Shown piece after piece: positions 1 to 64,000 of a stretch of 64,000 nucleotides of DNA. A program made the position numbers and the translations under genes. How positions within the stretch are numbered: position 1 is the first letter of the stretch; the number at the start of each line of letters is the position of its first letter. A model generated the notes under the pieces. The model was not told the DNA's origin. It saw only the letters and a program-made list of their open reading frames with translations, and ran no database searches. Origin of the DNA: a virus (lineage: Duplodnaviria; Heunggongvirae; Uroviricota; Caudoviricetes). The stretch is taken from the IMG/VR virus record IMGVR_UViG_2778261035_000005; one strand, 5' to 3'.

Positions 1-110
1 ATCTTTTTACAAAGATAAAAGAATCAGAAGAACAGGTTGAAGTTCTGGTTCATCAAAGAGAAGTAAGTGAGCAGGCGAACAAAAAAGAAACGGTTGTCAA
101 TTTATTTTTA

Positions 111-458
111 TTGTATGAAAAAAATAAATTGTTTAAAGCTAAGGGGTTGGCTGTGTTTCTTATAGTTATAAACTTAATTATAGTTGCGACTCTCGATCTT
201 CCAGCTTGGTCATTGATTATAAGTTTTTTTATTCTCTCTTTGATTATGTTGAAAGATCAGATACTTACTATTCGTGTCTCTAAAGGATATTTTGGCACAA
301 GTGCGTATGAAGCGGTTCAATTGCTTAAATTCATCAGAGAAAATTCAGACAAATTTGACTCAGATGATAATGACGGTAGCCCACGACGGATATTGAATCC
401 GAAGGGAACAACAAAAAAATCAGACAACCTATTCGATAAAGGGTGGCAAAATGTTTGA
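111..458 (+). CDS. hypothetical membrane protein (2 predicted TM helices)
   Basis: ORF track; hydrophobic segments LAVFLIVINLIIVATL and WSLIISFFILSLIML; A+T-rich; track start is TTG, no clear SD. Confidence 0.3.
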   Translation: MYEKNKLFKAKGLAVFLIVINLIIVATLDLPAWSLIISFFILSLIMLKDQILTIRVSKGYFGTSAYEAVQLLKFIRENSDKFDSDDNDGSPRRILNPKGTTKKSDNLFDKGWQNV

Positions 459-873
459 CCTTGACGCCATCACTAAGTTCTTAAATCAGTGTTTTGATCT
501 ACTTTTGCTCAAGCAGCCTTTAAGAACTGTTTTCGGAATACTGATTGGTTTCATTATTTTTGTTTTTGTTTACACGTTTAGGTTTGCGATAGCTCAAGAT
601 TTTTATGAAATAGATGGCGTGCATTACGCTGCATGTTTCGTCATCGGTGTTTTAGTTGTTCACACAAGAACATTTTTTGACGTTATCAAGGGCACCGCAG
701 TTGATGAAGAAATAGATAGTATGATCAGAGTTATTACGAAGCAGCCACACCTATCTAACCATCAAAAAAACATAATGATTGCTGAAATACTTCAAAAAGA
801 AATTGCAGCCATAAGTCAAAAGAGATTGGATAAAGTTGCACAAGAAATAACGGAGAAAAAGACAACTGATTAA
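451..873 (+). CDS. hypothetical membrane protein
   Basis: ORF track; ATG overlaps upstream ORF end; hydrophobic segment GILIGFIIFVFVYTF; A+T-rich. Confidence 0.4.
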   Translation: MFDLDAITKFLNQCFDLLLLKQPLRTVFGILIGFIIFVFVYTFRFAIAQDFYEIDGVHYAACFVIGVLVVHTRTFFDVIKGTAVDEEIDSMIRVITKQPHLSNHQKNIMIAEILQKEIAAISQKRLDKVAQEITEKKTTD

Positions 874-881
874 TTTAATTA

Positions 882-946
882 CCTGTTTCTGTATATAAAT
901 AATAAGTAACTTATTAAATATATATACGGAAGCAGGTCTTTTAAAA
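882..946 (+). terminator. long hairpin with A+T-rich loop followed by T-run (putative intrinsic terminator)
   Basis: arms cctgtttctgtatata (882-897) and tatatacggaagcagg (921-936), then cttttaaaag; near-identical element at 48816-48878. Confidence 0.45.
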
Positions 947-1053
947 GACACCCACCAGAACAACTCCCTTCCGTTTCCACTTCCAAAAACTGCCACCAGT
1001 CGCTATCATCCGCTCATTGTGATAAGTAAGTAACTACCTACCAGGTGAGCCAC

Positions 1054-1794
1054 ATGAGCCAAATCTTTTTCGATACCATCGACAACAACCAGTACGACTT
1101 CATGACAGAGTGGAATACCGCTGTTATGGACAAGTGGGTTGCTGAAAACATTGGTTTGTCGCGCTGCAAAGACGAGGCTGAACTCTTCGAGACGAAGTGG
1201 TTTGATTACCGCGACATGCATCCTCTCATGGCCACCTGCCTTTTTACGGAGGCATACAAACGTCAGTACTCAAATATCATGCTGACGCACGGTCGCGAAC
1301 ACTTTGAAACAGCTCCGTTCACCACCGGGTTAAAACGCCTGCCTTATCAGGAGTTGTCGACTGCCAATAAAACGTCTCTATGGAAAGCACGCCAGTTTGC
1401 TGACCGCTATTGCTGCTCATACGACTACTTTATCTCCACCGTTCTTTCCGCAGCTGCACGACGGCTGTGGGACAAGCTGCCGCGCCCACAGCATTTATGG
1501 CAGCCAGAACTGATTGAGATATTTGAAGAGAAATTAGCCAGACGCGCAACAACCCGTCTGGATGACTCTCTGGTTAGCTTTAAGCATATGGGAGACATGC
1601 AGTTCAACCCGATTCAGGAAAGCTATTTTGAATGGATTCTGGAGCGTTTGCGCACCATCCCTCGCAGTAAGCGCATACGCGCAATTTTCTCCGCTATCTG
1701 GCTAATGGAAATCGTTCCAGAGCGCCTTATTTCCGCCCACTTTCCAGAAGAACTGGAAGAAGCACGGCGGTTTATTGATCCCCTATCTAATTAA
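1054..1794 (+). CDS. hypothetical protein
   Basis: ORF track 1045-1794; ATG at 1054 preceded by aggtga SD. Confidence 0.5.
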   Translation: MSQIFFDTIDNNQYDFMTEWNTAVMDKWVAENIGLSRCKDEAELFETKWFDYRDMHPLMATCLFTEAYKRQYSNIMLTHGREHFETAPFTTGLKRLPYQELSTANKTSLWKARQFADRYCCSYDYFISTVLSAAARRLWDKLPRPQHLWQPELIEIFEEKLARRATTRLDDSLVSFKHMGDMQFNPIQESYFEWILERLRTIPRSKRIRAIFSAIWLMEIVPERLISAHFPEELEEARRFIDPLSN

Positions 1795-1837
1795 CTAATA
1801 CTAGAAAACAATTTGTTTAAAAAACAAAGGAAAGCAC

Positions 1838-3178
1838 ATGACCGAACTTTGCCATACAGGACGCGGGCTGTCCGAAGAGTTTGATGAAGATTTCCAGAAC
1901 AGACTGACGGCATATTTTTGTCGTGATCACGAGTTTCTTACTCGTGCGGGAGATCTGGTTGTGCCTAGCCAATTTGCCAATGCGGCCAATGCCATATTGG
2001 TTAATATGGTTTCGGGCTATTACCGTATGTACAAGAGCGCGCCTTCTTCATCTGCGATTCTGGATATGCTTAAGCGTGCGAAACGCGATAAGACCATCCG
2101 TGAGGAACTCTTCCCGGATGTTGTTGCTGCGTTTAAGCGCATCCTTGCAGAAAAATTGTCTGATACCTCGTACATGGTTGACCAGGTATCCACATTCGCA
2201 AAAAGTGTAGCGTTTGATGATGCTCTGATTAAAGCTGCTGAACTGAAAGAGAAGGGCGACTTTCAGGGGGCGATGGCAATCATGGCCAAGGTTCAGCAGA
2301 TAGGCTCGAACGAAGCGACCGGAATCTATGACTACTACACCTCCGCAAGTGAGCGATTGAAAGCGCGTGAATATGAGGCTTCAGAGGAGTATGTGCCAAA
2401 CAGCATTACAACTGGACTCCCTCTGCTTGATAGATTGCTGTACCAAAAAGGCTGGGCAAAGCGCGAAATGGTGCTCTTCATGGGTTTTGCTAAATCCGGT
2501 AAATCGACCGCAATGGGTGAGTTTTCCATAAACGCAACGCTTGCTGGCTACAATGTTCTGTATCTCTCGCTGGAGGTTCACACCACCATTTTATCCGACC
2601 GTTTTGATGCAAGATTGTCGGAGACAGAAATGTCCAAGCTGGTGGAACGGCGCGATGAGGTTCATCGTAAGTTGGCAGAGTTGGGAGCCACGAAGGGGAT
2701 TGGTAGTTTGTGGGTGGTTGAGCGTCCGTCAGGAAGTATGTCACCGGCAGATCTGGACCGTATGCTTAACAGCATGAAAGCCAACGGCATGGTGCCTGAC
2801 ATGGTTGTTGTCGACTACGCAGATTTGATGCGTGCCAGTTATGACCTTCGTGATGATCGCGCCAACATTCGTAGTATCTACACCGATTTACGTGCTCTTT
2901 ATGACAAGCATAACGTTGCTGGAATAACGGCATCGCAGACAAACCGTGAAGGTGGCGCGTCAGAAGTTGCCACAATGATGCACGCCGCCGACAACATCGA
3001 AAAAGTACGTATTGCTGACCTGGTAATAACGATCAACAAAACCGAAGAAGAAGAAGCGAAAGGAGAGGCTCGTCTCTACTTTGCTGGTTCGCGTAACCAG
3101 CAGGGAGGGATCAGCATTCGCGTTAAACAAAACCTCGAACAAATGCGCTTCATTGAGCGAATCTTAGACGTTACCTAA
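1838..3178 (+). CDS. replicative DNA helicase, DnaB family
   Basis: Walker A GFAKSGKST, Walker B VVVDYADLM, ITASQTNREG motif; conserved aaggaaagcacATG start context. Confidence 0.8.
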   Translation: MTELCHTGRGLSEEFDEDFQNRLTAYFCRDHEFLTRAGDLVVPSQFANAANAILVNMVSGYYRMYKSAPSSSAILDMLKRAKRDKTIREELFPDVVAAFKRILAEKLSDTSYMVDQVSTFAKSVAFDDALIKAAELKEKGDFQGAMAIMAKVQQIGSNEATGIYDYYTSASERLKAREYEASEEYVPNSITTGLPLLDRLLYQKGWAKREMVLFMGFAKSGKSTAMGEFSINATLAGYNVLYLSLEVHTTILSDRFDARLSETEMSKLVERRDEVHRKLAELGATKGIGSLWVVERPSGSMSPADLDRMLNSMKANGMVPDMVVVDYADLMRASYDLRDDRANIRSIYTDLRALYDKHNVAGITASQTNREGGASEVATMMHAADNIEKVRIADLVITINKTEEEEAKGEARLYFAGSRNQQGGISIRVKQNLEQMRFIERILDVT

Positions 3179-3259
3179 AAAATAAGCGTGGAGAACACCT
3201 CCACGCTTGATTCATTGGTGAAACAACTTTTCTTTTGCCAAACCACAAAAGAAAAACAC

Positions 3260-4441
3260 ATGAGCCTTTATGTTATATCAACATTTAGGTTGGTAACAAT
3301 ATTGCCTGTTAAAAGTGGAATTATCGTGAGCGAGCTGAAAGAGTTAATTACCGAATTAGATTTTGAACAATGGTTGGACACTGAAGGTATCGTTTATCGA
3401 CGTGGAGGCGTGAGTACTCGCGGTCGTGAAGTGAATATCAAGGAGTGTCCGGTATGCGGCAGCTCCAACTGGAAGGTATATTTCAATCTGACCAGTGGCG
3501 TCGGTAAATGCTTCGCTGGTGATCATCCCGAAGAGATTCAGTTCAATAAGCTGGTCTTCCTCAAGCACTACAGCGGCAAATCACGACGACAGTTCGAGGA
3601 ATATGTGCAGAACGCCCTTCTTTCCCAGGGGTGGGCACCAAAGAAAGAAGAGCTAGTGCTTGCAAGCACAGTCGAGTTAGAGGGGCCAGTTGCACTCCCT
3701 CGTCATTACGAACTTCCTATAGATGGCCGTCTTCCAGACTATCTGGTTGAACGAAATATATCGCCTGAAATGGCAAAGTATTTTGACCTACGATACTGCG
3801 TCGAAGGTAAGCACGCCTATGTAGATCCGTATACAGATCAGGTTAAAGGACAGATATTCGATATGCGAATACTGATACCGGTTTACGATCTGGATGGGGT
3901 AATGAAGACATTTCAGGGACGAGACATTACCGGTACAGCAGAACGCCGCTACCTCTTTCCTATGCAGCTTCCAGCTTCAGGTAAGTTTCTCTACAACGGC
4001 TATAATGCAGTCGGCAAACAGACTGTAGTTGTCTGTGAGGGGGCGTTCGATGTTATGGGGGTTAAACGAGCTATTTTTGACGAAGAAACATTACGTGATT
4101 ACGTGGAACCAATAGGAACGTTCGGGATGCATCTATCTGGTAACACCACTCAGGATGCAGAAGATCAGTTAGGCGCGTTCCTGACGCTCAAGGCGCGTGG
4201 GTTACGTAATGTGATCATGATGTGGGATAGTGAAAAGCAAGCTATACGAAACACTATGGCCGCAGCCAGGCGACTGACCAGTATCGGTCTTAATGTGAAA
4301 ATTGCATGTTTGGGCGAGGAAGGACTCGACCCCGGCGATGCGACCCCGGGGCAGATTATCAAAGCCTACTATTGCGCAAAACCTTACTCACGACAGCTTG
4401 AACTTTTAAGCAAGGTAAAAGGCATAGCAGCATTAGTTTGA
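3260..4441 (+). CDS. DNA primase (zinc-ribbon + TOPRIM)
   Basis: CPVCGSSNW...GKCFAGDH zinc motif; VVVCEGAFDVMGV and MWDSEKQ TOPRIM-like; start moved to ATG 3260 after conserved gaaaaacac context. Confidence 0.7.
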   Translation: MSLYVISTFRLVTILPVKSGIIVSELKELITELDFEQWLDTEGIVYRRGGVSTRGREVNIKECPVCGSSNWKVYFNLTSGVGKCFAGDHPEEIQFNKLVFLKHYSGKSRRQFEEYVQNALLSQGWAPKKEELVLASTVELEGPVALPRHYELPIDGRLPDYLVERNISPEMAKYFDLRYCVEGKHAYVDPYTDQVKGQIFDMRILIPVYDLDGVMKTFQGRDITGTAERRYLFPMQLPASGKFLYNGYNAVGKQTVVVCEGAFDVMGVKRAIFDEETLRDYVEPIGTFGMHLSGNTTQDAEDQLGAFLTLKARGLRNVIMMWDSEKQAIRNTMAAARRLTSIGLNVKIACLGEEGLDPGDATPGQIIKAYYCAKPYSRQLELLSKVKGIAALV

Positions 4442-5578
4442 ACCAGTATTAGTCACGTACACATTGACCGAAAATGATTTAACTTCTGTGTTGAAGTTGT
4501 CAGTCATTACCGCGAGGTAGGCATTCTTGGTATCTCTGAATTGCTTCAGTATGATTTGAACGTTATCGGTGCAAACAAACGAGGTAGCCAGATTGCCTCC
4601 TTTCTCTGAAAAATCCTTCAGGAAGGTGCAGTCAACTTTGCCATCATTAGCGGTGAAGGTAGCATCATCACCCTGCCAGGTAAATGTAGCGTTAACGCCC
4701 TTATCAATGGATTTAGCAATAAGTCGCTGGGTGGCGGATTTTGTTTTGGCTTTGGAAGCCGGCGCTCGATATTTGCCGCTTTCTTTCAGTTCTGCAATGT
4801 AATCACAGCCATTTTTATCTTCTTTATCACAAGCAGCCTGATAAAGCTCAGCTGCTTTTTTATAGTCTTTTTTAACCCCTTCACCATACTCATACATAAT
4901 GCCAAGATTTGTCATGGCATCGGCGTTTCCGAGTTCAGCAGCTTTTTTATACCACTTAATTGCTTCGGCATCGTTGCGTTTAACACCTAAACCGTCATCG
5001 TATAAGGTGCCTAATGCGAACATGCCATCTGAACTACCTTGATCCGCCGCTTTTTTGTAATAAGTAAAAGCTTTTTTATAACTCTTTTGTACACCTTTAC
5101 CATATTGGTAATACGCACCAAGAAGGTAGCTAGCTTTAACATACCCGGCATCAGAGGCTAGATTGAAGTATTTAATGGCGAGCGCATGATCTACTTTACC
5201 AAGCATCCCCTTTTGATAAATAGCACCAAGATTGTTATAGGCTCTACCTTCACGAGCATCTCCCGCAAGTTTGTAGTACTCAACTGCTTTATTTAAGTCT
5301 TTATCTACACCCTCGCCAAATGTGTACATAACCCCAAGTGCATAATATGCTACTTTGTCTCCCTTTTCTGCAGCGAGATCAATCCACTTCTTGGCCTCAA
5401 CTACATCCTTATCAAAACCATTGATACCATCAAAATAATTTGTCCCTAACTCACTTTGTGCTGCGGTATCCCCTGCGGTAGCGGCTTCTATCAGCGTTTG
5501 TTTATTGTCTGCGTTAACGAATCCAGAGCTAAAAAGCAAAGTTAATGCCAGCAACGATGAAGATTTTATGTATTTCAT
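4433..5578 (-). CDS. secreted Sel1-like repeat (TPR-like) protein
   Basis: signal peptide MKYIKSSSLLALTLLFSSGFVNA; repeated A..W/Y..AA..G...A...LG..Y..G.GV..D units; only minus-strand gene in its neighbourhood. Confidence 0.7.
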   Translation of the reverse strand: MKYIKSSSLLALTLLFSSGFVNADNKQTLIEAATAGDTAAQSELGTNYFDGINGFDKDVVEAKKWIDLAAEKGDKVAYYALGVMYTFGEGVDKDLNKAVEYYKLAGDAREGRAYNNLGAIYQKGMLGKVDHALAIKYFNLASDAGYVKASYLLGAYYQYGKGVQKSYKKAFTYYKKAADQGSSDGMFALGTLYDDGLGVKRNDAEAIKWYKKAAELGNADAMTNLGIMYEYGEGVKKDYKKAAELYQAACDKEDKNGCDYIAELKESGKYRAPASKAKTKSATQRLIAKSIDKGVNATFTWQGDDATFTANDGKVDCTFLKDFSEKGGNLATSFVCTDNVQIILKQFRDTKNAYLAVMTDNFNTEVKSFSVNVYVTNTGSN

Positions 5579-5811
5579 ATTTTTTGTTCTGTTGATATAG
5601 GATGAACAGTTTAGACGCGGCAAGTGTCAAGTGTGCGAAAAATGGTACTTAAATTTAGTTAATATGTCAGCTTTGTTGATTTAGTTTATGGTCGGTAAAG
5701 TTACTAGGAAACTAATAACCATAAGAAATAGTACGTCATTTAATTATTGTGGCACTGCTCGTGTTTTGATTAACTAATACCTGCGATAAATATAAATAAA
5801 GGGAAGCCAAC

Positions 5812-6225
5812 ATGAGCAAAAATAAGCTGATTTTAACAGGAGCTTTATTGTCTTTGTTTGCTTTAGTGGGGTGTAAGCCTACAGACGAGAAGGCTATTGC
5901 TCTGGGCCAACAAGCAATTGCGGATGATATGAAAGATCCCACGTCGGTGATGTTTAGGAAAGATAAGTTTGTCAGGACTGATCATGACGATGGGAGTGTG
6001 ACAGGCTTTGTGTGCGGAGAATTGAACGCCAAAAATGGCTTTGGTGCATACGTGGGCTATCACTCATATGTTGTTGAACTCGAAATGAAGCCAAAGGGCA
6101 TGTTTTCGAAAGGGGTGGTATACAAAATCCTATCGAAGTCGTTGGCACCTAATGATCCTCATGACTTACAGCGTTATAAGCAGGTCTACAGAAAGATGTG
6201 CAACAGTGAGGCTGTAGCTCATTAA
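5812..6225 (+). CDS. lipoprotein of unknown function
   Basis: signal peptide with lipobox LFALVGC; SD agggaag upstream. Confidence 0.6.
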   Translation: MSKNKLILTGALLSLFALVGCKPTDEKAIALGQQAIADDMKDPTSVMFRKDKFVRTDHDDGSVTGFVCGELNAKNGFGAYVGYHSYVVELEMKPKGMFSKGVVYKILSKSLAPNDPHDLQRYKQVYRKMCNSEAVAH

Positions 6226-6350
6226 TGGTGAATGCCGGGCAGACTATAAGCCCGGCATCTTCGTATAGGGAACTATTGCGCCTAAAATGATAAGTAGATA
6301 CATACTTAGTTTTTTGTAAGAATACTTTCATCTGTTAGCTAGGAGTTGGT

Positions 6351-7127
6351 ATGAAAGACGAAATTCAGAAATTGGCCTGTGACATCATTGATAAAACAGG
6401 TTTAGAAATCAGCGAGGGCAGTCGACTAGACATCATTGGAAAGGCCGTCAATACAGCAATGAATCATATCGCTGCTCGTATGGACGAGATCCCGCTACCA
6501 GGGTTGCCTTATCTGAAAGTTGAGTTACACGTATGGGGCGAACCTTCTTGTGCACGGCGTTCTGCATTAGTTGTTTTTATTAGCAAAGAAAACCCGCTCA
6601 GTCTTAAAGTGCAGGTTGGAGCATGGCTTGATGGCAGAGTGATCTACACAAATACCGTTTTTTGTCTTTCAAACGACGAAACTATTGAAGCGGCCATTCA
6701 AGAAGCAGTTCTAGCAATGCGCAGCAGCGGTTTGATGAAGAATAACTACGAAGAGTACTTGCGTTCGATAAGTGGTGAAAAGACATTATCTCTGAAAGCA
6801 GATTTCGTTACCCCGAAAAATCTGTTGGAAGTTTTGATTAATAAAGGGGCTAATAGTGCCGTAAATGTAATCAGAGAGAGTGAATACGCGTCTCTTTGGG
6901 ATATGTGCAAAAGCCAGTTGGATCTTGTGCATATCGTTGTTGATGCGGGGAAGGCTTGTGATGGCGTAATGGCGGAATTTGCTGGGAAGATGGTCAGGAT
7001 TGCTAACGAATTACCGATGATTAAGCAAGAGGCTAAATCATACGCCACCAATCATGTCACAGAGCTTCTTGCCCCTTATCGCTTAGAAAGCGATCAGCGC
7101 AAGATGATTAGCTGGGGAAGTTGGTAA
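6351..7127 (+). CDS. hypothetical protein
   Basis: ORF track; aggag SD before ATG. Confidence 0.5.
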   Translation: MKDEIQKLACDIIDKTGLEISEGSRLDIIGKAVNTAMNHIAARMDEIPLPGLPYLKVELHVWGEPSCARRSALVVFISKENPLSLKVQVGAWLDGRVIYTNTVFCLSNDETIEAAIQEAVLAMRSSGLMKNNYEEYLRSISGEKTLSLKADFVTPKNLLEVLINKGANSAVNVIRESEYASLWDMCKSQLDLVHIVVDAGKACDGVMAEFAGKMVRIANELPMIKQEAKSYATNHVTELLAPYRLESDQRKMISWGSW

Positions 7128-7194
7128 GCTCTCTGTGTGTCGTTTTTTACGCAAACAATGATAGGTAAGCACAAGATTATTTCTGGCGGTAATT

Positions 7195-7665
7195 GTGAAA
7201 GCTGATTTATCAAAAATCCCTTCTATTTCAGGAAATAACGGTTATTCACTTCGTTGTGAGGAAGTAAAGATAAACGGTGAGTCGGCATATTGCAGCTATT
7301 CCGTTTGCCAGCACACCATTCTTGCCTTCAAAGAAAACCGTCTTCCTCGAACTTCTTTCCAGTCGTGCGCAACCGCTATTAAAGCAGGCAAATGCAAGGC
7401 GTTAAAAATGATGGTTGAAGAGATTCGTAAAGGAGAATCTCTGTATTTCGAAGATATGACCGCACTCATTAAGGAGGTTGAAGAACGGAATAAACAAGCC
7501 AGAACTATAAAACGAAAACGTGACAGTGTAACGATTAATAGCATGGTTAAGAAGAGCGCCACATCACAAACAGCGATCACTGACGTGTATGCGGCGTTGC
7601 TTGAAGAAACAACAAAAGAAACACATGAGCAAATCGATCAACATATGGAGGCAAAACAACAATGA
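7195..7665 (+). CDS. hypothetical protein
   Basis: ORF track (GTG start); end overlaps ligase start. Confidence 0.4.
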   Translation: MKADLSKIPSISGNNGYSLRCEEVKINGESAYCSYSVCQHTILAFKENRLPRTSFQSCATAIKAGKCKALKMMVEEIRKGESLYFEDMTALIKEVEERNKQARTIKRKRDSVTINSMVKKSATSQTAITDVYAALLEETTKETHEQIDQHMEAKQQ

Positions 7666-8984
7666 AAAAGTTGATCGCACTTAAGCATAAGCTGGACGAA
7701 ATGAAAGCTATGGGAACCAATGCAAAAAAAGAGGCATTGGCCAACATGGATGACTTCGAGCAAAGCATGGTTTCATTGATGCTCAACCCTTTCATCCGTT
7801 TTGGGGTAAAGAAATACAAAGTGGTAGAGCCGCTTAGTGAGTCCGTCCCAAGTGACGAAAAAGCCATTGATATACTGAATAAGCTGGCCTCTCGCGAGCT
7901 GACGGGGAACGCAGCAATAGCTGCTGTTGAGTCTATCGTGGCGTCAATGTGCGCCGATGGGCAGGACGTCTTCCGTCGTTTCCTCTTAAAAGATCCGAAA
8001 GCTGGCGTTGGGATTAGCCTATGCAACAAGGTTTTTGAAAATCCCATTCCGAAATTCGAGGTGCAGCTGGCGTCACCGTATAAAGAAAAAGGCGACAAAT
8101 ACCCCTTCAAGCCAAACCCTAAAGCAAAATGGCCGATGATTGGCAGCCTTAAGCTCGATGGTTTGCGAGTAATTTGCGAGGTTATTGTTGACGAGGAAGA
8201 GGTTAACTTCCTTTCTCGTACTGGTAATCCAATCACGTCTCTCGATCACTTAAAGCCAGCCATGCTCGAATTAGGCAAACTTTCAGGCCACAAACACATC
8301 TTCTTCGATGGTGAAGGAACAGCCGGTTCATTTAACCAGTCCGTATCTGCATTGCGCAAAAAGAACGTGCAGGCAATTGGCGCTATTTATCATGTTTTCG
8401 ACTTCTTCCTACCGGAATGGCGAGCACAGGCTAAATCCAAAGAGTATGCAAAGACAGGTATGAAGCTGAAAGAGCGCCTGGCTATGCTGGTGGCGTTGTT
8501 CAAAAACGATCGCAGTGAAGGCTACACACAAGACATTCACCTGCATCCGTTCTACATCATCCATAGCCACGAAGACTTCATCGAACGCTTCATGAAACGC
8601 CTGGACGATAACGAAGAAGGGGAGATGGGCAAAGATCCGAACTCTGTTTACGAGTTTAAACGTACCCGCAGCTGGTGGAAGTTAAAAGACGAAGACTCAG
8701 AAGATGGTGAAATTATCGACTTTGAGCCGGGCGACCCGGACTCTGGTTTTGCCAACACGCTTGGAAAAATTGTTATTCGCCTTGAAAACGGTGTGATTGT
8801 TCGTGCGAGCGGCATTAAGCATAAATATCTGGACGAGATCTGGAACAACAAAGAGAAGTACCGTGGTCGTATTGTCGAGGTTCATTGTCACGAGAAAACG
8901 CCGGATGGCAGCTTACGCCACCCACGACTGAAATGGCCGCGTTGCTTACGCGATACAGAAGATCGAATCGGAGATAAAGAATGA
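7662..8984 (+). CDS. ATP-dependent DNA ligase
   Basis: nucleotidyltransferase motif I KLDGLR (SLKLDGLRVICEV); replication-gene context. Confidence 0.7.
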   Translation: MKKLIALKHKLDEMKAMGTNAKKEALANMDDFEQSMVSLMLNPFIRFGVKKYKVVEPLSESVPSDEKAIDILNKLASRELTGNAAIAAVESIVASMCADGQDVFRRFLLKDPKAGVGISLCNKVFENPIPKFEVQLASPYKEKGDKYPFKPNPKAKWPMIGSLKLDGLRVICEVIVDEEEVNFLSRTGNPITSLDHLKPAMLELGKLSGHKHIFFDGEGTAGSFNQSVSALRKKNVQAIGAIYHVFDFFLPEWRAQAKSKEYAKTGMKLKERLAMLVALFKNDRSEGYTQDIHLHPFYIIHSHEDFIERFMKRLDDNEEGEMGKDPNSVYEFKRTRSWWKLKDEDSEDGEIIDFEPGDPDSGFANTLGKIVIRLENGVIVRASGIKHKYLDEIWNNKEKYRGRIVEVHCHEKTPDGSLRHPRLKWPRCLRDTEDRIGDKE

Positions 8985-9160
8985 TGCTCGGCTGGATGAT
9001 TGCATTTTTAGCAGTTGGTTTTTTCATCGGTATTGTGGTGATGTCCAGTTGCATTAATGACTACATTAAAAACGGTGTTATAGAAAGACGCGGTCGCATT
9101 TATCGCATTGTAGAAATAACCAACACCGTGAAGGAGATTAAGGATGATCGTATTAAGTAA
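8981..9160 (+). CDS. small membrane protein (59 aa, not in ORF track)
   Basis: ATG overlaps ligase stop (ATGA); hydrophobic MIAFLAVGFFIGIVVM; paralogous to ORF at 9356. Confidence 0.4.
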   Translation: MMLGWMIAFLAVGFFIGIVVMSSCINDYIKNGVIERRGRIYRIVEITNTVKEIKDDRIK

Positions 9161-9359
9161 ACGGGAGAAGGAAACACTTTATGAAATCAGTAAGTGGCCG
9201 GAGTTCCCTGAGTACTGGAAGCCTAAAACGCGGGCTAAGTTAGAGCGGTTAGGGTTGGTTGCAAACGTTTCTGAAACGAGGGGGTCGGCCAACTACCAGT
9301 TAACTGATAAAGGGAAAGTATTGCTACAGCAATTAGTAGAATCAGGAGCGTTAAAATGA
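9144..9359 (+). CDS. hypothetical protein
   Basis: ORF track; aaggag SD 9 nt upstream. Confidence 0.45.
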   Translation: MIVLSKREKETLYEISKWPEFPEYWKPKTRAKLERLGLVANVSETRGSANYQLTDKGKVLLQQLVESGALK

Positions 9360-9508
9360 TTCCATACATCTCATTAGCTTTTATGGGTGGCTTTCTTATC
9401 GGCTTCGGCATCTGTCGTGATTTAATTAAGCAGGAACTTAAAACCAAAACACTGTGCATCGGAAAGCGTGTGTATCGGGTAGTTCATGAAACAAAGGTTA
9501 GAAAATGA
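9356..9508 (+). CDS. small membrane protein (50 aa, not in ORF track)
   Basis: ATGA overlap with upstream stop; MIPYISLAFMGGFLIGFGIC; start codon lies inside repeated AATGATTCCATAC element. Confidence 0.4.
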   Translation: MIPYISLAFMGGFLIGFGICRDLIKQELKTKTLCIGKRVYRVVHETKVRK

Positions 9509-9795
9509 GCAATTTAACTTCTTGGGACTGGTGGTTGGCCACCTATTTCTTAGCGGCCGGAGTCGCATTCGCCTTTTACGTAGGTCAGTTAGTCGTAAAA
9601 CTGTTGCTGATTAAATTTGCTAGTCATAAACGTATCGATGATGGTCTGTGGCGTCTTGGCACCCTGGTGGAAACTCGCTACGGGCAACTTAAGGAGAACG
9701 AAACCATTACTATCCAAGCGAAACGATTCACTGCCACCATCACAAGAACACCTAGTCGTAGAGTGGCCTTGATCAAAAAAGTCGCAACCGAATAA
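9505..9795 (+). CDS. hypothetical membrane protein
   Basis: ORF track; ATGA overlap with upstream ORF; hydrophobic N-terminus. Confidence 0.45.
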   Translation: MSNLTSWDWWLATYFLAAGVAFAFYVGQLVVKLLLIKFASHKRIDDGLWRLGTLVETRYGQLKENETITIQAKRFTATITRTPSRRVALIKKVATE

Positions 9796-10009
9796 AAACA
9801 CAATGATAAGTATTTACTTACTTATCTTTTATGTATAAGATGACTTTGTTTTCGTTGAGACGCGACTGTTTGAACTTAAATACAAGTGCAAACGAAGAAG
9901 TCTATCTGGCAGTAGCCTAATAAGCCAAACACCAGCGAGGTCAGTTTCCAGCCTCGTTACCGAAATGGGACACACTGAGCGAGTGTGATTGCAGAACGCA
10001 GGAGGGAAC

Positions 10010-10147
10010 ATGAATGTTCCCTCCGATGAAGTAACAGAATGGGCGGTCAGTATATTTTCAACTCATATACGACTCCCGGATTCTTATCCAATGACCGCCC
10101 ATCCTGTTACGTCATTTTGTTCAATTATGTCGTTTATACTGGGTTAA
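10010..10147 (+). CDS. possible small ORF (45 aa) with SD and start codon inside a perfect palindrome
   Basis: aggaggg SD then ATG at 10010; palindrome ggagggaacat-ga-atgttccctcc 10001-10024; may be RNA structure instead. Confidence 0.2.
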   Translation: MNVPSDEVTEWAVSIFSTHIRLPDSYPMTAHPVTSFCSIMSFILG

Positions 10148-10574
10148 AAAGCGGCGACGTAGCCCGGCTGGTATGGTTAGCCAGCACACAACGTTGAGGC
10201 CATTACATTTTTATCAATTCTAAGGTTCTATTCACAGAGATACCGGCGAGCGTTGATATGTAACATGTTGGGCAAACATTCAATCGGAGTAGTGGCCTCA
10301 ACGTTGTGAAGACAGGATAGTTGTGTAGGTTTAACCACTGTTGCCATTGGTGCCTGTTTTCACAACAAATGATTCCATACATCACATTGTATAAATTACA
10401 AAGTAAGTGCAGTCCTCAGAAACATCATCTACTTAAAGATTTTGCCTTCTACTATTGAGCGAAGTCGAAAGCGTCTGGCACTAACGAAAAGTGCAAGTAG
10501 CGGTGCGTTTCCTGGCAGAAACTAAACCGTCGCGATTGGCACTGTTGAGTAATAAATACTGGCAGTGCCGAATT

Positions 10575-10649
10575 GATGGTGTAGCTCAGCGGTAGAGCAG
10601 TTGGCTGTTAACCAACTGGTCGGTGGTTCGAATCCACCCACCATCGCCA
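10575..10649 (+). tRNA. tRNA-Asn (anticodon GTT)
   Basis: cloverleaf by hand: acceptor GATGGTG/CACCATC, D-stem GCTC/GAGC, anticodon loop CTGTTAA, T-loop TTCGAAT, CCA end; differs from host-type tRNA-Asn. Confidence 0.85.
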
Positions 10650-10651
10650 AT

Positions 10652-10727
10652 GCCGGTTTAGCTCAGTTGGTAGAGCACCTGCCTTGTAAGCAGGATGTCA
10701 GCGGTTCGAATCCGTTAACCGGCACCA
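10652..10727 (+). tRNA. tRNA-Thr (anticodon TGT)
   Basis: acceptor GCCGGTT/AACCGGC, anticodon stem CCTGC/GCAGG, loop CTTGTAA, T-loop TTCGAAT, CCA. Confidence 0.85.
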
Positions 10728-10940
10728 ACACAACAGGAAAGAGCATTGAGAACCGCCGAGACTGCCCTGTTTGAAGCGTAAGTCCGTGCAAACGTCATAC
10801 AGTGCTCTTTTCGTTGTGGTGAATGCGGCTAAGCGCACGCGGGGAAATGGTTATATTGATCCTTTGTGATGACTATTGGCTCCGTCCACGGTGGATAACC
10901 AGCCAAAGGACACCGGGAAGCACCCGGCACCACAACAATT

Positions 10941-11027
10941 GGAGAGTAGGGAGCATGGTGCTCAAGCGGTCTTGAAAACCGTCCCATTGCGCAAGCGATG
11001 ATGGTTCGATTCCATTACTCTCCGCCA
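10941..11027 (+). tRNA. tRNA-Ser (anticodon TGA), class II with long variable arm
   Basis: acceptor GGAGAGT/ACTCTCC, anticodon loop CTTGAAA, long variable arm, T-loop TTCGATT, CCA. Confidence 0.75.
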
Positions 11028-11182
11028 GACACAGCGTTGAGCGGTTTGGCCTTTTAATCACCCAGATTAAGACTCCGCTAACATAAACCAGACCGCTCAA
11101 CGCTGTGATAGACAATTACGGCAGACGTTCTTAACCATAGCTTGCTAACATCCTAGCAACACTTTTTTTCAGCGCAAAATTC

Positions 11183-11206
11183 AAAGGGGCTTCGGCCCCT
11201 TTTTGG
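11183..11206. terminator. bidirectional intrinsic terminator
   Basis: aaaggggc-ttcg-gcccc-tttttgg hairpin flanked by A-run and T-run; between tRNA cluster and convergent minus-strand gene. Confidence 0.7.
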
Positions 11207-11211
11207 CTGGG

Positions 11212-12492
11212 TTAATTAAAACCGAATGAATCAAGTTCTGCTTTTAATTTATCGACCATTTTTTCAACTTCAACCACAATTTCGCCAATCACCTTTTCTT
11301 TGTGTTGATTAGAGCTAAGTTCAAAATAGGCGTTATATAACGCATAACGAGACAGAAAATTTCTAATCTCATTAGCGGGTCTAATGGTGTAGCCATCGGT
11401 TAACACGATATCGGTCTGTCTAGAGTGCTTCTCGTTGAGTTTTATTAGCCGCTTTATCTGTTTTTCATCCTTGAGCACTATCACTTTGTTAGCTGCAATT
11501 TCAAGCTCCCAGCCGACAAAATAACGCAGCGTAGAATTTAATTTAGCCACTTCCTCGGCTGCAATTTCCATTTTCAGCTCAATGTAGTTTCGCATATGCA
11601 TAGGTAGGTCATTAAATCTTTGCAGCAAATGTTGTCGGCAGGGGTTGTTGTAAGACCAAAGAACTGCAAACGTAAGCCTATGATAACAGCTTATCGCATT
11701 GGTATTACAGGCCGAATCACCAACAATCATGCGATCAACATAAAACTCTACGTCTTTTTGGTATTCTTTATTGAATATATCAGCGGCATAGGTGTCCAGG
11801 TAATGAACTTTAGATATTGCATCTTCAAAGAAAAGTTCATTTTCGAAGAAGTTGTATTTGTTCAGGAGACGATAAAGTTTCTTTGCGTCGTAGGTTTTGC
11901 TATTGTCGACATTAAGACCAAAAATAGCAATCAGCAGACTTACTTTTGGACTAATGCTGTTGCGCAGTTGTTCTATGTAAGATCTCTTTTCACTATCCGC
12001 AGATGACGGCAGATAGAAGTCTTTATCTACATAATTTAGAATTAAAATAATGTGGTTAACATACTTAATATAAACAGGGTTTTTTGTTGCATAGTAATAA
12101 ACGCCCTTGACGACTTTTATATTCAATTTCAAATTGTACTGACTATCATCCAGTAAGGTTTTGTTAACATCCTCAAGTAATTTATTATGCTGTTCAAGTA
12201 ATATGCCGTACCATTCCTTAAAAGAAGATTTTTTCATTTCAAGAAGCGAAGCCGCCGTCAGCCTGGTCGCTCTCATTGCCGCCTTTGCACTATGCCTTGC
12301 CTCATAAGCGGCCCATGCTGTGGCTAAAAAGGCAAGTGAAGTAGCAAGCGTACCTATAACCTCTACGTTTTCCTTGACGGTATCCCAGAAAATAATCATC
12401 ACTGTCCCAAGTATGAGGATTAACAAAACAGGCATTTTATCAGTGTCTTTGGTTAATTTTGAAACTGAATGATACCTAATCGACCATACCAT
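11212..12492 (-). CDS. hypothetical membrane-anchored protein, A+T-rich (candidate exclusion/defence cargo)
   Basis: ORF track; two N-terminal hydrophobic helices then ~350 aa soluble domain; strongly A+T-rich versus neighbours; alternative ATG at 12435. Confidence 0.55.
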   Translation of the reverse strand: MVWSIRYHSVSKLTKDTDKMPVLLILILGTVMIIFWDTVKENVEVIGTLATSLAFLATAWAAYEARHSAKAAMRATRLTAASLLEMKKSSFKEWYGILLEQHNKLLEDVNKTLLDDSQYNLKLNIKVVKGVYYYATKNPVYIKYVNHIILILNYVDKDFYLPSSADSEKRSYIEQLRNSISPKVSLLIAIFGLNVDNSKTYDAKKLYRLLNKYNFFENELFFEDAISKVHYLDTYAADIFNKEYQKDVEFYVDRMIVGDSACNTNAISCYHRLTFAVLWSYNNPCRQHLLQRFNDLPMHMRNYIELKMEIAAEEVAKLNSTLRYFVGWELEIAANKVIVLKDEKQIKRLIKLNEKHSRQTDIVLTDGYTIRPANEIRNFLSRYALYNAYFELSSNQHKEKVIGEIVVEVEKMVDKLKAELDSFGFN

Positions 12493-12641
12493 TTCAGCTA
12501 GTTTAAAGCTGTCTTGCCGGTTCTAGTGTGTCAACCTCACAAAGCCATTTCTGCTTAGTAACCAAACACATTAAATAGGTAATGACTCACCTATTCATTT
12601 TAGCTATAGTCACGACACTTACTCACTTGAAAGGACTCTAT

Positions 12642-12767
12642 ATGGGAAACAAACGTAAACAGGCGCGTCGCGCAGCTCGTCAGGCAGTGAAGTCAAAGCC
12701 ACGCATCCACGGCTACGAAATTGACACAATCATCGTTAATGAACAGCAGTTGCACGAGGTGAAGTGA
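12642..12767 (+). CDS. small basic protein (41 aa)
   Basis: aagga SD 6 nt before ATG 12642; MGNKRKQARRAARQAVKSKPR; stop overlaps next start. Confidence 0.4.
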   Translation: MGNKRKQARRAARQAVKSKPRIHGYEIDTIIVNEQQLHEVK

Positions 12768-13012
12768 TGAAAGTCGTTATCTACGGACGAGATAACTGCT
12801 CATACTGCAAACGTGCGGTCGAGCTGGCGAAGCAACTAAAGGGACATGGCTACGGTGATTATGAGTACATAAACATCACCACTGCCGGTATCGATAAGGA
12901 AAAACTTAGCGAAATTGTTGGTAAACCGGTAGAGACTATCCCCCAGGTGCTGATCGATGGCCAGCCGATTGGCGGATACACAGAGATGGCATCTTTCGTA
13001 AGTTTCTTATAA
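12767..13012 (+). CDS. glutaredoxin / NrdH-like redoxin
   Basis: VVIYGRDNCSYCKRA CxxC motif, small thioredoxin-fold length. Confidence 0.75.
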   Translation: MKVVIYGRDNCSYCKRAVELAKQLKGHGYGDYEYINITTAGIDKEKLSEIVGKPVETIPQVLIDGQPIGGYTEMASFVSFL

Positions 13013-13050
13013 GTAAAAGCCACATCTTTGTACATATAGTACATATAACA

Positions 13051-13075
13051 AAAAAGGCCCATATGGGCCTTTTTC
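13051..13075. terminator. bidirectional intrinsic terminator
   Basis: aaaaaggcccatatgggcctttttc perfect hairpin with flanking A and T runs. Confidence 0.75.
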
Positions 13076-13196
13076 ATAACTTCTAGCTAACCACTACAGT
13101 GGCTTAAAGACCACTTCACCCTTGCGTTCAGCTTCAGCTTTAGCAGTCATGAATCGTTTGATCATTTCGACTTTGCTAGCATGGATAGTTTTAAAA

Positions 13197-13751
13197 TCAA
13201 TCTTCCCTTTGTTTTGGGTAGTGTTGTGTTCGTATCGCATAGGAAGCTCCGTCATTTAAATAAGTTAGGCCACGCTCTTGTGTAAATCTCTTCACATATC
13301 TCTTGTATGTGGCCATCAGTTCTTCGCGTTCTGCCGCAAAGAATAAAATCTGTATGCCTTCATTGTCGGCAACTTTGAGCATTAAGTCAACTAAAGTACC
13401 GTAAAGGTATTGAAGTTCACCTAAAGTAAGATTAAAAGACCCTTCGGGTTTGGCAAATACGTTAATTGGCTCTTCCGCTCCAAGAGCGACATTCTGGAGC
13501 TGTTCTTGCTGCCTGTCAAGTTGAATCATGTCCACAAAACTAACGACAGATACACACAACCCATAAACATCAGCACCTAACATATTATGCATAGTTTCTG
13601 CGGCAACAGGATCTAAAGAAGGAGGGCAAAAGACTAAACGGTATCTAGCCTTACGAGCTTCATTGCCAGAGAAAACAAAGTCTATATCTAAATATGACAG
13701 ATCACCCGGCAATGAAGCCAAACCAGGTGTAACCAACTTATGCAAGTGCAT
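13197..13751 (-). CDS. hypothetical protein
   Basis: ORF track; agaggga SD upstream of ATG on minus strand; divergent from recombinase gene. Confidence 0.5.
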   Translation of the reverse strand: MHLHKLVTPGLASLPGDLSYLDIDFVFSGNEARKARYRLVFCPPSLDPVAAETMHNMLGADVYGLCVSVVSFVDMIQLDRQQEQLQNVALGAEEPINVFAKPEGSFNLTLGELQYLYGTLVDLMLKVADNEGIQILFFAAEREELMATYKRYVKRFTQERGLTYLNDGASYAIRTQHYPKQRED

Positions 13752-13887
13752 CTGTCTCGAATCCCTCTTTATTAGTATAAGTTGTCTTATTGTACCCTAC
13801 CAAACGTTTATATGCATTGTTATGTATTATTTTGATTTTCAATATTACCTCCTAGAACGAAGGGTAGATTTCAAAAAACGCACCCTC

Positions 13888-13920
13888 AATGATTCCATAC
13901 CTACTATGTATGGAATCATT
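13888..13920. other. lox/dif-like recombination core site candidate (13-bp inverted arms, 7-bp spacer)
   Basis: AATGATTCCATAC-CTACTAT-GTATGGAATCATT perfect inverted repeat 98 bp upstream of recombinase ATG. Confidence 0.5.
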
Positions 13921-14018
13921 ACTGAAAATGAGTTACTTTTACTCTTGATCCTATAAGAATCTATGCCTAATATACTGTTTACTTATACAGTGCATCGGCG
14001 TAACTCGGTGATTGTCAT

Positions 14019-15122
14019 ATGAAAAATAGCTTTGACAGAGCACGCGCTGCGGAGAACACCTCAAAAGAGGCGATTGAGTATCTCGAAAGAGCATCTCAAA
14101 TGCAGGCCGTTATGATCTCCCAGGTCAGCAATGACATGAGATTCTCGGACGCATTCATGTTATTCACTCGCTTATCTCTGCTGATAACAAGACGTCGGCC
14201 AGAGATCGCTGTTCATTGTATTTTGATACATGTTTTGCCGCACATTGCCGATGTAAAAGTAAGTGATATTAATAGGTTCATGGTGAACCAACTGGTCAAC
14301 CCACTAATACTGGATGGCAAAATTGTTATGGGTCGCCGCGTTTTCTCTCTGATGAAGCAGTTCCTCAGCTGGTGCGCCTTCCAGGGGATGATCGACGTGT
14401 CACCGTTAAACGATATGTCACTTAACAAAGTTGCCGGTGGCGCAAAGCCCACACCTCGCGAGCGGAAGCTAACCGACGCAGAGGTATGGGTGTTCTGGAA
14501 TATATGGGACTACTTCAATGTGTGTGCTGGTACAAAATGGGCGGCCAGGCTATGTCTTGTATCCGCAAGACGACCTGACGAAGTACTGCGGGCTAAAAAA
14601 AGTGAGTTCAACCTCCAGCGTGGGGTTTGGAATCAAGGCAAGAGAAACAAATCAGCCCGTGAGCATTCTCTGCCTTTAAGCACATTAATGCGCACATGCA
14701 TTGAAGAGTTATTCGAATATGGTAAAGGCAGCCAGTGGCTTGTGCCTTCGAATAAAAAAATCGGGAAAGATCTTCCGATGTCTAAAGTGGCAATAGCCCA
14801 GGCATTACGCCGTATCCTGGAACGACCAGAACTGATGGAGCTTGAGCCATTTACACCACGAGATTTGCGTCGTACTGCGCGTAGTTACTTCCCAGCATTA
14901 GGCATAAGCCAGGAGGTATCACGTAAAATCATGAACCACAGTCTTGAGGGGATAGATCGGGTCTACGACCGGCACGATTATATGGACGAGATGCGAGACG
15001 CCTTAGAAAGTTTCTCGACGTACATCGCATCAATCGTAGAGCAACCGGATTTAGACGAAATTGACCACAAATTCAAGGGAGATCGTCTATCGACAGAGCT
15101 TATTCGTGTAAATTTTTCATAG
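14019..15122 (+). CDS. tyrosine site-specific recombinase (integrase/resolvase family)
   Basis: C-terminal catalytic region PRDLRRTARSYF...HSLEGIDRVYDRHD (R, HxxR, Tyr); N-terminal ~120 aa lacks an obvious arm-binding domain. Confidence 0.75.
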   Translation: MKNSFDRARAAENTSKEAIEYLERASQMQAVMISQVSNDMRFSDAFMLFTRLSLLITRRRPEIAVHCILIHVLPHIADVKVSDINRFMVNQLVNPLILDGKIVMGRRVFSLMKQFLSWCAFQGMIDVSPLNDMSLNKVAGGAKPTPRERKLTDAEVWVFWNIWDYFNVCAGTKWAARLCLVSARRPDEVLRAKKSEFNLQRGVWNQGKRNKSAREHSLPLSTLMRTCIEELFEYGKGSQWLVPSNKKIGKDLPMSKVAIAQALRRILERPELMELEPFTPRDLRRTARSYFPALGISQEVSRKIMNHSLEGIDRVYDRHDYMDEMRDALESFSTYIASIVEQPDLDEIDHKFKGDRLSTELIRVNFS

Positions 15123-15503
15123 AGACTTTATGGCCTCAACAACCTTTTGTGATGCGCCTTTCTCTTTACCGAATCGCTCGTTATATGCAGCAAGAACCTG
15201 TTTTTCGTCCTCGTTAAGAGGAGCAGTGCCTTCTTTGTATAAAAATGCTGCGAGTTCGGGTTGGCGTTCTTCCAGCACCATCATCATAAGACGACTTGGC
15301 TCAATACCCAGTGCCAGCGCCAGCGGACGAACCTTATCGATAGGCAAAGGAATTTTGCCGCTTTTAATTAAAGAAAGGTTGTTGGCGTTTTTATACCCAA
15401 TTGTTTTGGCTATCTGGGCCTGGCTCATAGGTGAGGATTCAATCAACCCTGCGATAAAAGCAGCGTAGCGACTTTCTATAAATTCAATCTTGTTGTCAGA
15501 CAT
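15117..15503 (-). CDS. XRE-family HTH transcriptional regulator (repressor-like)
   Basis: HTH-like MSQAQIAKTIGYKNANNLSLIKSGK; divergent from small ORF; palindromic motif in its upstream region. Confidence 0.6.
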   Translation of the reverse strand: MSDNKIEFIESRYAAFIAGLIESSPMSQAQIAKTIGYKNANNLSLIKSGKIPLPIDKVRPLALALGIEPSRLMMMVLEERQPELAAFLYKEGTAPLNEDEKQVLAAYNERFGKEKGASQKVVEAIKSL

Positions 15504-15534
15504 TGTTACAACCTTTGCGCGTTCAATTCTCTCT

Positions 15535-15548
15535 GGTAAGTGCTTACC
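15535..15548. promoter_or_regulatory. palindromic operator-like site GGTAAG-TG-CTTACC in regulator promoter region
   Basis: perfect inverted repeat; member of motif family recurring in >=15 intergenic regions. Confidence 0.4.
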
Positions 15549-15754
15549 GATATTACATCAAAGGTTAGGGTTGTAAAGCTATTATCATTTTTTTCGGCAG
15601 GCACTTTAAAGACCGGACAAAGACCAATGCATGGTGAAAAACTAGCCCCAAATAGGTAAGAAAATTAACTTGCATCTAATATGGATGTATTCAGTATTGA
15701 TATAAATTTTAGTAGTATTCCTTACAATAGTATAAGTAAGAATGGATTGATTGA

Positions 15755-15967
15755 ATGAACACCACTATTTCCAGCCTAATAGCTCTTGAGATCGGACACG
15801 TACAAAAATTAGCTGATGAGTGTGTAGCTGACATCCTCACCGAGCTACCGAATGAGCAGATTGAGGTTGGTGTGAATGACACAACTGGCTTTATATTCGA
15901 ACTTAACAACAAACGCTTCACGCTTATCAATACCGGCTCCGGGTCTTTAGCCGTCAGAACCTGTTAA
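15755..15967 (+). CDS. small hypothetical protein (Cro-like position)
   Basis: ORF track; divergent from XRE regulator. Confidence 0.4.
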   Translation: MNTTISSLIALEIGHVQKLADECVADILTELPNEQIEVGVNDTTGFIFELNNKRFTLINTGSGSLAVRTC

Positions 15968-16065
15968 TCCCTCTTCTACCTGCGCGAATGGCTTAGTTCC
16001 CTGTTCGCGCAGTGCTACATTAAACACACTAGTAAATAATTTGTTTTCATAACAAAGGATTAGCC

Positions 16066-18174
16066 ATGTCCAAAAAACGTTCCATCAAAGAGGTTCAGGA
16101 CTTCCGTGACAGTGTAAAACGAGTAGTCGCTCTCCTTTCAGGTAAAAACATCCCTGTTGCAGAACGAGGGGACGACGCTTATGTACGCTATAACGATGAT
16201 GGAGAGCCAATTCTCGTAAACATCCCATCAATCCCAGATAACGCAACACCGGCATTGATGAATGCAGTACGCGGATTTCTAGATCATGAAGTTGCTCACA
16301 TTTTGTTTACCGATATTCATGTGTCCAACAAAATGAGAGAAAAAGGACACGTCCCTTCCTGGTCACTATGGAATGCCTTAGAAGACGTGTTCATCGAGCG
16401 AAAAATGGGGCAGGTCTTTAACGGAACAAGACGTAATCTGATGGCAACTCAGCGCCTGATAATCGAAAAAGTCTTTAAACCAAAGGCTTCAGAGGCTATT
16501 ACTTATTGTGGCAAAGATCAGCGCGCGCTTTTTCTAAACTTCTTTCTCTGTCCGGTTGTAAGAGCCTGGGATGGCCAAGCACCGTTCGTAGATTTCATGG
16601 ATGAATACTGGCCTGTCATTGAGAAACCAATTTCATTATTAAAAGAACATGGTATCGATGTGGCCGTGCGTAACATGTCTTGCACCGAGGATTGTTTAAA
16701 GGTGGCTGCGACCATAGCTAAGATCCTCAAAGACACAGAAAGTGAAAGCAAAGGTAAGGAGTCAGCTCCGGGAAAAACTCCCGATCCTTCAGACGCTGAC
16801 CAAGCGGATTCCTCTGGAGAAAGTAATGAAGACAATGAAGATCACAAGACACATGAGATGCTAGATAACCACATATCTATAGATGATGAGTCACACGGTA
16901 AGTACATACATGATGATAACGATAGTGATGATTCAGATAATTCTGAATCATCAGAAACAATATTCGATGATACAAAAAATGATAAAGAGGTATTAGATTC
17001 TGATACTTCCAATAGCGCGACGACAGAAGCAACTACCTCGGATCACGAAAAAAGAAAAACGGCAGAAGACGGCTCTTCAGACATTCCCACTCCGTCCAAA
17101 ATGAGTCTGGAAGAGGCTTTAGAGGAGCTTGATAGCATGGAAGATGAAGTCGGAGGCATGACAGAAGATGCACTATCCGAAACGATTAAAAGCGAGTTAA
17201 CAGAAAGCTCGAAAAGCGAATACAGGCCATACAATCGCTCATACGACTTCATCGGTTCGATTGATCAGGCAGAAGCCCATATCAAACGGCTTATTAAAAC
17301 ATTCTCCGATATTGATTTAGGTGGATATCCAATCAGCCGTTATCGCATCGTTCCTGAAGGCAACCAACTCTTCGACAAATATATTGAAAAGCATCTTTCG
17401 TCAGGTGTTTCGTCGACGCTGGCAAAAGACCTGGAGCGTGCAATTGCAAGCAGAAACAGAGTTCAGTTTATACCGGGCCAGCGTCGGGGGCGCATTCATG
17501 GTTCTAGTATCTACAGATTAGCAATGAATGATGATCGCGTGTTTCGTAAAAAAGAAGAATCTAAGGCCGTTAACGCCTGTGTTCAACAAGTGATTGATTT
17601 ATCAGGTTCAATGAGCGGCGAAACGATTAAACTGGCTCTTGCAAGTGCATATACCATCGCCGATGCGCTTGATCGAATAAATGTTCCCAACATTATCACC
17701 GGCTTCACAACATTTGGTAGTCATATGGCAGCAGGAGAGCTTAAGGCAATCAAGTATGAGTTCTCTCGCTTTGAATCTTTAATGCTACCTATCATCAAAA
17801 ATTGGAATGAAAAGGCAAATTCTCGCGAAGTTCGCTCACGTATGGGGTGCGTAGGCTACACATTCCCACTTCTTAATAACGTGGATGGTGAAAGCATAGC
17901 CAGCCTTGCATCGTTATTTTCTGGTCGCATGGAGGACAAGAAGATCATGCTTGTTCTAAGCGATGGCGCGCCGTGGGCTGTTGGGAGAGGTTTTGACGCT
18001 CATTTGCGTTCGGTTGCGAAGCAAATTGAAACGCAGACTGACATTGATTTGATGGCAATTGGCATCATGACTGACGCACCGGAGAGATTTTACGCAAACC
18101 ATGCCCTAGTAACGAGCGTTGATAGTCTTGGTTCATCTGTAGTTACTGAACTATCTCGTATCATTTTGAAGTGA
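16066..18174 (+). CDS. cobT: CobT-like protein with von Willebrand factor A domain
   Basis: MIDAS motif VIDLSGSMSG; long acidic Asp/Glu/Ser-rich linker; adjacent CobS-like ATPase. Confidence 0.65.
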   Translation: MSKKRSIKEVQDFRDSVKRVVALLSGKNIPVAERGDDAYVRYNDDGEPILVNIPSIPDNATPALMNAVRGFLDHEVAHILFTDIHVSNKMREKGHVPSWSLWNALEDVFIERKMGQVFNGTRRNLMATQRLIIEKVFKPKASEAITYCGKDQRALFLNFFLCPVVRAWDGQAPFVDFMDEYWPVIEKPISLLKEHGIDVAVRNMSCTEDCLKVAATIAKILKDTESESKGKESAPGKTPDPSDADQADSSGESNEDNEDHKTHEMLDNHISIDDESHGKYIHDDNDSDDSDNSESSETIFDDTKNDKEVLDSDTSNSATTEATTSDHEKRKTAEDGSSDIPTPSKMSLEEALEELDSMEDEVGGMTEDALSETIKSELTESSKSEYRPYNRSYDFIGSIDQAEAHIKRLIKTFSDIDLGGYPISRYRIVPEGNQLFDKYIEKHLSSGVSSTLAKDLERAIASRNRVQFIPGQRRGRIHGSSIYRLAMNDDRVFRKKEESKAVNACVQQVIDLSGSMSGETIKLALASAYTIADALDRINVPNIITGFTTFGSHMAAGELKAIKYEFSRFESLMLPIIKNWNEKANSREVRSRMGCVGYTFPLLNNVDGESIASLASLFSGRMEDKKIMLVLSDGAPWAVGRGFDAHLRSVAKQIETQTDIDLMAIGIMTDAPERFYANHALVTSVDSLGSSVVTELSRIILK

Positions 18175-18269
18175 TTAGAATAGCCTTAATGATAAGTAAT
18201 CACTTACGATATTTGATGGTATATTTATATAAGAAGTTGAAAGCTCATTAGAAAACAAAGGAAAAACGC

Positions 18270-19505
18270 ATGACTACTACTGCACTGCAAAATGAAAAAA
18301 ATCCTTCTGATTACCTTGTTTGCAAGTGGTGCGGAAAATCATTTCACTATTTTAAGTCCCATGTAGCCAATGGTAATTGCGAGGGCATTCCTGAGTCAGT
18401 AAAAGATGCCGATCCTGACACCGTACTGAAAATGTACACAACGCAGTTTCCAGATGAGCCAACGCTATCGAAAAAGGCACTTGATGCAATTCAAGCTAAA
18501 CGTGCCGAGCAAACAAGCGAAATGGCCAAATCATCTGGCGTGACCAATAGCCCAGGCTATACAGGCACAGTTGAGTACAAGACAGATCTGGTCGCAGCTC
18601 ACGAACTGCTAAATGTAACGGTGAAAGAACTCGGAACAAAACGTGGGACGCCGCTCATGGTTAGCGTCAACGTCAATACGCCGTTTCCAGAGTTCGTTCC
18701 AGAAGTGAAGAAGGGATACGTATATGGCGACTTCGAACTGATCAAAGACATTTTCATGATGCTTGAACTTGGCATACCAGGCTATTTGTGGGGTCATGCA
18801 GGAACAGGCAAATCTTCATTGCCTACACAACTATGTGCTTTGCTCAATCGTCCGTTAATCCGTGCCCAACATACAGCATCAATGGAAGAGGCTCATGTTA
18901 CGGGACAAATTCTGGCGCGTGATGGCTCTACGTATTTCGAGCCTGGCTTGCTTGCGCTCGCAATGAAGCATGGCTGGGTTTACCTCGCGGATGAATACGA
19001 CTTTGCGTTTCCACAGATTCTTGGCGTGTATCAGCCAGTGCTGGAAGGTGAAGCGTTGGTCATCAAAGAGGCGACTCCAGAATGGCGTCGCATTACTCCG
19101 CATGAACGGTTTGCTTTCATTGGCACTGGCAACACGAACGGATCTGGTGATGAAACCGGCTTGTACCAGGGTACAAACATCCAGAACGCCGCTAACTTTT
19201 CGCGTTTTGGCATCGTTTCGAATGTGAAATACATGAGCAAAGAGGCAGAGATCAGCATGTTGATAAATGCTGGCATCGTGGATGAATACGCTGAAAAGAT
19301 GGTTAAGTTTGCCGGTATCGTTCGCGATGGATACGAAGAACACCTGATCAGTCAGCCGATTGGCCCTCGTGAACTTTTGTTGTCGGCCAAGATTGGAATG
19401 ATGCGAGGCGACTTTGTGACAGGTATTGAGCGTTCTTTCATTAACAAACTCCCTTCAGCTTCTGCGCAAGCGGCACGTGAAGTTGTTCAAAAAATATTTG
19501 GTTAA
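18270..19505 (+). CDS. cobS: CobS-like AAA+ ATPase (MoxR family)
   Basis: Walker A GHAGTGKSS, Walker B VYLADEYDF. Confidence 0.7.
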   Translation: MTTTALQNEKNPSDYLVCKWCGKSFHYFKSHVANGNCEGIPESVKDADPDTVLKMYTTQFPDEPTLSKKALDAIQAKRAEQTSEMAKSSGVTNSPGYTGTVEYKTDLVAAHELLNVTVKELGTKRGTPLMVSVNVNTPFPEFVPEVKKGYVYGDFELIKDIFMMLELGIPGYLWGHAGTGKSSLPTQLCALLNRPLIRAQHTASMEEAHVTGQILARDGSTYFEPGLLALAMKHGWVYLADEYDFAFPQILGVYQPVLEGEALVIKEATPEWRRITPHERFAFIGTGNTNGSGDETGLYQGTNIQNAANFSRFGIVSNVKYMSKEAEISMLINAGIVDEYAEKMVKFAGIVRDGYEEHLISQPIGPRELLLSAKIGMMRGDFVTGIERSFINKLPSASAQAAREVVQKIFG

Positions 19506-19507
19506 TC

Positions 19508-19711
19508 GTGCGTAAAGGATGTTTCGGCTCTCTTATCGCTGCTTCTGAAACTGGCAAGGCTTGTCTGGTGTGTCCAGACAAGCCCGATTGTCACCAATCA
19601 GCAAAAGAAGTTGCGATTTCGATGTATGGGAAGTTCGTAGGCTTCCCCAATGACAAAATCAAAAAAACCAGAAAGGTAAAAACACATGAAGGCTCTGATG
19701 GTTCGAACTGA
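19508..19711 (+). CDS. possible small Cys-rich protein
   Basis: ORF track (GTG start); overlaps polymerase start; no strong SD. Confidence 0.2.
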   Translation: MRKGCFGSLIAASETGKACLVCPDKPDCHQSAKEVAISMYGKFVGFPNDKIKKTRKVKTHEGSDGSN

Positions 19712-22700
19712 CTTCTCTCTTGGGGAGTCGGCTCTAAAAGCAGAAAACGCGGTGAAGATTGCCAGAGAAGCTGGCTACACCGCTGTAATTTCGGCAGATA
19801 GCATGAATATTGCGAGTGTTATTCCACTACAACGTGCCGCTGGTGACGACATGGCGGTTATTTGTGGTGTGAAACTAAACATTGTTGATGATCCCACATA
19901 CGAGCACCGGGCTAAACTTGCTAAAGAGTCTATGGGATGTATGGAATCATTAGAGCGTGGGCGGAACTACTCCTTTACCGCTCTAATTAAAAATGAGCAG
20001 GGATATCGAGACATCTGCGAACTAATGACGGCGGCCAACACACGAGAACAGTTCTACTTTGTACCGCGTCTCTCGCTCGAACAGTTGGTTTCTACATATG
20101 CCAAAGGCAACATCATCCTGCTCACTGCCGACATCGGTAGCGTGTTCCAACGCAACGATTTTGCAAAAATCATAAGCTCACTGATTACAGCGGGTGGAAA
20201 AGACAACTTCTATAGTGTGGTTTATCCGCACCCTACCCCATTCTACGACCAGATTAACGTCCGGGCGATGAAAGTCGCCAGCGCACTGAAAATAGAGCCA
20301 GTAGCGTTCTATCCCGCTTATTACGAATCGATCGACGATGCAGACATTAAAGACATTGCGCACATGGTTACGAACAACATCAAAATCGACCAGCCGCATC
20401 GTCTGCGTATCCCCCACCAGCGAGATAACGCCGTCAATGGTCGCCGCCATCTCCTTGAGGCGCTGAAAGCCTTCTCCGTTCGCATGGATGTGCCGGTAAC
20501 AGCTGCAATGGCCTCAACAACGCAGGATACCATTATCGATGCCTGCACATGGCGCTGGCATGAATTGCCACCAGCACTGCCAAAGATGGCAGACGACGAG
20601 CCTGCAACGCTGATGAAACTGGCCGTTGCTGGGCTGCGTAAACGTCTTACCACAAAAGAGTTTGGCTACACACCACCGGCTTCTGAGAACAGGGTTTATG
20701 TTGAGCGACTTAAGTACGAAATGGACACGCTTACTCGCCTGGGATTTTGTGGTTACTTCCTGATGGTACGCGATCTGATGAATCACAGCCGTGAAACTGG
20801 CATTCCTGTCGGGCCTGGTCGTGGTTCCTCCGCTGGCTCTTTGGTGGCATGGTGCATAGGCATAACCAACGTCGACCCTATCCGTCACGGTCTTCTGTTT
20901 GAACGTTTCATCAACCCTGAGCGTCTCGACTTGCCAGATGCGGACTTGGACTTCAGCCAGGCACGTCGCCATGAGGTGATCGAGTATCTGAATGAACGCT
21001 ACGGCGAAGATTACGTTGCAGGCATTCCGAACTTCACCTACCTGGGCGCGGCCTCTGCACTACGTGACACCGCTCGTATTTATGGTGTGGAGTCCGCAGA
21101 TATGGCGGTATCAAAAGAACTGAAGAACGTCGAGGATGATAGCCTTCCATTGGAAGAGCTGCGCGAACAACTGGCAAGCCTCGACAAATACGCGACAAAA
21201 TATCCTGATGCATTCAATGCAGCCTGCAAGTTACAAAGCCTTATGCGTGGCTATGGTAGACATGCGGCAGGGATGATCGTAGCAGGTGTTCCTCTGACAG
21301 AACGAACACCGGTTGAACGACGTGGTGACGCGCGTTGTATCGCATTTGACAAGCGTTACTGCGAGGCTATGGGCCTAATTAAGCTGGACGTACTTGGCCT
21401 GGCGACTCTCGATTTGCTCGATAGTGCAAAACGCTACATTAAAGAGAACACAGGTGAGGATATCAATCTTGATGCCATTTCTCTTGAAGATCGCAAGGTG
21501 CTGGATGGTTTTGCTGCTGGGTACACTCAAGGTGTTTTCCAGCTTGAATCAGGCCCAATGCGCAAGCTGCTTAAAGATTTAGGTGGTGGAATTGAGCCAA
21601 TGAGCTTTAAAACGGTCGTTGCTACGACTGCGCTCTTCCGGCCGGGGCCAATTCAGTCAGGCATGTTGGATGATTATGTTTCTGTCGCCAAAGGCTTTAT
21701 GACGCCGGAATCATTACACCCCGTTCTTGATGAACTTACCGCAGAAACAAATGGCGTGATTCTTTATCAGGAACAGACGATGAACGCGACTCGATTGCTT
21801 GCGGGCTTCACAATGGCTGAAGCTGACGGCGTTCGTAAAGCGATCGGCAAAAAAGACATGGAGAAAATGAAGAGCATGGGTGAGAAGTTCATCGTTCAGG
21901 CTCAAGCTGGCTGGATAGACGTTGAGCTGGAAGATGGCACTACACAGCGCATTCACCGTGCGGAACATTTTAAATGCGAAGACGGAACACTGAAAACTGT
22001 CGAAGAGGCGCTTGAACACGGCGCAAAACTACCTATAAACGCAGTACGCGTGACAGCGTCACACCCAGGGCTATCAGAGATGAAAGCGAAGGAGATCTGG
22101 ACCGCATTCGAAAAAAATGGTGCCTACCAGTTCAACAAATCACACTCTGTTGCTTACTCCTTGATCAGTTATCAATCTATGTGGTTGAAAACTCATTATC
22201 CCGCAGAGTTTTTCGCTGCTGCTCTCACTATTCTTGGCGAAGATAAACACCAGGGGCTGGTTAAAGATGCGCTGACCTATGGTATTCGCGTATTGCCACC
22301 AGACGTTAACGTGTCATCCAACCGAATCGAGATCCGCACGCTTGAAGATGGCAGCCAGGTGCTGTATGCGCCCTTCTCTGCTGTGAAGGGGTGTTCTGAG
22401 AATGGCTGCCAAGCCATCATGAGAGCGCGAGAAAAAGTTGGCGGCAAATTCGAGTCACTGGCGCAATTCGAAGAAGCTGTCGAGAAACGTGCCTGTAATA
22501 GTCGAGTGCGCGAATCGCTGCAAAAAGTAGGGGCGTTTGCATCCATCGAGCCAGGTAGTCTGCCAGCAACTGATCCAGAGCGCCTACGCGACCAGGCTGA
22601 ATTGATGGGAAACCTTGTCATAGACGCAGTTAAAGCCTCACGTCCGTTTGAGATGAACCCCAAACGTTCGGCTGAGATTAACGTGCTCATGACACGGATG

Positions 22701-23204
22701 GCGGCTGAAATGGGCTTAGGTGATGAACTAATCCGCCCCAGCATTGGTATTAAGCCGAAAATCATGATCATTCTGGACAATGCGAACGGCAATGATGCTC
22801 GAACCGGTTACTTTATGGAGAACGGATACGACGATTTTAAGGCCAAGCTATTGACGGCTGGAGATTTACGCATGGGCGATCTCTATGTCACAGGCGTTTG
22901 CAAGAAGGTTAAAGACAAAGAAAAAGACTACACCAAAGACGAGATCGGCCAGTTCACCGACTTTATGCGTGAAGAGATCAATCTGGTGCGTCCAACCTAT
23001 GTGCTGACGTGTGGCAGCCGGGCGACATCGCTCTTCAACAACAAGAGCAAACCATCCGACCTGGTTGGACGCAAAGAGTATCTGCCGGAGCTGGATGTGA
23101 CTGTTTTCTACGGATTTAACCCGAATATTTTGTACTTTCGCCCAGAGGAAGGCGAAAAGCTGGAAGCAATTCTTGCAGAGGTAGCGGAGACTATTAGCAA
23201 ATGA
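19686..23204 (+). CDS. dnaE: DNA polymerase III alpha-type (DnaE-family) replicative polymerase with C-terminal extension
   Basis: PHP N-terminus; palm motifs GFCGYFLMVRDL, PGRGSSAGSLVAW, PDADLDF; fingers KSHSVAYSLISYQ; unassigned ~150-200 aa C-terminal region. Confidence 0.85.
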   Translation: MKALMVRTDFSLGESALKAENAVKIAREAGYTAVISADSMNIASVIPLQRAAGDDMAVICGVKLNIVDDPTYEHRAKLAKESMGCMESLERGRNYSFTALIKNEQGYRDICELMTAANTREQFYFVPRLSLEQLVSTYAKGNIILLTADIGSVFQRNDFAKIISSLITAGGKDNFYSVVYPHPTPFYDQINVRAMKVASALKIEPVAFYPAYYESIDDADIKDIAHMVTNNIKIDQPHRLRIPHQRDNAVNGRRHLLEALKAFSVRMDVPVTAAMASTTQDTIIDACTWRWHELPPALPKMADDEPATLMKLAVAGLRKRLTTKEFGYTPPASENRVYVERLKYEMDTLTRLGFCGYFLMVRDLMNHSRETGIPVGPGRGSSAGSLVAWCIGITNVDPIRHGLLFERFINPERLDLPDADLDFSQARRHEVIEYLNERYGEDYVAGIPNFTYLGAASALRDTARIYGVESADMAVSKELKNVEDDSLPLEELREQLASLDKYATKYPDAFNAACKLQSLMRGYGRHAAGMIVAGVPLTERTPVERRGDARCIAFDKRYCEAMGLIKLDVLGLATLDLLDSAKRYIKENTGEDINLDAISLEDRKVLDGFAAGYTQGVFQLESGPMRKLLKDLGGGIEPMSFKTVVATTALFRPGPIQSGMLDDYVSVAKGFMTPESLHPVLDELTAETNGVILYQEQTMNATRLLAGFTMAEADGVRKAIGKKDMEKMKSMGEKFIVQAQAGWIDVELEDGTTQRIHRAEHFKCEDGTLKTVEEALEHGAKLPINAVRVTASHPGLSEMKAKEIWTAFEKNGAYQFNKSHSVAYSLISYQSMWLKTHYPAEFFAAALTILGEDKHQGLVKDALTYGIRVLPPDVNVSSNRIEIRTLEDGSQVLYAPFSAVKGCSENGCQAIMRAREKVGGKFESLAQFEEAVEKRACNSRVRESLQKVGAFASIEPGSLPATDPERLRDQAELMGNLVIDAVKASRPFEMNPKRSAEINVLMTRMAAEMGLGDELIRPSIGIKPKIMIILDNANGNDARTGYFMENGYDDFKAKLLTAGDLRMGDLYVTGVCKKVKDKEKDYTKDEIGQFTDFMREEINLVRPTYVLTCGSRATSLFNNKSKPSDLVGRKEYLPELDVTVFYGFNPNILYFRPEEGEKLEAILAEVAETISK

Positions 23205-23344
23205 ACAAAGCGAACACCATGAAGGTGGCCAAAGAGCAAAGAGTTTATGGAAGTAAACAAGATTGGCGATGTGAGACAGTACAGGCTGAAGCGCCAGACC
23301 AGAGTCACGCTATCCAATATTTTTGGTAAGAAAGTCGCCTAATG

Positions 23345-23370
23345 AAAAGCTCGTCAATTGACGAGCTTTT
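23345..23370. terminator. bidirectional intrinsic terminator
   Basis: aaaagctcgtc-aatt-gacgagctttt hairpin between convergent genes. Confidence 0.7.
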
Positions 23371-23377
23371 CATTTGA

Positions 23378-24361
23378 CTATCTTGAATTAGGGGCTTTCT
23401 CTATAATTATTCGATTCAGAATATGATTACGATCACTGTATGGTTCGAAATGTTCTGCAATCGAGTATGAACCGACACTACGTGCGACCACATCTTCAAA
23501 ATATTCAAGGATTTTAGGTAGATACTTTTCATAATTTTGTGAACAAATCGACACTACAGGATCGAATTCTACTAATCGACGCTTTACACGTATATGGTTA
23601 TTTATTTTTTCATATTCATTCATCATAGAGTTCAAGTCTGGTACTACCCGCTCAGGGCTACACAGGTAGGTGCTGCGGTCATACTCGTCTCCGAATTTAT
23701 CAAGAGGAACACCTATCTCTAGCAACGTCTTGTTTACTCGCTTTGCAAGCTCAATTATCTCTTTATCTTCTTCTGTAAGCCACATGTCGACCCACTTTTG
23801 TTTGTCTGCCCATTCAGACAGATAATCATCCTTATTGAAAGTTACAGGAGCACATCCAGAGTCACTTCTTAATGCTTTATCCTTTATTTTAGAAATTGTT
23901 TTTTTATCTAAATGCTTCCAATAAATAGCAGGTTCGTCTAATTCATTATCATCGTGTAGGCATATCAAAACAATTACCACAGGAAAATCACAACTTCCCC
24001 AATAGGTTATATTTTTATAAGGTATTTGTACGCTTAACCTTCTCTTCATTTTGCGTGAGGTGGTTTTTATCTGAACGCCGATAAAAAAACCTGTCGAAAG
24101 ATTATTTTCATATATTTCAACCTGAGCATCCAATCCCATATCAATATCTAGCAATCGACAAGGCCATCTGAAATAACGAGAAATCCAATAGGCAAACAAG
24201 TACTCTCCAGCGTGTCCATCCGCACTGGTTTTCGGATATGTCATACCTTCAGTTTTATTCTTTTCTGCCGCTGGCTTTACAGACTTAGCTTTTGGGGGGA
24301 GGGCTGTTTTTTTAGTCGGCACTGACTTTGTTGCTTTGACTTGTTTGTTAGCCTTATCCAT
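23378..24361 (-). CDS. A+T-rich protein with Lys/Pro-rich N-terminal tail and PD-(D/E)xK-like nuclease core (DUF4365-like by eye)
   Basis: N-terminus KANKQVKATKSVPTKKTALPPKAKSVKPAAEK; core GEYLFAYWISRYF...LLDIDMGLDAQVEIYE...GVQIKTT; track start is TTG, ATG at 24361 used. Confidence 0.5.
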   Translation of the reverse strand: MDKANKQVKATKSVPTKKTALPPKAKSVKPAAEKNKTEGMTYPKTSADGHAGEYLFAYWISRYFRWPCRLLDIDMGLDAQVEIYENNLSTGFFIGVQIKTTSRKMKRRLSVQIPYKNITYWGSCDFPVVIVLICLHDDNELDEPAIYWKHLDKKTISKIKDKALRSDSGCAPVTFNKDDYLSEWADKQKWVDMWLTEEDKEIIELAKRVNKTLLEIGVPLDKFGDEYDRSTYLCSPERVVPDLNSMMNEYEKINNHIRVKRRLVEFDPVVSICSQNYEKYLPKILEYFEDVVARSVGSYSIAEHFEPYSDRNHILNRIIIEKAPNSR

Positions 24362-24504
24362 TGGTTTTATTCTCAATTTGCTTTGCTCGGTGTGCCTCCT
24401 GATTCTGCACCTTAGCGCCGATACTGTCTACCGCCAATCATGACAGTAAAGCTCTATTTGTTTGATATAATCAGATACACGAAAGTAAGTTTGAGCATAT
24501 CAAT

Positions 24505-24957
24505 ATGAACACCGATATTTACGAGAAAATAATGTCTGATCTCGAGTTTGACAGAGACAATCTGGAAGACGTCTGGCGTAAACAACCTCGCCTGTTGATG
24601 GAGTATGGTTCAAAGCTCGCCCATGCAGAAAGAAGTGTCGCAGAGGCAAAACTTAACCTTGAAGCTGTTGAAGCAAAGCTATACGACACAGAGCGTAAAA
24701 ACTTGAGTATGAATGGCATTAAGTTTAACGAATCTGTACTAGACGCTAAGGTTAAAACAAACCCACAGTATCTGTCTAAACGGCAGAAGTTGGATGAAGC
24801 ACGGCACATCGCAGACATATACAAACATGCTGTCGCCGCCTTTTCGCATCGCCGAGACATGATCGTTCAGGCGTCGAAGATGGCTATCGTTGAATTAGAG
24901 CGATTAGGCTCTGAACGCTTTATTACTCCCCGTTTATTTTTGATAGATAATAAGTAA
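24505..24957 (+). CDS. hypothetical protein
   Basis: ORF track. Confidence 0.5.
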   Translation: MNTDIYEKIMSDLEFDRDNLEDVWRKQPRLLMEYGSKLAHAERSVAEAKLNLEAVEAKLYDTERKNLSMNGIKFNESVLDAKVKTNPQYLSKRQKLDEARHIADIYKHAVAAFSHRRDMIVQASKMAIVELERLGSERFITPRLFLIDNK

Positions 24958-25053
24958 GTACTGATCTATCATTTAACAGCTCGAAAGAGCCACGAATGAA
25001 CGAAAGCCCAACGCGCATAGCGCCATCGGCCAAATCACAACAAGGAGAAACAC

Positions 25054-26082
25054 ATGTCTAAGACATTACTTGATTTGCTTAACAAAACTCGTGAAGACAT
25101 TGCCGCCAAACGTGGCAACAACGTTGATCTGACTCGTTTAAAAGACGGCGTCAACTATATCCGCATCTTCCCGAATAAAGACGACGCAAACGGTAAGTTC
25201 TTCCAGACTTTCGGTATGCACTACGTTAAGTATCAGAACGAGGAAGGTAAAGAAGCAACCAACGCTTATATTTGTGAGCAACATACTCACGGTCGCGCTT
25301 GTCAGCTATGCGAAATGGTGATGGAAGGTCGCGCTCGTCACAAGGGTAACAAAGCAATGGAAGAACGCATCGGTCAAATGCGTGCCACTCCTCGCTACCT
25401 GGTCAACGGCATTCTTTCTGCTCGTGAGGATTTCGCAGATGCTGAGAAATGCCAGTTAATCGAGCTGCCGTCTACTGTATTCGATGATATCTGCAAAGCA
25501 ATCACCGAAGACATCGCTGATGATATCGGCAATCCACTGAGCAAAGAGGAAGGCTACGCATTCCTGATTAAACGTACTGGCTCTGGTCGCGATACCAAAT
25601 ATGACGTCTCGCCTAAGCGTAAAGTCTACAAAGGCGATATCGAAGATAAATTCTGGAACACCCAGCATGATCTGATCGCATACGCAAATCAGGCTGATGA
25701 AACTCGTCTTCTGTCGACAGTTCGCACTATGGGTCGTCTGATTGGCATCGCTGCACCAACTGCCGCAGCATCTGCACCAGCAATTTCCTCAACCGCGAAA
25801 ACATCGGCTGCGGCACTACCTGGATTTGGCTCTGTCACTGGTCATACAGAAGGAGCGACGGCTGTAGCAACCGCGCACACACCGGCTTCTGAACCAACCA
25901 GTCTGGTTGATGAAGAAATCCTCCGTGCCGTTGAAACTGAATTTAAACCAGAGGCAAGTTCCGCTGCCGTTGCCGTATCAGTCAAAGAGTCTGAAGCAGT
26001 CGCAGCGACATCTGTAGCAACCGCATCTGCGACGGAAGATGAAGGTCTGGATGACCTACTGAGAGAGCTGGACTCTCTGTAA
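25054..26082 (+). CDS. single-stranded DNA-binding protein, T4 gp32-like
   Basis: IRIFPNKDD and H..CEQHTHGRACQLC zinc-site pattern resembling gp32 as I recall it; Ala/Ser-rich linker and acidic C-terminal tail EDEGLDDLLRELDSL. Confidence 0.6.
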   Translation: MSKTLLDLLNKTREDIAAKRGNNVDLTRLKDGVNYIRIFPNKDDANGKFFQTFGMHYVKYQNEEGKEATNAYICEQHTHGRACQLCEMVMEGRARHKGNKAMEERIGQMRATPRYLVNGILSAREDFADAEKCQLIELPSTVFDDICKAITEDIADDIGNPLSKEEGYAFLIKRTGSGRDTKYDVSPKRKVYKGDIEDKFWNTQHDLIAYANQADETRLLSTVRTMGRLIGIAAPTAAASAPAISSTAKTSAAALPGFGSVTGHTEGATAVATAHTPASEPTSLVDEEILRAVETEFKPEASSAAVAVSVKESEAVAATSVATASATEDEGLDDLLRELDSL

Positions 26083-26100
26083 TCCCATTACGTGACCAGT

Positions 26101-26127
26101 AAGGCGTCTACGGACGCCTTACTTTTT
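26101..26127 (+). terminator. intrinsic terminator
   Basis: aaggcgtc-tacg-gacgcctt then ctttttgg; shares stem sequence with terminators at 28434 and 29573. Confidence 0.7.
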
Positions 26128-26142
26128 GGAAGGAATGTACCG

Positions 26143-27087
26143 GTGAATTATCTCTTCGTAGATGGCAATAGCCTGGGTTATTACCACCAACAATCTGACA
26201 AATTGCACAACGGCGAAATGGAAGTACAGGCTGCTTTCGGCTTTGTTAAGAACGTCCGTCGTTATGCCTCCATCCTCCATGCCCGACCTATGATTCTTTG
26301 GGATGGATTTAGTGACAAGCGTCGCGACTTTTACCCGGACTACAAAGCAAATCGCGACGACGATCCTGATATGAAAAAGATGAAGGAAGGCTTTGCTATC
26401 CAGAAGCCATACATCCTCAAAATGATGACCGCGCTTGGTATTAACCAAATCATTGCAAAAGATGCAGAAGCGGATGATCTGGCCGGGCTGCTGGTATCCC
26501 GCATGGCACCGCAGCCAACCGTTGAACACATCTATCTGTTAACAGGCGATAGCGACTGGCTTCAGTTAGTTCGCGAAAACGTAAGCTGGGTAAGCCTGCG
26601 TGAAGACGCCAAAAACAAGCAGGTTAATTTTGAGCAATTTGCGGAGCTGACAGGATTCGCCACGCCTCGCGCATTTTTGGAAGCAAAAGCATTACAAGGC
26701 GATAACTCGGACAACATTAGCGGTGTTGGTGGCATTGGTGCTGGCGGTGCGAAAGAGCTGCTGCATGAATGGGGAAGTGTCGCAACGATGGTACGCGGCA
26801 TCAACGACGGCTCAATCGTGGTTAATAAAGGGCGTCATAAGACCGCCTTCAACAAACTAGCGAAGAATGCCTTCAACGAGAAAACAGGCTGTCGAATGCT
26901 CGAAGCGTTCAAGAGAAACATCACGCTAATGAACCTGATTGAGACGAAGTTTCCGCCTACCGAAATCGAAACAATCAAAGGCAATCGTGACGTGAAAGCA
27001 TTCGAGCAACTGTGCTACGAGCTGAATTTCCGTTCGTTCCTTGAAGACCTTGAAGTGTTTGTTCTTCCATTCGAAAGGTATTGCTAA
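26143..27087 (+). CDS. 5'-3' exonuclease / flap endonuclease (FEN family)
   Basis: AEADDLAG, LTGDSDWLQLV, GDNSDNISGVGGIG (H3TH) motifs; start set to GTG 26143 downstream of terminator (track start 26092 lies inside the hairpin). Confidence 0.7.
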   Translation: MNYLFVDGNSLGYYHQQSDKLHNGEMEVQAAFGFVKNVRRYASILHARPMILWDGFSDKRRDFYPDYKANRDDDPDMKKMKEGFAIQKPYILKMMTALGINQIIAKDAEADDLAGLLVSRMAPQPTVEHIYLLTGDSDWLQLVRENVSWVSLREDAKNKQVNFEQFAELTGFATPRAFLEAKALQGDNSDNISGVGGIGAGGAKELLHEWGSVATMVRGINDGSIVVNKGRHKTAFNKLAKNAFNEKTGCRMLEAFKRNITLMNLIETKFPPTEIETIKGNRDVKAFEQLCYELNFRSFLEDLEVFVLPFERYC

Positions 27088-27353
27088 TGCTTAAATCGAT
27101 TATCAATGGCGCTACAACCACCCCTGCCCAACTGGCAAAAGAGATTGTCTTTTATCACGGTGAGTACGCTGTCATCGCACTGCCGTCAATTCTAGGCGCT
27201 GCCGGAATGAAAGCGACAGATCGCGAGTTTGGATTAGTCAGCGAGCAGGTCGTAAAAATCCTCGCTCGTGTATCCAGACTCCTTAACCACGATGCGATTG
27301 TATTCGATGAATCCGCCGCTTTAAAACGAATCAACGAAACAAAAGGAGCCTGA
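27087..27353 (+). CDS. hypothetical protein
   Basis: ORF track; ATG 27087 overlaps FEN stop (TAATG). Confidence 0.45.
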   Translation: MLKSIINGATTTPAQLAKEIVFYHGEYAVIALPSILGAAGMKATDREFGLVSEQVVKILARVSRLLNHDAIVFDESAALKRINETKGA

Positions 27354-27355
27354 TC

Positions 27356-28429
27356 ATGGCAAAAGGAAAATCCGCACTGGCACTTGCTCTGAAAAAGAAA
27401 ATCGGTAGCAACGACGAAATTCAGAAAGTAACTCATTGGATTGATACAGGCTTTCCACCGTTAAACAAAGCTATTTCTGGTCGTTACGATGGCGGCTTCC
27501 CATGTGGTCGTATCGTCGAAGTATTCGGTCCTCCAAGTGCAGGGAAAACGTTCCTTGCAACAGCAGCGATGATCTCCGCTCAAAAACAAGATGGTCTGGC
27601 GGTATTCCTCGATCATGAAAACAGTTTTGACGTTGGCCTGGCTGTAGCCAATGGCCTGAACGCAGATGAGGATGACGGTCAGTGGGTATACAAGCAGCCT
27701 GACACCTTCGAAGACTCTGTAGAGTTGATCGGCACAATACTTAAATTGGTACGTGATGAAGAGCTTATCCCTGAATCAGCACCTATCTGTATCGTGGCTG
27801 ACTCACTTGCGTCTATGGTTCCGAACTCCAAAGCCGAGAAGTTCGAAAAGATGGCTGAAGGCACTGCCAAAGACAAAGATCAGCTAAACATGAACGACAA
27901 TACGGCACTGGCTCGTGCGACAAGTGCGAACTTCCCTACTCTGGCTTTGTGGGCACGCAAATACAACGCCTGCATCATCTTCTTGAATCAGGTTCGCACA
28001 AAAATCGGTGTAATGTTTGGCGACCCTACTACGTCGCCAGGTGGAGATTCACCGAAGTTCTACGCTTCTGTACGTATCCGTCTTGGTGCATCGGTGATGA
28101 AGGATGGTAAAGAGAAGATCGGCCAGGACGTAGGCGCAGAATGCATCAAAAACAAAGTTGCACCACCGTATGGCAAATGCACCTGGAAATTCTACTTCGA
28201 TCCTACTCGTGGCCTCGACGTTATCGAATCGCTCGTCGAGTACATGCTGGAAGAAGGATACCTGCCAAAGAACGCCAGCGGGCGAGTTGAAATTGGTGAC
28301 AAGAAATACACCAAATCGCAGATCGTCGAGATGTATCGGGAGAAGCCACTGGCTGAAATCATTGCGGCTTTGCAGGCAATCGACGACCGAAGAGCAAAAG
28401 ACAACCCCACCGAGTCAGTAGAAGAGTAA
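27356..28429 (+). CDS. recA: RecA-family recombinase
   Basis: GRIVEVFGPPSAGKTFLA (Walker A), FLNQVRTKIGVMFGDPTTSPGGDSPKFYASVRIRLG, KNKVAPPY: near-colinear with bacterial RecA core. Confidence 0.85.
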   Translation: MAKGKSALALALKKKIGSNDEIQKVTHWIDTGFPPLNKAISGRYDGGFPCGRIVEVFGPPSAGKTFLATAAMISAQKQDGLAVFLDHENSFDVGLAVANGLNADEDDGQWVYKQPDTFEDSVELIGTILKLVRDEELIPESAPICIVADSLASMVPNSKAEKFEKMAEGTAKDKDQLNMNDNTALARATSANFPTLALWARKYNACIIFLNQVRTKIGVMFGDPTTSPGGDSPKFYASVRIRLGASVMKDGKEKIGQDVGAECIKNKVAPPYGKCTWKFYFDPTRGLDVIESLVEYMLEEGYLPKNASGRVEIGDKKYTKSQIVEMYREKPLAEIIAALQAIDDRRAKDNPTESVEE

Positions 28430-28433
28430 ACAC

Positions 28434-28458
28434 AAGGCGTCCACAGGACGCCTTTTTT
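28434..28458 (+). terminator. intrinsic terminator
   Basis: aaggcgtcc-acag-gacgcctt-ttttat. Confidence 0.75.
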
Positions 28459-28521
28459 ATCTCTTGAAAATATATAAGTACTTACTTATTATTTTCGCAT
28501 AACAACCACATAGGAAAACAC

Positions 28522-28722
28522 ATGATCAAAATCTATCTATTGGCAGTAGCCACAGGCCTTTCAGTGGCTCTCATCTACGGTTTACTGGTTCCGTCGCTGA
28601 TTTCTACCAAGAGTGATTTAGCCGTCATGTTTGGAGTTATCGTTGGTTTTGGTGCTCCTGTAATCGGTCTTATTGCTGGTCGTAAGTTTATCAACTCATT
28701 AATCAAAGCAAAGGGGAAATAA
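28522..28722 (+). CDS. small membrane protein
   Basis: ORF track; two hydrophobic helices; immediately upstream of SPFH lipoprotein gene. Confidence 0.45.
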   Translation: MIKIYLLAVATGLSVALIYGLLVPSLISTKSDLAVMFGVIVGFGAPVIGLIAGRKFINSLIKAKGK

Positions 28723-28725
28723 GTA

Positions 28726-29556
28726 ATGAAGAAAGGTTTACTTGCAGTTGCTCTGGCGGCTATTTGCACAATGGGTCTTACTGGCTGTGATCGCGTGGAG
28801 CCTGGATACGTTGGCATCAAAGTAAACAAATTAGGTGAAGACAAAGGGATCGGTGAAGTGGTTGGCGTTGGTCGCCAATGGACAGGTCTTAACACCGAAC
28901 TTTACGTATTCCCGACCTTCAAACAAATGAAGACCTACGACGAGCCGTTCACATTCCAGATGAGTGACGGTACTGCTATTGGTCACAAAATTGGCGTTGC
29001 GTATCTGGTTAATCGTGACAAGGTAACGACGGTGTTCCAGACCTATCGCAAAGGCGTAGACGATATCACCGAATCAGATCTGCGTCAGAAAATTGCCGAC
29101 TCTCTAAACCGTTTGGCCAGCCGTATGACCACTGACTCATTTATCGACGGTGGTAAGGCGCAATTGCTGGACAACGCACTGAAAGATATTCAGAAAGAGA
29201 TGTCTCCGGTTGGTATTGAGGTACTGAGCCTGTCATGGGTTGGAAAGCCTGATTACCCAAAAACCGTCATTGAATCTATCAACGCCAAAGTAACGGCTAA
29301 CCAGCGTACTCTGCAACGTCAGCAGGAAGTTGAACAGCGTAAAGCTGAGGCGAATATGCTACGTGAACAGGCTAATGGTGAAGCTGATGCTATCCGTGCT
29401 CGTGCGCAAGCAGAAGCCGACGCCATTCGTCTGCGCGGTGAAGCTCTGCGTCAAAACCCGAACGTTATGGAGCTGGAAGCCATCAATAAATGGAATGGCC
29501 AGTTACCGCAGTACATGACTCAAGGGGCTAACACTCCTTTCATTACAGTGAAATAA
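28726..29556 (+). CDS. SPFH/band-7-like lipoprotein
   Basis: lipobox LTGC; PGYVGIKV start and coiled-coil QRQQEVEQRKAEANMLREQANGEADAIRARAQAEADAIR region typical of SPFH proteins. Confidence 0.55.
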   Translation: MKKGLLAVALAAICTMGLTGCDRVEPGYVGIKVNKLGEDKGIGEVVGVGRQWTGLNTELYVFPTFKQMKTYDEPFTFQMSDGTAIGHKIGVAYLVNRDKVTTVFQTYRKGVDDITESDLRQKIADSLNRLASRMTTDSFIDGGKAQLLDNALKDIQKEMSPVGIEVLSLSWVGKPDYPKTVIESINAKVTANQRTLQRQQEVEQRKAEANMLREQANGEADAIRARAQAEADAIRLRGEALRQNPNVMELEAINKWNGQLPQYMTQGANTPFITVK

Positions 29557-29572
29557 CTCCCCTAAAAAGTTC

Positions 29573-29597
29573 AGGCGTCCAGTTGGACGCCTTTTTT
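29573..29597 (+). terminator. intrinsic terminator
   Basis: aggcgtcc-agtt-ggacgcct-tttttat. Confidence 0.75.
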
Positions 29598-29647
29598 ATC
29601 GCAATTATCTTATTAAGAAAACAATTTGTTTAAAAGGATAAGAAAAC

Positions 29648-30073
29648 ATGACAGTTATTAAGAAACTCTACGATGCCGCAAACGCGGCTCTGGATGTTAT
29701 TGATGATGAAGTATCAAAAGGCTTTCCTGAACCTGATTGGGCGCATCAGCTACGAAACGCTATCGCAGAAATGACCCCATCAGATCCAACCCCCGACGAG
29801 ACAGACTGGCAGCGATTCATCCGTATGTACGCTCAGGAAATAGGTCCAACGCCAACGGCAGAGCAGGCAATGCTGCTGAAATACTTCAAAGAGGCGGGAG
29901 AGGATTTACCAATTGATGACTCAGCATATTGGTTCCACTGCGCATGGCGTAAGTATGACGTGATATTCACACAAGGCATGGGAAGCAAAGATATGGTTGT
30001 GTGGCATCTACTCCATATAGACACAGCCGTTGACAGAGTTATTGAACAGTTTTTCCCTAACCAAGAAGATTGA
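29648..30073 (+). CDS. hypothetical protein
   Basis: ORF track; conserved aaaacaatttgttt element and SD upstream. Confidence 0.5.
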   Translation: MTVIKKLYDAANAALDVIDDEVSKGFPEPDWAHQLRNAIAEMTPSDPTPDETDWQRFIRMYAQEIGPTPTAEQAMLLKYFKEAGEDLPIDDSAYWFHCAWRKYDVIFTQGMGSKDMVVWHLLHIDTAVDRVIEQFFPNQED

Positions 30074-30128
30074 TCGCCTATTCATAACTAACAAAATAAG
30101 TAAACACTAACCACAAAAGGAAAAACAC

Positions 30129-30404
30129 ATGAGAGTTTTAGTTCGAATCGTTACCAGCACTGTCTATGACGTGTTTCCGCTTTTTATGGTCAAAGTCGAT
30201 GGCCTTAACGATGAAGAAACTGACGCGCTGATCCAGCGTACTCTTGTTGAATATACAGGTCATGACGCTGATTCAGTGATGGTTGATGATGATGGTGTTT
30301 GTTGGCATAACGGCAACTGTTGGTACGTAGAAGAGACTCAACAAATCAGTAATGAAGATGCTGAACATCTTGAGCGTATTTTAAGCATCAGCACTTTTGA
30401 GTGA
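30129..30404 (+). CDS. hypothetical protein
   Basis: ORF track; conserved aaaggaaaaacacATG start context. Confidence 0.45.
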   Translation: MRVLVRIVTSTVYDVFPLFMVKVDGLNDEETDALIQRTLVEYTGHDADSVMVDDDGVCWHNGNCWYVEETQQISNEDAEHLERILSISTFE

Positions 30405-30443
30405 GTTTACAGTAAAGTTTATATAAGTTAGTATTTACCTATC

Positions 30444-30623
30444 ATGAAGATTTTTATTGAATACTTGTTACTCATCGTTTCAATAGCTTTTGTCATCGAC
30501 TGCATTTTCACTGGTGTCATTCGTAAAGTCTTTTCCCCGGTGCACGACGTAGTCATAAACGCTTTGGCTATCGTGCTCGTATTTAATTCAGCATTTGATG
30601 TAATCAAAGAGGTGGCAGCATGA
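30444..30623 (+). CDS. small membrane protein (59 aa, not in ORF track)
   Basis: MKIFIEYLLLIVSIAFVIDCIF hydrophobic; stop overlaps next ATG (ATGA). Confidence 0.35.
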   Translation: MKIFIEYLLLIVSIAFVIDCIFTGVIRKVFSPVHDVVINALAIVLVFNSAFDVIKEVAA

Positions 30624-30955
30624 AGACCATCCCATTCGCGCTGTTGTTTCTTTCTTCGATCGTTGTGGCCGACACCACTGTTTATCAGTGTGAAATGTCT
30701 GTAGCCGACGTTAAGAATGGCGCTCTTACCGACGTCATAAAAGCACCATATGGAGCGATGGTCGTAGACAGCGGCGACCAGTTCTATGTTGTGCGTGACG
30801 ATCGAGTGTTGTCATCCCCATATCTCACAAATCGTAATGGCAAATTAACCGGCGTCGGAGAAGACCACTTCGTATACAACAAATACAAGGGCTTCTATGG
30901 CGTTCACGCTTCTCAGCAAAGCTACCTTTTCGATGACTGCAAGGAGGTTGGGTAA
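30620..30955 (+). CDS. secreted protein of unknown function
   Basis: signal peptide MKTIPFALLFLSSIVVA. Confidence 0.5.
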   Translation: MKTIPFALLFLSSIVVADTTVYQCEMSVADVKNGALTDVIKAPYGAMVVDSGDQFYVVRDDRVLSSPYLTNRNGKLTGVGEDHFVYNKYKGFYGVHASQQSYLFDDCKEVG

Positions 30956-31167
30956 TGGCATTAACACTGGCAGGTCTGGAAATCGAGAAAACAAGCGGCT
31001 ACTGGCGTGCTAAGGGTTTCAAGCAGCCTGGCATTCTTGAGCGTCTGGAACGTGAAGATGGGTATATCGTCCACCAGCGGCGTGAATGGCGTATGTACGA
31101 TCCAGAAACAGGAAAACTGACTACAAAAGCCGGAACACTTTGGGGTCTGTTAAAGAAAATACACTAA
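30955..31167 (+). CDS. hypothetical protein
   Basis: ORF track; start overlaps upstream stop. Confidence 0.4.
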   Translation: MALTLAGLEIEKTSGYWRAKGFKQPGILERLEREDGYIVHQRREWRMYDPETGKLTTKAGTLWGLLKKIH

Positions 31168-31213
31168 ATGCAAACTGACTGCGGCACGTTCCGCAGTCAT
31201 ATTTCATAGTCGT

Positions 31214-31748
31214 CACCGCTGACAGCATACACAATCAACTACCGCTGATAGCATATCGAGAGTCTATCTCACCGCTCACAGCATACTTTACTCGATTTTT
31301 TACCGCTGACAGCATACTTAAGACATTGCATGAATAATGTGTACCGGTATGGGTATAACCAGAACAAAATTACCGCTGGCAGCATACGAATGTCTGACAT
31401 ATGCCATTAATTACCGCTGATAGCATATCCAAACAAAAATTCCTCAATAAAACACCGCTGACAGCATACGTTCTATCAGGGAGTAGCAGGCAATAAATGC
31501 CTTTCACTACAAGCAATCAGCGCAATAGCAATAGAATGTTAGTGAGCGCAAACCTATATGGAATGCACTCTTCGAGGTTAGTAACCACTGGGGAGGTATG
31601 ACAGAGCATTGAGTGGTGATAGATGATTTACCGCTCACAGCATACGTTCATCTCACTATACCGCTGGTAGCATATCTTTAACCGTTCACAGCATACTTTT
31701 CAGAAAAATAGCCGCTGATAGCATACATTTCACCGCTGACAGCATATC
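31214..31748. repeat. iteron array downstream of rep gene (incA-like), ~12 copies of ACCGCTGACAGCATAC-like 17-mer
   Basis: copies at 31214, 31241, 31270, 31301, 31371, 31412, 31453, 31629, 31659, 31681, 31710, 31732 with irregular spacing. Confidence 0.7.
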
Positions 31749-32841
31749 AAAGCAGTTTGAGACTATTGGAAAGGATCTCAATCATCTTGATATTTTCAGG
31801 CGTCAAATTCTGCGAAAGTTCGGTTATCTTGTTGATAATGTTCTGTTTGGCATCAATTTCCCCAGCTTTCTCATCTGGTTTTTTGGGTTCGATGTCTTCA
31901 GGTTTTGGCGGTGCGACTTTGAGTTTTGGATTGCGGCTGTGAATCTGGATATAGATCGACCGCCCACGCTTAATCTCGCTGTATTCGAGATAGCCCAAAT
32001 CTTGGAGAGCTTTTAAGCCGTTACGTATAGTCTGATTCTGCGAGCTGACATTCCTGCTACTCAAATTGAGTCGCGCACGCAATCGAGCAAGCGATACCGG
32101 CGCAGGCTTGGTTGGAAGACTTTCGATGAAGGTGTACAGAGCCTGTGCTGTTTCTTTGCGTGGTAGCTTATTGATAACCTTTAACTGCAAAAGAACCTTA
32201 TGGTCAAAGCGATATAGTTCGGCCAGCTTCGGTTCTGCATAGAACACCACCGTATCTTTCTGCTCGTTGTAGTCCACGCTATTGATGAGGTGCACCATCA
32301 GAAGCGAGATCTTGTTAGAGCCGTCGACGTTCTTTTCTTCATACGTTCTCTGGAAAGACAGAGTTGTACGCATGATCTTCAAAAGACTGTTTGTAAGCCG
32401 GTCGCGGAGTGTTTTGCGGATCTGTGACGATGGATAGCCACAAAACTTAGCAAATTTCGTGATGCTTAACTCGACACGACCGTTAGGTTCGCCGTATTCT
32501 GCCAGCGAACGCACAACGCCCACCCACGTTTTGAAATCATGATCCATGTCGAGACGAGGACCGGTTATCTTGATATCGGAATAGCCTTCAGAACGGGCTA
32601 CTTCGAGCTGGACAAGCTCCTTTGAAGCATCGATCTCATTTGGCTTGTTACGTTTACTGTATTTTGTTCCCTTAAGCGTGGGGACGAACAACCCCAGTCG
32701 CATCAACGCAATTGGTTGGACTGTATTGTTGCTATTAGGGACAAGTTCCCCTGTGTACAATTCAAGGGAACCTTCTTCAAAGTTGTCGATGTTATCTTCT
32801 ACTTCTTTGTTATTTTTACCTTTTTTATTTTTTGTGGACAT
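31747..32841 (-). CDS. repA: plasmid-type replication initiator (RepA-like, iteron-binding)
   Basis: flanked on both sides by the same iterons; aaagg SD before ATG 32841; track ORF extended to 32961 across the upstream iterons. Confidence 0.65.
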   Translation of the reverse strand: MSTKNKKGKNNKEVEDNIDNFEEGSLELYTGELVPNSNNTVQPIALMRLGLFVPTLKGTKYSKRNKPNEIDASKELVQLEVARSEGYSDIKITGPRLDMDHDFKTWVGVVRSLAEYGEPNGRVELSITKFAKFCGYPSSQIRKTLRDRLTNSLLKIMRTTLSFQRTYEEKNVDGSNKISLLMVHLINSVDYNEQKDTVVFYAEPKLAELYRFDHKVLLQLKVINKLPRKETAQALYTFIESLPTKPAPVSLARLRARLNLSSRNVSSQNQTIRNGLKALQDLGYLEYSEIKRGRSIYIQIHSRNPKLKVAPPKPEDIEPKKPDEKAGEIDAKQNIINKITELSQNLTPENIKMIEILSNSLKLL

Positions 32842-32860
32842 GTGGACACCTTTGTCATTC

Positions 32861-32963
32861 AACCGCTGACAGCATACTTGATTTGCCGCTGACAGAATAC
32901 CAAAAACAGTTGGCAGCATACGGTGAACCGCTGACAGACTATCAATTACCGCTGACAGCATAC
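32861..32963. repeat. iteron array upstream of rep gene (incC-like), ~5 copies
   Basis: copies at 32861, 32884, 32909 (partial), 32926, 32947 of CCGCTGACAGCATAC-like repeat. Confidence 0.7.
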
Positions 32964-33000
32964 ATGAACATGACTTCAGACCAGTCGTGGCGCGGCTTAC

Positions 33001-33080
33001 AGCGATCGGGGATCTTATTTGATCTATATAAGGATCTATCTATGGATCTCTTTATTAGGATCTATCCTGTGGATATGTGA
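33001..33080. promoter_or_regulatory. origin-like region: clustered GATC-containing short repeats plus DnaA-box-like sequence
   Basis: six GATC within ~65 bp in GGATCTAT-like repeats; TGTGGATAT at 33068-33076 (complement of TTATCCACA-like box); adjacent to incC-like iterons. Confidence 0.5.
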
Positions 33081-33162
33081 ATAATTAAAACAGGCATTTA
33101 CTACCTTCGGCGCACCTGGTGGGTTATCGTTGCCTCGGCTAACAATCACAGAAAAATGACAT

Positions 33163-33807
33163 ATGGATCTAAAACGCACGCGCTGGGTTCGTCGTCTTGA
33201 AGACGGCTCCTACACTATCGAATCAAATTCCAACCTGAATAAGCAGAAGTTGCTTTGTGACATCTGCGGTATAGCGGCGAAGTGCCCGATCTACGAAACC
33301 AGAATTAAACTTGATAAGGCTGGTGTGAATTTTCATTTAAACAGTTGCATCAGGTACGTTCCATTACTCGCATTTCGTAAACCGATCATCGGATTGGATG
33401 CTCCCTACTTCAACACACTCCGTTCAGGTGTGACGTGGCGAGATCGTTTATCACCAGACAAGCTGATTTGCCTCGTATCCGCAGACACAGGGAAAATCAT
33501 CCGTTTTGGGAAAGTAGACAAGGTTTACTCAGGCCCAGTAGACGAAATGTTGCGGAAACACAGCCGGTTTAATCATCTCTGTATGGGTGGTGAGAAAATC
33601 GAGAAGGTAGAAGAAGTGATCCGCAAATCCTACGGACACTTTCTGACCAAAGATAGCCTGCTCACCGCAATCTACATCAGACATGTAAAACGTGAGTTCG
33701 ACCTCGAATACCACAGCGAAGAAGAGCTTAACCTTGTTGACCCACGTCCAAAAGCTGGCGTCATAAGCATAAACGCAGCGCGTAAAAAGCCCACTGACGC
33801 GCTGTAA
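33163..33807 (+). CDS. hypothetical protein
   Basis: ORF track. Confidence 0.5.
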   Translation: MDLKRTRWVRRLEDGSYTIESNSNLNKQKLLCDICGIAAKCPIYETRIKLDKAGVNFHLNSCIRYVPLLAFRKPIIGLDAPYFNTLRSGVTWRDRLSPDKLICLVSADTGKIIRFGKVDKVYSGPVDEMLRKHSRFNHLCMGGEKIEKVEEVIRKSYGHFLTKDSLLTAIYIRHVKREFDLEYHSEEELNLVDPRPKAGVISINAARKKPTDAL

Positions 33808-34061
33808 CCCTCCAGATCGTATATTGGCGTAGATAGAATCTACGCCTCCTCAAAATAGCTCTCATAGCGTTCTACAGTGATCCTGTCTTATTTTTAGTCA
33901 TACAGACAAGCAAAGTTGCGCCACAATAAATAGGTATATACTTACTTATAAATTTTGTATATTAAGGCGCTCGTTTCATTCCTAACATACCGTTATGCAT
34001 AGTTGTTTACCTCCTCATTGCTCTTAAAATTTGTATCAAAATAACCACAAAGGAAAAACAC

Positions 34062-35147
34062 ATGACTTTGCCATACGGCGTCATTTCTGACTGCCACTAC
34101 CACAAATGGGATGCGTTCTCCACGACGAACGCAGAGGGGCTTAACTCCAGACTTGAAATACAGTTGGAAGCAACGAAAGAAGCAGCCATCGCCATGAAGA
34201 AGGCCGGTTGTAAGTACATGTTGGTTGCCGGTGATACATTTCACGTCCGAGGAACTGTGTCCCCTTCTGTTTTGCATTACGTAACTGAAACGTACAAGTG
34301 GATTATCAACGAGCTTGATCTGACAGTAGTAATGCTGGCCGGTAATCACGATCTTGAAACCAACGATTCAGTATATAGCGCCAACGCAGCAGCATCGCTG
34401 AGTTCTATCGGCGTGGTAATCGTATGTGGCAAACGCCCACACTCAATAAAAATTGGTGATGTGACTGTCCACCTGATTAGCTGGCGTAACAATCATGCGG
34501 AGCTTATCAGCGATCTGAAAGCATTACGTAAGAGCGTAGAAGGTGATAATCATGACGTTGTTATCCATACATCCATTAACAAAGCCATTCCAACAATGCC
34601 TGACGTCGGTATCGATGCGCAGGAGTTAAAGGATATCGGCTTTCGTCTCGTGCTTAGTGGGCATTACCACAACCACAAAGAGGTCATTCCTGGAGTTATC
34701 AGTGTCGGTGCGCTGACCCATCAAAATTGGGGAGATGTTGGATCTCTGGCTGGTTACATGATCGTAAACCCGGACGGCAGTTTCAGTCACTACGAAACCA
34801 GTGCGCCTAAATTCATTAACCTGGAAGATTATGTTGCCGATGACCAAATTCGCGGCAACTACGTGCGTTTCCGCGCCGTAATTGAGAACGATGAAGAAGG
34901 CATTAAGTACCAGAACATCCTCAAAACAATGGGTGCAAAAGGTGTCGTGTGCAACTTCATCCGTAAGTCATCAATGATGGAAGGGACAGCAAGCACAACG
35001 GAAACCAGCAAAATCGATAGCCTGGGAGAGTCGGTATCTGCTTATTGCAAGATTGTCCACGATACTGACGGCGGATTTGATCTGAGCAAGTTGGATATTT
35101 TGTGTCAGGAAATCCTCACCGAAGCGGAGAGTTCGGAGGCTGTGTGA
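34062..35147 (+). CDS. sbcD: SbcD/Mre11-family nuclease (calcineurin-like phosphoesterase)
   Basis: metallophosphoesterase motifs SDCHYH, AGDTFH, GNHD, SGHYHNH. Confidence 0.75.
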   Translation: MTLPYGVISDCHYHKWDAFSTTNAEGLNSRLEIQLEATKEAAIAMKKAGCKYMLVAGDTFHVRGTVSPSVLHYVTETYKWIINELDLTVVMLAGNHDLETNDSVYSANAAASLSSIGVVIVCGKRPHSIKIGDVTVHLISWRNNHAELISDLKALRKSVEGDNHDVVIHTSINKAIPTMPDVGIDAQELKDIGFRLVLSGHYHNHKEVIPGVISVGALTHQNWGDVGSLAGYMIVNPDGSFSHYETSAPKFINLEDYVADDQIRGNYVRFRAVIENDEEGIKYQNILKTMGAKGVVCNFIRKSSMMEGTASTTETSKIDSLGESVSAYCKIVHDTDGGFDLSKLDILCQEILTEAESSEAV

Positions 35148-35188
35148 GGCAAAGTCGTTATGGGAGCTTTCGAGACTTTGCCATCACG

Positions 35189-35380
35189 ATGAAAAGACTT
35201 GAACGAGGCCAGACGGTGATGTTTCACAAGCCCTACCCGCCACAAGGAAATCCCGTAGCGTTTTATCTTGGAAGGTTAACCAGAAAAGGCGTATTGAGGC
35301 GCAGATCCTTCCCGGCGCATACGGAGTTCAGATTGAAAGAAGGTCAAAAGCTAACACACGGTATCAAAGGTGTTATATGA
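35189..35380 (+). CDS. possible small ORF between sbcD and sbcC
   Basis: stop overlaps sbcC ATG (ATGA); start uncertain, no clear SD. Confidence 0.2.
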   Translation: MKRLERGQTVMFHKPYPPQGNPVAFYLGRLTRKGVLRRRSFPAHTEFRLKEGQKLTHGIKGVI

Positions 35381-37293
35381 AGTTTTTAAAGCTCCAGGTT
35401 GAGAATTTTATGGCTATCGCCAGCGCGGAGGTCGAGTTAGATCAGCGTGGTTTAGTGCTCATTCAGGGTGTTAATAGTGATGATAGTTCCGCATCAAGTA
35501 ATGGCTCTGGAAAGTCAACGCTAATGAATAGCCTGATGTGGTGTCTTTATGGCGAAACAGCTCATGGTGTGAAGGGTGACGATGTGTTGTCTACCGACCA
35601 TGAAAAGAACTGTCGTGTTGCAGTAACCATCGAGGATGAAGGCAAGAGATATGCGATCATTCGTCACCGTAAACACAAAGAGTTCAAAAATCGGCTTATC
35701 GTTCGTGGTGAAGACGGCGATATGACGAAAGGCAAAGATGCGCTGACGCAAGAGTTCGTCGAGCGTCTGATCGGTGCATCTAAAGAGGTTTTCATGGCTT
35801 CCATCTATGCGAGCCAAGAAGCTATGCCAGATTTACCTGGAATGTCCGACAAAAACCTCAAAACCATCGTAGAAGAAGCCGCTGGCGTTGACAGACTGAC
35901 ACGCGCCTACGCTATTGCTCGTGAGCGAGCTAATGCAGCTGCCGCACGTATGGATGTGGTTAAAACCAAATTGGAGTCGACAATCTCGACCATTGAGGCA
36001 ACACAGTCAGAAATTGAGTCAGCGAAAGCCTCCTCTGAATCATGGGAGCAAGAGCGTTCTAAACGTTATGACGATGCCCTGGCTGGGCTGGCCAGTGCCG
36101 AAGTTGAGTTAACGGAAGTTGAACTTGAGATCCGCACTCTTCCCGAACAGATCCGTGATACCGAGAAGGCAATCGAAAGTGAGCGCAAAAAGTTAGCCTC
36201 AAAAGAAGAACATGACGCCAAGTTGCTCAAAGTTCGTGGTGCGATAACTGATATTCGGGCAAGCATCAAAGCTACAGAAAATAGTCAGGCTGATGCAATG
36301 AACCGCGCGCGTAATTTTAAGACCAAAGCAGAAGAGGTTGGTACTAAAGTGGGATCACCATGCCCTACTTGTGGCAAAGCCTACTGCGAAGAAGATCTAT
36401 CAACGGTGAAGGAGAATTTCATTGAACAAGCACGTCAGGAAATTGGTCAGGCGAAGACACTTGCAGAGGCAATGGCTAAACACAAAACGAATCTTGAGAA
36501 AGCGTTAAGCATTGAGTCTGCCCTTGTTAAAACGACACCTGATGTAACGGCTATCATTGCCCGGATTGAAGAGCTTACGAAACAACTCTCATCTTTGCGT
36601 CATCGTGAGAAGGAGGTTGTTGCTATTGAGTCTCTTGTGACTCGTGCTCGTACTGAGGTCGATCGTATATCAAAAGAGATTAATCCGTTTATTGCTCTTA
36701 TCGCCAGACACGAAGATAACCTGGTATCCAGTAAGTCTACCTTCAAGTCCTTAAAAGATGAGTTGAAGGCTATTCAGGAACAAACGTTGCTATTGGAAAA
36801 AGCTCGTCAGGTCTACTCTCCTGCCGGGGTGCGTTCTCATATTTTGACGTCTGTTACGCCTTTCCTGAATACACGCACTGCCGAGTATCTCAATACGTTG
36901 TCTGACGGGAATATTACTGCTGAGTGGTCGACGATGGATGTCACTAAAAAAGGTGAGTATCGCGACAAATTCAACATTAGTGTGCAGAAGAAAGGTTCAA
37001 GTAAGTCGTTCCAGACCCTCTCTGGTGGTGAGAAGCGGAAGGTTCGCATTGCGTGTTCTTTGGCATTGCAGGATCTGGTTAGTAACCGGGCGAGTAAAAA
37101 CATCGATTTGTTTATCGGCGACGAAATTGACGATGCACTCGATACAGCCGGTCTTGAACGCCTCATGGGTATTCTGGAGTCCAAAGCTCGCGAGCGAGGT
37201 ACTGTGCTGATTATCTCCCATAAAGAGATGAAGTCATGGTTCCGGGAAACTATTACGCTGGAAGTTAAAGAGGGGCGCAGCTATGTCGTTTAA
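35377..37293 (+). CDS. sbcC: SbcC/Rad50-family ATPase
   Basis: Walker A NGSGKSTLMN, coiled-coil middle, signature LSGGEKRKV, Walker B LFIGDEIDDALD. Confidence 0.75.
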   Translation: MKFLKLQVENFMAIASAEVELDQRGLVLIQGVNSDDSSASSNGSGKSTLMNSLMWCLYGETAHGVKGDDVLSTDHEKNCRVAVTIEDEGKRYAIIRHRKHKEFKNRLIVRGEDGDMTKGKDALTQEFVERLIGASKEVFMASIYASQEAMPDLPGMSDKNLKTIVEEAAGVDRLTRAYAIARERANAAAARMDVVKTKLESTISTIEATQSEIESAKASSESWEQERSKRYDDALAGLASAEVELTEVELEIRTLPEQIRDTEKAIESERKKLASKEEHDAKLLKVRGAITDIRASIKATENSQADAMNRARNFKTKAEEVGTKVGSPCPTCGKAYCEEDLSTVKENFIEQARQEIGQAKTLAEAMAKHKTNLEKALSIESALVKTTPDVTAIIARIEELTKQLSSLRHREKEVVAIESLVTRARTEVDRISKEINPFIALIARHEDNLVSSKSTFKSLKDELKAIQEQTLLLEKARQVYSPAGVRSHILTSVTPFLNTRTAEYLNTLSDGNITAEWSTMDVTKKGEYRDKFNISVQKKGSSKSFQTLSGGEKRKVRIACSLALQDLVSNRASKNIDLFIGDEIDDALDTAGLERLMGILESKARERGTVLIISHKEMKSWFRETITLEVKEGRSYVV

Positions 37294-38026
37294 ATTAAGC
37301 CGCTCGCAGTTTTTGCAGGTATTTGCAGTGATGCAGTCGATAAAACTGATCAATGGGCATACTTCCAATGGTGCGGCTCCACGTATTCTGTGGGGCAGCA
37401 ACAATATTGACGGAGTACAATTCGCCGCGTTGCTTGGTCTAATATCCGAGACGCCATTGATGCAAAGTTTGAAATCACTACCACCTGGATGTATTGCGCC
37501 GATCCTGATTAATCCTTTTGTTGAGGGGGGATATCTTCCCAACGTCGGGCCTGGGTTTATTGCATCCCATGAAACTGAAGATCTTAACATTAATAGCGAA
37601 GGGTTCTTTGGGGGTATGGGTGCGCATCACTGTATGGCTTTCACGAACCTTATTCGACTTGCCAATAAGCGGGTGGATAGTTTGGCATCGCCAGGTGATG
37701 CTTTTACTGGTTTCCTTATCCAAAGGAGGGATAAAAAGTACAGTGCGGACAAACTACAGTTTGTTGGTAAGTATGGAGAAATGGTAGAAATCGAACTTCA
37801 GCTCCCGCATGTTTTAGCAAACGATAGTGCAGACAGTCGGAGGCTGTTGGGCATCATGCGTCATTTCATAGCAAGTGGCGTTAAACATGCCGTAGATAAA
37901 CGTGTCACGCAGGAAAATGAGTATTCAGACTTTGCAAACTCTCCCCAACCAACGTTGCAAACGGCAATAGTAACCAATTCGTTGGAGGCGAGATTATTGG
38001 AAAACCCTATATGGGGAACATGGTAA
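37283..38026 (+). CDS. hypothetical protein
   Basis: ORF track; start overlaps sbcC end. Confidence 0.5.
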   Translation: MSFKLSRSQFLQVFAVMQSIKLINGHTSNGAAPRILWGSNNIDGVQFAALLGLISETPLMQSLKSLPPGCIAPILINPFVEGGYLPNVGPGFIASHETEDLNINSEGFFGGMGAHHCMAFTNLIRLANKRVDSLASPGDAFTGFLIQRRDKKYSADKLQFVGKYGEMVEIELQLPHVLANDSADSRRLLGIMRHFIASGVKHAVDKRVTQENEYSDFANSPQPTLQTAIVTNSLEARLLENPIWGTW

Positions 38027-38035
38027 GGAGACTAT

Positions 38036-38605
38036 ATGAGTAAAAAAATCAGCGTAGTTGGTGTTGATCCCTCAATGAGCAACTTTGGGCTTGCTGTGGG
38101 CACTTTAGACCTTGAGACGGACGAACTTGAGATTCACGGCCTTACTCTTGTTGAGACTAAAGCGGGGAGTAACAAAAAGACCGTTCGTGTGAACAGTGAC
38201 GATCTGCGCCGAGCCAGTGAAATATGGCGTGTTGCGAAGCCAATCATTGATAAGGCAAATATGGTTTTTTGTGAGCTACCGGTTGGGAGCCAAAACTCTC
38301 GTTCGCAGACGTCTTACGGTATTTGTATCGGTGTACTTGCGTGTGTGGATAAGCCATTGATCCAGGTTACTCCAAACGAAATCAAGCATTTTGTCGGCAA
38401 TAAACTTACTACATCGAAAGAAGAGATTATCCAGTGGGCTACGAAAAAACACCCTAAAGCACCGTGGCTGCGTCGTAAGCAATCTGGACAGGATGTTCTC
38501 GTGAACAAAAACGAACATTTGGCTGATGCGGTGGCTGCCATCCATACCGGTATGCAAACAGATCAGTTCCGCCAGGTGCGCGATGTTCTTAAGTCTCTCA
38601 TTTGA
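38036..38605 (+). CDS. RuvC-like Holliday junction resolvase (RNase H fold)
   Basis: N-terminal VVGVDPSMSNFGLAV, acidic CELPV, EHLADAVAA consistent with RuvC-type catalytic positions. Confidence 0.5.
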   Translation: MSKKISVVGVDPSMSNFGLAVGTLDLETDELEIHGLTLVETKAGSNKKTVRVNSDDLRRASEIWRVAKPIIDKANMVFCELPVGSQNSRSQTSYGICIGVLACVDKPLIQVTPNEIKHFVGNKLTTSKEEIIQWATKKHPKAPWLRRKQSGQDVLVNKNEHLADAVAAIHTGMQTDQFRQVRDVLKSLI

Positions 38606-38678
38606 TTTCATTGATAGGTAAGTGCTTATCTATTAACATGGGCCACTATATTTAGTGGCCCTCTTTATTTGGTGATAC

Positions 38679-40994
38679 ATGATAAGCATCGTAAAACGTA
38701 ACGGCCAAACAGAGCCGTTATCCGAAGAAAAATACAACCGCGTCGTAATGTATGGCGTAGAAGGCATTCGTGGTGTAAGCGCATCCGCTGTAGCAATGGG
38801 AGCTGCGGCCAGCATTTTTGATGGGATGACCACCAGCCAGTTGCATGAGGCTTTGGTTAAATCTGCCGCTGATTTGATCTCACCAGAAGCACCAAATTAC
38901 TCACAGGTGGCTGCCCGCCTGAACATTTTTAAAATCCGCAAAGATGCCTTCGGTCGTTACGACTATCCGAACTTCTACCAACACATTGTCAAGAACGTTA
39001 ACAAGGGCGTTTATGACAAGGATTTGCTGACACATTATTCGTTTGAAGAGATCGAAGAACTCGGCAATTACATTAAGCCGAAACGTGACGATCTTTTTGG
39101 CTATGCAGCTACGGTGCAGTTGCAAAGCAAATACCTCGTTCAAAACCGTGTTACTGGTGAGATTCATGAGGGGCCGCAACATATCTATATGCTGGTAGGC
39201 ATGTGTCTGTTCCAGAATTGGGAAGACGACTGCGCTGGCAAAACACGTATGGAGATGGTCAAAGGTTTCTATGACGTTACAAGTACGTTCAAACTGTCTC
39301 TGCCCACACCAATCATGGCCGGCGTCCGTACTCCAACCCGTCAGTTCTCCAGTTGTGTGCTGATTGAGTCTGGCGATAGTCTGAAAGGGATTAGTGCAGC
39401 TTCAGCCGCAATTATCGACTACGTTTCACGTCGTGCTGGAATTGGTATTGGTTTTGGCCGTATCCGTGCGCTGGGCAGCGAGATCCGCAATGGTGAAGCC
39501 ACCCATACCGGAGTTATTCCATTCCTGAAGCATTTCCAGACGGCTGTTAAATCTTGTTCGCAAGGTGGTGTTCGTGGTGGCGCAGCAACAGCGTTTTACC
39601 CGATCTGGCATCTTGAAGTTGAAAGTCTGCTGGTGGTGAAAAATAACCGTGGTATTGATGAAAACCGCGTTCGCCATCTTGATTACGGCGTCATGAGTAA
39701 CCGTCTAATGTACCGTCGACTCGTCAGAAGCGAGAACATCACTCTGTTCAGCCCGCATGATGTGCCTGATATGTACGAAGCCTTCTTCACAGACCAGGAG
39801 CTGTTTGAAAAGCTGTACCATAAATACGAAGCCGATGATTCAATTCGCAAGAAGTCAGTACCTGCCATTGAGCTGTTCTCATCTCTGATGCAGGAACGAG
39901 CGTCCACGGGCCGAATTTATATTGCGAACGTCGATCATATTAATGAGCATGGCGCTTTCATTCCTGCTCTTGCACCTGTCCGCCAGTCAAACCTGTGTAT
40001 GGAGATCACCCTACCCACCCGTCCACTGGCATTTACCGACGACCCGAACGGTGAGATCGCGCTATGCACTTTATCCGCTTTTAACCTCGGAGCCATCCGT
40101 TCACTGGAGTCTCTTAAAGAGGTGGCGTTCTATGCCGTTGCTGCACTGGATTCGTTACTGGATTATCAAGACTATCCGATGGAGGCAGCCGAAGTGCCTG
40201 CCAAAGCTCGTCGTAGCTTGGGAATTGGTGTAACCAACTTTGCTTATTACCTGGCAAAGAATGGCGTTCGTTATTCTGATACCGCTGGCAATAAACTGGT
40301 GCATGAAACGTTCGAAGCTATCCAGTATTACCTTCTTGATGCCAGCTGCCGACTTGCTGAAGCAAAAGGTGAGTGTGACTGGTTTGAGCAGACCAAATAC
40401 GCAATTGGTCAGTTGCCGATCGACCATTACCGTTCTTCATTAGACGAAAGTGGCGAAACCAACTTTGAGTTAAAGATGCCGTGGGAAGAACTGCGTGAAC
40501 GTATTGCAAAATACGGCCTTCGCAACTCCACACTGACGGCACAAATGCCATGCGAGACTTCCAGCCAGATCACTAATTCCACCAACGGCATCGAACCGCC
40601 TCGTGGCCCGGTGTCGGTGAAATCTTCTAAGGACGGCATCGTTAAGATGGTCGTGCCTGAGTTTGAAAAACTGAAGGAACAGTATGAATACCTGTGGGAT
40701 ATGCCGGACAACCGCGGCTATCTGACAAAGGTGGCGATCATCCAGAAGTTCTTTGACCAGGCTATTTCAGCCAATACCAACTATGACCCTTCTCGCTTTG
40801 AAGGCGATAAAGTCCCAATGATGACGCTACTGTCAGATTTGCTTCTCGCCTACAAGATGGGAGTTAAAACGCTTTACTACCACAACACCAGAGATGGTGC
40901 AGGAAAGCGTGATGACGACGAACCGCAGAATCCACTGGCGCAAGCTGTAGCCGTCGAGCCAGAAGATGAGTGCGACGGAGCCTGCAAAATCTGA
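38679..40994 (+). CDS. nrdA: ribonucleoside-diphosphate reductase alpha subunit (class Ia)
   Basis: near-colinear with enterobacterial NrdA as recalled: ATP-cone, SCVLIESGDSL, GGVRGGAATAFYPIWHLEVESLL, PCETSSQ, C-terminal Cys pair. Confidence 0.95.
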   Translation: MISIVKRNGQTEPLSEEKYNRVVMYGVEGIRGVSASAVAMGAAASIFDGMTTSQLHEALVKSAADLISPEAPNYSQVAARLNIFKIRKDAFGRYDYPNFYQHIVKNVNKGVYDKDLLTHYSFEEIEELGNYIKPKRDDLFGYAATVQLQSKYLVQNRVTGEIHEGPQHIYMLVGMCLFQNWEDDCAGKTRMEMVKGFYDVTSTFKLSLPTPIMAGVRTPTRQFSSCVLIESGDSLKGISAASAAIIDYVSRRAGIGIGFGRIRALGSEIRNGEATHTGVIPFLKHFQTAVKSCSQGGVRGGAATAFYPIWHLEVESLLVVKNNRGIDENRVRHLDYGVMSNRLMYRRLVRSENITLFSPHDVPDMYEAFFTDQELFEKLYHKYEADDSIRKKSVPAIELFSSLMQERASTGRIYIANVDHINEHGAFIPALAPVRQSNLCMEITLPTRPLAFTDDPNGEIALCTLSAFNLGAIRSLESLKEVAFYAVAALDSLLDYQDYPMEAAEVPAKARRSLGIGVTNFAYYLAKNGVRYSDTAGNKLVHETFEAIQYYLLDASCRLAEAKGECDWFEQTKYAIGQLPIDHYRSSLDESGETNFELKMPWEELRERIAKYGLRNSTLTAQMPCETSSQITNSTNGIEPPRGPVSVKSSKDGIVKMVVPEFEKLKEQYEYLWDMPDNRGYLTKVAIIQKFFDQAISANTNYDPSRFEGDKVPMMTLLSDLLLAYKMGVKTLYYHNTRDGAGKRDDDEPQNPLAQAVAVEPEDECDGACKI

Positions 40995-41101
40995 CATATG
41001 GTGGGGGATATCCCCACCTTCTCTTTGATTTGTAAGCCTTGTTTAAACACATAAGATAACAACTTGTTTAAACGCACCAAAAAAAGAAAAAGGAAAAACA
41101 C

Positions 41102-42244
41102 ATGTCATATTCAACGTTCCGTTTGGGTGCTAATGATGCAACCAAAGAGCCTATGTTCCTCGGACAATCTGTCAACGTGGCACGTTACGATCAGCAAAAA
41201 TACCGTGATTTTGAAAAGTTGATTGAACGTCAATTGTCTTTCTTCTGGCGGCCGGAAGAAGTTGATATTTCGAGCGATCGTATCGACTTCAACACGAAGC
41301 TGCGGGACCACGAACGTCACATTTTTCTGAGCAATCTCCGTTATCAAACGTTACTCGATTCAGTTCAGGGACGTAGCCCAAATGCAACGCTGCTGCCGCT
41401 TATCTCTATTCCTGAACTGGAAACGTGGGTTGAAACGTGGTCTTTCTCTGAGACTATCCATAGCCGTAGCTACACCCACATTATTCGTGGCATGGTGGAC
41501 GATCCGAGTATTGTTTTTGACGGTATTGTTACGGATGAAGAAATCATCAACCGAGCGATCAGTATCTCTGCTGAATATGACAGGCTTTATGGGATGACAT
41601 GCGAGCGCCAGTCGTTAGGTGAGAAGGAGTTTGAACGTCTGTACGTAAATGAATATGGCTGGGAGCCATACCCTTTGCATCGTCAGCTTTTCCGCACGTT
41701 GGTGTCCATTAATGCGCTTGAGGCGATCCGTTTCTATGTAAGTTTTGCATGTACGTTTGCCTTTGGCGAACGGAAGTTGCTTGAGGGTAACACCAAAATT
41801 ATGCGCTTTATTGCCCGTGATGAAGCTCTGCATTGCGAAGGAACTGAACGCATGATCCGCTTCATGCGTACCGGTCGCGAAGGTTTATTGTGGAAAGAGA
41901 TTGCTGCTGATGAAGAAAACGTCATTTACGACACCATGAAATCAGTCGCCGAACAAGAAATGAACTGGGCAGACTATCTCTTCAAAGACGGTTCGATGAT
42001 TGGTTTAAACGCGGATATTCTGAAGACCTATGTAAAATACCGCACCAATCTGGCTATGAATCGTCTTGGCCTGAAGGCTTTATTTCCAGAAGTTACCACA
42101 GATCCGCTGGTCTGGATGAACAAGTGGTTGTTAACCGACACACTGCAAATTGCACCACAAGAGGCAGAGCAAAGCACATATCTGGTAGGTCAGATCGATT
42201 CTACCGTGGATAAGGCTTCTCTAAGCCAGTTTGCAGACCTGTAA
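41102..42244 (+). CDS. nrdB: ribonucleoside-diphosphate reductase beta subunit
   Basis: [41 protein letters not shown]-terminal SQFADL tail. Confidence 0.95.
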
Positions 42245-42321
42245 ACCGATACAAAGCATTATGTGGCCTGGCAACGCTGGGCCACAATGGATCACAAGAA
42301 TTAAGAAGGAACAAAACTAGC

Positions 42322-43191
42322 ATGAACTTTACCAAACTGACTGACCACCTGAAACTTGCCACCGATCGTCTCATTGGATTTAAGCCAGAACCATATGAGT
42401 TGCATGAAGGTCATGGTGTAGCTACTGAAAGTATTTACAAGATGGTCGATCAGTTTCATGAACTCTTCCAGCATCCGAGACGCGTTATGCCGACACCAGA
42501 GCTGCTTCGTCTCCGTGCAAGCCTGATTCATGAAGAAGCTGTAGTGGAAGGTATTCCAGCCGCAATGAATGGGGATATTGAGCAACTGCTGGATGCAATG
42601 GCCGACTTTTTATACGTTGGTGTTGGTACGATGGTCGCCATCAAAGGTGGTATTTCTACCGGCATGACCTATTACACGCAGGAACAGAGCATTGATCGCT
42701 TTATGCAGACAATTTTTGTGCCCGGTAACACTGTTTTCGATGATATGGCAATGCCATTTCAGGAAGCTCGTGAGGCGTCATATATGCTCGAAGAGCTGGC
42801 AGATAAACTTGAGAACAAGACTGTTAAGGATTCTGAGCTGATTCAGGAACTGCGCCGTGTCATGAACAAAATCTATGTGGCGTGCATGATGACCTATCGA
42901 CTGGCTGATTTCCTCGGTATCAATGTAGTCGAGCTGGTTGGCGAAATTCATCGGTCTAACATGACAAAATTATGGCCTGCTGATGTCGAGGAACGTCGCC
43001 AGGCTGTGGCCAACTGCAAATACGACTCTTCAGACCTGGGATTTCGCCATGCTGATGGTACCGATAAGATGATCGGTTTTCGAATTTCCGATGGAAAGAT
43101 TCTGAAGTCTCCAACCTATAGTGATGTCGATTTATCCTCCTTTGTTGAGCAAGCTAAAGCCTCAGCAATGTACGGAATGATCAAAAAATAA
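42322..43191 (+). CDS. hypothetical protein (possibly all-alpha NTP pyrophosphohydrolase-like; weak)
   Basis: ORF track; location in nucleotide-metabolism block. Confidence 0.5.
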   Translation: MNFTKLTDHLKLATDRLIGFKPEPYELHEGHGVATESIYKMVDQFHELFQHPRRVMPTPELLRLRASLIHEEAVVEGIPAAMNGDIEQLLDAMADFLYVGVGTMVAIKGGISTGMTYYTQEQSIDRFMQTIFVPGNTVFDDMAMPFQEAREASYMLEELADKLENKTVKDSELIQELRRVMNKIYVACMMTYRLADFLGINVVELVGEIHRSNMTKLWPADVEERRQAVANCKYDSSDLGFRHADGTDKMIGFRISDGKILKSPTYSDVDLSSFVEQAKASAMYGMIKK

Positions 43192-43334
43192 TTGTAGGTA
43201 GTTATCTATCTATGTATATTGTGTTGGCGCGTTAAATTCCTGAAACAACTATTCGTTTTGGTGGCCTATGGCCACCATTTTTTTATCTATCTGGCCTTGT
43301 ACCCTCAATAAATGTAAACTCACGCAATGAATAA

Positions 43335-44465
43335 GTGATTACTTATCTTTGTGAGGTTTTTGTGTCACTCCTTTTGAATCGTGAGCATACGAACGGTCAG
43401 GTAACAAACGCATCGTATGCAAAAGTTATTGAGACGGTGCTTAAAAGCGGCGTGCAGGCTGATGATCGCACAGGCACTGGTACTTTAAGCACCTGCTACG
43501 TTCCCTCTTACTACATGCTTACTGGTGGGACTGTGCCGCTTATTTCTGGAAAGGCGGTAAATCTTAAGCCACTGCTTGTCGAACTTGAGTGGTATCTGAA
43601 AGGCACGGGCAACATCCAATTTCTCAAGGATAACGGCGTTAAGATTTGGGATGCATGGGCCGATGAGAATGGCGATTTGGGGCCAGTTTACGGTAAGCAG
43701 TGGCGTCGATGGGAAGATACCCGCATCGTGAGCCATAGTGAATATCTGAGCAAGATCGCTACTTTCCGTGAACGCGGGTACAAAGTCGAGGGATACCTAG
43801 GTATCAGTGAAGATCGCGTAGTGCTGTCCCGTGAAATCGATCAGCTACAGCGTATTGTCGATACACTGCGCACGAACCCTACCGATCGTCGCATCATGCT
43901 TAACGCATGGAACGTAGGCGAGCTTGAGGATATGAAACTGCCACCTTGCCACTTTGTCTTCTCTTTGTGGAGTCGTGAGCTTGATTTTGAAACCCGTTTA
44001 ACGATGGCAACTGACATTGGTCTTCAACACAGTCGCCTCGGTTACGAGTCTATCTACACCAAGATGCTATACGATCTGGAGATGGACGGCAGTGTTACTG
44101 AAGCTGAACTGGATGAACTTGGAATCCCCAAACGCATCCTCAACTCCTGCCTCGTACAGCGTAGCGTAGACACTTTTGTTGGTATGCCATTCAATATTGC
44201 TGGCTATGGCATTCTCACTCATTTTCTCGCGAAGATTACGGGTCACATGGCCGGTGCATTTGTGCATTTTGGCTTTGACGTGCATTTGTACAATAACCAC
44301 ATGGAAAGTGTGCGTGAGCTAATGCAACGACAGGCTCCAGAGCATTCAGATCCGGTCGTTATATTCCCTAATGAATGGTCTGAGCTGGATGATTTCAAAT
44401 GGGACGAGATTCTTATTCTTGGCTATGCCCCTCTACCGTGGATCAAGGTTCCAGTGGCGGTGTGA
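43335..44465 (+). CDS. thyA: thymidylate synthase homologue with two ~50-aa insertions
   Basis: DRTGTGT, WADENGDLGPVYGKQWR, active-site LPPCH, QRSVDTFVGMPFNIAGY; alternative GTG start at 43362. Confidence 0.85.
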   Translation: MITYLCEVFVSLLLNREHTNGQVTNASYAKVIETVLKSGVQADDRTGTGTLSTCYVPSYYMLTGGTVPLISGKAVNLKPLLVELEWYLKGTGNIQFLKDNGVKIWDAWADENGDLGPVYGKQWRRWEDTRIVSHSEYLSKIATFRERGYKVEGYLGISEDRVVLSREIDQLQRIVDTLRTNPTDRRIMLNAWNVGELEDMKLPPCHFVFSLWSRELDFETRLTMATDIGLQHSRLGYESIYTKMLYDLEMDGSVTEAELDELGIPKRILNSCLVQRSVDTFVGMPFNIAGYGILTHFLAKITGHMAGAFVHFGFDVHLYNNHMESVRELMQRQAPEHSDPVVIFPNEWSELDDFKWDEILILGYAPLPWIKVPVAV

Positions 44466-44466
44466 T

Positions 44467-44880
44467 ATGGCAAGAGGTATGTATGTCTTATGCGAAATTG
44501 AAGGTGTGCTGGCAAATACCAGCCATCGTAAATCTGTATCTGACTCGGATGCAGGCCAATTCATTGCCGGTGATGAACTCATTTTCCCCACCAGCCGTAT
44601 GTTGCGTGGTTTTGCTCGCTCAGGGGCTGAAGTGGTGCTTATCAGTAGCCGCTCTGAAACTCTTGAAGCGCCCACTAAACGATGGCTGAAAGATTTTGGT
44701 GTTGATTACGACTGGCTTCATCTCGTACCGAATAGCACTAGTTATGAGAAGCATATTAAGCGCACATTAGCGGAGCATAAAGGCGATCTGCTTATCGCTG
44801 CGCTGGTGCACGATCCTCGACTCCGTGCCGCTTTAGCTGACTCTCATCATAGACCGGTCATCTATGAGGTGAGCAAATGA
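44467..44880 (+). CDS. hypothetical protein
   Basis: in-frame ATG right after thyA stop; end overlaps DHFR start. Confidence 0.45.
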   Translation: MARGMYVLCEIEGVLANTSHRKSVSDSDAGQFIAGDELIFPTSRMLRGFARSGAEVVLISSRSETLEAPTKRWLKDFGVDYDWLHLVPNSTSYEKHIKRTLAEHKGDLLIAALVHDPRLRAALADSHHRPVIYEVSK

Positions 44881-45353
44881 AGATGATAGCTGCTGTTGGC
44901 CGTAACTATGAGATCGGCATAGCGAACGAACTGCCCTGGCGTTGTTCTACCGATCTGAAGCTATTTAAGAGACTCACCAAAAACGCCACTGTCGTTATGG
45001 GGCGTAAAACGATGGAAAGTCTCAAACGCCCTCTTCCAGAGCGTCATAACCTCGTTTTGACGCGCTCTCATGGCTTTGTACCAAATGGATTCTACCCTGC
45101 TGGTGTGGATGATGTGTTGCGATTACCAGAGCCTGTGTGGGTGATTGGCGGGGAACAAATTTACTCGCTATTCATGCCGCATGTTGAAGAGATTTGGCTC
45201 TCCCACATCGGCGTTGATGTGCCAAACGCCGATGCATTCTTCCCGGCAAGCATGATGCGTAATTTAGGCTTTGTGCCTGTTGAAACAGCTTATACCCAAC
45301 GAGCCAGCGAGGAAGAGCCTGGCTTTTCGCAGATCGTATACAGAAGGTCGTAA
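44877..45353 (+). CDS. folA: dihydrofolate reductase
   Basis: MIAAVGRNYEIGIANELPWR, VVMGRKT, WVIGGEQIY. Confidence 0.85.
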   Translation: MKMIAAVGRNYEIGIANELPWRCSTDLKLFKRLTKNATVVMGRKTMESLKRPLPERHNLVLTRSHGFVPNGFYPAGVDDVLRLPEPVWVIGGEQIYSLFMPHVEEIWLSHIGVDVPNADAFFPASMMRNLGFVPVETAYTQRASEEEPGFSQIVYRRS

Positions 45354-45997
45354 TGGATTACCGGATTGGGATCACTGGTGCTCAGGGCAGTGGGAAAACA
45401 ACCCTGGCTAAATATATCGACAAACATTACGGAATCCCTTACGTGGATGCTGGTGTCGGAAGTTTGATGAGCCGCCTCGGTGTTCGAGTAGGTGAGTCTA
45501 TGCCTCTATATGAGCGGCTTCAGATTCAAATGGAAATAGCAAAGCATATAGAGCTACTTACACGTGGTGTTGAAGGCTTTGTTATCGATCGCACACCTGC
45601 TGATGTTATGGCCTACACGTTGGATTTGGTCGGCCATACAAATGAAGATCGGTGTATTGAGTTAGCCCTCGATATCGAAAAGTTTTGCCACAAAACTGCT
45701 ATTTCAAACTTTAACGCCATTGCTGGCCTACGCCCGGGGGTCGCTCTCTCAGAGCGAGATTACTTGCGGTCACAACGAGCATCATTAGACCGTCTGTATG
45801 TCGCTCGTATTGATGCGTTGATGTGCGGGGAACTGACAAAAATTCACCTGCATCCGCAAAGGGGAGATCTGCAAACCTTCGTCGTTTCCAACCGGTATCG
45901 CACAGTTGAAGCAAGAGCCAGATCAGTAATGAGAATGCTCGATAACGCGGTAGAAAAGATAGAAAACCGCTTCTGTGGCCGAGTTACCGTTCATTAG
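45353..45997 (+). CDS. P-loop nucleoside/nucleotide kinase-like protein
   Basis: Walker A GITGAQGSGKTTLAK; position after folA. Confidence 0.5.
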   Translation: MDYRIGITGAQGSGKTTLAKYIDKHYGIPYVDAGVGSLMSRLGVRVGESMPLYERLQIQMEIAKHIELLTRGVEGFVIDRTPADVMAYTLDLVGHTNEDRCIELALDIEKFCHKTAISNFNAIAGLRPGVALSERDYLRSQRASLDRLYVARIDALMCGELTKIHLHPQRGDLQTFVVSNRYRTVEARARSVMRMLDNAVEKIENRFCGRVTVH

Positions 45998-46058
45998 AAA
46001 TTGTTCGCCTCTTCGACATTGCGACAATAAAACTCTCAAAATGGGTTAAGGATAAAAA

Positions 46059-46478
46059 ATGTTTAGTGAACTGTTGCTTGAAGATGAACTGGATCGGAAA
46101 ACAACAGAGGCTTTGATTCGTGTAGCGGACGAACATTCACGGTCGCTTATGAGCGATCGAGAGGCTCGTCTGGCTATTCGTGCCATATTCGAAACTGTGC
46201 AGGGGCTTGTTGGCGCACAAGTAGGTGAAGCCATTAACATCGCCATGTCTCAGTTCAGTGAAGGCAGTAAAAAGCCTCTGTTTCCTATGCATTTGATGCT
46301 GGCTGGTGGCACGGTGCTTTATATCTCTGTTTGTCTGGATAGCAACCAAATCAATATTCTCAATACTGCGTCAGGTAAGTGGAAAGATCCGATGGTCTGT
46401 GAAACCAGTGAAGAAACTTTGAAAAAAGCGGCTCAATTTGTACGTAGCGCACTACTTAAGGGCGCTAAGAAGTTGTAA
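46059..46478 (+). CDS. hypothetical protein
   Basis: ORF track; aagga SD. Confidence 0.5.
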   Translation: MFSELLLEDELDRKTTEALIRVADEHSRSLMSDREARLAIRAIFETVQGLVGAQVGEAINIAMSQFSEGSKKPLFPMHLMLAGGTVLYISVCLDSNQINILNTASGKWKDPMVCETSEETLKKAAQFVRSALLKGAKKL

Positions 46479-46487
46479 GGAGTTCTG

Positions 46488-47045
46488 ATGACAACGATTG
46501 TTGCAGGCATCGATATCGAGTCTACGGGACTGGATTTCTTTGCTGGTCATAAAATTATTGAAATCGCAATTACCCGCTATGAACTGGAGACACAGAGACA
46601 TATTGATAGTCTGGAGATGCGTTTTAACCCTCGCAGAAACATAGATCCGAAAGCTCAAGCCGTTCATGGCATTTCATTAGAACAGCTCGCAGCTGAACCT
46701 TTGTTGTCAAATCATGCCAGCGAAATTGGCGCTTATATGGGGGCATGTAGTGCGTGGATTGCTCATAACGGCGAAGCGTTTGATATACCATTTATTCGAC
46801 ACGAGTTTTCAGGGTATGGAGTAAGACTGCCAGACGTTCCCGTTATAGATACTATGTTATCGGGATTGTGGGCCACAGAAGACGGTAAACGTCCTCGCCT
46901 TGAAGAATTGGCCTTCTCTCTTGGCTTTATATACGATCATGCCAAAGCACATAGTGCCTTATATGACACAAACTTAATGATGCAATGCTTCTTTAAGGCA
47001 CGTAATAAATACGGATTTTTTAAATTACCCTCTGAAATTGTGTAA
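46488..47045 (+). CDS. DnaQ-like 3'-5' exonuclease (DEDDh)
   Basis: Exo motifs GIDIESTGL, HNGEAFDIPF, HSALYD. Confidence 0.7.
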   Translation: MTTIVAGIDIESTGLDFFAGHKIIEIAITRYELETQRHIDSLEMRFNPRRNIDPKAQAVHGISLEQLAAEPLLSNHASEIGAYMGACSAWIAHNGEAFDIPFIRHEFSGYGVRLPDVPVIDTMLSGLWATEDGKRPRLEELAFSLGFIYDHAKAHSALYDTNLMMQCFFKARNKYGFFKLPSEIV

Positions 47046-47051
47046 AACAAA

Positions 47052-47089
47052 AGCCTGCTTTAAAGAGAGTTTGAAGCAGGCTTTCTTTT
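47052..47089 (+). terminator. intrinsic terminator
   Basis: agcctgctt ... aagcaggct stem followed by ttctttt. Confidence 0.5.
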
Positions 47090-47205
47090 AAAGAACAGTC
47101 GCCTTTCAATCATTTCCTGCCTGTATTTAATACTTTTCCGCCTGATAGGTTTAGTCAAAATGTAGCCATCGAAACGCAAATGCAACTAAACAGAAGGAGA
47201 CTTAC

Positions 47206-48015
47206 ATGAGTTCGGTTGAAAATGTAATGACAAATGATGATCTGGATGAGCTGACAGCCATGTTGCAATCACTTGATGAACCAGTAAAAAAAGCTGCACA
47301 GGTTGAAAATACTGATGATATTGACGATCTGCTTCTCGGCCTCGATGCTGGCGTAGCCATGAGTTCTGATGATGTTGCCGAAGAACAGTTCAATGAAGAA
47401 AAAGCAGGTGATTTCAGCTCCGCTTTAAATGAGTTGGAGTTAGCTCATGAGCCTATAAACGTAATTAAGGCTGAAAGTGTTGAATCTGCCGAAAACGAGC
47501 CAGAACAATTGGGATTTATTGAGGTTGAAGAGTGTGTTGAGGTTAATGATGAATTAAAAGTTCAACAGTCAAATGATAGCAATACAAATAAAAAAGCTCG
47601 TACTGCAAGAGGTCCTCGTTTTACTTTAAGTGATAAAGATGATTTGTTTTTCAATAAAGCAGGCTTAGAAAAAGATATTTTCTTAGACGCTTACGAAAAC
47701 GCGCCTGTCAAAGCAAAGGATAAGATATTAAACCTTCTTAATTGGTTTAGCGGAGGTCCAGATATTAGTGTTTACACGGTAATTTCCATGAGACACCTTC
47801 TCACAGAAAAGAAGGCTACAAGTAATAGTATTAAGATTGCTTTAATGAGCAATCCAGAAAAACCGTATCCGCTTAACACTGCGTCAACTCAGGCTGGGCA
47901 AATGATGGCTGTATTTCCAGCTACAGGAATTGCTGTTAGAGACGGTGGAAATCTAACATTGAACGAAGAATCACCGATCGTTAAGAAGTTTGTCGCGGAG
48001 TACACTATTGGATGA
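47206..48015 (+). CDS. acidic protein of unknown function
   Basis: ORF track; N-terminal ~110 aa strongly Asp/Glu-rich. Confidence 0.5.
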   Translation: MSSVENVMTNDDLDELTAMLQSLDEPVKKAAQVENTDDIDDLLLGLDAGVAMSSDDVAEEQFNEEKAGDFSSALNELELAHEPINVIKAESVESAENEPEQLGFIEVEECVEVNDELKVQQSNDSNTNKKARTARGPRFTLSDKDDLFFNKAGLEKDIFLDAYENAPVKAKDKILNLLNWFSGGPDISVYTVISMRHLLTEKKATSNSIKIALMSNPEKPYPLNTASTQAGQMMAVFPATGIAVRDGGNLTLNEESPIVKKFVAEYTIG

Positions 48016-48091
48016 CGTTCCCCTACTGAAAATAAAGCCCATAGAGAGCTTTATAGTGCTGGGTAAGCCAATCACATACCCAGCACCACAA

Positions 48092-48140
48092 AAACGCGCC
48101 AGAGAGCTTCTTGTTCGCATTTCTGGCGCGTTTTATTTGA
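48092..48140 (+). terminator. intrinsic terminator
   Basis: 11-bp perfect stem aacgcgccaga / tctggcgcgtt followed by ttatttg. Confidence 0.55.
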
Positions 48141-48198
48141 TTACCATACATAAAATCAAATGCAAAAATAGGTAATCACTTACCTATCGAGAAAGAAG

Positions 48199-48792
48199 AT
48201 GATTGCAGCCGAAAAAATCAAACAGCGAAAGCGCGACAACTCTCTTCGTGACCTCTGGAGAACACCTGATTGGCTGTTTTCTGCCATTCAACGTTATCTT
48301 GGAGTGACATTTGATGTTGACGTTGCCTGCAACAAGGACAACGCAAAGCTGCCTAATTTCATAGGCATTGAGCGTGATGCTTTGAAATCTGAATGGGGAC
48401 AGCCAGGTACAATTGCCTTCCTCAATCCACCCTACTCCAAAATCTCCCCCTGGATTGATGCTGCTATACGTGAGCAGGCTCGCGGAGTTACAACAGTGAT
48501 GCTAATTCCTCAATCCCTCGATACAAAGTGGTATGAGCGTGCAACAGAGTATGCGAATGAGACGATTATTCTGTCTGGTGGCCGCGTAGCGTTTGTCGAG
48601 CCTGACGTAAATCTGGGTCAGGTAGAAGTAAACATCAACCCAGGTGGCAGTATGCTCGTTGTTTTTCGAGGATTCTGTCAGGACGCTGGGCACTCTATAA
48701 GCAAGATCCCTTTGGACGTCATGAAAAGTCTGGGAGGGTATGATCCTGCGAATGTGATCAGGAAAAAAAGACCATCAAAGAAGGCTGCTTAG
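48199..48792 (+). CDS. phage-type DNA N6-adenine methyltransferase (Dam-like)
   Basis: WRTPDWLF N-terminal motif and FLNPPYS catalytic motif. Confidence 0.65.
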   Translation: MIAAEKIKQRKRDNSLRDLWRTPDWLFSAIQRYLGVTFDVDVACNKDNAKLPNFIGIERDALKSEWGQPGTIAFLNPPYSKISPWIDAAIREQARGVTTVMLIPQSLDTKWYERATEYANETIILSGGRVAFVEPDVNLGQVEVNINPGGSMLVVFRGFCQDAGHSISKIPLDVMKSLGGYDPANVIRKKRPSKKAA

Positions 48793-48815
48793 TTTGTTCT
48801 GGCGTCTGTAATTAG

Positions 48816-48878
48816 CCTGCTTCTGTATATATAAATAACTACATATTAATTATTAATATACGGAAGCAGGCTGTTTTG
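48816..48878 (+). terminator. long hairpin with A+T-rich loop followed by T-run (copy of element at 882-946)
   Basis: arms cctgcttctgtatat / atatacggaagcagg then ctgttttg. Confidence 0.45.
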
Positions 48879-48977
48879 TATCAGAGACTCCAGACCTGAA
48901 CATCACTACAGAATCCACTAGAACCCCTTCCCAGACGCTTTAAAATCGATTTTATGAACCACTTTAAGGAAACCAAC

Positions 48978-49208
48978 ATGTCATACCCGACTAATGTCGT
49001 TGCGCTCGTAGAGAGCGATTTTCTGGCCCAGGCTCGTGAAATGATGAAAGATCGTGAGCAGGCTTTCAACTTGTACGAATGGGCAATTAAGTGCTTGCAT
49101 CTTGGCGAGCATCGCGAACTTGTTGAACAGCTTTTAGGTGAGTTGATCAATGAGGTGTTTGCCTTGAATGTTCAACTACATGGTAGAGAAAATAATCAAT
49201 CACAATGA
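48978..49208 (+). CDS. hypothetical protein
   Basis: aagga SD 7 nt before ATG 48978 (track start 48954). Confidence 0.4.
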   Translation: MSYPTNVVALVESDFLAQAREMMKDREQAFNLYEWAIKCLHLGEHRELVEQLLGELINEVFALNVQLHGRENNQSQ

Positions 49209-49791
49209 TAGATAAGTACAAACCATTCATAAAGTGAATTGTAAGTGCTAAGATCTGATAGTTTCCAGTCGTAGACTGGAGACTCGACCTGATGGGTGGG
49301 GGTAAGCGTCACTGGCGTCAGGTTTAAAAAAGCTCACTACCAGCGTAGAACTGGTGCCGTTTAGGTGTCGGGGAAGGGGGAACCAAAGTGAGCAGAGACA
49401 AGGGTCACTTTATGATTGTCGAGTCTGGGGTGTTTCGAGAGGTTGAATCCAGTACTCCCCTTCATAAAGTGTGGGAAGATCTCGGTTCTGGGGTGCTGTC
49501 ATCCATAACTTCCCAAGTCTAAGCTGGCAGTAGACTTAGACCATAACTTTTCAGGTTATGAAACGACCAGGTTGGTGAGAGATTTTTATACTCACCTCCC
49601 TGGGAGAGTATTACCTGAAAAGACAACCTCTCACTTCGTTCGAGGTGAACTTCACTCACTTCGTTCGTTCAGTTCAGGTTTATAAAAACCTGTTCTGGGA
49701 AGTAATTTGTTTATTTTAATAATTATTAACACGCACGCGTGTGCGCACGCGCGAGGAAAAAATCGGCGCGGCGCTTGATTCAGGAGTTTAT

Positions 49792-50385
49792 ATGACGACG
49801 AAGACACCAGCCCGATCGCAAGCAAAAACTCGCAAAAAAGCCAAAAACAAAAATTCTCCCCGCACCAATCCCACAACGCCTGTCGTAGAGTTCAATCCCC
49901 AGCTTAAAACCGTGAAAATCTTCAGTGATGGCTCTTGCCTTAAAAATCCGGGTGGCCCGGGCGGTTACGGTATCGTTCTTCAGTATCGTGGAGAGGAACG
50001 CGAGTTCTCAGATGGTTTTCATAGCACCACCAATAACCGCATGGAGATGATGGGGGCACTTATCGGGCTGGAGCGTTTGAAATATCCATGCAACGTTATT
50101 TTGCACTCTGATAGCCAGTATCTGAAAAACGGCATGACACTGTGGATGAAATGGTGGAAACGCAATGGATGGATGACTTCTGACAAAAAACCGGTAAAGA
50201 ATGTTGATCTGTGGAAGCGTCTGGATGAGGCCGCAAGTCGACATAATGTTCGCTGGAAGTGGGTTAAAGGCCACGCCGGGCATCGTGAAAATGAAATATG
50301 TGATCGACTCGCGAAGATCGCAGCTTTTTCCGCAGCAGATATGCCTCACAAGAAAGATATTGGTTTTGTTTATAACAAACAGTAA
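49792..50385 (+). CDS. rnhA: ribonuclease HI with basic N-terminal extension
   Basis: [61 protein letters not shown] near-colinear with bacterial RnhA; aggag SD before ATG 49792. Confidence 0.9.
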
Positions 50386-50530
50386 GTAAGTGTTTACCTA
50401 TCATTTTAAATCATGTATCTTATCGGCGTCAGGATGACAATGTGTCGGTAAGACACAGTTCCAGGATGGAACGAGAAAGGCGGCTGGCAATCGCCAGCCG
50501 CAACTCTTTCTGACACTGGATGGAGTCCAA

Positions 50531-51025
50531 ATGGCACGTCAATTTTTTTTAACTCCTGCAACTAAACGCCCTCGTTCTTTACGTCAAATTTTGGCCGAAT
50601 TATTTAGCGGTCGCCTTCTATCACGTCTTGATGAATTAGAGACTACCGTTCTGTTGCTTAAGGCACGTTTAGATGAGCAAGCGTCAGTTGTTGCGAACGT
50701 GGGGGTGATTGTTACCTCCGGTTCTTCACGTGAGGCGAAAAATGCACGGCCTTTAGTGAAGGAGAAAAACAACAAGGATCGTTCGGATGGAAAATTTTCA
50801 AAGAAAGAGACTGAAACCAATGGCCTACGTTCTCATTATAGTTTCACTGGCGACGGTAGCCGTTCCAGCCGGCCAGAGCCTTTTGATGCCGGATTTATCC
50901 ATCACCACACCTTCGTCGACGACCATTACCACCACTCCAGTGGAGCGTCCTGTCATTCTGGATGGGATGACGGTGGATGCGATACCTCAAGTTCATCCAG
51001 TTACTCTGGATCATGCTGTGACTAA
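50531..51025 (+). CDS. hypothetical protein (frame ambiguous; +1 ORF embedded)
   Basis: ORF track; C-terminal half low-complexity His/Ser/Cys-rich; overlapped by ORF 50787-51038. Confidence 0.3.
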   Translation: MARQFFLTPATKRPRSLRQILAELFSGRLLSRLDELETTVLLLKARLDEQASVVANVGVIVTSGSSREAKNARPLVKEKNNKDRSDGKFSKKETETNGLRSHYSFTGDGSRSSRPEPFDAGFIHHHTFVDDHYHHSSGASCHSGWDDGGCDTSSSSSYSGSCCD

Positions 51026-51034
51026 GGCGGTTGT

Positions 51035-51232
51035 ATGAACTGGTTTTCAAATCACTTTGGAAAAAGTTGGCTGGCGATTCTGGCTTTCATAGCTCTCATG
51101 GCCGCCGGTTGGGTATCGAACATTATAAAACTTGTTTGCTCTGGCGATCTCCAGTTTCAGGCTGGTATGACCTTGGCTCGTGTAGTTGGGATTTTTATTT
51201 TTCCAGTCGGTTCGGTACTTGGTTATTTCTGA
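51035..51232 (+). CDS. small membrane protein
   Basis: ORF track; hydrophobic helices; ATG overlaps stop of +1 ORF (ATGA). Confidence 0.4.
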   Translation: MNWFSNHFGKSWLAILAFIALMAAGWVSNIIKLVCSGDLQFQAGMTLARVVGIFIFPVGSVLGYF

Positions 51233-51325
51233 CGGTTGTTAGTGCATATGCATTGACCGTCTTTGCGTAAGCAATTTATGTAACCAGAAAACAATTTGTT
51301 TTGACAAATAGCAAAAGGAAAACAC

Positions 51326-51751
51326 ATGTTAGGTTTCTTCAAAAAGAAAACTCGTAAAGCCGTTATCGAAGTCAAAAAAATGGAGAACCGTGATGCGGTT
51401 GAAGCCACCGTGTGGGGCGGGTACATGATCTCCTATGCCAACGGTACATGCGATGCAAAAGAAATTTCCATTCTTGAGAAAACAATTGCAGCTCTGCCTG
51501 CATTTTCTCCTTTTGCTGGTGAGATTGCCCAGATGAGCGCCAATATCCGCGCTCAATACGAAGCCTCACCGCGCCGTGCTAATGCCCAGGCTTTACGTGA
51601 GCTGGCGGATGTGGCCGGGACTGATGATGCAGTAGATGTACTGTGTCTGTGCCTTGATATTGCCGACCAAGACGGCATTGATGAACCAGAAGAGCAGGCG
51701 CTGAAGAAGATCGCCCAGGCGCTTCAGTTGTCACTGGATGCTTATCTCTAA
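51326..51751 (+). CDS. TerB-like domain protein
   Basis: C-terminal LCLCLDIADQDGIDEPEEQALKKIAQAL resembles TerB/DjlA-N ADG...E...L motif. Confidence 0.5.
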   Translation: MLGFFKKKTRKAVIEVKKMENRDAVEATVWGGYMISYANGTCDAKEISILEKTIAALPAFSPFAGEIAQMSANIRAQYEASPRRANAQALRELADVAGTDDAVDVLCLCLDIADQDGIDEPEEQALKKIAQALQLSLDAYL

Positions 51752-51909
51752 TGCTTGAGAGATTCCGGCTTGTGACCGTCATTGCTCTTCTGGTGATGGC
51801 GGTGTTGGTGGATTTTACGGGAAAGATGATGTCTGTCATTTCTGATGGCGTCCTCATTGGTCTGGCGATCTACTTCGCTTATCCGCTAGTCCGTAAAGCA
51901 ACGTGTTAA
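51751..51909 (+). CDS. small membrane protein (52 aa, not in ORF track)
   Basis: TAATG overlap with upstream gene; LVTVIALLVMAVLV hydrophobic. Confidence 0.35.
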   Translation: MLERFRLVTVIALLVMAVLVDFTGKMMSVISDGVLIGLAIYFAYPLVRKATC

Positions 51910-51912
51910 TGA

Positions 51913-51938
51913 CAAGGGCCATTTGGCCCTTGTGTTTC
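51913..51938 (+). terminator. intrinsic terminator
   Basis: caagggcc-attt-ggcccttg then tgtttcg. Confidence 0.5.
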
Positions 51939-52048
51939 GTTGACCGAAATAGAGAGTTTGCACCTTTACGTTTAGCTTGCTCCCCTTTTATGCCACATCA
52001 CAATAAAGCCAATAAGAAAACAACTTGTTTAAGCATTAGGAAAAACAC

Positions 52049-52618
52049 ATGTGCAAGAAATGCAAAGCGATAGCTGATGAACAAAACGCCTTATTCGAAG
52101 AAATGGATGCTAATGAACTGGTCAAAATGTTAGCCATTCTTCGAGGAATAGAAGACGTTTCCATATTTGAGAGAGTGGTTACAGCACTTAATTTTGAGTC
52201 CACCTTTGAAGAGCCAACTCAGGTTGTAGCTTTAGCACATCATTTCGGTGTTCATTATCTTGCTGAAAAAGAGCGCGCTGATAAGTTGCAGGCGACTTTG
52301 GATATGGTGAGCGAGACTCAACGAACTGATGACACTAACAAGAGTGAGGCGATTATTGCCAGCAAAGATCGTGAAATTGCTGGGCTTAAATCCTCTCTAA
52401 CGATGTTGATGTCTGCGTTCAATCTTATGTCTTCTCAGGCGGGTTATAAAATGCCATCACTAAACAGCGATGATCCGATGGCCGTTCGTCAGCTTTTGGG
52501 AGCAATGGCCGACCAACTCGACGACACAAAGAGTCGCCTTGAAGACATGATGCGTGAGTTAAGCCATCGACATAACCTCGCAACACAACCACACAAAGTC
52601 TTTCAAAGCTCTAATTGA
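52049..52618 (+). CDS. hypothetical protein
   Basis: ORF track; conserved upstream palindrome and SD context. Confidence 0.5.
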   Translation: MCKKCKAIADEQNALFEEMDANELVKMLAILRGIEDVSIFERVVTALNFESTFEEPTQVVALAHHFGVHYLAEKERADKLQATLDMVSETQRTDDTNKSEAIIASKDREIAGLKSSLTMLMSAFNLMSSQAGYKMPSLNSDDPMAVRQLLGAMADQLDDTKSRLEDMMRELSHRHNLATQPHKVFQSSN

Positions 52619-52672
52619 TCTGATATGGCCGCATGATCGGCCATATTGTGTTGATAAAAACAAGGATGAAAA

Positions 52673-52954
52673 ATGGCATACGGTACAGGGATTTACAACA
52701 ATAAAGGAATTAACGTTACTGGCTTCCTTACACCTATTTTTTTTCTTGATCGATTTACGGCGTCATCAGGCTCTAAGACGTACTCTAATCCGCCACCGGG
52801 TAAATCACTTCATGCCGTGTGGTCATTGATGCCTCTTAACAACGACAACTACATCAATTTACCTGTTCCAAAAGTTACTATTAATGGAAATACGGTTAGT
52901 TGGTCAAATTTATATACGGGGCTTGGTTCTTACATATATACATACTGGGGATAA
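52673..52954 (+). CDS. hypothetical A+T-rich protein (Asn/Gly/Thr/Tyr-rich)
   Basis: ORF track; compositionally distinct from neighbours. Confidence 0.4.
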   Translation: MAYGTGIYNNKGINVTGFLTPIFFLDRFTASSGSKTYSNPPPGKSLHAVWSLMPLNNDNYINLPVPKVTINGNTVSWSNLYTGLGSYIYTYWG

Positions 52955-52956
52955 TT

Positions 52957-53571
52957 ATGTTCGGGATGTCAATTACTCAATCAGATGGAAGTTTGTGGAT
53001 GAGTCCAGAATTTACTCCGCAAAATCTGATTAATAAAGGGACAATGTCTGCATCTAAAGGTTCTGTTTTTAAAACATCAATCCCATCAAACAAATCATGC
53101 TTTTTCTTCATAAAAAGCAGTAATAAGGCGAACATGATGTTTATTCATGAACATAGTAACGGATACAATTCTCTCAGATTGCATCAGGTAAATGGTAGCC
53201 CCGGAACAATAACAGTTTATGCTTTTTCTGATATGGTGTTACCACATTCTGGCTATGGCATTGCCATGTATAACAGCGCAGGCGCAATGGTGTATCACGG
53301 TGAGATGATGCCCCTTGATGCGAAACTTATCACTATTTCGGACCCTCAATTTACCATAGATGTGGGGTATCCGTGTGCGGTAATGCCTGCTATGGTTGGG
53401 GTTTATAACTATAGACGAACCGATTACGACAGACCTGTCTATGTAACTATGACCGGTGCAACTGGAAACCAAGTATATAACGGTCAATGGTATTCCGGTA
53501 ATGTCACATGGGATATTAAGAAGATTTATACAAACAAAATCCTGGTTATAAATACCTCAAAGTATGATTAG
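52957..53571 (+). CDS. hypothetical A+T-rich protein (beta-rich composition)
   Basis: ATG 2 nt after upstream stop with ggggataa SD; Asn/Ser/Tyr/Gly-rich. Confidence 0.45.
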   Translation: MFGMSITQSDGSLWMSPEFTPQNLINKGTMSASKGSVFKTSIPSNKSCFFFIKSSNKANMMFIHEHSNGYNSLRLHQVNGSPGTITVYAFSDMVLPHSGYGIAMYNSAGAMVYHGEMMPLDAKLITISDPQFTIDVGYPCAVMPAMVGVYNYRRTDYDRPVYVTMTGATGNQVYNGQWYSGNVTWDIKKIYTNKILVINTSKYD

Positions 53572-53674
53572 CAAATACCTTTATTTAAAGGATTGCCTGT
53601 TAATTTCTATTTAGCACCTTTTCATTTTTGAAATAATTGCACTATTAAACAAATCTTTTCTTAATGGTGCAATT

Positions 53675-55360
53675 ATGAATACAACTCTTTCCATCATCGA
53701 CGATACCAACTCAAACACTGCTATCGATTATCGTCAGGAAATGAACGTCATCCACGAAATCGTAGCCGAGTGCGAGAAAGAGATCGCCTTCATGTATCAG
53801 GTTCACGACTTCGTTTATTGCGATGAACGCCACAACATGATTAATCGCCTGCTTCGACTAAACCATAGACCAGATGAAGATCGCTCCCGTTTGAATCGAA
53901 TCTGGCTGGATAAAGTCGATCTGGAATGGGTGAAACAGAATATTTGGGCCGAGTACTGGAGGAAGGTCACGGACATGACTAACGTTCTGCTGATCATGCC
54001 AGCTTCCCGTCGCGACGAGTGGCGTGAGCAGTTTATCGAGGGCAAGCAGGAAGTCACCAAAACTGACAGAACCGGCTACCAGATGAAGGTTAAAGAGTTC
54101 GTTGGTGTACCGGAGTTCAAAGCAGAAACGGTCATACCAACGATGCTTAATTTGCTGAATGACAGGCACAAATATCTCTCCGAGCGCGTGTATGGCTTGT
54201 TTAAGGCGCTGAGTCCTGCGCACAAGACAAATAAGACGAACGGTTTCAGCGAGCGTCTGATAATCGCTGACTGCATTTCTGATTTCTGGCGGGACAGCGT
54301 TAGTGTGAACTATCGCAAAGAGGACTATATCGACGATCTGCGTGTCTTGCTTCATTTCTTCGCGCACAAAGAATTTATTACCATCAACCGCACTGCTGAG
54401 GTGCTATCAGCTGCGTATCGGGCAAACGACTGCCAGACCGGTGACTGGATGAACGTCGATGGAAATCTGATGCGCGTGAAGATGTTCAAGAACGGCAATG
54501 TTCACTTTGAAATACATCCTGACGTGGCTTGGAAGTTGAATGAGGTGCTGGCTTACAGTATGCCTGCTGCAATCCCCGCACCATGCCGCACTGCGCCAAA
54601 AACACGGGCACCAAAGCAGTTCGGGTTAATCCAGAAGACGATCTCCGTGCCGGTTCGCACTGCGCTTCGTGACGGGCGATTTAGCAAAGACAAAGGCGTA
54701 TGGTACTTCTCTGATTCAGCTCTCCAGAAGTCGCAGGTGGAAGAGCTTGAGCGCACACTGAGCTTCATTGGCGGCGTGCAGGAGAAAAAGCACTGGCAGT
54801 TCCCGTATGAGATCGGCCATACGCTAAATACGATTGTGGCTACTGGTTTAATACCGGATACAAAATCACACCAGTTCTACCCTACCCCACGCTTGATTGC
54901 TGAGTACGTTGCCAGAGCCACTGAATTGAAGCCTGGTGAGAAGCTGTTGGAGCCTCAAGCCGGACGTGGGGATCTTATGGCCTATATTAACGCCGATCTG
55001 GAAGATGTTACCTGCATAGAAATCGCACCTCTCTTCGCTGATATCCTGCGTGGAAAAGGGTATACGAACACGATTTGCTGCGACTTCATAAAGTGGTCTG
55101 AGGACAACGCAGGTTATCAGTTCGACAAAATCGTTATGAACCCGCCGTACTCGCTTGGTCGTCATAGAGAGCACACGCTGGCTGCGCTGGGGCATCTGAA
55201 AGTCGGCGGGCGTCTTGTAGCAGTATTGCCGGGCACTGCGCCAATACTGGACTGGATGACGATGGATAATTACGTTTATGCCAGAGGGAAGTCGTTTACC
55301 AACGAGTTTGAAGACACAGGGATCACAGTCAGCGTATACGTTTTCAAACGCGTTAAATGA
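53675..55360 (+). CDS. DNA methyltransferase (N6-adenine type, motif I then NPPY) with ~400-aa N-terminal domain of unknown function
   Basis: LEPQAGRGDL (motif I) and IVMNPPYS (motif IV) in the C-terminal third. Confidence 0.65.
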   Translation: MNTTLSIIDDTNSNTAIDYRQEMNVIHEIVAECEKEIAFMYQVHDFVYCDERHNMINRLLRLNHRPDEDRSRLNRIWLDKVDLEWVKQNIWAEYWRKVTDMTNVLLIMPASRRDEWREQFIEGKQEVTKTDRTGYQMKVKEFVGVPEFKAETVIPTMLNLLNDRHKYLSERVYGLFKALSPAHKTNKTNGFSERLIIADCISDFWRDSVSVNYRKEDYIDDLRVLLHFFAHKEFITINRTAEVLSAAYRANDCQTGDWMNVDGNLMRVKMFKNGNVHFEIHPDVAWKLNEVLAYSMPAAIPAPCRTAPKTRAPKQFGLIQKTISVPVRTALRDGRFSKDKGVWYFSDSALQKSQVEELERTLSFIGGVQEKKHWQFPYEIGHTLNTIVATGLIPDTKSHQFYPTPRLIAEYVARATELKPGEKLLEPQAGRGDLMAYINADLEDVTCIEIAPLFADILRGKGYTNTICCDFIKWSEDNAGYQFDKIVMNPPYSLGRHREHTLAALGHLKVGGRLVAVLPGTAPILDWMTMDNYVYARGKSFTNEFEDTGITVSVYVFKRVK

Positions 55361-55421
55361 TAGGTAAACACTTACTTAATTTGTGTAAGAATATAATAAC
55401 TAAACGATAAGAGAAAAACAC

Positions 55422-56126
55422 ATGAACAACCTCCAGTTAGAGCATTTTAACGCCACAGGCCATTCCGATTTTCCTTTCAAGTTTACATTGAAAGGTTATG
55501 CGGAGGATGCGGTAGGCCAGATCATTATTGATAAAGGCATCGTTAAGTTTGAGGGGAATTTTGATGAATCCGCGAAAACATTCATAGACTTCGTTGCCAA
55601 ACGTTGGAGCGAGCAATGGAAAGACCTGGAAAAGCGCGCCAATGAGTTTGATCGGTTCATGGATGCAATGGATACAGCAAAAGAGGCTCTGGCTGCCGGG
55701 ACTCCGTTAGATCTGGAGTCACTTTTCAACGGCACAATGGCCTCTGCGATGTTCGCCACCATGTTCGCGGGTGAGTTCGTCCGCAGCGGTGCCAAAAACT
55801 ATCTTGAGCTGGATTACAACGTCCCTGAAATTGGCGATTTCGTCGTTACCATCCAACGCAAAGAAGGTAAGACGCCAGGTGAACGCGTCGCAGAGCTTGA
55901 GACCGTTGTGGATCAGCGTAACGGAGAGTGTGACCGTTTGGTCAACGAGCTTCATGCACTTCGGGAAGAAAGAATATGCGCGGGTAGCAATACACGTAAT
56001 GCAGCGGATATCTACTTCCAGTTAGTCGAGGAATGCCAAATTCCACCAGGTGGCTCTCTTGTCGATTACGTCAGACTTTTAATGGCGGAAGTTAACTCCA
56101 GCCATAAAAATGGTGAGGTGCGCTGA
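55422..56126 (+). CDS. hypothetical protein
   Basis: ORF track; conserved gagaaaaacacATG context. Confidence 0.5.
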   Translation: MNNLQLEHFNATGHSDFPFKFTLKGYAEDAVGQIIIDKGIVKFEGNFDESAKTFIDFVAKRWSEQWKDLEKRANEFDRFMDAMDTAKEALAAGTPLDLESLFNGTMASAMFATMFAGEFVRSGAKNYLELDYNVPEIGDFVVTIQRKEGKTPGERVAELETVVDQRNGECDRLVNELHALREERICAGSNTRNAADIYFQLVEECQIPPGGSLVDYVRLLMAEVNSSHKNGEVR

Positions 56127-56506
56127 TGTTTGGCATTGACGCACAGCGTATAGCCGCTTTTGCAAAAAACCCTCTTGATAATCCCTTGTCTCGTAGTGAG
56201 CAAATGGAGCTGGCAAGGCTTTTTCTTCACATTCAAAAACAGGCAGACATTTTCAATAACATGCCTAATCAACCTATTCTGGATGGTCACATCCAGATGG
56301 TCATTAACAGTCATGAGAAAGGCTGGGCTGCAATCGTCCCCTGCACAATTACATACAAGTTGGCGAAAGAGGTTCAAGAGTTTCGAAAAGCCAGTGTCGA
56401 ATCGGAGTCTACCAAAGCCGCAATAAACACTCTTATTCGCATGGGGTTCACATGGGACGGTGGAGTTTACTGGCAAGCACCTCAACCCATTTTATCCGGC
56501 AATTAG
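56126..56506 (+). CDS. hypothetical protein
   Basis: ORF track; start overlaps upstream stop. Confidence 0.45.
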   Translation: MFGIDAQRIAAFAKNPLDNPLSRSEQMELARLFLHIQKQADIFNNMPNQPILDGHIQMVINSHEKGWAAIVPCTITYKLAKEVQEFRKASVESESTKAAINTLIRMGFTWDGGVYWQAPQPILSGN

Positions 56507-56644
56507 GCGCTACAAATCCTTCTGCATGAATAAATAAAGGCCATAACTTATGGCCTTAAATAAATTGTTTTCTACCTTTTCTTATTTGTGAAAATAAACC
56601 AGCACTTGGTAGTGCTTATGTAACAGCAAAGAAGAGAAAAACAC

Positions 56645-57094
56645 ATGAGTAACAAAATCGAAAACCCCGTAGTTCTCATTCACAAGCGTGAGAACCACGA
56701 CTCCTATGCAGTGACGATCACCAATGGGAGTCACGATTTTTACGATGGTCTGCTAATGGCCTCAGTGTCGCCTGATGAGGCAGACAACTCTTTTGCCGTC
56801 TTCGCTATGGTTGGTTACTACATGGCTGCCGAAATTGAGAAGTTGCGGGCGCAGAGAGAAGCATTAGCGGCGGAGAATGCAGCCCTGAAAGAATCTGAGC
56901 GAGCATTCGATGCGATGTGTGCCGAGGAACACGGAGATAATTGGGTTAGCGAATTAACGGAAACCCCTGCTACCGACGCTTTTCTGGCTGAGATACGAGC
57001 GCAGGGCGTGGAGATGTTTGCTGAGTGCGCATACACACTTGAACATCATGATCACGCAGTAGCCTTCGCCGCTGAGCTTCGCAAAGGAGCATGA
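56645..57094 (+). CDS. hypothetical protein
   Basis: ORF track. Confidence 0.5.
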   Translation: MSNKIENPVVLIHKRENHDSYAVTITNGSHDFYDGLLMASVSPDEADNSFAVFAMVGYYMAAEIEKLRAQREALAAENAALKESERAFDAMCAEEHGDNWVSELTETPATDAFLAEIRAQGVEMFAECAYTLEHHDHAVAFAAELRKGA

Positions 57095-57095
57095 T

Positions 57096-57341
57096 ATGGC
57101 AACCAATAAAACGTTAGAAGCCGCCAACTTATGGCAGATTGAGCGTGCAAGGTTTGAAGCGGAACACCCGGATTTGCGAATAATGCTTAACCGTGTCGAA
57201 GAGCAACTGCATTGCAATATTATGGCGTCGGTCATCATGCTTAATGACCTTTCTTATACCGTTCGAGAAGTTAAGCGCAAAGCTAACGCGAAAGAAGTAA
57301 ATAGCTCACCGAATACAAATGGTGATGTGAAATGCAGATAG
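57096..57341 (+). CDS. hypothetical protein
   Basis: ORF track; aaaggag SD. Confidence 0.4.
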   Translation: MATNKTLEAANLWQIERARFEAEHPDLRIMLNRVEEQLHCNIMASVIMLNDLSYTVREVKRKANAKEVNSSPNTNGDVKCR

Positions 57342-57505
57342 TGTTCTTCGGCTTGCTTCCACACCCAATTCGCCTTTGGGCGTCAACATCACTCATAAAG
57401 CCGCATGTCTTTTCTGATGGAACCGGTATTCCTGCATCAAAGCGTCGTACCGGTATCGCGGCGGCACGGCGTGCAGCAAGGAAACGCAGGAGAGCAAAAC
57501 GATGA
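57332..57505 (+). CDS. possible small basic protein (57 aa, not in ORF track)
   Basis: ggtga SD; Arg/Lys-rich C-terminus; stop overlaps next ATG. Confidence 0.3.
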   Translation: MQIVFFGLLPHPIRLWASTSLIKPHVFSDGTGIPASKRRTGIAAARRAARKRRRAKR

Positions 57506-57672
57506 AAAACCGTAAAGCAAAGATTCTATTAGTTCGTAGAAACGACCCTCGAGTCTTGCAATGGACAAGAATCAGCAACAGGAGAACGGGATTGTTCACT
57601 CATGTTGGTCAGATTATGCACTCATTTCGGGATGGTGGATTTTGGTTAAATCATGATCGTGTCGAAAATTAA
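57502..57672 (+). CDS. possible small protein (56 aa, not in ORF track)
   Basis: ATGA-coupled to upstream ORF; preferred over overlapping minus-strand track ORFs. Confidence 0.3.
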   Translation: MKNRKAKILLVRRNDPRVLQWTRISNRRTGLFTHVGQIMHSFRDGGFWLNHDRVEN

Positions 57673-57683
57673 GGTGAAAGAAG

Positions 57684-58007
57684 ATGACCACATCGCATTC
57701 TGCTATTACCCAGGAAAAAGCCTTCCACATACTCGAACGATTAGAGGCGCTTGCTACGGAGGAAGATATATCACTGGAGAAACTGGTTGAGTTCAGCCGT
57801 GTGATATTGCGTCGCAAGAACGATATGGAGCGACTGACATCTGGCGCTCCATCCTTATCAGTCAGGCGAACACTTTGTTGCAGCTTCTGCAACAAATCCC
57901 AGTACGCCGTCAAAAAGTTAATTGCTGGGGACGCCGTTTTCATCTGCGACGAGTGTGTGGATGTGTGCAACAGAATTATCCGGGGAGAGAAAGAGGGATC
58001 AGCATGA
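57684..58007 (+). CDS. protein with C-terminal ClpX-type C4 zinc-binding domain (no AAA+ module)
   Basis: [39 protein letters not shown] closely matches the ClpX N-terminal zinc-binding domain as I recall it. Confidence 0.7.
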
Positions 58008-58534
58008 AATTTTCCAAATTTTCTGAGTTGGTGAATCGTATTTTGTCCAACAACCACAGCCATCGTCGCGATATGGATGTAACGATCGTTGTTCATTCGC
58101 CTGGTCGCATCGGTTCAATACCATCAGTTGAGGTTCAGTCAATTAAGGCGGGTTTTGATTGGGATGCCGGGCAAGTGATGATTTTTCCATCACAGCCACT
58201 GACCACGCTAACACCAGAGCAGGTTGCTGATATCACTGATAGTGTGCGCAAAGGTCAGTCTTGGCACGCGTATCAGGAATACAAGAAGCATAAAGAGCAG
58301 TTGGAAAAATTGTCGATGGAGTTGGAAGCCGCTAAACAGCGGGAAAAAGATCTGTTTATGGAAAATGTTCGACTTAAGTCAGGTATAGCCGGTCTGATAC
58401 ACCTCGGTATTCGATATGCGGATGTTGAGGTCATGAAAATTGCTGGAGATGCCCAGCTTTCTACTCCATGCACTGACAGCATCATAAACAGCATTGCAGC
58501 AGGCATTTTCACCAAAGAGGGGGCAGCACGATGA
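58004..58534 (+). CDS. hypothetical protein
   Basis: ATG 58004 overlaps upstream stop (ATGA); gaggga SD. Confidence 0.5.
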
Positions 58535-58716
58535 GAACACTAGAGGTTCGCGCTGAAGACGTAATCCCTGGTGATGTGCTCATAACATCTAAAGGTCAAC
58601 AATGTGCGGTTAAATCTTTTTGGATGGAAAATGACAAAGTGACTCTGTTCGGTACGGATGGTTCCGAAACTGATTATGACTACGACGAATTGCTTGTTGT
58701 TGAGAGAGCTGCCTAA
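58531..58716 (+). CDS. hypothetical protein
   Basis: ORF track; ATGA overlap. Confidence 0.4.
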   Translation: MRTLEVRAEDVIPGDVLITSKGQQCAVKSFWMENDKVTLFGTDGSETDYDYDELLVVERAA

Positions 58717-59369
58717 TGACCACCGTTAACAATAAGAAATGCTACCCAAGCGAGAAATATCTTAATGAGCTGATCACCAACATTGAGTTTGCTGCAAGGG
58801 CACCAGTTGAAGTCGTGAGAGCGATTGCAGCAGAGCTACAGAAGCACCGTAAGGCCTATGCCAATACAGCCGCATCTAAGGATGGTTGGATAAGCTGTAG
58901 TGAGCGAATGCCTGTAATTGGCGAGCTAAATTGGAGAACTAGTTTTCCTTTACTGGTTACGTGTGAGATCGGCGTTATACCTGCTTATTACGGCTTTGTG
59001 AGTGTTAATGGTGATAGGCATTATGGCTTTATGGAGAGTCTTAAATACGGAGACGATAACGGCAACCATCCTCAAACTAATGAATATGGTCTGATTAGCA
59101 ATGTCACACACTGGATGCCACTACCAGAACGCCGCAGGAGTCGAACAGTGAATAATGCAGAGTTATTTCAGAAAATATCGGCTCTCGCGACTGAATGCCA
59201 CGCTATAGCATCTGAGCTTGATGTTGGCGATGAACGAACCGAGATGTTCGAAATATACAGTGTGCTGCGCAATCTCTGTCGGCGTGGCTACGCCACTCAA
59301 GTAGGGCGAATGACTAACCCACTACTCTCATCCTGTGATGAGGATGACTCGGATGAGGATGACGAATGA
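58716..59369 (+). CDS. hypothetical protein, DUF551-like
   Basis: W..CSERMP ... THWMPLPE pattern; acidic C-terminal tail. Confidence 0.45.
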   Translation: MTTVNNKKCYPSEKYLNELITNIEFAARAPVEVVRAIAAELQKHRKAYANTAASKDGWISCSERMPVIGELNWRTSFPLLVTCEIGVIPAYYGFVSVNGDRHYGFMESLKYGDDNGNHPQTNEYGLISNVTHWMPLPERRRSRTVNNAELFQKISALATECHAIASELDVGDERTEMFEIYSVLRNLCRRGYATQVGRMTNPLLSSCDEDDSDEDDE

Positions 59370-59749
59370 TGCATAAATCAGTAGCCGGTGAGTTTCAGAA
59401 GGAAGTCGATAATACCACTGATCTATTGGACGATATTTTAAGCATTCTCGCGCTGCTTGAGGCTGGCGATTGGTCAGAACATTGCACTAAAACAGAGCTA
59501 GGCGGTCGGCTTGAAAGAGAGATTACACGACTGATTAGCGATGCCCAAAATGATTTGTCACCTGAGCATCTCCCCTGCGATGTAGTTCTTGTGCCAGGGA
59601 TGAGGATACACGAAGGCGTCAGAACGAAAACATTATTAACCGCATTACAGAGAAGAGTCGAACTAAGCTCGCGGATAAAGTTGATGCCATCCAAAATATT
59701 TGATGTCGTCAAATTTACGCCATCGCAACATACTGAGAGAGATAAATGA
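59366..59749 (+). CDS. hypothetical protein
   Basis: ORF track; overlapping start/stop. Confidence 0.45.
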   Translation: MMHKSVAGEFQKEVDNTTDLLDDILSILALLEAGDWSEHCTKTELGGRLEREITRLISDAQNDLSPEHLPCDVVLVPGMRIHEGVRTKTLLTALQRRVELSSRIKLMPSKIFDVVKFTPSQHTERDK

Positions 59750-60378
59750 GCACGGTAGCGAAAGATCTCACAGAAGATATTCTCAATGAAATTATTGCTG
59801 GTGCAAATACCTCGCTTGAGCAACTTCTTGCGTTAGCACTGAGAGCCGAACGTCGAGACAGAAATCGTTTTTATGAGCGATTACCAGGGAAGCGACCAGA
59901 TAGATCGGATGAAGAAGGTTGCGATATAGACTACATGGAGCCTTCAGAGATTTATCAACTTGGTAAAGATGACGGCTGGAACGCTTATCACGATGCTGTG
60001 ATGAAGTTGGATGAAAAAGTTAAACCTCTTTCTCGACCGGTAGATCACGGTTTCCGCGATAACTGCGAATGCTCTAGTTGCCAGACCACGGCCCGTATTT
60101 GTTCCGAATTGACAGATAAGTCCAGCCTAATCTACGAAGTTAATGTAGGCGGTAATACATGGGTCGAATGCACAAGAGCTGCATACGTAAGAGCAAAAGA
60201 CAAGGGTGAATTAACCAGAGTTGTTGCCCATCACCCAAATAATGAGCTTAAAGATCACCAGATTAGAGAACTGGTGAACGAGTTGCGGGATATTGCGGTT
60301 CAGTACCACGGAACGCAGCAATTGCGGGAGAAAATTGCCAGAGCAGTGAACAACTCAATTAGATCAGAAAGTATGTAG
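59746..60378 (+). CDS. hypothetical protein
   Basis: ORF track; last gene of the plus-strand block. Confidence 0.5.
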   Translation: MSTVAKDLTEDILNEIIAGANTSLEQLLALALRAERRDRNRFYERLPGKRPDRSDEEGCDIDYMEPSEIYQLGKDDGWNAYHDAVMKLDEKVKPLSRPVDHGFRDNCECSSCQTTARICSELTDKSSLIYEVNVGGNTWVECTRAAYVRAKDKGELTRVVAHHPNNELKDHQIRELVNELRDIAVQYHGTQQLREKIARAVNNSIRSESM

Positions 60379-60781
60379 TCAATACAATAAAATGGCCCCA
60401 TTTGGATGGGGCCGGTAACAACTAGCATTATGGGCGCTGGTTGACGTACTCAATGATCGCTTCGATGATTGCGAACATAGGCGGCACGATTTTGAAAAGT
60501 AAGTTAAGCACTATAGGCCTCACTTAGTTTTATCGCACCTAGCTGCAAATACCTTTGAGCTTGCCTTTGCAGTTGCAATATCTGTAGTCGCCAGATACTT
60601 ACGGCACGATTTCGAGTTAAGGTAAGGTTTTAGAGTCACCAAAAACCTGGACTTAAATCTTCTTTGAGAACAACGATGTTTGGTAAATGGTCATTATTAC
60701 CTAGCATGACGGCTCAACGTTTCTTGATGAATCCAGTACATTCGGTTAATCTTAGCTCAGTCGCCAGATACTTATGGCTCA

Positions 60782-60852
60782 GGAACAGAGGCGCAAACTC
60801 TGTTTCCTTTTAAAAAGCCCAGCCTAGTCAACTGGGCTTTTTAATGTCCGTT
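60782..60852 (+). terminator. tandem intrinsic terminators closing an ORF-free region
   Basis: ggaacagag-gcgcaaa-ctctgtttcc-tttt and agcccag-cctagtcaa-ctgggct-ttttt. Confidence 0.6.
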
Positions 60853-61137
60853 TTTAACCAAATGTACCCACAATACCGCAACATCAGTGTCTTGCGAATT
60901 AAGATAGGATTTATAGAGACTATGTGCAAGTGCATAACTTTGTGGATAACTCGTAAAGGAAAAAGTGGTTTCCGCGGACATTAGTTCAGACAAGGAGTCT
61001 GGGAAAGTCAATGGGAAGTAAAAATTTGTTAAAAATAACGTTTGTTGGAATTGTATATATTTATGCCTTTCAATAGTTAGCATCTTATTAACATCTTTTT
61101 TAAGAGATAGAGTTCAAAAATATATAGCTTCAACATA

Positions 61138-61157
61138 TACTGTATGCATATACAGTA
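61138..61157. promoter_or_regulatory. LexA (SOS) box
   Basis: TACTGTATGCATATACAGTA, perfect CTGT-N8-ACAG, 17 bp upstream of the umuD'-like ATG. Confidence 0.75.
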
Positions 61158-61173
61158 TTAAGAGGCGAGTATT

Positions 61174-61563
61174 ATGGGCTTCCCTTCTCCTGCGGCGGAT
61201 TATGCTGAGAGCCGTATTTCTCTTGATCAGCAGATAATTAGACATCCTTCAGCGACCTACTTCATGAGGGCAGCTGATAGTCATCATCGTGAGGGAATAT
61301 TACAGGGTGCATTGCTGGTGGTCGATTCCTCACTTACCCCGGTTGATGGTTCTCTGCTTGTATGCGCTCTGGATGGGGAATATCGCGTAAAAAGATACCG
61401 GAAGTATCCACGTCAGCATCTGGAGGATTTAAGAACCGGTAAGAAGGAAGCATTGCCAAAGGATGACGATGGATGCACGGGCAGCAATGCCGTGTTTGGT
61501 GTGATCACTCACATTATCAACGACGCAAGAAGTGGCGAGTTTGATGATTGTCCCGTGATGTAG
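61174..61563 (+). CDS. UmuD'-like protein (S24 peptidase fold, begins at the position of the UmuD cleavage site)
   Basis: GFPSPAADYAESRISLDQQIIRHPSATYF aligns to UmuD from the cleavage-site Gly; Ser and Lys catalytic positions present; LexA box upstream. Confidence 0.8.
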   Translation: MGFPSPAADYAESRISLDQQIIRHPSATYFMRAADSHHREGILQGALLVVDSSLTPVDGSLLVCALDGEYRVKRYRKYPRQHLEDLRTGKKEALPKDDDGCTGSNAVFGVITHIINDARSGEFDDCPVM

Positions 61564-61575
61564 GAGAACTGATTA

Positions 61576-61599
61576 GGCGGTGCAATGCACCGCCTTTTT
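61576..61599 (+). terminator. intrinsic terminator
   Basis: ggcggtgc-aat-gcaccgcc-ttttt; abuts the apbC stop codon. Confidence 0.6.
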
Positions 61600-61600
61600 A

Positions 61601-62701
61601 TCACACTGCGCGGAATGCGATTTCGCCAGGTATTACTTCACCTTGCCAATACATTTGGGCAGCAACGCGATCTGCGAGGTCACGATAAATAGCCGTAAAT
61701 TCGCTATCTGGACGACTAATAACGGTTGGTGTTCCGTTATCCAGATCTTCACGAAGAGAGATATGAAGTGGCATTTGGCCTAACAACTGCGTGTTGTATT
61801 TCTCGGCCAGTTTCTGTGCGCCACCGGTGCCAAAAATTGGCTCGTGATGACCGCAGTTACTGCAAATATGCACACTCATGTTTTCGACGATACCCAGTAC
61901 CGGCACTTCGACTTTTTCGAACATCACAATGCCTTTCTTCGCATCGATCAGCGCGATGTCTTGCGGCGTAGTTACCACAACCGCACCAGTTACAGGAATG
62001 TTCTGCGCCAGCGTCAACTGAATATCACCAGTGCCCGGCGGCATATCGAGAACGAGATAGTCCAGATCAGGCCACAGTGTTTCCTGCAACATCTGCATCA
62101 GCGCCTTGCTGGCCATCGGTCCACGCCACACCATTGCATTGTCGTCGGTGACCAGATAGCCAATTGAATTGGTTGCCAGGCCATGAGACATGATAGGTGC
62201 CATGTGAGTACCGTCCGGTGAGGTTGGACGTTGGTTTTCCGCGCCCAGCATGGTTGGAATTGATGGCCCGTAGATATCGGCATCCAGAATACCAACTTTC
62301 GCACCTTCAGCCGCCAGCGCCAGCGCCAGGTTTACCGCCGTGGAGGATTTACCCACGCCGCCTTTACCGGAGCTGACCGCAATGATGTTCTTCACGCCAT
62401 TAATGCCTGGTTGGTTTTTGACGCGCTTAAGCGTGGCAATGTTGTACGACAGCTTCCAGTCAATAGCCTTTGCGCCAGTGATACGGAGCAGATCACCACT
62501 ACATTGCTCTTTCAGGTCTTCAAAAGACTTATTCCACACGAAAGGCATGATTAGTTCGACATGCAGTGTGTCATCCATCAACGCAACATGGTGTAACGCT
62601 TTAAGCGTAGTCAGGTTGTGTTTCAGGGTTGGGTGCTGAAAATTAGCCAGCGTACCGGCTACCATTGCTCTCAGGGCATCCGGCGATTTGGACTCGCTCA
62701 T
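61601..62701 (-). CDS. apbC: iron-sulfur cluster carrier ATPase ApbC/Mrp (chromosomal)
   Basis: near-identical to enterobacterial Mrp as recalled: SSGKGGVGKSSTAVNLALALA, CSNCGHHEPIFG. Confidence 0.95.
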   Translation of the reverse strand: MSESKSPDALRAMVAGTLANFQHPTLKHNLTTLKALHHVALMDDTLHVELIMPFVWNKSFEDLKEQCSGDLLRITGAKAIDWKLSYNIATLKRVKNQPGINGVKNIIAVSSGKGGVGKSSTAVNLALALAAEGAKVGILDADIYGPSIPTMLGAENQRPTSPDGTHMAPIMSHGLATNSIGYLVTDDNAMVWRGPMASKALMQMLQETLWPDLDYLVLDMPPGTGDIQLTLAQNIPVTGAVVVTTPQDIALIDAKKGIVMFEKVEVPVLGIVENMSVHICSNCGHHEPIFGTGGAQKLAEKYNTQLLGQMPLHISLREDLDNGTPTVISRPDSEFTAIYRDLADRVAAQMYWQGEVIPGEIAFRAV

Positions 62702-62858
62702 CCCGTCTCCTTTATTTTAATTTGCGCAATTGTCGCCTTGTAGTGTACTCCAGCTACGACATTTAATCATTTATGAGAAATGCTGTTATCACATGGCAGA
62801 CATAAGGCCATTTTGTTACTATCAAGCCCCTTTTCACTACAAAGAAGTAATGCCTACT

Positions 62859-64000
62859 ATGACCCAAGTCGCGAAGAAAATTCTGGTGACGTGCGCGCTG
62901 CCGTACGCTAACGGCTCAATCCACCTCGGCCATATGCTGGAGCACATCCAGGCTGATGTCTGGGTTCGTTACCAGCGAATGCGCGGCCACGAGGTTAATT
63001 TCATCTGTGCCGACGATGCCCACGGCACACCGATCATGCTGAAAGCACAGCAGCTTGGTATCACACCGGAACAGATGATTGGCGAAATGAGTCAGGAACA
63101 CCAGACTGATTTTGCAGGCTTTAACATCAGCTATGACAACTATCACTCGACGCACAGCGAAGAGAACCGTCAGTTGTCCGAGCTTATCTATACTCGCCTG
63201 AAAGAGAACGGTTTTATTAAAAACCGCACCATCTCTCAGCTGTACGATCCGGAAAAAGGCATGTTCCTGCCGGACCGTTTTGTGAAAGGCACCTGCCCGA
63301 AATGTAAAGCACCGGATCAATACGGCGATAACTGTGAAGTCTGCGGCGCTACTTACAGCCCGACTGAACTGATCGAGCCGAAATCGGTAGTTTCTGGTGC
63401 TACGCCGGTAATGCGTGATTCCGAACACTTCTTCTTTGATCTGCCTTCTTTCAGCGAAATGTTGCAGGCATGGACCCGCAGCGGTGCGTTGCAGGAGCAG
63501 GTGGCAAACAAAATGCAGGAGTGGTTTGAATCTGGCCTGCAACAGTGGGATATCTCCCGCGATGCGCCGTACTTCGGTTTTGAAATTCCGAACGCACCGG
63601 GCAAATATTTCTACGTCTGGCTGGACGCGCCGATTGGCTACATGGGTTCCTTCAAGAATCTGTGCGACAAACGCGGCGACACTACCAGCTTCGACGAATA
63701 CTGGAAGAAAGACTCCACCGCCGAGCTGTACCACTTCATCGGTAAAGATATCGTTTACTTCCACAGCCTGTTCTGGCCTGCCATGCTGGAAGGCAGCAAT
63801 TTCCGCAAGCCGACCAACCTGTTTGTTCATGGCTATGTGACGGTGAACGGTGCGAAGATGTCCAAGTCTCGCGGCACCTTTATTAAAGCCAGCACCTGGC
63901 TGAATCATTTTGACGCTGACAGCCTGCGTTACTACTACACTGCGAAACTCTCTTCGCGCATTGATGATATCGATCTCAACCTGGAGGATTTCGTTCAGCG
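62859..64000 (+). CDS. metG: methionine--tRNA ligase, 5' portion (runs off window end)
   Basis: [44 protein letters not shown] (HIGH motif), zinc knuckle CPKC...CEVCG; no stop within window. Confidence 0.95.

Follow-up and report, generated by a model that had tools for sequence, protein, structure and literature searches.

A predicted membrane protein of the putAbiC superfamily in a swap-prone slot of an SSU5-like Escherichia coli phage-plasmid

Results

An A+T-rich gene between a tRNA cluster and a phoH remnant

The window that we analyzed is a 64,000-nt stretch of viral DNA, and its ORF list includes a minus-strand ORF of 426 aa at 11212..12492. A sequence-only reading had described this ORF as strongly A+T-rich, encoded against the prevailing strand and lying beside a tRNA cluster, and our data agree on all three counts. 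The ORF has a G+C content of 37.6% compared to 45.4% for the window as a whole, and just 0.08% of 1281-nt segments are as low; the majority of the long ORFs in the window are on the + strand; and the cluster of three tRNA genes that forms its convergent neighbor (Table 1) is separated from its stop codon by 185 nt. The divergent neighbor is a phoH remnant, which is outside the system and marks a deletion.

Eight nucleotides past the stop codon is a G+C-rich hairpin flanked by A and U runs. It looks like a bidirectional intrinsic terminator, at which the + strand tRNA transcript could end too, and it sits in backbone DNA common to relatives that do not carry the gene. A consensus terminator scan did not include this hairpin among its listed sites, and promoter-like matches in the gene region were no commoner than in shuffled sequence.

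Across the gene region, the window matches the 110-kb E. coli plasmid pWP4-S18-ESBL-07_2 at 100% identity. The DNA around it shares 98% identity with Escherichia phage Cyrano and shows a more distant relationship to Salmonella phage SSU5. The neighboring genes encode a DnaB-like helicase, a primase, a ligase, GrxA, a tyrosine recombinase, a CobT-like protein, AAA proteins and DnaE. Together, the relationship to Cyrano and SSU5 and the neighboring genes identify the window as an SSU5-like E. coli phage-plasmid.

Table 1. Features of the locus, in window coordinates (residue numbers refer to the 407-aa form)
Feature	Coordinates	Strand	Description
tRNA-Asn, tRNA-Thr, tRNA-Ser cluster	10575..11027	+	ARAGORN and Rfam; convergent neighbor, landmark of the slot
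Intrinsic terminator	11176..11204	-	AAAAA GGGGC CGAA GCCCC UUUGAAUUUU; read from the sequence and its fold
Exchangeable cassette	11205..12777	.	Gene, its upstream region and the phoH remnant
Most likely CDS, AbiC-like membrane protein	11212..12435	-	407 aa from Met20 plus stop codon
Fast-evolving C-terminal half	11215..11808	-	Residues 210-407; helices and a small beta-sheet
putAbiC core	11839..12066	-	Residues 124-199; helix, loop, two helices; Pfam PF16872 match
Predicted membrane helix 2	12304..12363	-	Residues 25-44; hydropathy and AlphaFold helix 24-96
Predicted membrane helix 1	12385..12432	-	Residues 2-17; hydropathy 2.25; AlphaFold helix 3-15
Met1-Lys19, 19 extra codons	12436..12492	-	Missing in all homologs below ~64% identity
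phoH remnant	12642..12743	+	PhoH pseudogene according to RefSeq in the identical plasmid; divergent neighbor

Homologs point to Met20 as the start

The ORF contains in-frame ATG codons at positions 1, 20 and 32, all of which lack a good Shine-Dalgarno sequence. RefSeq places the start in the identical plasmid at Met32, which would remove the first membrane helix. The distant homologs (32-60% identity) all open with "MP" followed by a hydrophobic run that aligns to Met20. Indeed, in an alignment of 27 homologs, each sequence below ~64% identity starts at the "MP" equivalent to Met20, and the most distant of these homologs have no Met at the Met32 position. The closely related allele of pTHO-010-2 provided a second line of evidence. 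Its coding part has ~83% nucleotide identity to the window gene (dS 0.44), whereas the 160 nt upstream of Met20 are identical at 157 of 160 positions (98%), and the 57 nt that would make up codons 1 to 19 contain zero differences. Thus, the DNA before Met20 behaves as noncoding backbone.

These comparisons led us to reject Met1, which is contradicted by the homolog starts and by the unchanged 57 nt, as well as the RefSeq start at Met32, since the homolog starts align to Met20. The true start is most likely Met20, and the 19 codons before it are probably 5' leader or promoter DNA rather than coding sequence. The 426-aa ORF reported earlier therefore exists, but the protein that it encodes is most likely 407 aa in length.

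The gene occupies a swap-prone slot

Nucleotide homology between the window and the E. coli plasmid NZ_CP113488 ends at 11204 and returns at 12778, and homology to phage Cyrano ends at 11207 and returns at 12748. In NZ_CP113488 the slot holds an allele with 37% identity to that of the window, with flanks at 96-98% nucleotide identity and an integrase 99.7% identical at the protein level. The slot of the Klebsiella pneumoniae plasmid pKP4823_2 contains a third allele beside an intact phoH. This allele shares 40% identity with that of the window and 38% with that of NZ_CP113488; here the flanks share 68-94% nucleotide identity with the window over the aligned pieces. Phage Cyrano, the flanks of which are 96-98% identical at the nucleotide level, carries a gene of the Gp49/Sf6-gp66 family in the slot, and Klebsiella phage pJN2-26 (~71-95% nucleotide identity over the aligned pieces) carries a 304-aa minus-strand ORF, which we tested as a relative and found to be unrelated. 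Phage SSU5 lacks the gene together with the entire segment, and similarity (~76%) is confined to DNA upstream of the tRNAs. Mapping of the gene's presence and absence in related elements, which the earlier reading had proposed as a check, thus revealed a slot that holds either alleles 37-40% identical to one another or other genes. Every allele is A+T-rich (31-38% G+C). Among the PLSDB plasmids, the backbone integrase is present in 836 and any allele of the gene in 140; among complete E. coli genomes, the integrase is present in 252 and the allele group of the window in 8.

The gene had also been placed within a repeat-delimited cargo segment. A 13-nt repeat motif is indeed present, at 10368 and at 13888/13908, but the exchanged segment at 11205-12777 is not bounded by it, and we found no repeats at the ends of that segment. 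The 13-nt repeats were therefore rejected as cassette boundaries.

The slot resembles the "moron" or defense hotspots of temperate phages such as P2 and P4 (PMC13586616) in its fixed position between conserved genes, in that the window gene is A+T-rich and on the opposite strand, and in that near-identical elements swap their contents. In the literature searched, the interval from the tRNA cluster to phoH/grxA of SSU5-like phage-plasmids is not named as a defense hotspot, and the accessible part of a survey of SSU5-group elements gives other defense systems, AbiC not being among them.

A predicted membrane hairpin followed by a helical domain

Hydropathy analysis identified two N-terminal hydrophobic stretches. 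In the numbering of the 426-aa ORF, the first spans residues ~21-36, where the Kyte-Doolittle mean reaches 2.25, and the second spans residues ~43-63, where it reaches 1.49. Both coincide with helices in the AlphaFold model (mean pLDDT of 82.4), in keeping with the two N-terminal membrane helices that had been proposed. The hydrophobicity of helix 1 is preserved across all homologs. Helix 2 is rich in small residues and continues directly as a long juxtamembrane helix. Residues W17, T32, T39, A40, W41, A43 and A46 are invariant in the family. The short loop between the helices is acidic and a K/R-rich stretch follows helix 2; by the positive-inside rule, this arrangement suggests that the remaining ~360 residues are cytoplasmic.

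Fold searches were less informative as to activity. Foldseek with the predicted model against BFVD and against the PDB gave no match at E ≤ 0.001, a sequence profile gave no meaningful match to the PDB, and across the fold searches only generic helical bundles were recovered, none of which provided a structure match giving a biochemical activity. No conserved catalytic motif was identified in the family.

Intermediate relatives place the protein in the putAbiC superfamily

The sequence-only reading recognized no motif in the cytoplasmic domain. We found that residues 124-199 match the Pfam family putAbiC (PF16872, "putative phage abortive infection protein"; a model of 80 positions) with 20.1-20.2 bits and E values of 8.4e-4 to 9.1e-4, which narrowly misses the gathering cutoff (20.1 vs. 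22 bits), and several of the relatives described below carry matches above that cutoff. Of the close family members, 8/27 match PF16872 at E ≤ 0.01.

A word-indexed search returned 70 homologs, down to 34% identity, all of them unnamed "hypothetical" proteins, and a profile run against 1.84 billion cluster representatives returned just 91 at E ≤ 1e-3, indicating that the family is small. We took 61 of these 91 as wider relatives, and 51 of them carry a putAbiC match at E ≤ 1e-3 (best 1.2e-13). When ten relatives were scanned singly, nine exceeded the PF16872 cutoff, with 32-45 bits, and their matches fall roughly where the subthreshold match of the window protein falls. These nine putAbiC-positive relatives (P0087-P0109) in turn match the family profile with E values of 2.7e-41 to 4e-22, several of them over nearly its full length. 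In addition, we built an HMM that excluded the window protein and its close family and drew on 53 distant relatives alone. The window protein scores 142.7 bits against this HMM over residues 3-402, compared to 11.7 bits for the best of 2000 shuffles. The relatives above the cutoff and the score from the independent HMM argue robustly that the protein belongs to the putAbiC superfamily despite missing the curated threshold.

PADLOC and NCBIfam scans of the window protein gave no match, and the sole strong match in PHROGs was to phrog_18168, a family without known function. Megablast and tblastn searches of 50,697 phage records did not find the gene, indicating that it is absent from deposited SSU5-like phage genomes, for example those of Cyrano and SSU5.

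The similarly named PF14355 (Abi_C/AbiJ HEPN RNases) is another family: the protein has no PF14355 match at E ≤ 10, and the conserved HEPN motif R-x(4-6)-H was not found on reading the family alignments. The S. aureus "Abi_C" RNase paper concerns PF14355/AbiJ and is unrelated to putAbiC, a Pfam name that we did not find in the literature searched.

A tentative, remote link to lactococcal AbiC

AbiC (Prf) was described in 1992 and is still without a mechanism or a recognizable fold. It consists of two membrane helices and an extramembrane domain, is grouped with AbiP on the basis of predicted structure and lowers production of the major capsid protein, and a 2026 review states that its mechanism was never resolved and that structure does not allow a function to be assigned (PMC13064643). 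As a reference, we used the AbiC gene of the Lactococcus plasmid p275A (PADLOC AbiC model, 4.3e-133), from which a family alignment was built.

The narrow profile of the window family found nothing in a comparison with the AbiC alignment. With a broadened alignment, hhalign connected the two at 85% probability (E 5.8e-6) across 60 columns, and the 53-relative HMM scores genuine lactococcal AbiC proteins at 16-18.7 bits, again in the core, which aligns to AbiC residues ~190-250. Residues Y125, Y153 and R158 of the window protein align with Y195, Y223 and R228 of AbiC and are conserved on both sides, as judged by eye from the alignments. The remote-homology search that had been suggested for this protein thus recovered a relationship to putAbiC and, tentatively, to lactococcal AbiC by way of intermediate relatives. 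At the level of the putAbiC/lactococcal AbiC family, we regard the homology as remote but robust; the link to AbiC itself is transitive, limited to the ~60-residue core and tentative.

The two proteins are also alike in overall design. Each is predicted to carry a pair of membrane helices near its N-terminus, with an extramembrane helical domain after them, and in both the second helix extends into a long helix (AlphaFold helices 3-15 and 24-96 in the window protein, 16-36 and 62-120 in AbiC, the model of which has a mean pLDDT of 78.1). Comparison of the two models at the level of their secondary-structure strings revealed a helix-loop-helix-helix core in each, with the aligned Tyr and Arg positions. 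Both are encoded by a single A+T-rich gene on a mobile element, with no conserved partner. They also differ in several respects. The window protein is longer (407 aa vs. 338-344 aa); its core lies ~80 residues past the membrane helices, compared to ~120 in AbiC; it has an extra variable C-terminal half of ~200 residues with a small beta-sheet; and its gene is carried by temperate phages in a Gram-negative host, whereas AbiC is found on dairy plasmids. Moreover, the similarity is visible solely through the intermediate relatives.

A constrained hairpin and a fast-evolving C-terminal half

Comparison with the pTHO-010-2 allele gave an overall dN/dS of 0.33, which varied strongly along the gene. 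Specifically, dN/dS is 0.04 for codons 1-70, which encode the hairpin and juxtamembrane helix, 0.22 for codons 70-210, the putAbiC core region, and 0.55 and 0.48 for the first and second parts of the C-terminal half (codons 210-300 and 300-end, respectively). In line with this, family members share a mean identity of 80% over the hairpin, 40-48% over the C-terminal half and 40% at the C-terminus. The hairpin is thus conserved well past mere hydrophobicity, which argues that it does more than anchor the protein. For the C-terminal half, we propose a role as the specificity or sensor part.

These rates also bear on whether the gene is a decaying or inert passenger, that is, whether its homology to AbiC is real and this branch no longer protects against anything relevant. 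An AbiC-like lactococcal protein that shares 38% identity with AbiC had no activity against any of the lactococcal phages tried (PMC11381338), and the adjacent phoH remnant is a sign of local decay. Against this stand the level of constraint, overall and above all in the hairpin, a reading frame that is intact in >70 homologs at 34-100% identity, and the dedicated terminator. Weighing these, we consider an inert passenger very unlikely.

A lone gene in unrelated phages and islands

Homologs were found in several other settings. One with 57% identity (P0049) is flanked by the baseplate spike and tail-completion genes of a P2-like prophage. One with 46% identity (P0064) lies in the early region of a lambdoid prophage, where the replication module is on one side and the RusA/antiterminator genes are on the other. 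Of the more distant, putAbiC-positive relatives, P0087 (22% identity) adjoins ddrB/darA in a P1-like element, and P0089 (20% identity) lies in a defense-type island with AAA_15/HNH, DndB, DUF4145 and an integrase. Two further homologs, P0047 and P0019 (59% and 79% identity), stand alone in chromosomal stretches with long intergenic gaps. The temperate phages that carry the gene are hence of four unrelated types, SSU5-like, P2-like, lambdoid and P1-like. It stands alone in every context, wherever its neighbors are phage genes it runs on the strand opposite to theirs, and no neighbor is common to the eight contexts long enough to show one.

This distribution is difficult to reconcile with a role in the element's own biology, whether in lysis or induction as a membrane-bound regulator, in replication or partition as a membrane tether, or as an addiction toxin. 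Such roles would suit the replication genes, tRNAs and recombinase close by, as well as the purifying selection on the gene. However, the gene is absent from most elements with the same backbone, including the inducible phages Cyrano and SSU5, and it recurs at unrelated sites in phages of four unrelated types, as well as in nonphage islands. Nor is there a conserved partner beside it, which makes a toxin-antitoxin pair unlikely. We therefore judge an own-biology role to be improbable.

Comparison with AbiP and PdpSau and the question of DNA entry

The protein may also be compared with AbiP and with PdpSau, a membrane-anchored, AbiP-like protein of an S. aureus prophage that depolarizes the membrane on infection and halts phage replication (PMC10127798). 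Like the window protein, for which the topology is a prediction, these Abi factors each consist of a single, membrane-anchored protein with a cytoplasmic domain, and PdpSau is, as the window gene is, prophage-borne. AbiP and PdpSau differ in having one membrane helix, as opposed to two, and a nucleic-acid-binding or OB-like domain: the window protein has no OB-like or other nucleic-acid-binding Pfam domain and no PADLOC AbiP match, and 6 of the 61 wider relatives match the PADLOC AbiP model weakly.

A predicted inner-membrane hairpin protein from a temperate element, with the hairpin as its most conserved part and hence suggestive of action at the membrane, might instead act by strict superinfection exclusion, blocking entry of incoming phage DNA at the inner membrane in the manner reported for P22 SieA or T4 Imm without killing the host; that the mechanism of AbiC itself was never settled leaves room for such a reading. 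To our knowledge, however, entry-blocking proteins are small and have no 360-residue cytoplasmic domain. The fast-evolving cytoplasmic half of the window protein suggests, rather, that a target is recognized within the cell, and AbiC and AbiP (PMC13064643) as well as PdpSau (PMC10127798) are reported to act after DNA entry. A strict entry block is thus unlikely.

Discussion

Our analyses identify the window protein as a new, divergent member of a known and mechanistically unsolved kind, that of AbiC, a result that is solid rather than surprising. The gene is probably cargo of the phage-plasmid, with a product of the AbiC/AbiP kind that would act as a single protein in abortive infection or exclusion and so protect the lysogen and the element from other phages. 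We favor this assignment with some reserve, as the link to AbiC is short and transitive, no catalytic motif or known fold was recovered, and the lactococcal AbiC-like protein mentioned above protected against none of the phages tried. A function in superinfection exclusion or abortive infection had been suggested from the placement and composition of the gene, and that suggestion gains support from the homology to AbiC, the predicted architecture, the lone-gene contexts and the swapped slot. A strict entry block, an own-biology role and an inert passenger are each less likely than defense of the AbiC/AbiP type.

As an AbiC/AbiP-type factor, the protein would be anchored in the inner membrane by its two-helix hairpin, with the ~360-residue helical domain facing the cytoplasm. 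There, the fast-evolving C-terminal half may sense a product of the infecting phage, either nucleic acid or protein, and the hairpin, juxtamembrane helix and putAbiC core would carry out the response. By analogy with AbiC, AbiP and PdpSau, that response could be membrane depolarization, a block of phage replication and of late protein synthesis, or both. Both the division into sensor and effector and the membrane effect are what we infer from these comparisons.

A bolder reading, which we offer as speculation and rate as doubtful, is that the family represents an unrecognized enterobacterial branch of the AbiC superfamily that functions as a one-chain sensor-effector. Here the hairpin would be a membrane-disrupting effector triggered by phage, the hypervariable C-terminal half would set which phage is sensed, and alleles would be shuffled through the tRNA-phoH/grxA slot and through equivalent positions in P2-like, lambdoid and P1-like phages. 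If true, a common currency of phage-versus-phage competition has been overlooked by current defense finders.

The gene marks a swap-prone accessory slot in SSU5-like phage-plasmids, elements that occur commonly in clinical E. coli, Klebsiella, Salmonella and Shigella, and since it is invisible at PADLOC, NCBIfam and Pfam thresholds, defense-gene counts for such elements are probably too low. A Gram-negative branch in elements compatible with E. coli K-12 would make the AbiC family tractable, because genetics and phage collections are much better there. Finally, the alleles form a natural series with a conserved hairpin and diverging C-terminal halves, which could be used to map the parts responsible for specificity and for the response.

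Variable positions around the AbiC-like gene

In relatives, an intact phoH and then a gene of the Gp49/Sf6-gp66 family precede grxA. In the window, phoH is reduced to a short remnant beside the AbiC-like gene. Judged from this comparison, the window lineage has lost ∼1 kb of DNA adjoining the AbiC-like gene by deletion.

The position between grxA and the recombinase gene is a second variable slot. In the window it holds a 184-aa ORF that gave no match in Pfam and NCBIfam scans and is retained in the Escherichia phage Cyrano. In the sister plasmid pTHO-010-2 a fimbrial operon takes the place of this ORF, and in the Klebsiella pneumoniae plasmid pKP4823_2 other genes do so, among them those for a YafO toxin and microcin immunity.

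Two further minus-strand genes were noted. One encodes a Sel1/TPR-repeat protein (Pfam Sel1, 2e-52) and is a further accessory gene; pTHO-010-2 lacks it at the equivalent position and carries a different, plus-strand gene instead. The other, directly after dnaE, contains a DUF4365 domain (9.6e-16) and is a candidate additional accessory or defence-type gene.

The tRNA cluster and a repeated 13-nt motif

Between tRNA-Thr and tRNA-Ser lies a 182-bp stretch that is missing in Cyrano; its equivalent in pTHO-010-2 contains a tRNA-Tyr and an odd "tRNA-OTHER." Overlapping the stretch is a match to the Rfam sRNA family STnc100 that falls just below the cut-off (44.1 bits against 47; E = 2.4e-7). The tRNA cluster is flanked by two long hairpins with 20-nt arms of related sequence (CACA[G/A]CGTTGAG...), and the segment 11020-11215 folds far better than its shuffled versions (z = −6.1). 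These hairpins may act as signals for processing or for termination.

Five exact copies of the 13-nt motif AATGATTCCATAC are present in the window, compared to 0.1 expected. Upstream of the tyrosine recombinase gene, at a distance of ∼100 bp, two copies form a palindrome (13+7+13) that resembles a recombination site of the lox or dif type, or an operator site. The "repeats" by which the sequence-only reading had delimited a cargo segment are probably the copies of AATGATTCCATAC that stand as single arms.

Positions of the features described
Feature	Position	Strand
Sel1/TPR-repeat gene	4433-5623	-
AATGATTCCATAC, single copies	9355-9367; 10368-10380; 19939-19951	
Hairpins	10187-10308; 11030-11107	
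182-bp stretch	10742-10923	+
STnc100 match	10795-10963	
phoH remnant	12582-12767 (especially 12642-12743)	+
184-aa ORF	13197-13751	-
Palindrome (two AATGATTCCATAC copies)	13888-13920	
Tyrosine recombinase gene	14019-15122	
DUF4365 ORF	23378-24376	-

Follow-up and report, generated by a model that had tools for sequence, protein, structure and literature searches.

Among the closest described counterparts of the locus reported here is Cre-loxP of bacteriophage P1, which likewise consists of a single tyrosine recombinase without an arm-binding domain and a simple palindrome occurring once per plasmid prophage, and in which the role of Cre is the resolution of plasmid multimers (PMC7969092). The two differ in layout, loxP being 13-8-13, with a spacer of 8 bp, and the site described here 12/13-7-12/13, with a spacer of 7 bp. 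Sites of this kind have been mined from sequence before: pox and nox, belonging to the Panto and Nigri recombinases, were predicted as intergenic 13-N-13 palindromes beside plasmid-borne recombinase genes and then validated, so that the route followed here has already worked for Cre-type sites (PMC4957104), although Panto- and Nigri-type enzymes are relatives of Cre (23-41% identity to Cre) and the recombinase family described here is not.

Xer/dif sites are 11-6-11 with distinct XerC and XerD arms, a layout not found here: both arms have one and the same sequence, and the site is accompanied by a recombinase gene of its own. TnpI-IRS of Tn4430 and Tn5401 combines an arm-domain-free tyrosine recombinase with an inverted-repeat core and extra copies of the binding motif, and in Tn5401 the TnpI motif also lies in the distant transposon ends and its binding regulates transcription. 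In integrons the promoter of the integrase gene is under SOS (LexA) control, and IntI/attI resembles the present locus in lacking an arm domain, in having its site beside the gene promoter together with a LexA box (a putative one here), and in the variable cargo beyond the site; it differs in that here there are no attC-like cassette boundaries, the cargo is not flanked by a second site, and IntI is a mid-ranking fold match of the recombinase. P4-type (DUF4102/PF13356) integrases, finally, are the nearest outgroup by sequence (26-34%) and have PF22022 and PF00589 in common with the recombinase, but use a tRNA-derived core with arm sites instead of a simple palindrome, whereas the family described here has no N-terminal arm-binding domain and has never been seen integrated.

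The window, that is, the whole 64,000-nucleotide stretch of DNA that was analysed, comes from an SSU5-like phage-plasmid and shares 99.8% identity with pLF82, which was deposited under the name Escherichia phage Cyrano; the region around the palindrome is 100% identical to E. coli plasmid pWP4-S18-ESBL-07_2. The phage-plasmid is a circular and non-mobilizable element of approximately 108-110 kb which carries its own helicase, primase, ligase, DnaE, tRNA and siphovirus structural genes. SSU5-like phage-plasmids are common in clinical Enterobacterales, with their maintenance little studied. Since the element is circular and maintained as a plasmid, it has no prophage junction and the recombinase gene (int) lies inside the replicon, which bears out the first-pass annotation's claim of a recombinase located mid-element and not at a junction, the gene and the site being confined to plasmids in E. 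coli.

The same annotation had described a perfect inverted repeat of 13-7-13 geometry 98 bp before the int ATG, and both the sequence and the ORF coordinates agree with this (Table 1). The arms are complementary at 13 of 13 positions and pairing extends partly into the spacer (16-nt arms at 94%), while the strictly conserved part of each arm is a 12-nt core, ATGATTCCATAC on the left and GTATGGAATCAT on the right. The real window contains four loci with a perfect inverted repeat whose arms are at least 13 bp long and whose spacer is at most 20 bp, against a mean of 0.01 in 100 simulated windows (first-order Markov). The other three (23341, 48091 and 60810) have stems bordered by A/T runs and resemble terminators, unlike the palindrome at 13888, at which a terminator scan of the window called nothing. 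Near int there was no second repeat that could serve for recombination. The flank of the palindrome opposite int contains a conserved element, whose information content peaks at -23 (1.6 bits) and -19 (1.2 bits) across both arm clades.

Table 1. Coordinates of the palindrome, the recombinase gene and associated features in the window
Feature	Position	Strand	Remarks
Conserved flank element TGAAATCT	13866..13873	-	Minus-strand reading; side away from int
Full site AATGATTCCATAC-CTACTAT-GTATGGAATCATT	13888..13920		13-7-13 palindrome; conserved arm core of 12 nt
Left arm AATGATTCCATAC	13888-13900		
Spacer CTACTAT	13901-13907		
Right arm GTATGGAATCATT	13908-13920		
Putative -35 TGGAAT	13911-13916	+	Inside right arm; promoter assignment inferred
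Putative -10 TACTTT (conserved TAnnnT)	13934..13939	+	14 nt past the conserved 12-nt right arm
Second promoter-like element TTGATC-17 nt-TAATAT	13945..13973	+	TTGATC 13945-13950; TAATAT 13968-13973
LexA-box-like TACTGTTTACTTATACAGTG (CTGT-N8-ACAG)	13973..13992		Overlaps -10 TAATAT
Tyrosine recombinase gene int (CYRAN_44 of phage Cyrano)	14019..15122	+	367 aa; PF00589; no arm-binding domain
Putative HTH repressor (CYRAN_45)	15117..15503	-	Convergent with int, 6-bp overlap; context only
Half-site A ATGATTCCATACATC	9356..9370	+	Start codon of a 50-aa ORF (CYRAN_38)
Half-site B ATGATTCCATACATC	10369..10383	+	Intergenic, upstream of tRNA cluster
Half-site D ATGATTCCATACATC	19936..19950	-	Antisense inside dnaE, codons G-C-M-E-S
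Decayed half-site E TTGATTCCAAAC	14625..14636	-	Inside int

Conservation of the palindrome in homologous elements had been set beforehand as a point on which the whole reading could fail, and it was found across six genera: the arms are unchanged in Escherichia, Salmonella, Klebsiella, Cronobacter, Yersinia and Kluyvera, with diverging flanks. When int-upstream DNA of relatives from the first four of these genera (approximately 74-78% DNA identity) was aligned, the 12-nt arms were invariant in scrambled intergenic surroundings, and the 7-bp spacer differed. The length of the spacer is always 7 bp and its sequence is variable. In more distant relatives, whose Int is 44-50% identical, the palindrome has the same geometry and the same place, with the arm changed symmetrically at two positions, (A/G)TGACTCCAGAC...GTCTGGAGTC(A/G). 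The type of arm follows the Int clade, ATGATTCCATAC going with Int of at least 57% identity and (A/G)TGACTCCAGAC with Int of 44-52%, and these are the only two arm versions among approximately 60 species.

The linkage between palindrome and recombinase was assessed from both sides. Starting from DNA, one genome per bacterial species was scanned for TGAYTCCAKAC-N7-GTMTGGARTCA, giving 58 loci, in 56 of which the start of an Int homologue is found 38-148 bp away, without exception on one and the same side; the remaining two palindromes lie at the edge of the fetched stretch. Starting from the protein, the palindrome was present in 80 of 80 viral contigs, at 96-100 bp from the gene in 79 and displaced by a 2-kb insertion in one; these contigs contain 158 arms without variation as against seven spacer variants. 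Altogether, 136 loci have a palindrome of 12/13-7-12/13 geometry upstream of the gene, at a distance of 38-148 bp, and the palindrome is intact and never split in all 138 loci examined.

The module is also found in Klebsiella and Salmonella, on a plasmid-sized (108-kb) Y. pestis contig, and on Pantoea, Erwinia and Rahnella plasmids carrying neither phage genes nor the HTH repressor. In Erwinia, Pantoea, Rahnella and Ewingella it stands amid metabolic, transporter and H-NS-like genes, with no phage genes, on contigs of 100-900 kb, four of which are labelled plasmids. The presence of the same module on non-phage megaplasmids had been overlooked in the first-pass annotation. A homologue of the HTH repressor is detectable in only 10 of 62 genome loci carrying the palindrome, and the idea that the palindrome is the operator of this neighbouring repressor was rejected, the repressor being missing from about 50 of the 62. 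As the module occurs away from both phage and repressor, Int is the only constant partner of the palindrome, and by this association we hold with high confidence that the adjacent recombinase would be the protein that reads the arms.

A perfect palindrome might also act without any bound protein, as a hairpin in the form of a terminator, a structured RNA or a DNA cruciform. Folded as RNA, the plus strand reaches -18.8 kcal/mol and the minus strand -25.6 (z scores near -5), the changes in the variant arms preserve pairing, and many relatives have a T-run 8-10 nt past the stem on the minus strand. However, good folding is to be expected of any perfect palindrome, the stem has no T-run directly next to it, the symmetry reaches into the would-be loop, and the site is upstream of both flanking promoters. 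What is frozen, moreover, is the sequence of the arms and not mere pairing, and lone arm copies that have no partner to pair with (see below) are conserved to the base. With the negative terminator scan added to these points, the terminator or hairpin reading was rejected, and we regard it as extremely improbable.

In the 367-aa Int, Pfam finds the catalytic domain PF00589 (6e-10) and, below threshold, PF22022, the central domain of P4-type integrases; NCBIfam yields only a far sub-threshold integrase domain match. No arm-binding domain PF13356/DUF4102 was detected by Pfam in Int or in any homologue of at least 42% identity, this domain being present only in the next tier of homologues (at most 34% identity), the P4-type outgroup. 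Among 44 homologues reaching down to 42% identity, there is no change at R184/R185, K211, R281-D-L-R284 or Y316 and hardly any at H307; of these, R185, K211, R284, H307 and Y316 are the residues of the tyrosine recombinase signature. All members of the family have Arg (R281) where the H-x-x-R motif normally has its first His, a slight departure of the predicted chemistry from the textbook set. The AF2 model (pLDDT 85.5) has the two-domain clamp of core-binding and catalytic domains, with residues 1-45 forming a helical, short and unconserved segment. The claim of a catalytic C-terminus without a recognisable arm-binding N-terminal domain was thus upheld by both Pfam and the model.

The best Foldseek match of Int is lambda Int 75-356 (E 4e-7, TM approximately 0.57), other top matches being Tn1549 Int, XerH/XerA and IntI, whereas Cre chains rank 36th or lower (E of at least 0.02), a weak fold match accompanied by no detectable sequence relationship; in a phmmer search against all PDB chains, no match to Int was found at E of at most 1, Cre included. 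Int is therefore lambda/P4-like by sequence and fold, without the arm-binding domain, and the suggestion that it is Cre-like rather than a prophage integrase is supported as regards its probable function (simple site, plasmid-only occurrence, no arm domain) but not as regards kinship with Cre. Of the features of the Cre family, Int has the simple palindromic target beside its gene and the absence of arm sites, and lacks sequence homology. It is a recombinase of the lambda/P4 lineage that has lost the arm domain, grouped functionally with the simple recombinases, and may be a functional analogue of Cre from outside its family.

A survey of 5,426 complete E. coli genomes found the int gene in 248, at 250 places, all of them on plasmids. 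The exact 37-bp site was present in 206 of these genomes, once in each, only on plasmids and never annotated; RefSeq likewise has no annotation at the site. Each of 180 PLSDB plasmids with the site also carries one copy, and neither among these plasmids nor among the 206 genomes were there cointegrates or dimers with two sites.

These data bear directly on the reading suggested by the databases, which annotate Int as an integrase: the palindrome would be an attP-like core for integration into the chromosome or another replicon, and Int a true integrase. That the nearest outgroup is the P4-type integrases and the closest fold is lambda Int speaks in its favour. The hallmark of P4-type integrases, chromosomal integration beside a split att site, is nevertheless absent, as none of the 250 places in the 5,426 genomes is chromosomal for the gene, the site has no chromosomal copy there either, and it is unsplit in 138 of 138 loci. 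The site is also not tRNA-like, no excisionase-like gene is adjacent, there is no arm-binding domain, and several hosts of the module are explicitly plasmids. A chromosomal attP was rejected for E. coli, and the attP-like reading as a whole seems to us very unlikely.

Around the site, homology among related plasmids stops close to the palindrome's left edge, with three classes of left flank. Approximately 25 bp beyond this edge are semi-conserved, and the breakpoints near 13888 therefore do not look like clean site-specific junctions. Integron-like cassette insertion at the palindrome was rejected, there being no second or hybrid site bounding the variable DNA leftward.

The outermost spacer positions, 1 and 7, hardly ever form a complementary pair (C..A or T..G), an asymmetry of the kind that gives a crossover site its direction, although with lineages that are not independent this is suggestive only. 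Both orientations of the spacer relative to int occur, even in close relatives (CTATTAA as against TTAATAG), and either orientation is harmless for a resolution site.

We consider it probable that the palindrome is the recombination site of the adjacent Int and that the two form a self-contained multimer-resolution module of the Cre-loxP kind, overlapping a promoter. One intact site per replicon, the lack of integrated forms and intact catalysis without arm binding are properties expected of a multimer-resolution system, as are expression in the plasmid state (see below) and the presence of the module on unrelated large plasmids. Because the replicon is extrachromosomal and has one site, the relevant reaction would be recombination within dimers or multimers. 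In the mechanism that we infer, covering binding, cleavage positions and resolution outcome as well as autoregulation and LexA control, one Int monomer would bind each 12-bp arm and strand exchange would take place across the 7-bp spacer, so that recombination between two direct copies of the site in a plasmid dimer or multimer would yield monomers and stable inheritance. A possible second role would be the cyclisation of incoming phage DNA.

Further differences from Cre-loxP are the overlap of the site with the int promoter, the LexA-like box and the lone half-sites scattered over 10 kb. The conserved TAnnnT reaches approximately 1 bit per position at +15, +16 and +20 (60 unique sites, both arm clades). 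In some clades the palindrome is only 38-46 bp from the int ATG, and there the promoter must overlap the site. With the putative -35 of this conserved promoter into int lying within the right arm, bound Int should regulate its own gene, and such autoregulation is likely.

The second promoter-like element is an invariant block in Escherichia, Salmonella, Klebsiella and Cronobacter; it matches 8 of 12 consensus positions, below the scan threshold, and its designation as a promoter is our own reading. The overlapping LexA-like box follows the pattern TACTGT-N8-ACAG, which has three matches at two loci in 64 kb where 0.09 would be expected. Its CTGT and ACAG are kept in four genera with a varying middle, and it is absent from the more distant clades. 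In the Escherichia/Salmonella/Klebsiella lineage the second promoter would be controlled by LexA and would supply more recombinase during SOS. A housekeeping resolvase would not obviously need to be induced by SOS. In the earlier annotation the LexA box had been overlooked, as had the overlap with the promoter and the dispersed half-sites.

The gene is transcribed in the LF82 lysogen, with 49.5 normalised counts against 11-20 for its neighbours, about half the level of the repressor. Inside macrophages its transcript is approximately 25-fold higher than in LB (log2 10.3 against 5.6), and neighbouring genes go up too. LF82 induces SOS inside macrophages, and the rise of int is consistent with LexA control, no more.

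A dyad that overlaps a promoter and covaries with a neighbouring protein also has the look of a purely autoregulatory operator. Accordingly, the palindrome might be an operator only, with Int or another dimeric regulator controlling divergent promoters for int and the leftward cargo, and with recombination, if any, taking place elsewhere. The spacing of TAnnnT, 14 nt from the right arm, which puts the -35 inside the arm, and the necessary overlap in the clades with 38-46 bp to the ATG both agree with such an operator; phage repressors with the tyrosine recombinase fold exist, phi3T SroF being among the fold matches of Int, and the lone half-sites resemble dispersed operators. On the other hand, the invariance of the catalytic residues including Y316 means that catalysis is under selection, the 12-7-12 geometry with its fixed spacer length fits a crossover site, no alternative repeat for recombination lies near int, and the HTH repressor is missing from most loci with the site. 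Autoregulation and recombination are, besides, compatible at one site, so this explanation mainly denies the recombination step, and we think it unlikely.

The 12-mer arm has exactly three further copies in the window, at 9356 (+), 10369 (+) and 19939-19950 (-), each extended to the 15-mer ATGATTCCATACATC. No further lone arms with at most one mismatch were found elsewhere in the window and in 42.5 kb of fetched plasmid (together approximately 106.5 of 110 kb), and no degenerate second arm was found beside any lone half-site. The 15-mer occurs at matching positions in Salmonella, Klebsiella and L006 (an assembly contig with Int 60% identical): half-site A has the same position in the Salmonella and Klebsiella relatives, and half-site B is kept in Salmonella, Klebsiella, Cronobacter and L006 while its flanks diverge. 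Half-site E, decayed here, takes the form TTGATTCCATACATC in relatives from Salmonella, Cronobacter, Kluyvera and Y. pestis; since the conserved V-W-N-Q codons of Int lie across it, coding constraint may explain part of this. No lone copies of the variant arm were found within ±10 kb in the Xenorhabdus and Providencia relatives.

Half-site D in dnaE reads GGA TGT ATG GAA TCA TT without synonymous change in four genomes whose neighbouring codons vary, and the G-C-M-E-S peptide lies in a loop of DnaE that differs in Xenorhabdus and Providencia relatives. With codons frozen and a peptide that differs in relatives, it is the DNA and not the peptide that seems to be the selected object. In the 80 viral contigs, the plus strand carries each of the 114 copies left of the palindrome and the minus strand each of the 103 right of it, so that all lone half-sites point at the full palindrome, although these counts represent only about four independent positions. 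The distances to the palindrome are 0.7-6 kb.

A simple resolution model gives no reason to expect lone half-sites. The nearest precedent is the extra TnpI-binding motifs of Tn4430 and Tn5401, but TnpI accessory motifs lie within approximately 100 bp of the core or in terminal repeats, whereas the half-sites here are kilobases away, inside or between phage replication genes. The oriented half-sites are kept although one of them fixes a peptide in DnaE.

Beyond dimer resolution, we put forward as a tentative and rather doubtful proposal that SOS-induced Int acting on three to four oriented half-sites may constitute a recombinase-centred switch. Half-sites in and around replication and tRNA genes would join the full site in a larger architecture, which would either enforce the selectivity of resolution over kilobases or make Int an SOS-triggered regulator or roadblock of early phage functions, and int transcription, which meets the overlapping repressor gene head-on, may play a part in prophage induction. 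If true, this would be a kind of switch not known to have been described for any phage-plasmid.

In the searchable literature no binding or recombination has been shown for this pair of Int and site, motif strings match only unrelated primers, and there is no functional characterisation of the integrases of SSU5, pHCM2, pMT1 or LPP-1. Our verdict is that Int and its site belong to an uncharacterised recombinase/site family in which a simple tyrosine recombinase and an adjacent palindromic target would serve plasmid maintenance, the module having three unusual features: the promoter-embedded site, the LexA box and the oriented dispersed half-sites.

Pinning an unannotated 33-bp site to a gene labelled "integrase" replaces a vague annotation with a candidate plasmid-maintenance system open to testing, and with a possible target for plasmid curing. 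Being compact and unrelated to Cre, and comprising two natural specificity classes that differ at two arm positions, the recombinase/site family would also be useful raw material for orthogonal genome-engineering tools and for studies of how recombinases read DNA.

The tyrosine recombinase gene int and the gene for the putative HTH repressor CYRAN_45 are convergent in the window and in three related loci (L006, an assembly contig whose Int is 60% identical, the Xenorhabdus relative L007, and L008), and no terminator was found between the two genes in any of these four sequences. Their 3' ends overlap by 6 bp in the window (15117-15122) and by 15-31 bp in L006 and L008, and simply abut in L007. 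A transcript starting at the LexA-box promoter of int would run antisense across the repressor gene, and such antisense transcription is a possible route to induction.

The window holds only two LexA-box-like sites of this kind, the int promoter box and a second palindrome located close upstream of a 129-aa ORF (61174-61563). This second box may mark another gene under SOS control, e.g., an antirepressor.

Features of the window surrounding the putative recombination module and elsewhere
Feature	Position	Strand	Sequence	Remarks
426-aa ORF	11212-12492	-		weak match to putative abortive-infection family putAbiC (E 9e-4)
Perfect 24-bp palindrome	13051-13074		AAAAAGGCCCATATGGGCCTTTTT	between glutaredoxin gene and CYRAN_43
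CYRAN_43, 184-aa ORF	13197-13751	-		no family match
Flank element	13866-13873	-	TGAAATCT	fixed spacing from the 33-bp palindrome, on the flank opposite to int
Perfect 34-bp palindrome	23341-23374		AATGAAAAGCTCGTCAATTGACGAGCTTTTCATT	between dnaE end and minus-strand ORF
Second LexA-box-like palindrome	61138-61157		TACTGTATGCATATACAGTA	consensus matched on both strands

The flank element is kept in both arm clades of the 33-bp inverted repeat that forms the putative recombination site, Pantoea and Rahnella plasmids included, and could be either a site for an accessory factor or a piece of a divergent promoter. To the left of this repeat, the DNA is a hotspot where genes are gained and lost. CYRAN_43, whose transcription in the LF82 lysogen has been reported at 723-fold over background (PMC9928086), is found in some relatives only. 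The 426-aa ORF lies within the variable DNA separating the tRNA cluster from the repeat. With regard to the other perfect palindromes, the 24-bp one looks like a bidirectional terminator common to the convergent glutaredoxin gene and CYRAN_43, and the 34-bp one is probably also a bidirectional terminator.

In the viral contig L142 (4963-7001) an insertion of approximately 2 kb, located in the LexA-box/promoter region, separates the 33-bp palindrome from int. In L007 (14481-16802) a LAGLIDADG_3 domain lies within an AAA_5 ATPase gene downstream of cobT, a domain content which suggests that an intein or homing endonuclease has inserted there.

The palindromic site next to int, with the spacer CTATTAA, was also found on a plasmid-sized contig (108 kb) of Yersinia pestis NCTC5923, together with an Int 87% identical to that of the window, and the module therefore reaches the Y. 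pestis lineage.

What the first reader, a model, noticed from the sequence alone, without database searches (positions are those of the whole stretch)
15531..15551. Genome-wide palindromic motif family (ATAGGTAA-N2-4-TTACCTAT) centred on the XRE regulator promoter
Near-palindromic sites sit at gene boundaries throughout the element: ~1021, 7160, 9805, 18191, 24942, 28474, 33929, 38614, 43195, 43331, 48168, 50385, 55359, plus GGTAAG-TG-CTTACC at 15535-15548 and half-sites near 15650 and 15738 in the regulator/cro-like intergenic region. Sites at 50385 and 55359 share a 20-bp core in opposite orientation. This looks like a dimeric-regulator regulon, with the XRE protein (15117-15503) the obvious candidate.
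Basis: seen in the sequence. Interest (0 to 1): 0.6.

Follow-up and report, generated by a model that had tools for sequence, protein, structure and literature searches.

The report
Genome-wide repressor operators, SSU5-like phage-plasmid
A 20-base palindrome repeated about twenty times between the genes of this plasmid-like prophage is real, is conserved across the whole SSU5 family (including Yersinia pestis pMT1), and is most likely the docking site through which the element's own small repressor keeps its lytic genes silent, much like the "stoperators" of mycobacteriophage L5.

Summary
The window is the early/replication half of an SSU5-like phage-plasmid, about 95% identical to Escherichia phages PhiR41_1 and Cyrano. 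The motif is real. It is a fixed-spacing 20-bp palindrome, ATARGTAAGTACTTACYTAT. In intergenic DNA it gives 11 hits at ≤3 mismatches against 0.08 expected from shuffles. There are about 18-20 sites in the window and about 24 per genome, in both early and late operons.

Sites are kept at syntenic positions in Salmonella, Klebsiella and Yersinia relatives. An Acinetobacter relative carries a variant, ATCAGTCAGTACTGACTGAT, distributed the same way. The two half-sites vary independently, so this is a DNA site for a dimer and not an RNA hairpin. It occurs only on plasmids, never on E. coli chromosomes.

The 15535-15548 core sits directly after the -10 of the conserved XRE-gene promoter. Sites overlap or adjoin promoters in varying registers, and some abut start codons or terminators. 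That fits a repressor operator or roadblock, not a fixed-geometry activator.

The XRE protein is the best candidate binder. It is the only one of five candidate regulators conserved in Acinetobacter, and its recognition helix changes where the motif changes. It is expressed in the Cyrano lysogen, and it is missing only from the lytic-isolated SSU5. Binding is not shown. The closest analogue is the L5 repressor/stoperator system.

The parts
15532..15551 (.). Operator at the XRE-gene promoter (core GGTAAGTGCTTACC, 15535-15548). The outer positions are degenerate.
   Evidence: It lies 1 nt downstream of the -10 TAATAT, so it covers the predicted transcription start. It is the best conserved block of the 250-bp intergenic region in the E. 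coli, Klebsiella and Y. pestis lineages.
15550..15577 (-). Predicted sigma-70 promoter of the XRE gene: TTTACA (15577-15572), 16-nt spacer, TAATAT (15555-15550).
   Evidence: Promoter scan. Both hexamers are invariant across lineages.
15117..15503 (-). XRE-type HTH protein, 128 aa. Candidate lysogeny repressor; 100% identical to Cyrano CYRAN_45.
   Evidence: HTH_19 scores E=7.8e-4, below Pfam's cut-off. phrog_8 transcriptional regulator scores 1e-11. The AlphaFold model has its recognition helix at residues 41-47. The fold matches P22 c2, 434 Cro, C.AhdI, Stl and the SPC32H Rep. It is 100% identical to CYRAN_45, which is expressed at 10x background in the lysogen (PMC9928086).
1022..1041 (.). 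Site ATAAGTAAGTAACTACCTAC, 12 nt upstream of the ATG of the gene that precedes helicase and primase.
   Evidence: Orthologous sites in Klebsiella (4893), SSU5 (33600) and PhiR41_1 (75254).
6290..6309 (.). Site ATAAGTAGATACATACTTAG, followed by TGTAAGAAT.
   Evidence: Orthologues in SSU5 (38178), Klebsiella (9754) and pMT1. Homology to Cyrano and PhiR41_1 resumes exactly here.
7161..7180 (.). Site ATAGGTAAGCACAAGATTAT. The right half is degenerate.
   Evidence: Orthologues in Klebsiella (10648) and PhiR41_1 (79565).
9806..9825 (.). Strongest site, ATAAGTATTTACTTACTTAT. It overlaps the -35 of TTTACT-17-TAAGAT, upstream of a conserved leader and three tRNA genes.
   Evidence: In the Klebsiella orthologue the -35 and the -10 both shift by 4 bp relative to the site. 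tRNAs.
12575..12594 (.). Site ATAGGTAATGACTCACCTAT.
   Evidence: Orthologue in Klebsiella (15507).
16861..16880 (.). Weak intragenic site inside the CobT-like gene.
   Evidence: Syntenic intragenic sites in SSU5 (43661), Klebsiella (21842), PhiR41_1 (89478) and the L133-135 lineage.
18192..18211 (.). Site ATAAGTAATCACTTACGATA, upstream of the CobS-like AAA gene.
   Evidence: Orthologues in pMT1 (23354), L097 and L133-136.
24950..24969 (.). Site ATAAGTAAGTACTGATCTAT. It overlaps the stop codon of the UvsY-like gene and lies upstream of the gp32-like SSB gene.
   Evidence: Orthologues in Klebsiella and pMT1.
28470..28489 (.). Site ATATATAAGTACTTACTTAT. It forms the spacer and the start of the -10 in TTGAAA-17-TATTAT, just after a terminator.
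   Evidence: (10 of 12 promoter match). The same arrangement is seen in SSU5 and pMT1.
30423..30442 (.). Site ATAAGTTAGTATTTACCTAT. It ends 1 nt before an ATG and overlaps the -10 of TTTACA-17-TAGTAT.
   Evidence: Orthologues in SSU5, Klebsiella and pMT1.
33930..33949 (.). Site ATAGGTATATACTTACTTAT, upstream of the SbcD-like gene.
   Evidence: Orthologue in SSU5 (63080).
38614..38633 (.). Site ATAGGTAAGTGCTTATCTAT. It is followed after 6 nt by an intrinsic terminator (38640-38661), upstream of the RNR alpha gene.
   Evidence: The same arrangement is seen in SSU5 (67775).
43190..43209 (.). Weak site AATTGTAGGTAGTTATCTAT.
   Evidence: Orthologue in SSU5 (72357).
43327..43346 (.). Site ATGAATAAGTGATTACTTAT, upstream of thymidylate synthase. 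The left half is degenerate.
   Evidence: The register is fixed by the orthologues in SSU5 (72511) and PhiR41_1 (7947).
48168..48187 (.). Perfect site ATAGGTAATCACTTACCTAT, 11 nt upstream of the ATG of a DNA-methylase-like gene.
49208..49227 (.). Site ATAGATAAGTACAAACCATT.
50382..50401 (.). Site GTAAGTAAGTGTTTACCTAT. It overlaps the RNase H stop codon and is the reverse complement of the 55360 site at 19 of 20 positions.
   Evidence: The SSU5 orthologue (79904) is the best-scoring site of all.
55360..55379 (.). Site ATAGGTAAACACTTACTTAA. It overlaps the stop codon of the upstream methyltransferase gene.
15755..15967 (+). Conserved acidic 70-aa ORF, divergent from XRE. It has a positional equivalent in Acinetobacter. 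Its function is unknown; it may be an antirepressor, and it is not Cro-like by any test.
13945..13990 (+). Recombinase promoter TTGATC-17-TAATAT with an overlapping LexA box (13975-13990). Transcription from it converges on XRE.
   Evidence: The box is conserved in five enterobacterial lineages.

Best explanation
The palindromes are operators for an element-encoded dimeric repressor. That repressor is most probably the 128-aa XRE-type protein at 15117-15503.

In the plasmid-prophage state the repressor would occupy about 25 sites, scattered through short intergenic spaces of both early and late operons. Some sites overlap the -35, the spacer, the -10 or the transcription start of sigma-70 promoters, and would block initiation. 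Others sit directly before a start codon or a terminator. These would act as roadblocks or insulators, like L5 stoperators.

A weaker core site covering the start point of the repressor's own promoter would give negative autoregulation. The protein has no autocleavage domain, so induction must be indirect. That could be through an antirepressor, or through SOS-controlled transcription from the LexA-boxed recombinase promoter, which converges on the repressor gene.

**Shown:** the sites, their statistics, their conservation, their DNA-level (non-RNA) nature, their positions, and the covariation.

**Inferred:** that XRE is the binder, that binding represses, and the induction route.
For: 1. **Enrichment.** 13 hits against 0.17 expected in the window. 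11 against 0.076 in intergenic-only shuffles.
2. **Symmetric DNA site.** The pairing frequency equals that of column shuffles: 203 against 200.9±4.2, and 81.3% against 81.5%. At positions 4/17 the combinations A:T, A:C, G:C and G:T are all about equally common.
3. **Element-specific.** 840 places on plasmids and 0 on chromosomes in 5,426 complete E. coli genomes.
4. **Purifying selection.** Syntenic sites in SSU5, Klebsiella, pMT1 and pFF979 sit within diverged flanks.
5. **Own promoter.** The core site lies immediately after the -10 of the conserved XRE promoter. Acinetobacter also has sites in its XRE intergenic region.
6. **Co-occurrence.** Of five candidate regulators, only XRE has a homologue in the Acinetobacter phage-plasmid, which has about 29 variant sites.
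7. **Covariation.** Lineages with an identical recognition helix (KN[AP]N[NI]LS), despite 56-66% protein identity, keep the motif. Acinetobacter (KRPNVLS) has A>C at positions 3 and 7. The L133-136 lineage (ENANNLSN..T) has A>G at position 8 (Fisher p=8e-5). The L097 lineage (KYQNQVSF) is enriched for T at position 4 (p=1e-3).
8. **Repressor-like geometry.** The best promoter's register relative to the site varies from -3 to +49. The orthologous 9806 promoter shifts by 4 bp relative to the site. Sites lie 1-16 nt from the ATG.
9. **Lysogen expression.** CYRAN_45 (identical to XRE) is expressed in the LF82 lysogen and Cyrano is ciprofloxacin-inducible (PMC9928086). Lysogeny-expressed Cyrano genes have no consensus site upstream, and every consensus site precedes a gene that is not on that list.
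10. **Distribution of the module.** The int-XRE module is present in essentially all of about 820 SSU5-like plasmids. It is absent only from phage SSU5, whose 98-99% identical relatives have it.
11. **Fold.** Cro/CI-type HTH fold with no S24 domain.
Against: - No binding or expression experiment links XRE to the sites.
- The lineages with variant helices are also the more divergent ones, so any other co-evolving DNA-binding protein would show the same pattern. This amounts to only about three independent events.
- In the L097 lineage, the operator at the XRE promoter keeps the canonical GGTAA core even though the helix differs.
- No consensus site covers the putative promoter of the divergent 70-aa ORF.
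- SSU5 keeps excellent sites without XRE. This is explained by a recent deletion, but it is equally expected if the sites are needed during lytic growth.
- One motif covers both early and late genes, which leaves temporal control of lytic growth unexplained.
- The Pfam HTH hit is below the gathering threshold, and the Foldseek E-values are weak (≥8e-3).
- Promoter registers come from a crude consensus scorer, not from mapped transcription starts.
Confidence: 0.6

Rival explanations
1. The sites are bound by a different element-encoded regulator that acts in lytic growth. This would be an activator or dual regulator that switches on -35-poor promoters and, from the site at the XRE promoter, shuts off the repressor (phi29 p4-like or Cro-like logic). 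XRE would then be a target, not the binder.
For: - Consensus sigma-70 promoters are depleted in the window (28 against 36, 19 against 29, 12 against 30), so many promoters may need help.
- SSU5 lacks XRE yet keeps high-quality sites.
- The same motif precedes late structural and lysis genes.
- The site at the XRE promoter is in a repressing position.
- Other small conserved regulators exist: a 71-aa wHTH, a 70-aa Cra-like protein and a FljA-like protein.
Against: - There is no fixed distance between the site and any -10. TANNNT is enriched only at the site's own edge, and symmetrically on both sides.
- Registers vary widely.
- Several sites lie 1-16 nt from start codons or directly before terminators, where an activator cannot work.
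- None of the alternative regulators tested has a homologue in the Acinetobacter lineage, which has the same system.
- SSU5's loss of XRE is recent.
Confidence: 0.17
2. The palindromes work as RNA or single-stranded DNA hairpins. They could be terminators, RNase III or processing sites, mRNA stabilisers, or operators for a translational repressor such as the FljA-like protein.
For: - They lie in transcribed intergenic spacers, often next to Shine-Dalgarno sequences or terminators.
- An 8-bp stem with a 4-nt loop is possible, and about 81% of positions pair.
- Relatives encode a PF03614 FljA-like protein (1.3e-68). FljA is reported to bind mRNA (from memory).
Against: - There is no compensatory variation. 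Pairing and covariation scores equal those of column shuffles (338/500 and 274/500 shuffles are at least as high).
- A:C mismatches on the sense strand are as common as G:U.
- Most sites are not followed by a T-run.
- The site at the XRE promoter lies on the opposite strand.
- The FljA-like protein is absent from Acinetobacter.
Confidence: 0.05
3. The repeats are mainly recombination or module-shuffling cassettes, like the promoter-stem-loop PeSL elements of T4-type phages, or they are binding sites for a host factor.
For: - One mosaic breakpoint with Cyrano and PhiR41_1 falls exactly at site 6290.
- The arrangement of site, then terminator, then gene recalls PeSLs (from memory of Arbiol et al. 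2010).
- The motif differs between Enterobacteria and Acinetobacter, as a host factor's site might.
Against: - Most breakpoints do not coincide with sites.
- The sites are short, and they are conserved in position at 75-80% background identity.
- There are no chromosomal copies in 5,426 E. coli genomes, which argues against a host regulon.
- A variant motif exists within enterobacterial-type lineages.
Confidence: 0.06

Closest known systems
Cluster A mycobacteriophage (L5, Bxb1) immunity repressor with operators and 'stoperators'
   Same: - There are 20-30 repressor sites spread through the genome.
- Most sites are in short intergenic spaces of both early and late operons. A few are true promoter operators.
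- A conserved site upstream of the repressor gene is proposed to give autoregulation.
- Motif and repressor co-vary between heteroimmune relatives.
- Some members are extrachromosomal with parABS.
- D29 is an obligately lytic derivative that lacks a functional repressor (PMC6550527). This parallels SSU5.
   Different: - L5 sites are 13-bp and asymmetric. They are bound without cooperativity and oriented with transcription. Here they are 20-bp palindromes, which implies a dimer and no orientation.
- The repressor is an unrelated small XRE-type protein.
- The hosts are Gram-negative.
- Roadblock activity is not shown here.
Phage P1 C1 repressor and its dispersed operators (from memory: more than a dozen 17-bp asymmetric operators controlling many separate operons in a plasmid prophage; antirepressor-based induction)
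   Same: Both are plasmid prophages with many separate lytic transcription units. Each unit is guarded by its own operator. The repressor is non-cleavable and there is an indirect SOS link.
   Different: - P1 operators are asymmetric, and C1 (283 aa) is unrelated.
- P1 late genes use a separate activator (Lpa) and a different inverted repeat. Here one motif covers the late genes too.
Lambdoid/P22/434 CI-Cro operators
   Same: Both have a Cro/CI-type HTH fold (rmsd 1.6-1.9 Å to P22 c2 and 434 Cro over about 62 residues). The operators are palindromic, they overlap promoters, and the repressor is negatively autoregulated.
   Different: - Lambdoid phages have 2-3 operator clusters at one switch region, not about 25 dispersed single sites.
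- There is no S24 autocleavage domain here.
- There is no recognisable Cro partner here.
Non-cleavable XRE repressors released by antirepressors (Salmonella phage SPC32H Rep-Ant; SaPI Stl)
   Same: These are the top structural neighbours. Both have a short HTH plus a helical C-terminal part with no peptidase domain. The element is SOS-inducible (ciprofloxacin, PMC9928086).
   Different: No antirepressor has been identified here. The site architecture and number differ.

Membership tests
XRE / Cro-CI-type HTH repressors | Sequence membership in an HTH_3/HTH_19-type Pfam family at the curated threshold | tested here: not met
   HTH_19 scores 19.7 bits against a gathering score of 30.2 (E=7.8e-4). 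There is no NCBIfam hit. The protein does match phrog_8 'transcriptional regulator' at 1.3e-11.
XRE / Cro-CI-type HTH repressors | Five-helix Cro/CI-like DNA-binding fold with a helix-turn-helix | tested here: met
   The AlphaFold model has pLDDT 85-88 over residues 11-80, with helices at 28-34 and 41-47. Foldseek gives TM 0.7-0.8 and rmsd 1.5-1.9 Å to C.AhdI, P22 c2 and 434 Cro, though the E-values are weak.
XRE / Cro-CI-type HTH repressors | Binds a palindromic operator as a dimer | not testable with these tools
   This is only inferred, from the 20-bp palindrome, the independently varying half-sites and the helix/motif covariation.
LexA/lambda-CI-type self-cleaving repressors | C-terminal S24 peptidase domain | tested here: not met
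   There is no Pfam, PHROG or NCBIfam peptidase hit. The C-terminal 50 residues are predicted to be helical.
L5-type repressor/stoperator network | About 20-30 copies of one motif dispersed over the genome, mostly in short intergenic spaces of early and late operons | tested here: met
   There are about 18-20 sites in the 64-kb window, about 21 in PhiR41_1 after removing three hairpin-embedded hits, about 20 in SSU5 and about 26-29 in the Acinetobacter element. These include sites between the terminase, portal, capsid, tail and lysis genes.
L5-type repressor/stoperator network | [quoted passage not shown] | tested here: not met
   The sites are 20-bp palindromes. Only the flanks are asymmetric.
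L5-type repressor/stoperator network | Conserved site upstream of the repressor gene | tested here: met
   The core site abuts the -10 of the XRE promoter in all enterobacterial lineages. Sites are also present in the Acinetobacter XRE intergenic region.
L5-type repressor/stoperator network | Motif and repressor co-vary between relatives | tested here: inconclusive
   Three variant-helix lineages have shifted motifs, and helix-identical lineages keep the motif. However, the events are few, they are confounded with overall divergence, and the L097 autoregulatory site stays canonical.
L5-type repressor/stoperator network | Bound repressor blocks transcription elongation | not testable with these tools
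   This is suggested only by sites lying 1-16 nt from start codons or just upstream of terminators, where no promoter fits.
Intrinsic terminator / structured RNA element | Base pairing maintained by compensatory change; stem followed by a U-run | tested here: not met
   The covariation score is 0.138 against 0.140 in shuffles, and pairing is 81.3% against 81.5%. The terminator scan does not call the sites themselves, only separate GC-rich hairpins next to some of them.
Fixed-geometry transcription activator site (class II / MotA-box / P1 Lpa-like) | Constant distance between the site and the -10 element | tested here: not met
   No downstream offset is enriched for TANNNT. The best promoter registers are scattered. 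The orthologous 9806 promoters differ by 4 bp.

The most novel reading that the evidence does not exclude
SSU5-type phage-plasmids, including Y. pestis pMT1 and S. Typhi pHCM2-like plasmids, would be silenced by a palindromic stoperator/insulator network. Under this reading, a single small non-cleavable XRE dimer clamps about 25 intergenic sites. Many of these sites are fused to intrinsic terminators, so that each gene block becomes a separately locked unit.

The lock would be opened not by an antirepressor but by SOS-induced transcription from the LexA-boxed recombinase promoter. That transcription runs head-on into the overlapping repressor gene, so induction would work by convergent transcriptional interference or antisense RNA.
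Probability: 0.15. Interest if true: 0.75.

Novelty: new variant of a known kind. Interest (0 to 1): 0.5.

Why it matters
**How common the elements are.** SSU5-like phage-plasmids are frequent in clinical Enterobacteriaceae and Acinetobacter. About 820 PLSDB plasmids carry this DnaE and XRE module. They include Y. pestis pMT1, and the literature reports that they can carry resistance genes. Their lysis/lysogeny control is essentially uncharacterised, and I found no paper describing this motif.

**What the operator map provides.** A defined operator consensus, a genome-wide site map and a named candidate repressor yield testable predictions:
- Which genes are silenced in the plasmid state.
- Which elements should be homo- or hetero-immune. 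At least three motif/helix types exist.
- Why SSU5 behaves as a lytic phage.
- How one might cure or induce these plasmids, or design virulent derivatives for phage therapy.

**Wider point.** This would extend the many-dispersed-operators (stoperator) strategy from actinobacteriophages and P1 to a third, unrelated group, using a symmetric site.

Tried and rejected
- **RNA hairpin hypothesis: rejected.** My own permutation test and the count of structure pairs both show no covariation.
- **SSU5 lacks XRE, so XRE cannot be the binder: rejected as an argument.** All 822 related plasmids, including relatives 98-99% identical to SSU5, carry an insertion at that junction. The deletion is therefore recent.
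- **Host-factor regulon: rejected.** There are no chromosomal matches in 5,426 E. coli genomes.
- **Fixed -10 downstream of the site (activator model): not found**. The recurring TGTAAGAAT / TGTATAAGAT strings occur at only a few sites, at varying offsets.
- **Half-sites at 15650 and 15738: not conserved**.
- **Other candidate regulators.** The wHTH 71 aa, the Cra-like 70 aa and the FljA-like 172 aa proteins are present in SSU5 but not detectable in Acinetobacter. The FljA-like gene has no nearby site.
- **Literature searches.** Searches for the motif strings and for SSU5 regulation returned nothing relevant. One preprint could not be opened.
- **PDB sequence search with XRE:** no hits.
- **Photorhabdus XRE homologue locus (L015):** not obviously an SSU5-like element, with only one motif-like site, so uninformative.
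- **The L097 (KYQNQV) lineage** could not be extended beyond 20 kb. It is absent from PLSDB and IMG/VR, so its motif shift rests on 5-7 sites.
- **PWM hits at 902 and 48831** belong to a different inverted repeat and were excluded.
Full report
**What the window is.** Megablast places the window in an SSU5-like phage-plasmid. It is 94-96% identical to Escherichia phages PhiR41_1, CMS-2020a and Cyrano (pLF82), and 77-81% identical to Salmonella phage SSU5 and to Klebsiella phage-plasmids. By comparison with the annotated relatives, the 64 kb cover the non-structural half. That half includes:
- helicase, primase, ligase and three tRNAs;
- a tyrosine recombinase, then the XRE-type regulator on the opposite strand;
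- CobT/CobS-like genes, DnaE, UvsY-, gp32- and RecA-like genes, RepA and SbcCD;
- ribonucleotide reductase, thymidylate synthase, DHFR and methylases;
- a block of accessory genes.

**Checking the observation.**
- The stated pattern has one perfect copy, at 48168.
- With the spacer fixed at four bases and ≤3 mismatches, there are 13 copies against 0.17 expected.
I therefore repeated the count on the 8.9 kb of intergenic sequence only. There were 11 copies against 0.076±0.28 in 500 dinucleotide-preserving shuffles of those same segments.
- An iterated symmetric weight matrix gives about 18-20 credible sites. All but one are intergenic, although intergenic DNA is only about 10% of the window.
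- About half of the co-directional gaps of ≥20 nt carry a site, against one of six divergent gaps.
- The alignment of 35-40 sites gives ATARGTAAGTACTTACYTAT. T2 and T6 are invariant. A3, G5, A7 and their mirror positions are above 90%. The centre is preferentially GTAC. The unit is therefore a 20-bp perfect palindrome with fixed spacing.
- The 50382 and 55360 sites are reverse complements at 19 of 20 positions.
- The half-sites at about 15650 and about 15738 are not conserved, even in PhiR41_1.
- PWM hits at 902 and 48831 lie in the loop of a different 15-bp-arm inverted repeat.

**DNA site or RNA structure.** If a hairpin mattered, departures from consensus would be compensated. They are not.
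- Watson-Crick pairs number 203, against 200.9±4.2 when the right halves are shuffled among sites.
- The tool-based count gives 81.3% paired cells against 81.5% in shuffles, and a covariation score of 0.138 against 0.140.
- At the variable pair 4/17, the combinations A:T, A:C, G:C and G:T are about equally frequent.

The two halves therefore behave as independent copies of one half-site. That is the signature of a duplex site for a symmetric dimer.

**Family-wide conservation.**
- The same motif occurs in the structural half of PhiR41_1. Sites lie between the portal, capsid, tail and fibre genes and upstream of the holin.
- It occurs about 20 times in SSU5, and also in Klebsiella pJN2-26, Y. 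pestis pMT1 and the divergent Klebsiella plasmid pFF979_1.
- Most window sites have a syntenic counterpart in these genomes, although the surrounding intergenic sequence has diverged.
- The perfect 20-mer occurs 26 times in IMG/VR, on contigs of SSU5-like size. Several of these contigs also carry the XRE and DnaE genes.
- In 5,426 complete E. coli genomes, a 32-nt consensus probe matches 840 places on plasmids and none on chromosomes. The motif therefore belongs to the element, not to a host regulon.

**A variant in Acinetobacter.** An A. baumannii phage-plasmid of the related AB group has DnaE about 37% identical and the same gene order. De novo inverted-repeat counting on it recovered a different palindrome, ATCAGTCAGTACTGACTGAT.
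- It has about 26-29 copies, 12 of them with a perfect 14-bp core.
- It matches the enterobacterial half-site at eight of ten positions (A>C at positions 3 and 7).
- It has the same distribution: at gene boundaries, in the late operon, often just before a terminator, twice in the XRE intergenic region and once before the CobT-like gene.

**Position relative to promoters.** The core site at 15535-15548 lies one base downstream of the -10 of TTTACA-16-TAATAT on the XRE strand. It therefore spans the predicted transcription start. Promoter and site together form the only strongly conserved block of the 250-bp intergenic region across the E. coli, Klebsiella and Yersinia types.

Elsewhere the geometry varies:
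- At 28470 and its orthologues, the site is the 17-bp spacer plus the first half of the -10 of TTGAAA-17-TATTAT.
- At 9806 it carries the -35 (TTTACT-17-TAAGAT). In the Klebsiella orthologue, both hexamers shift by 4 bp relative to the site.
- At 30423 it overlaps a -10 and ends one base before the ATG.
- At 48168, at 1022 and at the SSU5 terminase/portal junction, it lies 11-16 nt from the start codon.
- At 38614, and at several late-region sites, it is followed within 6-10 nt by an intrinsic terminator.

No downstream offset is enriched for a -10. The register of the best sigma-70 match is scattered in both lineages. Even so, forward-strand promoter scores near sites exceed both reverse-strand scores and scores at random positions (7.5, 5.6 and 3.5). 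This heterogeneity is what one expects of repressor operators and roadblocks. It is not what one expects of an activator that must contact RNA polymerase at a fixed distance.

**Which protein binds.** The XRE-type protein matches HTH_19 only below Pfam's threshold, but it matches phrog_8 at 1e-11. The model has pLDDT 85-88 across the HTH. It superposes on P22 c2, 434 Cro and C.AhdI at 1.5-1.9 Å. Stl and the SPC32H Rep are the best full-length neighbours, and there is no S24 domain.

Several lines of evidence point to it:
- Its homologues in a 5.8-billion-protein search all sit on contigs of phage-plasmid size.
- The int-XRE module is present in essentially every SSU5-like plasmid. There are 865 XRE matches against about 822 DnaE matches above 60% identity, with near-identical genus counts.
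- It is absent only from phage SSU5 and one partial prophage record. All 822 plasmids, including Enterobacter plasmids 98-99% identical to SSU5, have an insertion at the SSU5 junction. SSU5 is therefore a recent deletion derivative. From memory, SSU5 was isolated and used as a lytic biocontrol phage.
- Of five candidate small regulators, only XRE has a homologue in the Acinetobacter element (48% identity, E=3e-22).
- Across about 160 fetched loci, the recognition helix falls into a few types. KNANNLS, KNPNNLS and KNPNILS keep the canonical half-site, although the proteins are only 56-66% identical.
- Three variant helices go with shifted motifs. KRPNVLS (Acinetobacter) goes with the C3/C7 variant. 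ENANNLSN..T (L133-136 lineage, DnaE 77%) goes with G at position 8 (9/10 against 18/76, p=8e-5). KYQNQVSF (L097 lineage, DnaE 92%) shows more T at position 4 (5/10 against 4/70, p=1e-3).
- CYRAN_45, which is identical to the window protein, is expressed tenfold above the prophage background in the LF82 lysogen. The authors list it as the presumed master repressor, and Cyrano is induced by ciprofloxacin (PMC9928086).
- In the 39 kb of Cyrano that I scanned, none of the lysogeny-expressed genes has a consensus site upstream. Every consensus site precedes a gene that is not on that list.

**Caveats.**
- None of this shows binding.
- The covariation rests on about three events in lineages that are divergent in other ways too.
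- In the L097 lineage, the site at the XRE promoter remains canonical.
- SSU5's well-preserved sites would also be expected if the motif were needed for lytic transcription.
- A single motif in front of both early and late genes leaves timing unexplained.
- The neighbouring 70-aa ORF is acidic (9 D/E, 4 K/R) and has no DNA-binding signature. "Cro-like" is therefore unsupported. It is conserved in position even in Acinetobacter and could be an antirepressor.

**Comparison with known systems.** The closest described system is the Cluster A mycobacteriophage immunity system. It has 20-30 repressor sites throughout the genome. A few are promoter operators. Most are "stoperators" in intergenic spaces that block elongation. 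A conserved site lies upstream of the repressor gene. Motif and repressor co-vary among relatives. D29 is an obligately lytic repressor-deletion derivative (PMC6550527).

The present case matches these features except for two defining ones:
- The sites are symmetric, not asymmetric and oriented.
- The protein is an unrelated XRE-type HTH.

Phage P1's C1 repressor, with its dispersed asymmetric operators, is the other analogue (from memory). I therefore class this as working like an L5/P1-type dispersed-operator silencing system, but as a new variant and not a member of either.

**Induction (inference only).** A canonical LexA box overlaps the -10 of the recombinase promoter (TTGATC-17-TAATAT, 13945-13990). 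It is conserved in five enterobacterial lineages. The recombinase gene converges on XRE and overlaps its 3' end. SOS-driven convergent transcription is therefore a possible induction route. An antirepressor is the conventional alternative.

**Verdict.** I assign about 0.8 that these are duplex operators for an element-encoded repressor, and about 0.6 that the XRE protein is that repressor.

Noticed in passing
window 882-936 and 48816-48870: A separate, larger inverted repeat: CCTG(C/T)TTCTGTATAT, an A+T-rich loop of about 25 nt, then ATATACGGAAGCAGG. There are two copies in the window and three per genome in PhiR41_1 and SSU5. Its loop mimics the palindrome motif. Its function is unknown; it could be a bidirectional terminator, a partition site or a replication site.
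   Followed up: partly
window 13889-13919: A lox/FRT-like site, ATGATTCCATAC-CTACTAT-GTATGGAATCAT, about 100 nt upstream of the tyrosine recombinase gene. It is conserved in five lineages and is probably the dimer-resolution site of the 'integrase'.
   Followed up: partly
window 13945-13990, with genes 14019-15122 (+) and 15117-15503 (-): The recombinase promoter TTGATC-17-TAATAT is overlapped by a consensus LexA box (CTGT-N8-ACAG), conserved in the E. coli, Klebsiella, pMT1, pFF979 and L097 lineages. The recombinase gene converges on the XRE gene and overlaps its end by 6 nt. This suggests SOS-driven transcriptional interference or antisense control of the repressor.
   Followed up: partly
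window 61140-61155: A perfect LexA box, CTGTATGCATATACAG, lies 19 nt upstream of a UmuD-like gene (61174-61563).
   Followed up: no
window 9845-9875 and 10575-11027: The strongest site (9806) and its promoter are followed by a leader that is almost identical in the E. coli, Salmonella, Klebsiella and Yersinia elements (TTTGTTTTCGTTGAGACGCGACTGTTTGAAC...). About 700 nt further on lie tRNA-Asn, tRNA-Thr and tRNA-Ser. There is no Rfam match other than the tRNAs, so this may be an unannotated RNA.
   Followed up: partly
whole window, + strand: Consensus sigma-70 promoter matches are fewer than in shuffles: 28 against 36, 19 against 29, and 12 against 30.5 in the three 20-kb thirds.
   Followed up: no
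window 6290; also 4425-6290: Homology with Cyrano and PhiR41_1 breaks at about 4400 and resumes exactly at the first base of site 6290. The site therefore bounds a replaced gene module, which hints that the repeats may also serve as recombination joints.
   Followed up: no
window 38614-38661; SSU5 (L005) 5471, 15589, 21937; PhiR41_1 late region: A recurrent architecture: stop codon, then palindrome, then 6-10 nt, then a GC-rich intrinsic terminator, then RBS and ATG. A transcript started just after the palindrome would begin inside the terminator stem and so escape termination.
   Followed up: partly
window 27356-28429: The RecA-like gene is 1,074 nt here but 2,340 nt in Cyrano and PhiR41_1. 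Those two carry an insertion of about 1.26 kb at window position about 27546, possibly an intein or homing element.
   Followed up: no
window 30444-30623: A conserved 59-aa ORF starts one base after site 30423, with no Shine-Dalgarno sequence. The predicted promoter TTTACA-17-TAGTAT would give a leaderless mRNA.
   Followed up: no
L005 (SSU5) 42600-42760, versus window 12.7-16.0 kb: Phage SSU5 lacks the whole recombinase-XRE-70-aa-ORF module. All 822 related plasmids have DNA inserted at that junction. SSU5 looks like a recent lysogeny-module deletion mutant, analogous to mycobacteriophage D29.
   Followed up: yes
L004 192-710 (PhiR41_1 37192-37710); SSU5_121: Relatives encode a 172-aa protein that matches Pfam Flag1_repress (FljA, repressor of phase-1 flagellin) at 1.3e-68. 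It lies outside this window. It has no palindrome nearby and is not detectable in the Acinetobacter element.
   Followed up: partly
window 13197-13751 (-): This is the homologue of CYRAN_43. In the LF82 lysogen, CYRAN_43 is reported as by far the most expressed Cyrano gene, at 723x the local background (PMC9928086). It is a hypothetical 184-aa protein, divergent from the LexA-controlled recombinase promoter.
   Followed up: no

Follow-up and report, generated by a model that had tools for sequence, protein, structure and literature searches.

Several iteron replicons of the P1/RepFIB family have been described. One is the IncY replicon of phage P1, arranged as oriR - repA - incA; another is RepFIB of the IncF plasmids, whose hosts are conjugative or mobilizable plasmids and not phages. 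Phage-plasmids of the SSU5 supercommunity have been typed as IncFIB (PMC7969092; bioRxiv 10.1101/2025.09.12.675607). The RepA protein of pECOH89, a plasmid that carries blaCTX-M-15, is 100% identical to that of p09EL50 and 48% identical to that of pLF82 (PMC3999498), and the PlasmidFinder label IncFIB(H89-PhagePlasmid) is in current use (PMC12838234). Further afield, ori2 of Vibrio cholerae chromosome 2, with its initiator RctB, is an iteron origin that depends on Dam methylation and is controlled by handcuffing (PMC6090056).

Here we analyse a 1.9-kb region in a stretch of 64,000 nucleotides (the window) from a phage genome. By homology, the region contains the origin, the initiator gene repA and the copy-control repeats of a known ~110-kb E. 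coli phage-plasmid. Altogether, the data described below make it very probable that the region serves an SSU5-like phage-plasmid (p09EL50/pECOH89 type) as its replicon in the plasmid state, and that this replicon belongs to the P1/RepFIB iteron family.

Organization of the replicon

The elements of the region are listed below, starting at the left, outer origin end and finishing at the outer boundary of the replicon:

33068..33084, minus strand: tandem DnaA-box-like pair at the outer origin end, TTATTCACA + ATATCCACA, with one base in common
33004..33067, no strand: AT-rich GATC-heptamer region with six GATC, which falls on the five Dam sites annotated in P1 oriR when the two are aligned
32963..33003, no strand: spacer separating the iterons from the GATC region, with GC-rich core GCCGCGCCACGACTGG
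32863..32962, minus strand: five origin iterons (incC-like), spacing 21/21/21/23 bp
32874..32903, minus strand: candidate repA promoter, assigned by position; -35 TTGGTA (32903-32898), 18-nt spacer, -10 AAGTAT (32879-32874)
32853-32847, minus strand: Shine-Dalgarno-like AAAGGTG of repA
32833..32849, minus strand: weak tandem DnaA-box-like pair over the repA ATG, GTGTCCACA + ATGTCCACA
31747..32841, minus strand: repA, predicted iteron-binding initiator of 364 aa (Pfam Rep3_N, PHROG 775)
31631..31746, minus strand: five proximal control iterons (incA-like), spacing 21/30/21/30
31469..31630, no strand: 162-bp iteron-free gap within the control array, no recognised feature
31216..31468, minus strand: seven distal control iterons, spacing 26-70 bp
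31176..31199, no strand: bidirectional terminator-like hairpin (9-bp stem, 6 G-C pairs), outer boundary of the replicon

An earlier sequence-only reading had proposed the P1 layout for this locus (DnaA boxes, GATC heptamers, incC, repA, incA), and comparison with the annotated P1 record AF234172 bears this out element for element. Its repeats of ~17 bp around the rep gene, estimated at about five upstream and about twelve downstream, were counted as exactly 5 and 12, flanking a rep gene on the minus strand. The six clustered GATC sites that it reported are all present, at 33004-33062 (59 bp), and so is the DnaA-box-like TGTGGATAT at 33068-33076, which matches the DnaA box at 8/9 positions.

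Iterons were sought throughout the 64-kb window with the core CCGCTGACAGCATA (plus strand; TATGCTGTCAGCGG in rep orientation), allowing at most three mismatches. This returned 25 matches, compared to 4.64 +/- 1.87 in shuffled sequences, none of which (0/100) reached 25. Seventeen of the 25 lie inside the region in a single orientation; their consensus is (G/A)TATGCTGTCAGCGGT(A/G), with about 17 conserved positions.

The origin region

The five origin iterons lie at -121 to -35 from the ATG. Their number and phasing match those of P1 incC, where the spacing is 21/21/21/22, as expected of a family member. The third copy is degenerate (TATGCTGCCAACTG), and is likewise degenerate in the Klebsiella phage pJN2-26. 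Beyond these iterons, on the side away from repA, stand the AT-rich GATC heptamers and DnaA boxes typical of the P1/RepFIB family. Each box of the outer pair matches TTATCCACA at 8/9 positions, one base off consensus; the second (TTATTCACA, at 33076-33084) abuts TGTGGATAT just beyond the interval covered by the sequence-only reading. The pair is placed as the annotated DnaA site of P1 oriR, at -243/-235 from the repA start as against -277/-268 in P1.

The GATC cluster is the densest in the window, where the average is 4.2 sites per kb and the next best 60-bp stretch holds 3. Five of its six sites are contained in AGATCC(A/T)-like heptamers, and G+C content falls to 33% over 33008-33067, compared with 0.454 for the window. 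It spans -221 to -166 from the repA start, whereas the five sites of P1 span -254 to -203, and is presumed to be the unwinding element and the target of Dam and SeqA. The spacer that follows has a GC-rich core (61% G+C over 32975-33007), GCCGCGCCACGACTGG, which is almost the same as GCCGCGCCACGTCTGG, the spacer of P1. Over the stretch running from the DnaA boxes to this spacer, 100 of 133 aligned columns (75%) are identical to P1 oriR; the alignment score of 56 stands about 13 standard deviations above that of shuffled sequences (-15 +/- 5).

The inner DnaA-box-like pair carries two mismatches in each box and, taken alone, is at chance level; a box at the inner end is found in P1 (CTATCCACA, -27), JK004 (TTATCCACA, -28) and pJN2-26 (GTATCCACA, -8) as well. 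The similarity to pJN2-26, of the Klebsiella pKPHS1 type, extends to the iteron core and to the direct orientation of all iterons. Its origin gives a gap-free alignment with ours (89% identity), and iteron cores, GATC sites and boxes are conserved. The two positions equivalent to the outer pair are occupied by a different variant, TTATCCACT in both cases, each one base off consensus.

The repA gene and its product

The 364-aa frame has an alternative reading of 404 aa that would start at 32961, within the iterons. The RefSeq RepA start also falls inside the iterons, an annotation that the base-level map would correct. The candidate promoter, between iterons 3/4 and 4/5, agrees with the consensus at 7/12 positions and is positionally analogous to the annotated PrepA of P1 (TTGCTA-18-TAGGAT). 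Scans of the rep strand for consensus sigma-70 promoters, strict and relaxed, gave no convincing repA promoter and both missed the 7/12 candidate; any autoregulation is therefore suggested by position only. A search of Rfam over 30900-33300 at a permissive E-value returned no match, and thus no sign of an antisense-RNA control system.

The sequence-only reading took the product for a relative of iteron-binding initiators and asked for comparison with the P1 and RepFIB RepA families. Both points are answered in its favour. The Rep3_N profile matches residues 118-239 (E 3.9e-9, 37.5 bits against a gathering score of 22.4), so that WH1 is recognised, and PHROG 775 matches with E 5e-133. In tblastn, RepA is homologous to the RepA proteins of P1 and P7 over residues 32-309 (43.5% identity, E 2e-64 to 1e-68). 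IncFIB-type plasmids, more than 5000 of them, have RepA proteins about 50% identical to it; identity is 47.9% to RepA of SSU5 and of phage Cyrano (which we take to be the LF82 plasmid) and 85% to RepA of the Klebsiella pKPHS1 type. An alignment of nine such proteins has 71 invariant columns. Compared with P1 RepA, the protein is longer by about 30 residues at the N-terminus and 55 at the C-terminus.

Scanning RepA and both neighbouring ORFs against NCBIfam gave no match. Nothing meaningful came from the PDB when it was searched by sequence, whether the query was the single protein or a profile built from nine sequences, and the fold was therefore assessed on a predicted structure. The AlphaFold model has a mean pLDDT of 71, with block means of about 78-92 for residues ~65-305 and a low-confidence loop at 214-226. 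Foldseek matched it to RctB domains 2-3 (5e-7), RepE (2z9o, 2.5e-5), the Rep-DUE complex 8ac8, a WH1 domain and, more weakly, pi (2nra, 1.8e-2). All matches at E<=1e-3 are initiators, with modest TM-scores (0.25-0.52). The model thus points to a tandem winged-helix (WH1-WH2) initiator of the Rep_3 (PF01051) type, as in RepE, pi and pPS10 RepA. RctB, although the best structural match, has no detectable sequence similarity to RepA, is much larger and works with 39-mers and crtS; ori2/RctB is a distant mechanistic analogue only.

The iteron array downstream of repA

A second array is a feature of the family, and here it comprises twelve cores between 31216 and 31746. The first proximal iteron abuts the repA stop codon, just as the P1 incA array starts at the stop. 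The two arrays differ in other respects. That of P1 holds 9 iterons, 3 direct and 6 inverted, and is followed by a parAB operon, whereas the 12 iterons here are all direct, are split by the 162-bp gap and have no par operon after them. The gap has no ORF of at least 50 aa, no Rfam match and no good promoter or terminator, and cannot be aligned with the shorter, unrelated gap of pJN2-26, where 8-9 iterons lie downstream. Of the 9 SNPs between the window and phage PhiR41_1, 7 fall in the gap, which is treated here as a spacer. PhiR41_1 also lacks exactly 87 bp, corresponding to three distal iterons, and has 9 control iterons instead of 12; the loss is consistent with recombination between iterons. 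Differing from P1 incA in number, orientation and gap, the array need not behave quantitatively as that of P1 does.

These departures from incA, together with the natural variation in repeat number seen in PhiR41_1, could be taken to mean that the array has no part in copy control and either serves as another origin or as a centromere-like site for partition, or arose neutrally when iterons were duplicated. A partition site would suit a replicon that no par operon adjoins, in a window where no centromere was located. The PHROGs name of 61601-62701, partition ParA, was rejected since Pfam identifies an Mrp/NUBPL-type NTPase, and no par system is therefore claimed in the window. The repeats themselves argue the other way. 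They match the origin iteron, so that RepA would be their parsimonious ligand, and no second GATC/DnaA module stands beside them. Just as in P1, the array begins right at the repA stop codon, and the Klebsiella relative has retained the cores but differs in the spacers. Downstream iteron arrays were found, moreover, throughout the relatives compared. We therefore give these other roles little credence and read the array as probable copy-control iterons.

Genetic surroundings

The hairpin at 31176-31199 follows the stop of a convergent plus-strand ORF (30955-31167). The replicon is embedded in a large cluster of genes for replication and nucleotide metabolism (DnaB-like helicase, primase, ligase, dnaE, nrdAB, thyA), the element thus encoding a DnaB-like helicase, a primase and a DnaE of its own. 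Such a setting, in an element that is a phage, would suit an origin serving mainly the lytic cycle and not prophage maintenance. We consider this highly improbable. Base for base, the origin is a homologue of P1 oriR, which is the plasmid origin of P1; lytic replication of P1 uses a different origin, oriL/repL. Thousands of IncFIB plasmids that are not phages are maintained by initiators about 50% identical to RepA, and a large iteron control array limits copies, the opposite of what lytic amplification needs.

Identity and typing

Plasmid p09EL50 of E. coli O104:H4 (NC_018651.1) matches the region with 100% identity over 1911 bp, and other ~110-kb circular non-mobilizable plasmids share the same identity. 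PLSDB has 142 matching records, of which 121 match over nearly the full length; the p09EL50 gene is annotated there as a RepB-family initiator. The sequenced phages PhiR41_1 and CMS-2020a are 99–100% identical to the region. The plasmid prophage suggested by the sequence-only reading fits this dual distribution among circular plasmids and deposited phage genomes. Given the identity to p09EL50, whose RepA is that of pECOH89 (PMC3999498), the RepA of the window is, by sequence, pECOH89 RepA, and we infer the PlasmidFinder type IncFIB(H89-PhagePlasmid). The replicon type is thus an ordinary, previously catalogued one, and it reveals no new mechanism.

Two other assignments were rejected. For IncFIB(pLF82-PhagePlasmid), RepA is merely 48% identical. 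The region is not the P1 IncY replicon proper either. Both have the order of outer DnaA-box pair, GATC heptamers, GC-rich spacer, five 21-bp-phased iterons, repA and control array, and P1 is also a plasmid prophage. RepA, however, is only 43.5% identical, the iteron cores (TATGCTGTCAGCGGT here, GATGTGTGCTGGAGGGAAA in P1) share only a T-TGCTG...GG skeleton, and the leader from the last iteron to the ATG is shorter here than in P1. On these comparisons the replicon is a separate specificity inside the P1/RepFIB family, slightly nearer to IncFIB RepA (~50%) than to P1 RepA.

To sample RepFIB, two plasmids typed as IncFIB were compared, plas1 of E. albertii and pKP187 of Klebsiella. The RepA proteins of this group are the closest non-phage relatives and share the C-terminal tail with RepA of the window. 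Scanning placed iterons on both sides of repA in pKP187 and only downstream in plas1; both plasmids have an upstream cluster of 5-6 GATC, with a DnaA box beside that of plas1. In these two examples the iterons are fewer, less regular and of other sequences, and the incompatibility specificity is therefore presumably different.

SSU5, pLF82 and pHCM2 resemble the window in the kind of host element, in replicon family and in layout. The SSU5 type also has the same flanking genes, a divergent 214-aa ORF on one side and ORFs of 70 aa and 111 aa on the other. Its iterons are of the ACCACTGTAGAGAG type, with some inverted copies, its RepA is 48% identical (see also PMC3999498), and SSU5 has two tandem origin-like modules. 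Because of these three differences, the window is seen to carry another replicon cassette within a related backbone.

It might be supposed that the replicon is a decayed, non-functional remnant in an element kept by another replicon; one origin iteron is degenerate and the search for a consensus promoter was negative. This reading has very slight probability. The repA frame is intact and 100% conserved in more than 100 plasmid records, rep_cluster_488 is the only replicon cluster (MOB-suite) that PLSDB assigns to p09EL50, the degenerate third iteron is kept in a relative whose RepA is 85% identical, and a phage whose genome was deposited as complete, with K-12 MG1655 as its host, also has the replicon. 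Finally, two 20-bp repeats on either side of repA are annotated as attR and attL in the pJN2-26 record, but the idea of an inserted module between att sites can be dismissed, as both repeats are members of an iteron family with 13-14 copies in pJN2-26 and 17 in the window, are phased at 21 bp with no recombinase adjacent, and carry a label typical of an automated prophage-boundary caller.

Proposed replication and copy control

By analogy with P1 and RepFIB, we infer low-copy autonomous replication that would depend on Dam and DnaA and be controlled by handcuffing. RepA monomers, activated by DnaK/DnaJ/GrpE, would occupy the five origin iterons. Host DnaA would bind the flanking boxes and, with RepA, open the AT-rich GATC region, leading to DnaB loading. 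Dam methylation of the origin would be required, and SeqA would sequester hemimethylated daughter origins. From its position on the origin iterons, RepA may also repress its own promoter. The twelve downstream iterons would titrate RepA and handcuff with the origin iterons, resulting in low prophage copy number and incompatibility.

A more speculative idea starts from two features, the all-direct bipartite array (5 + 7), whose repeat number varies naturally, and the C-terminal helical hairpin of RepA, which is specific to the RepFIB/SSU5 proteins. Together they could form a tunable copy-number rheostat going beyond a simple copy of P1 incA. We consider this unlikely. If true, phage-plasmids might use such a rheostat to multiply cargo, for instance blaCTX-M-15, or to shift into lytic replication. 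In the same speculative vein, SSU5-like backbones that are near-identical bear RepA/iteron cassettes of only 48% identity, which may reflect the swapping of cassettes to escape incompatibility.

Significance

The replicon type is a marker of ~110-kb phage-plasmids that form a widespread family in E. coli and Shigella and can carry resistance genes, and replicon-typing schemes list the replication genes of the SSU5 group as IncFIB types. A base-level map of the replicon corrects annotation at two points, the RefSeq RepA start within iterons and the iterons labelled as att in one phage record. It also aids the reading of copy-number mutants and the prediction of incompatibility between co-resident phage-plasmids.

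Iteron arrays and origin

A P1-type iteron replicon had been proposed at 31190-33080 of the window by a sequence-only reading. The region contains the following elements:

31176-31199, terminator-like hairpin, closing the replicon on the side opposite the DnaA boxes
31216-31746 (cores), twelve downstream (control) iterons, 3' of the rep ORF
31216-31468, seven distal control iterons, beyond the gap
31469-31630, iteron-free gap of 162 bp between proximal and distal control iterons
31631-31746, five proximal control iterons, adjoining the rep gene, the first abutting the stop codon
32841 (ATG), minus strand, repA, 364 aa
Over the repA ATG, degenerate tandem DnaA-box pair GTGTCCACA + ATGTCCACA, at the repA-proximal end of the origin
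32863-32962 (cores), five upstream (origin) iterons, 5' of the minus-strand rep ORF, start-to-start spacing 21/21/21/23 bp
32903-32874, candidate repA promoter TTGGTA-18-AAGTAT, only 7/12 match, position analogous to P1 PrepA (the P1 repA promoter)
33004-33062, six GATC sites in 59 bp, stretch 33% G+C
33068-33076, DnaA box TGTGGATAT, 8/9 match
33076-33084, second DnaA box TTATTCACA, 8/9 match, abutting the first, just beyond the interval first proposed

The plus-strand core CCGCTGACAGCATA (TATGCTGTCAGCGG in rep-gene orientation) has 25 matches with at most 3 mismatches in the 64-kb window, against 4.6 ± 1.9 in the shuffled window, where none of 100 shuffles reached 25. Seventeen of these copies lie in the replicon region, in a single orientation, and yield the consensus (G/A)TATGCTGTCAGCGGT(A/G). 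Beyond the upstream iterons the order is GC-rich spacer, GATC cluster, DnaA boxes; no denser cluster occurs in the window, where the mean is 4.2 GATC per kb. The sequence-only reading had estimated about 5 upstream and 12 downstream iterons, six GATC sites in about 65 bp and a DnaA-box-like sequence at 33068-33076, all of which were recovered. Consensus scans found no repA promoter; the 7/12 candidate is proposed from its position alone. That the downstream array is a centromere or a second origin is formally conceivable but unlikely: it is built from the iteron that is also found at the origin, and no further GATC/DnaA module lies alongside it.

The RepA initiator

RepA scores 37.5 bits (cut-off 22.4) against Rep3_N, the Pfam model for the WH1 domain of iteron initiators, and matches PHROG 775 (E 5e-133). 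Comparison with the P1 and RepFIB families, suggested by the sequence-only reading, gave 43.5% identity to P1 and P7 RepA (residues 32-309, E 2e-64) and about 50% to RepA of thousands of IncFIB-typed plasmids. Identity is 48% with SSU5 RepA and 85-88% with Klebsiella pKPHS1-type phage-plasmid RepA. When nine of these proteins are aligned, 71 columns are invariant, and a C-terminal tail of ~55 residues is common to RepFIB- and SSU5-type RepA, whereas P1 RepA lacks it. PDB sequence searches with RepA gave no match. An AlphaFold model built on a 40-sequence alignment has a mean pLDDT of 71 (core roughly 78-92), and its best Foldseek hits, at modest TM-scores (0.25-0.52), come exclusively from iteron initiators, namely RctB domains 2-3 (5e-7), operator-bound RepE (2.5e-5), a Rep-DUE complex and pi. 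Residues 329-363 (window 31750-31856, minus strand) are confidently predicted to form a helical hairpin (pLDDT 83-87), preceded by a disordered Pro/Lys/Glu-rich linker (residues 307-329).

RefSeq/PGAP annotates a 404-aa RepA starting at ATG 32961, within the origin iterons (extension 32842-32961, minus strand). We favour the 364-aa form from ATG 32841 as the probable true product because of the alignment with relatives, the presence of a Shine-Dalgarno-like AAAGGTG 6 nt upstream of this ATG, and the agreeing annotation of phage PhiR41_1.

Comparison with P1 and IncFIB replicons

The reference for P1 was the annotated record AF234172. Read in rep orientation, P1 and the window share a DnaA-box pair, GATC heptamers, a GC-rich spacer, five 21-bp-phased iterons and repA, and in both the control array begins at the repA stop codon; the P1 layout given in the sequence-only reading has the same order of parts. 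From DnaA boxes to spacer, 100/133 aligned columns are identical (score 56, against -15 ± 5.4 in shuffles), and common strings include GGATAGATCC and GCCGCGCCACG-CTGG. A repA-proximal DnaA box also occurs in P1, in JK004 and in Klebsiella phage pJN2-26, at the position where the window has its degenerate tandem pair.

The two also differ. Iteron sequences have only a T-TGCTG...GG skeleton in common. The window has six GATC sites, P1 five; its 12 control iterons are all direct and, unlike those of P1, split by the 162-bp gap, whereas the nine of P1 comprise three direct and six inverted copies (verified on the P1 sequence). While parAB directly follows incA (the control iterons) in P1, a convergent operon and a terminator take this place in the window. 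No par operon adjoins the replicon, and scanning of ORFs in the window revealed none elsewhere. One candidate, 61601-62701 (minus strand; 'ParA-like partition protein' in PHROGs), was rejected: Pfam gives PF10609 (Mrp/NUBPL-type P-loop NTPase, 2.4e-102).

Since ordinary IncFIB repA genes also have the GATC-plus-DnaA-box arrangement upstream, this layout is a family trait, not peculiar to P1. The P1-type assignment holds at the level of the P1/RepFIB family, given the RepA and origin identities, but not for P1's own IncY replicon, from which the iterons and control array differ; the window replicon has its own specificity. Use of the RepA/iteron origin as a lytic origin is unlikely, because its P1 homologue serves plasmid replication and plasmids that are not phages are maintained by RepFIB relatives.

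Conservation and variation in relatives

The 271-bp origin aligns without gaps to that of pJN2-26 (RepA 85%) at 89% identity, with the GATC sites, both box positions and all five iterons kept, even the degenerate third. In the downstream array, iteron cores are conserved; spacers and gap are not. The pJN2-26 record (MZ779062) labels 20-bp repeats at 1378-1397 and 2648-2667 attR and attL, as if the repeats flanking repA were att sites; however, both belong to the 13-17-copy iteron family, and the annotation is therefore mistaken.

In PhiR41_1 (99% identical) 87 bp are missing (window 31216-31302), exactly the spacing from distal iteron 1 to distal iteron 4, and its control array therefore has three iterons fewer. 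The loss bears the signature of iteron-iteron recombination, and the number of control iterons thus varies naturally. Of the nine SNPs that separate PhiR41_1 from the window, seven are in the gap and none is in an iteron core, a bias that, with such small numbers, is only suggestive.

In SSU5 (JQ965645), repA is preceded by two origin-like modules in tandem (760-990 and 1150-1400). DnaA-like boxes, six GATC and three iterons make up the distal module, while in the proximal one the heptamers are decayed (GAACC/GACCC) and are followed by a separate set of iterons.

Identity of the element

Plasmid p09EL50 of E. coli O104:H4 2009EL-2050 and several other ~110-kb circular, non-mobilizable plasmids of E. 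coli and Shigella sonnei contain the 1911-bp region with 100% identity; in the Escherichia phages PhiR41_1 and CMS-2020a the identity is 99-100%. The region matches 142 PLSDB records, 121 of them nearly full length; p09EL50 has no other replicon cluster in the PLSDB listing. Such perfect conservation, and the fact that no other replicon is typed, speak against a decayed remnant. The annotated product of repA is 'RepB family plasmid replication initiator protein'.

Window genes fit a p09EL50-type backbone (DnaB-like helicase, primase, ligase, dnaE, nrdAB, thyA, dfr, methyltransferase and tyrosine recombinase, the last at 14019-15122, plus strand). Between an SPFH-domain gene and the next ORF, p09EL50 has about 2.1 kb with three hypothetical genes (8375-10397) that are missing from the window at ~29556-29648; PhiR41_1 has the window's layout. 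A 214-aa ORF (33163-33807, plus strand), without a match in Pfam or NCBIfam, diverges from the origin and is positionally conserved in SSU5 (SSU5_070) and pJN2-26.

For pECOH89, the genome announcement gives a RepA identity of 100% with p09EL50 and 48% with pLF82 (PMC3999498), and current PlasmidFinder labels separate IncFIB(H89-PhagePlasmid) from IncFIB(pLF82-PhagePlasmid) (PMC12838234); from this we infer the H89 type for the window. Members of the SSU5 supercommunity are recognised phage-plasmids with IncFIB typing (PMC7969092; bioRxiv 10.1101/2025.09.12.675607).

Altogether, the initial observation is confirmed and its P1-type interpretation supported with refinements. The replicon itself is already known, having been sequenced and annotated before, and its type appears to be in use for replicon typing. 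In the cited literature we found no description of the all-direct bipartite 12-iteron control array varying in copy number between isolates, of the C-terminal helical hairpin of RepA, or of the annotation errors in public records of the replicon.

Proposed mode of replication

The most likely working scheme follows the P1 and RepFIB paradigm; the parts, statistics and homology are those observed here. RepA monomers would bind the five origin iterons, and DnaA the flanking boxes. In P1, opening is initiated by DnaA and greatly stimulated by RepA; DnaA sites flank the unwinding element on one side and RepA sites on the other (PMC5043065). In the window, the AT-rich GATC-heptamer stretch would melt, and Dam methylation would be required for origin use. 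Sequestration by SeqA would follow the Dam-dependent step. RepA sitting on the origin iterons would repress repA, whose promoter is only a candidate, while the twelve downstream iterons would titrate RepA and handcuff the origin, thereby limiting copy number and determining incompatibility.

The window also encodes a 561-aa DNA methyltransferase-like protein (53675-55360, plus strand; PHROG 6263; Pfam DUF4942). GATC methylation by this protein, if true, would matter for the GATC-rich origin.
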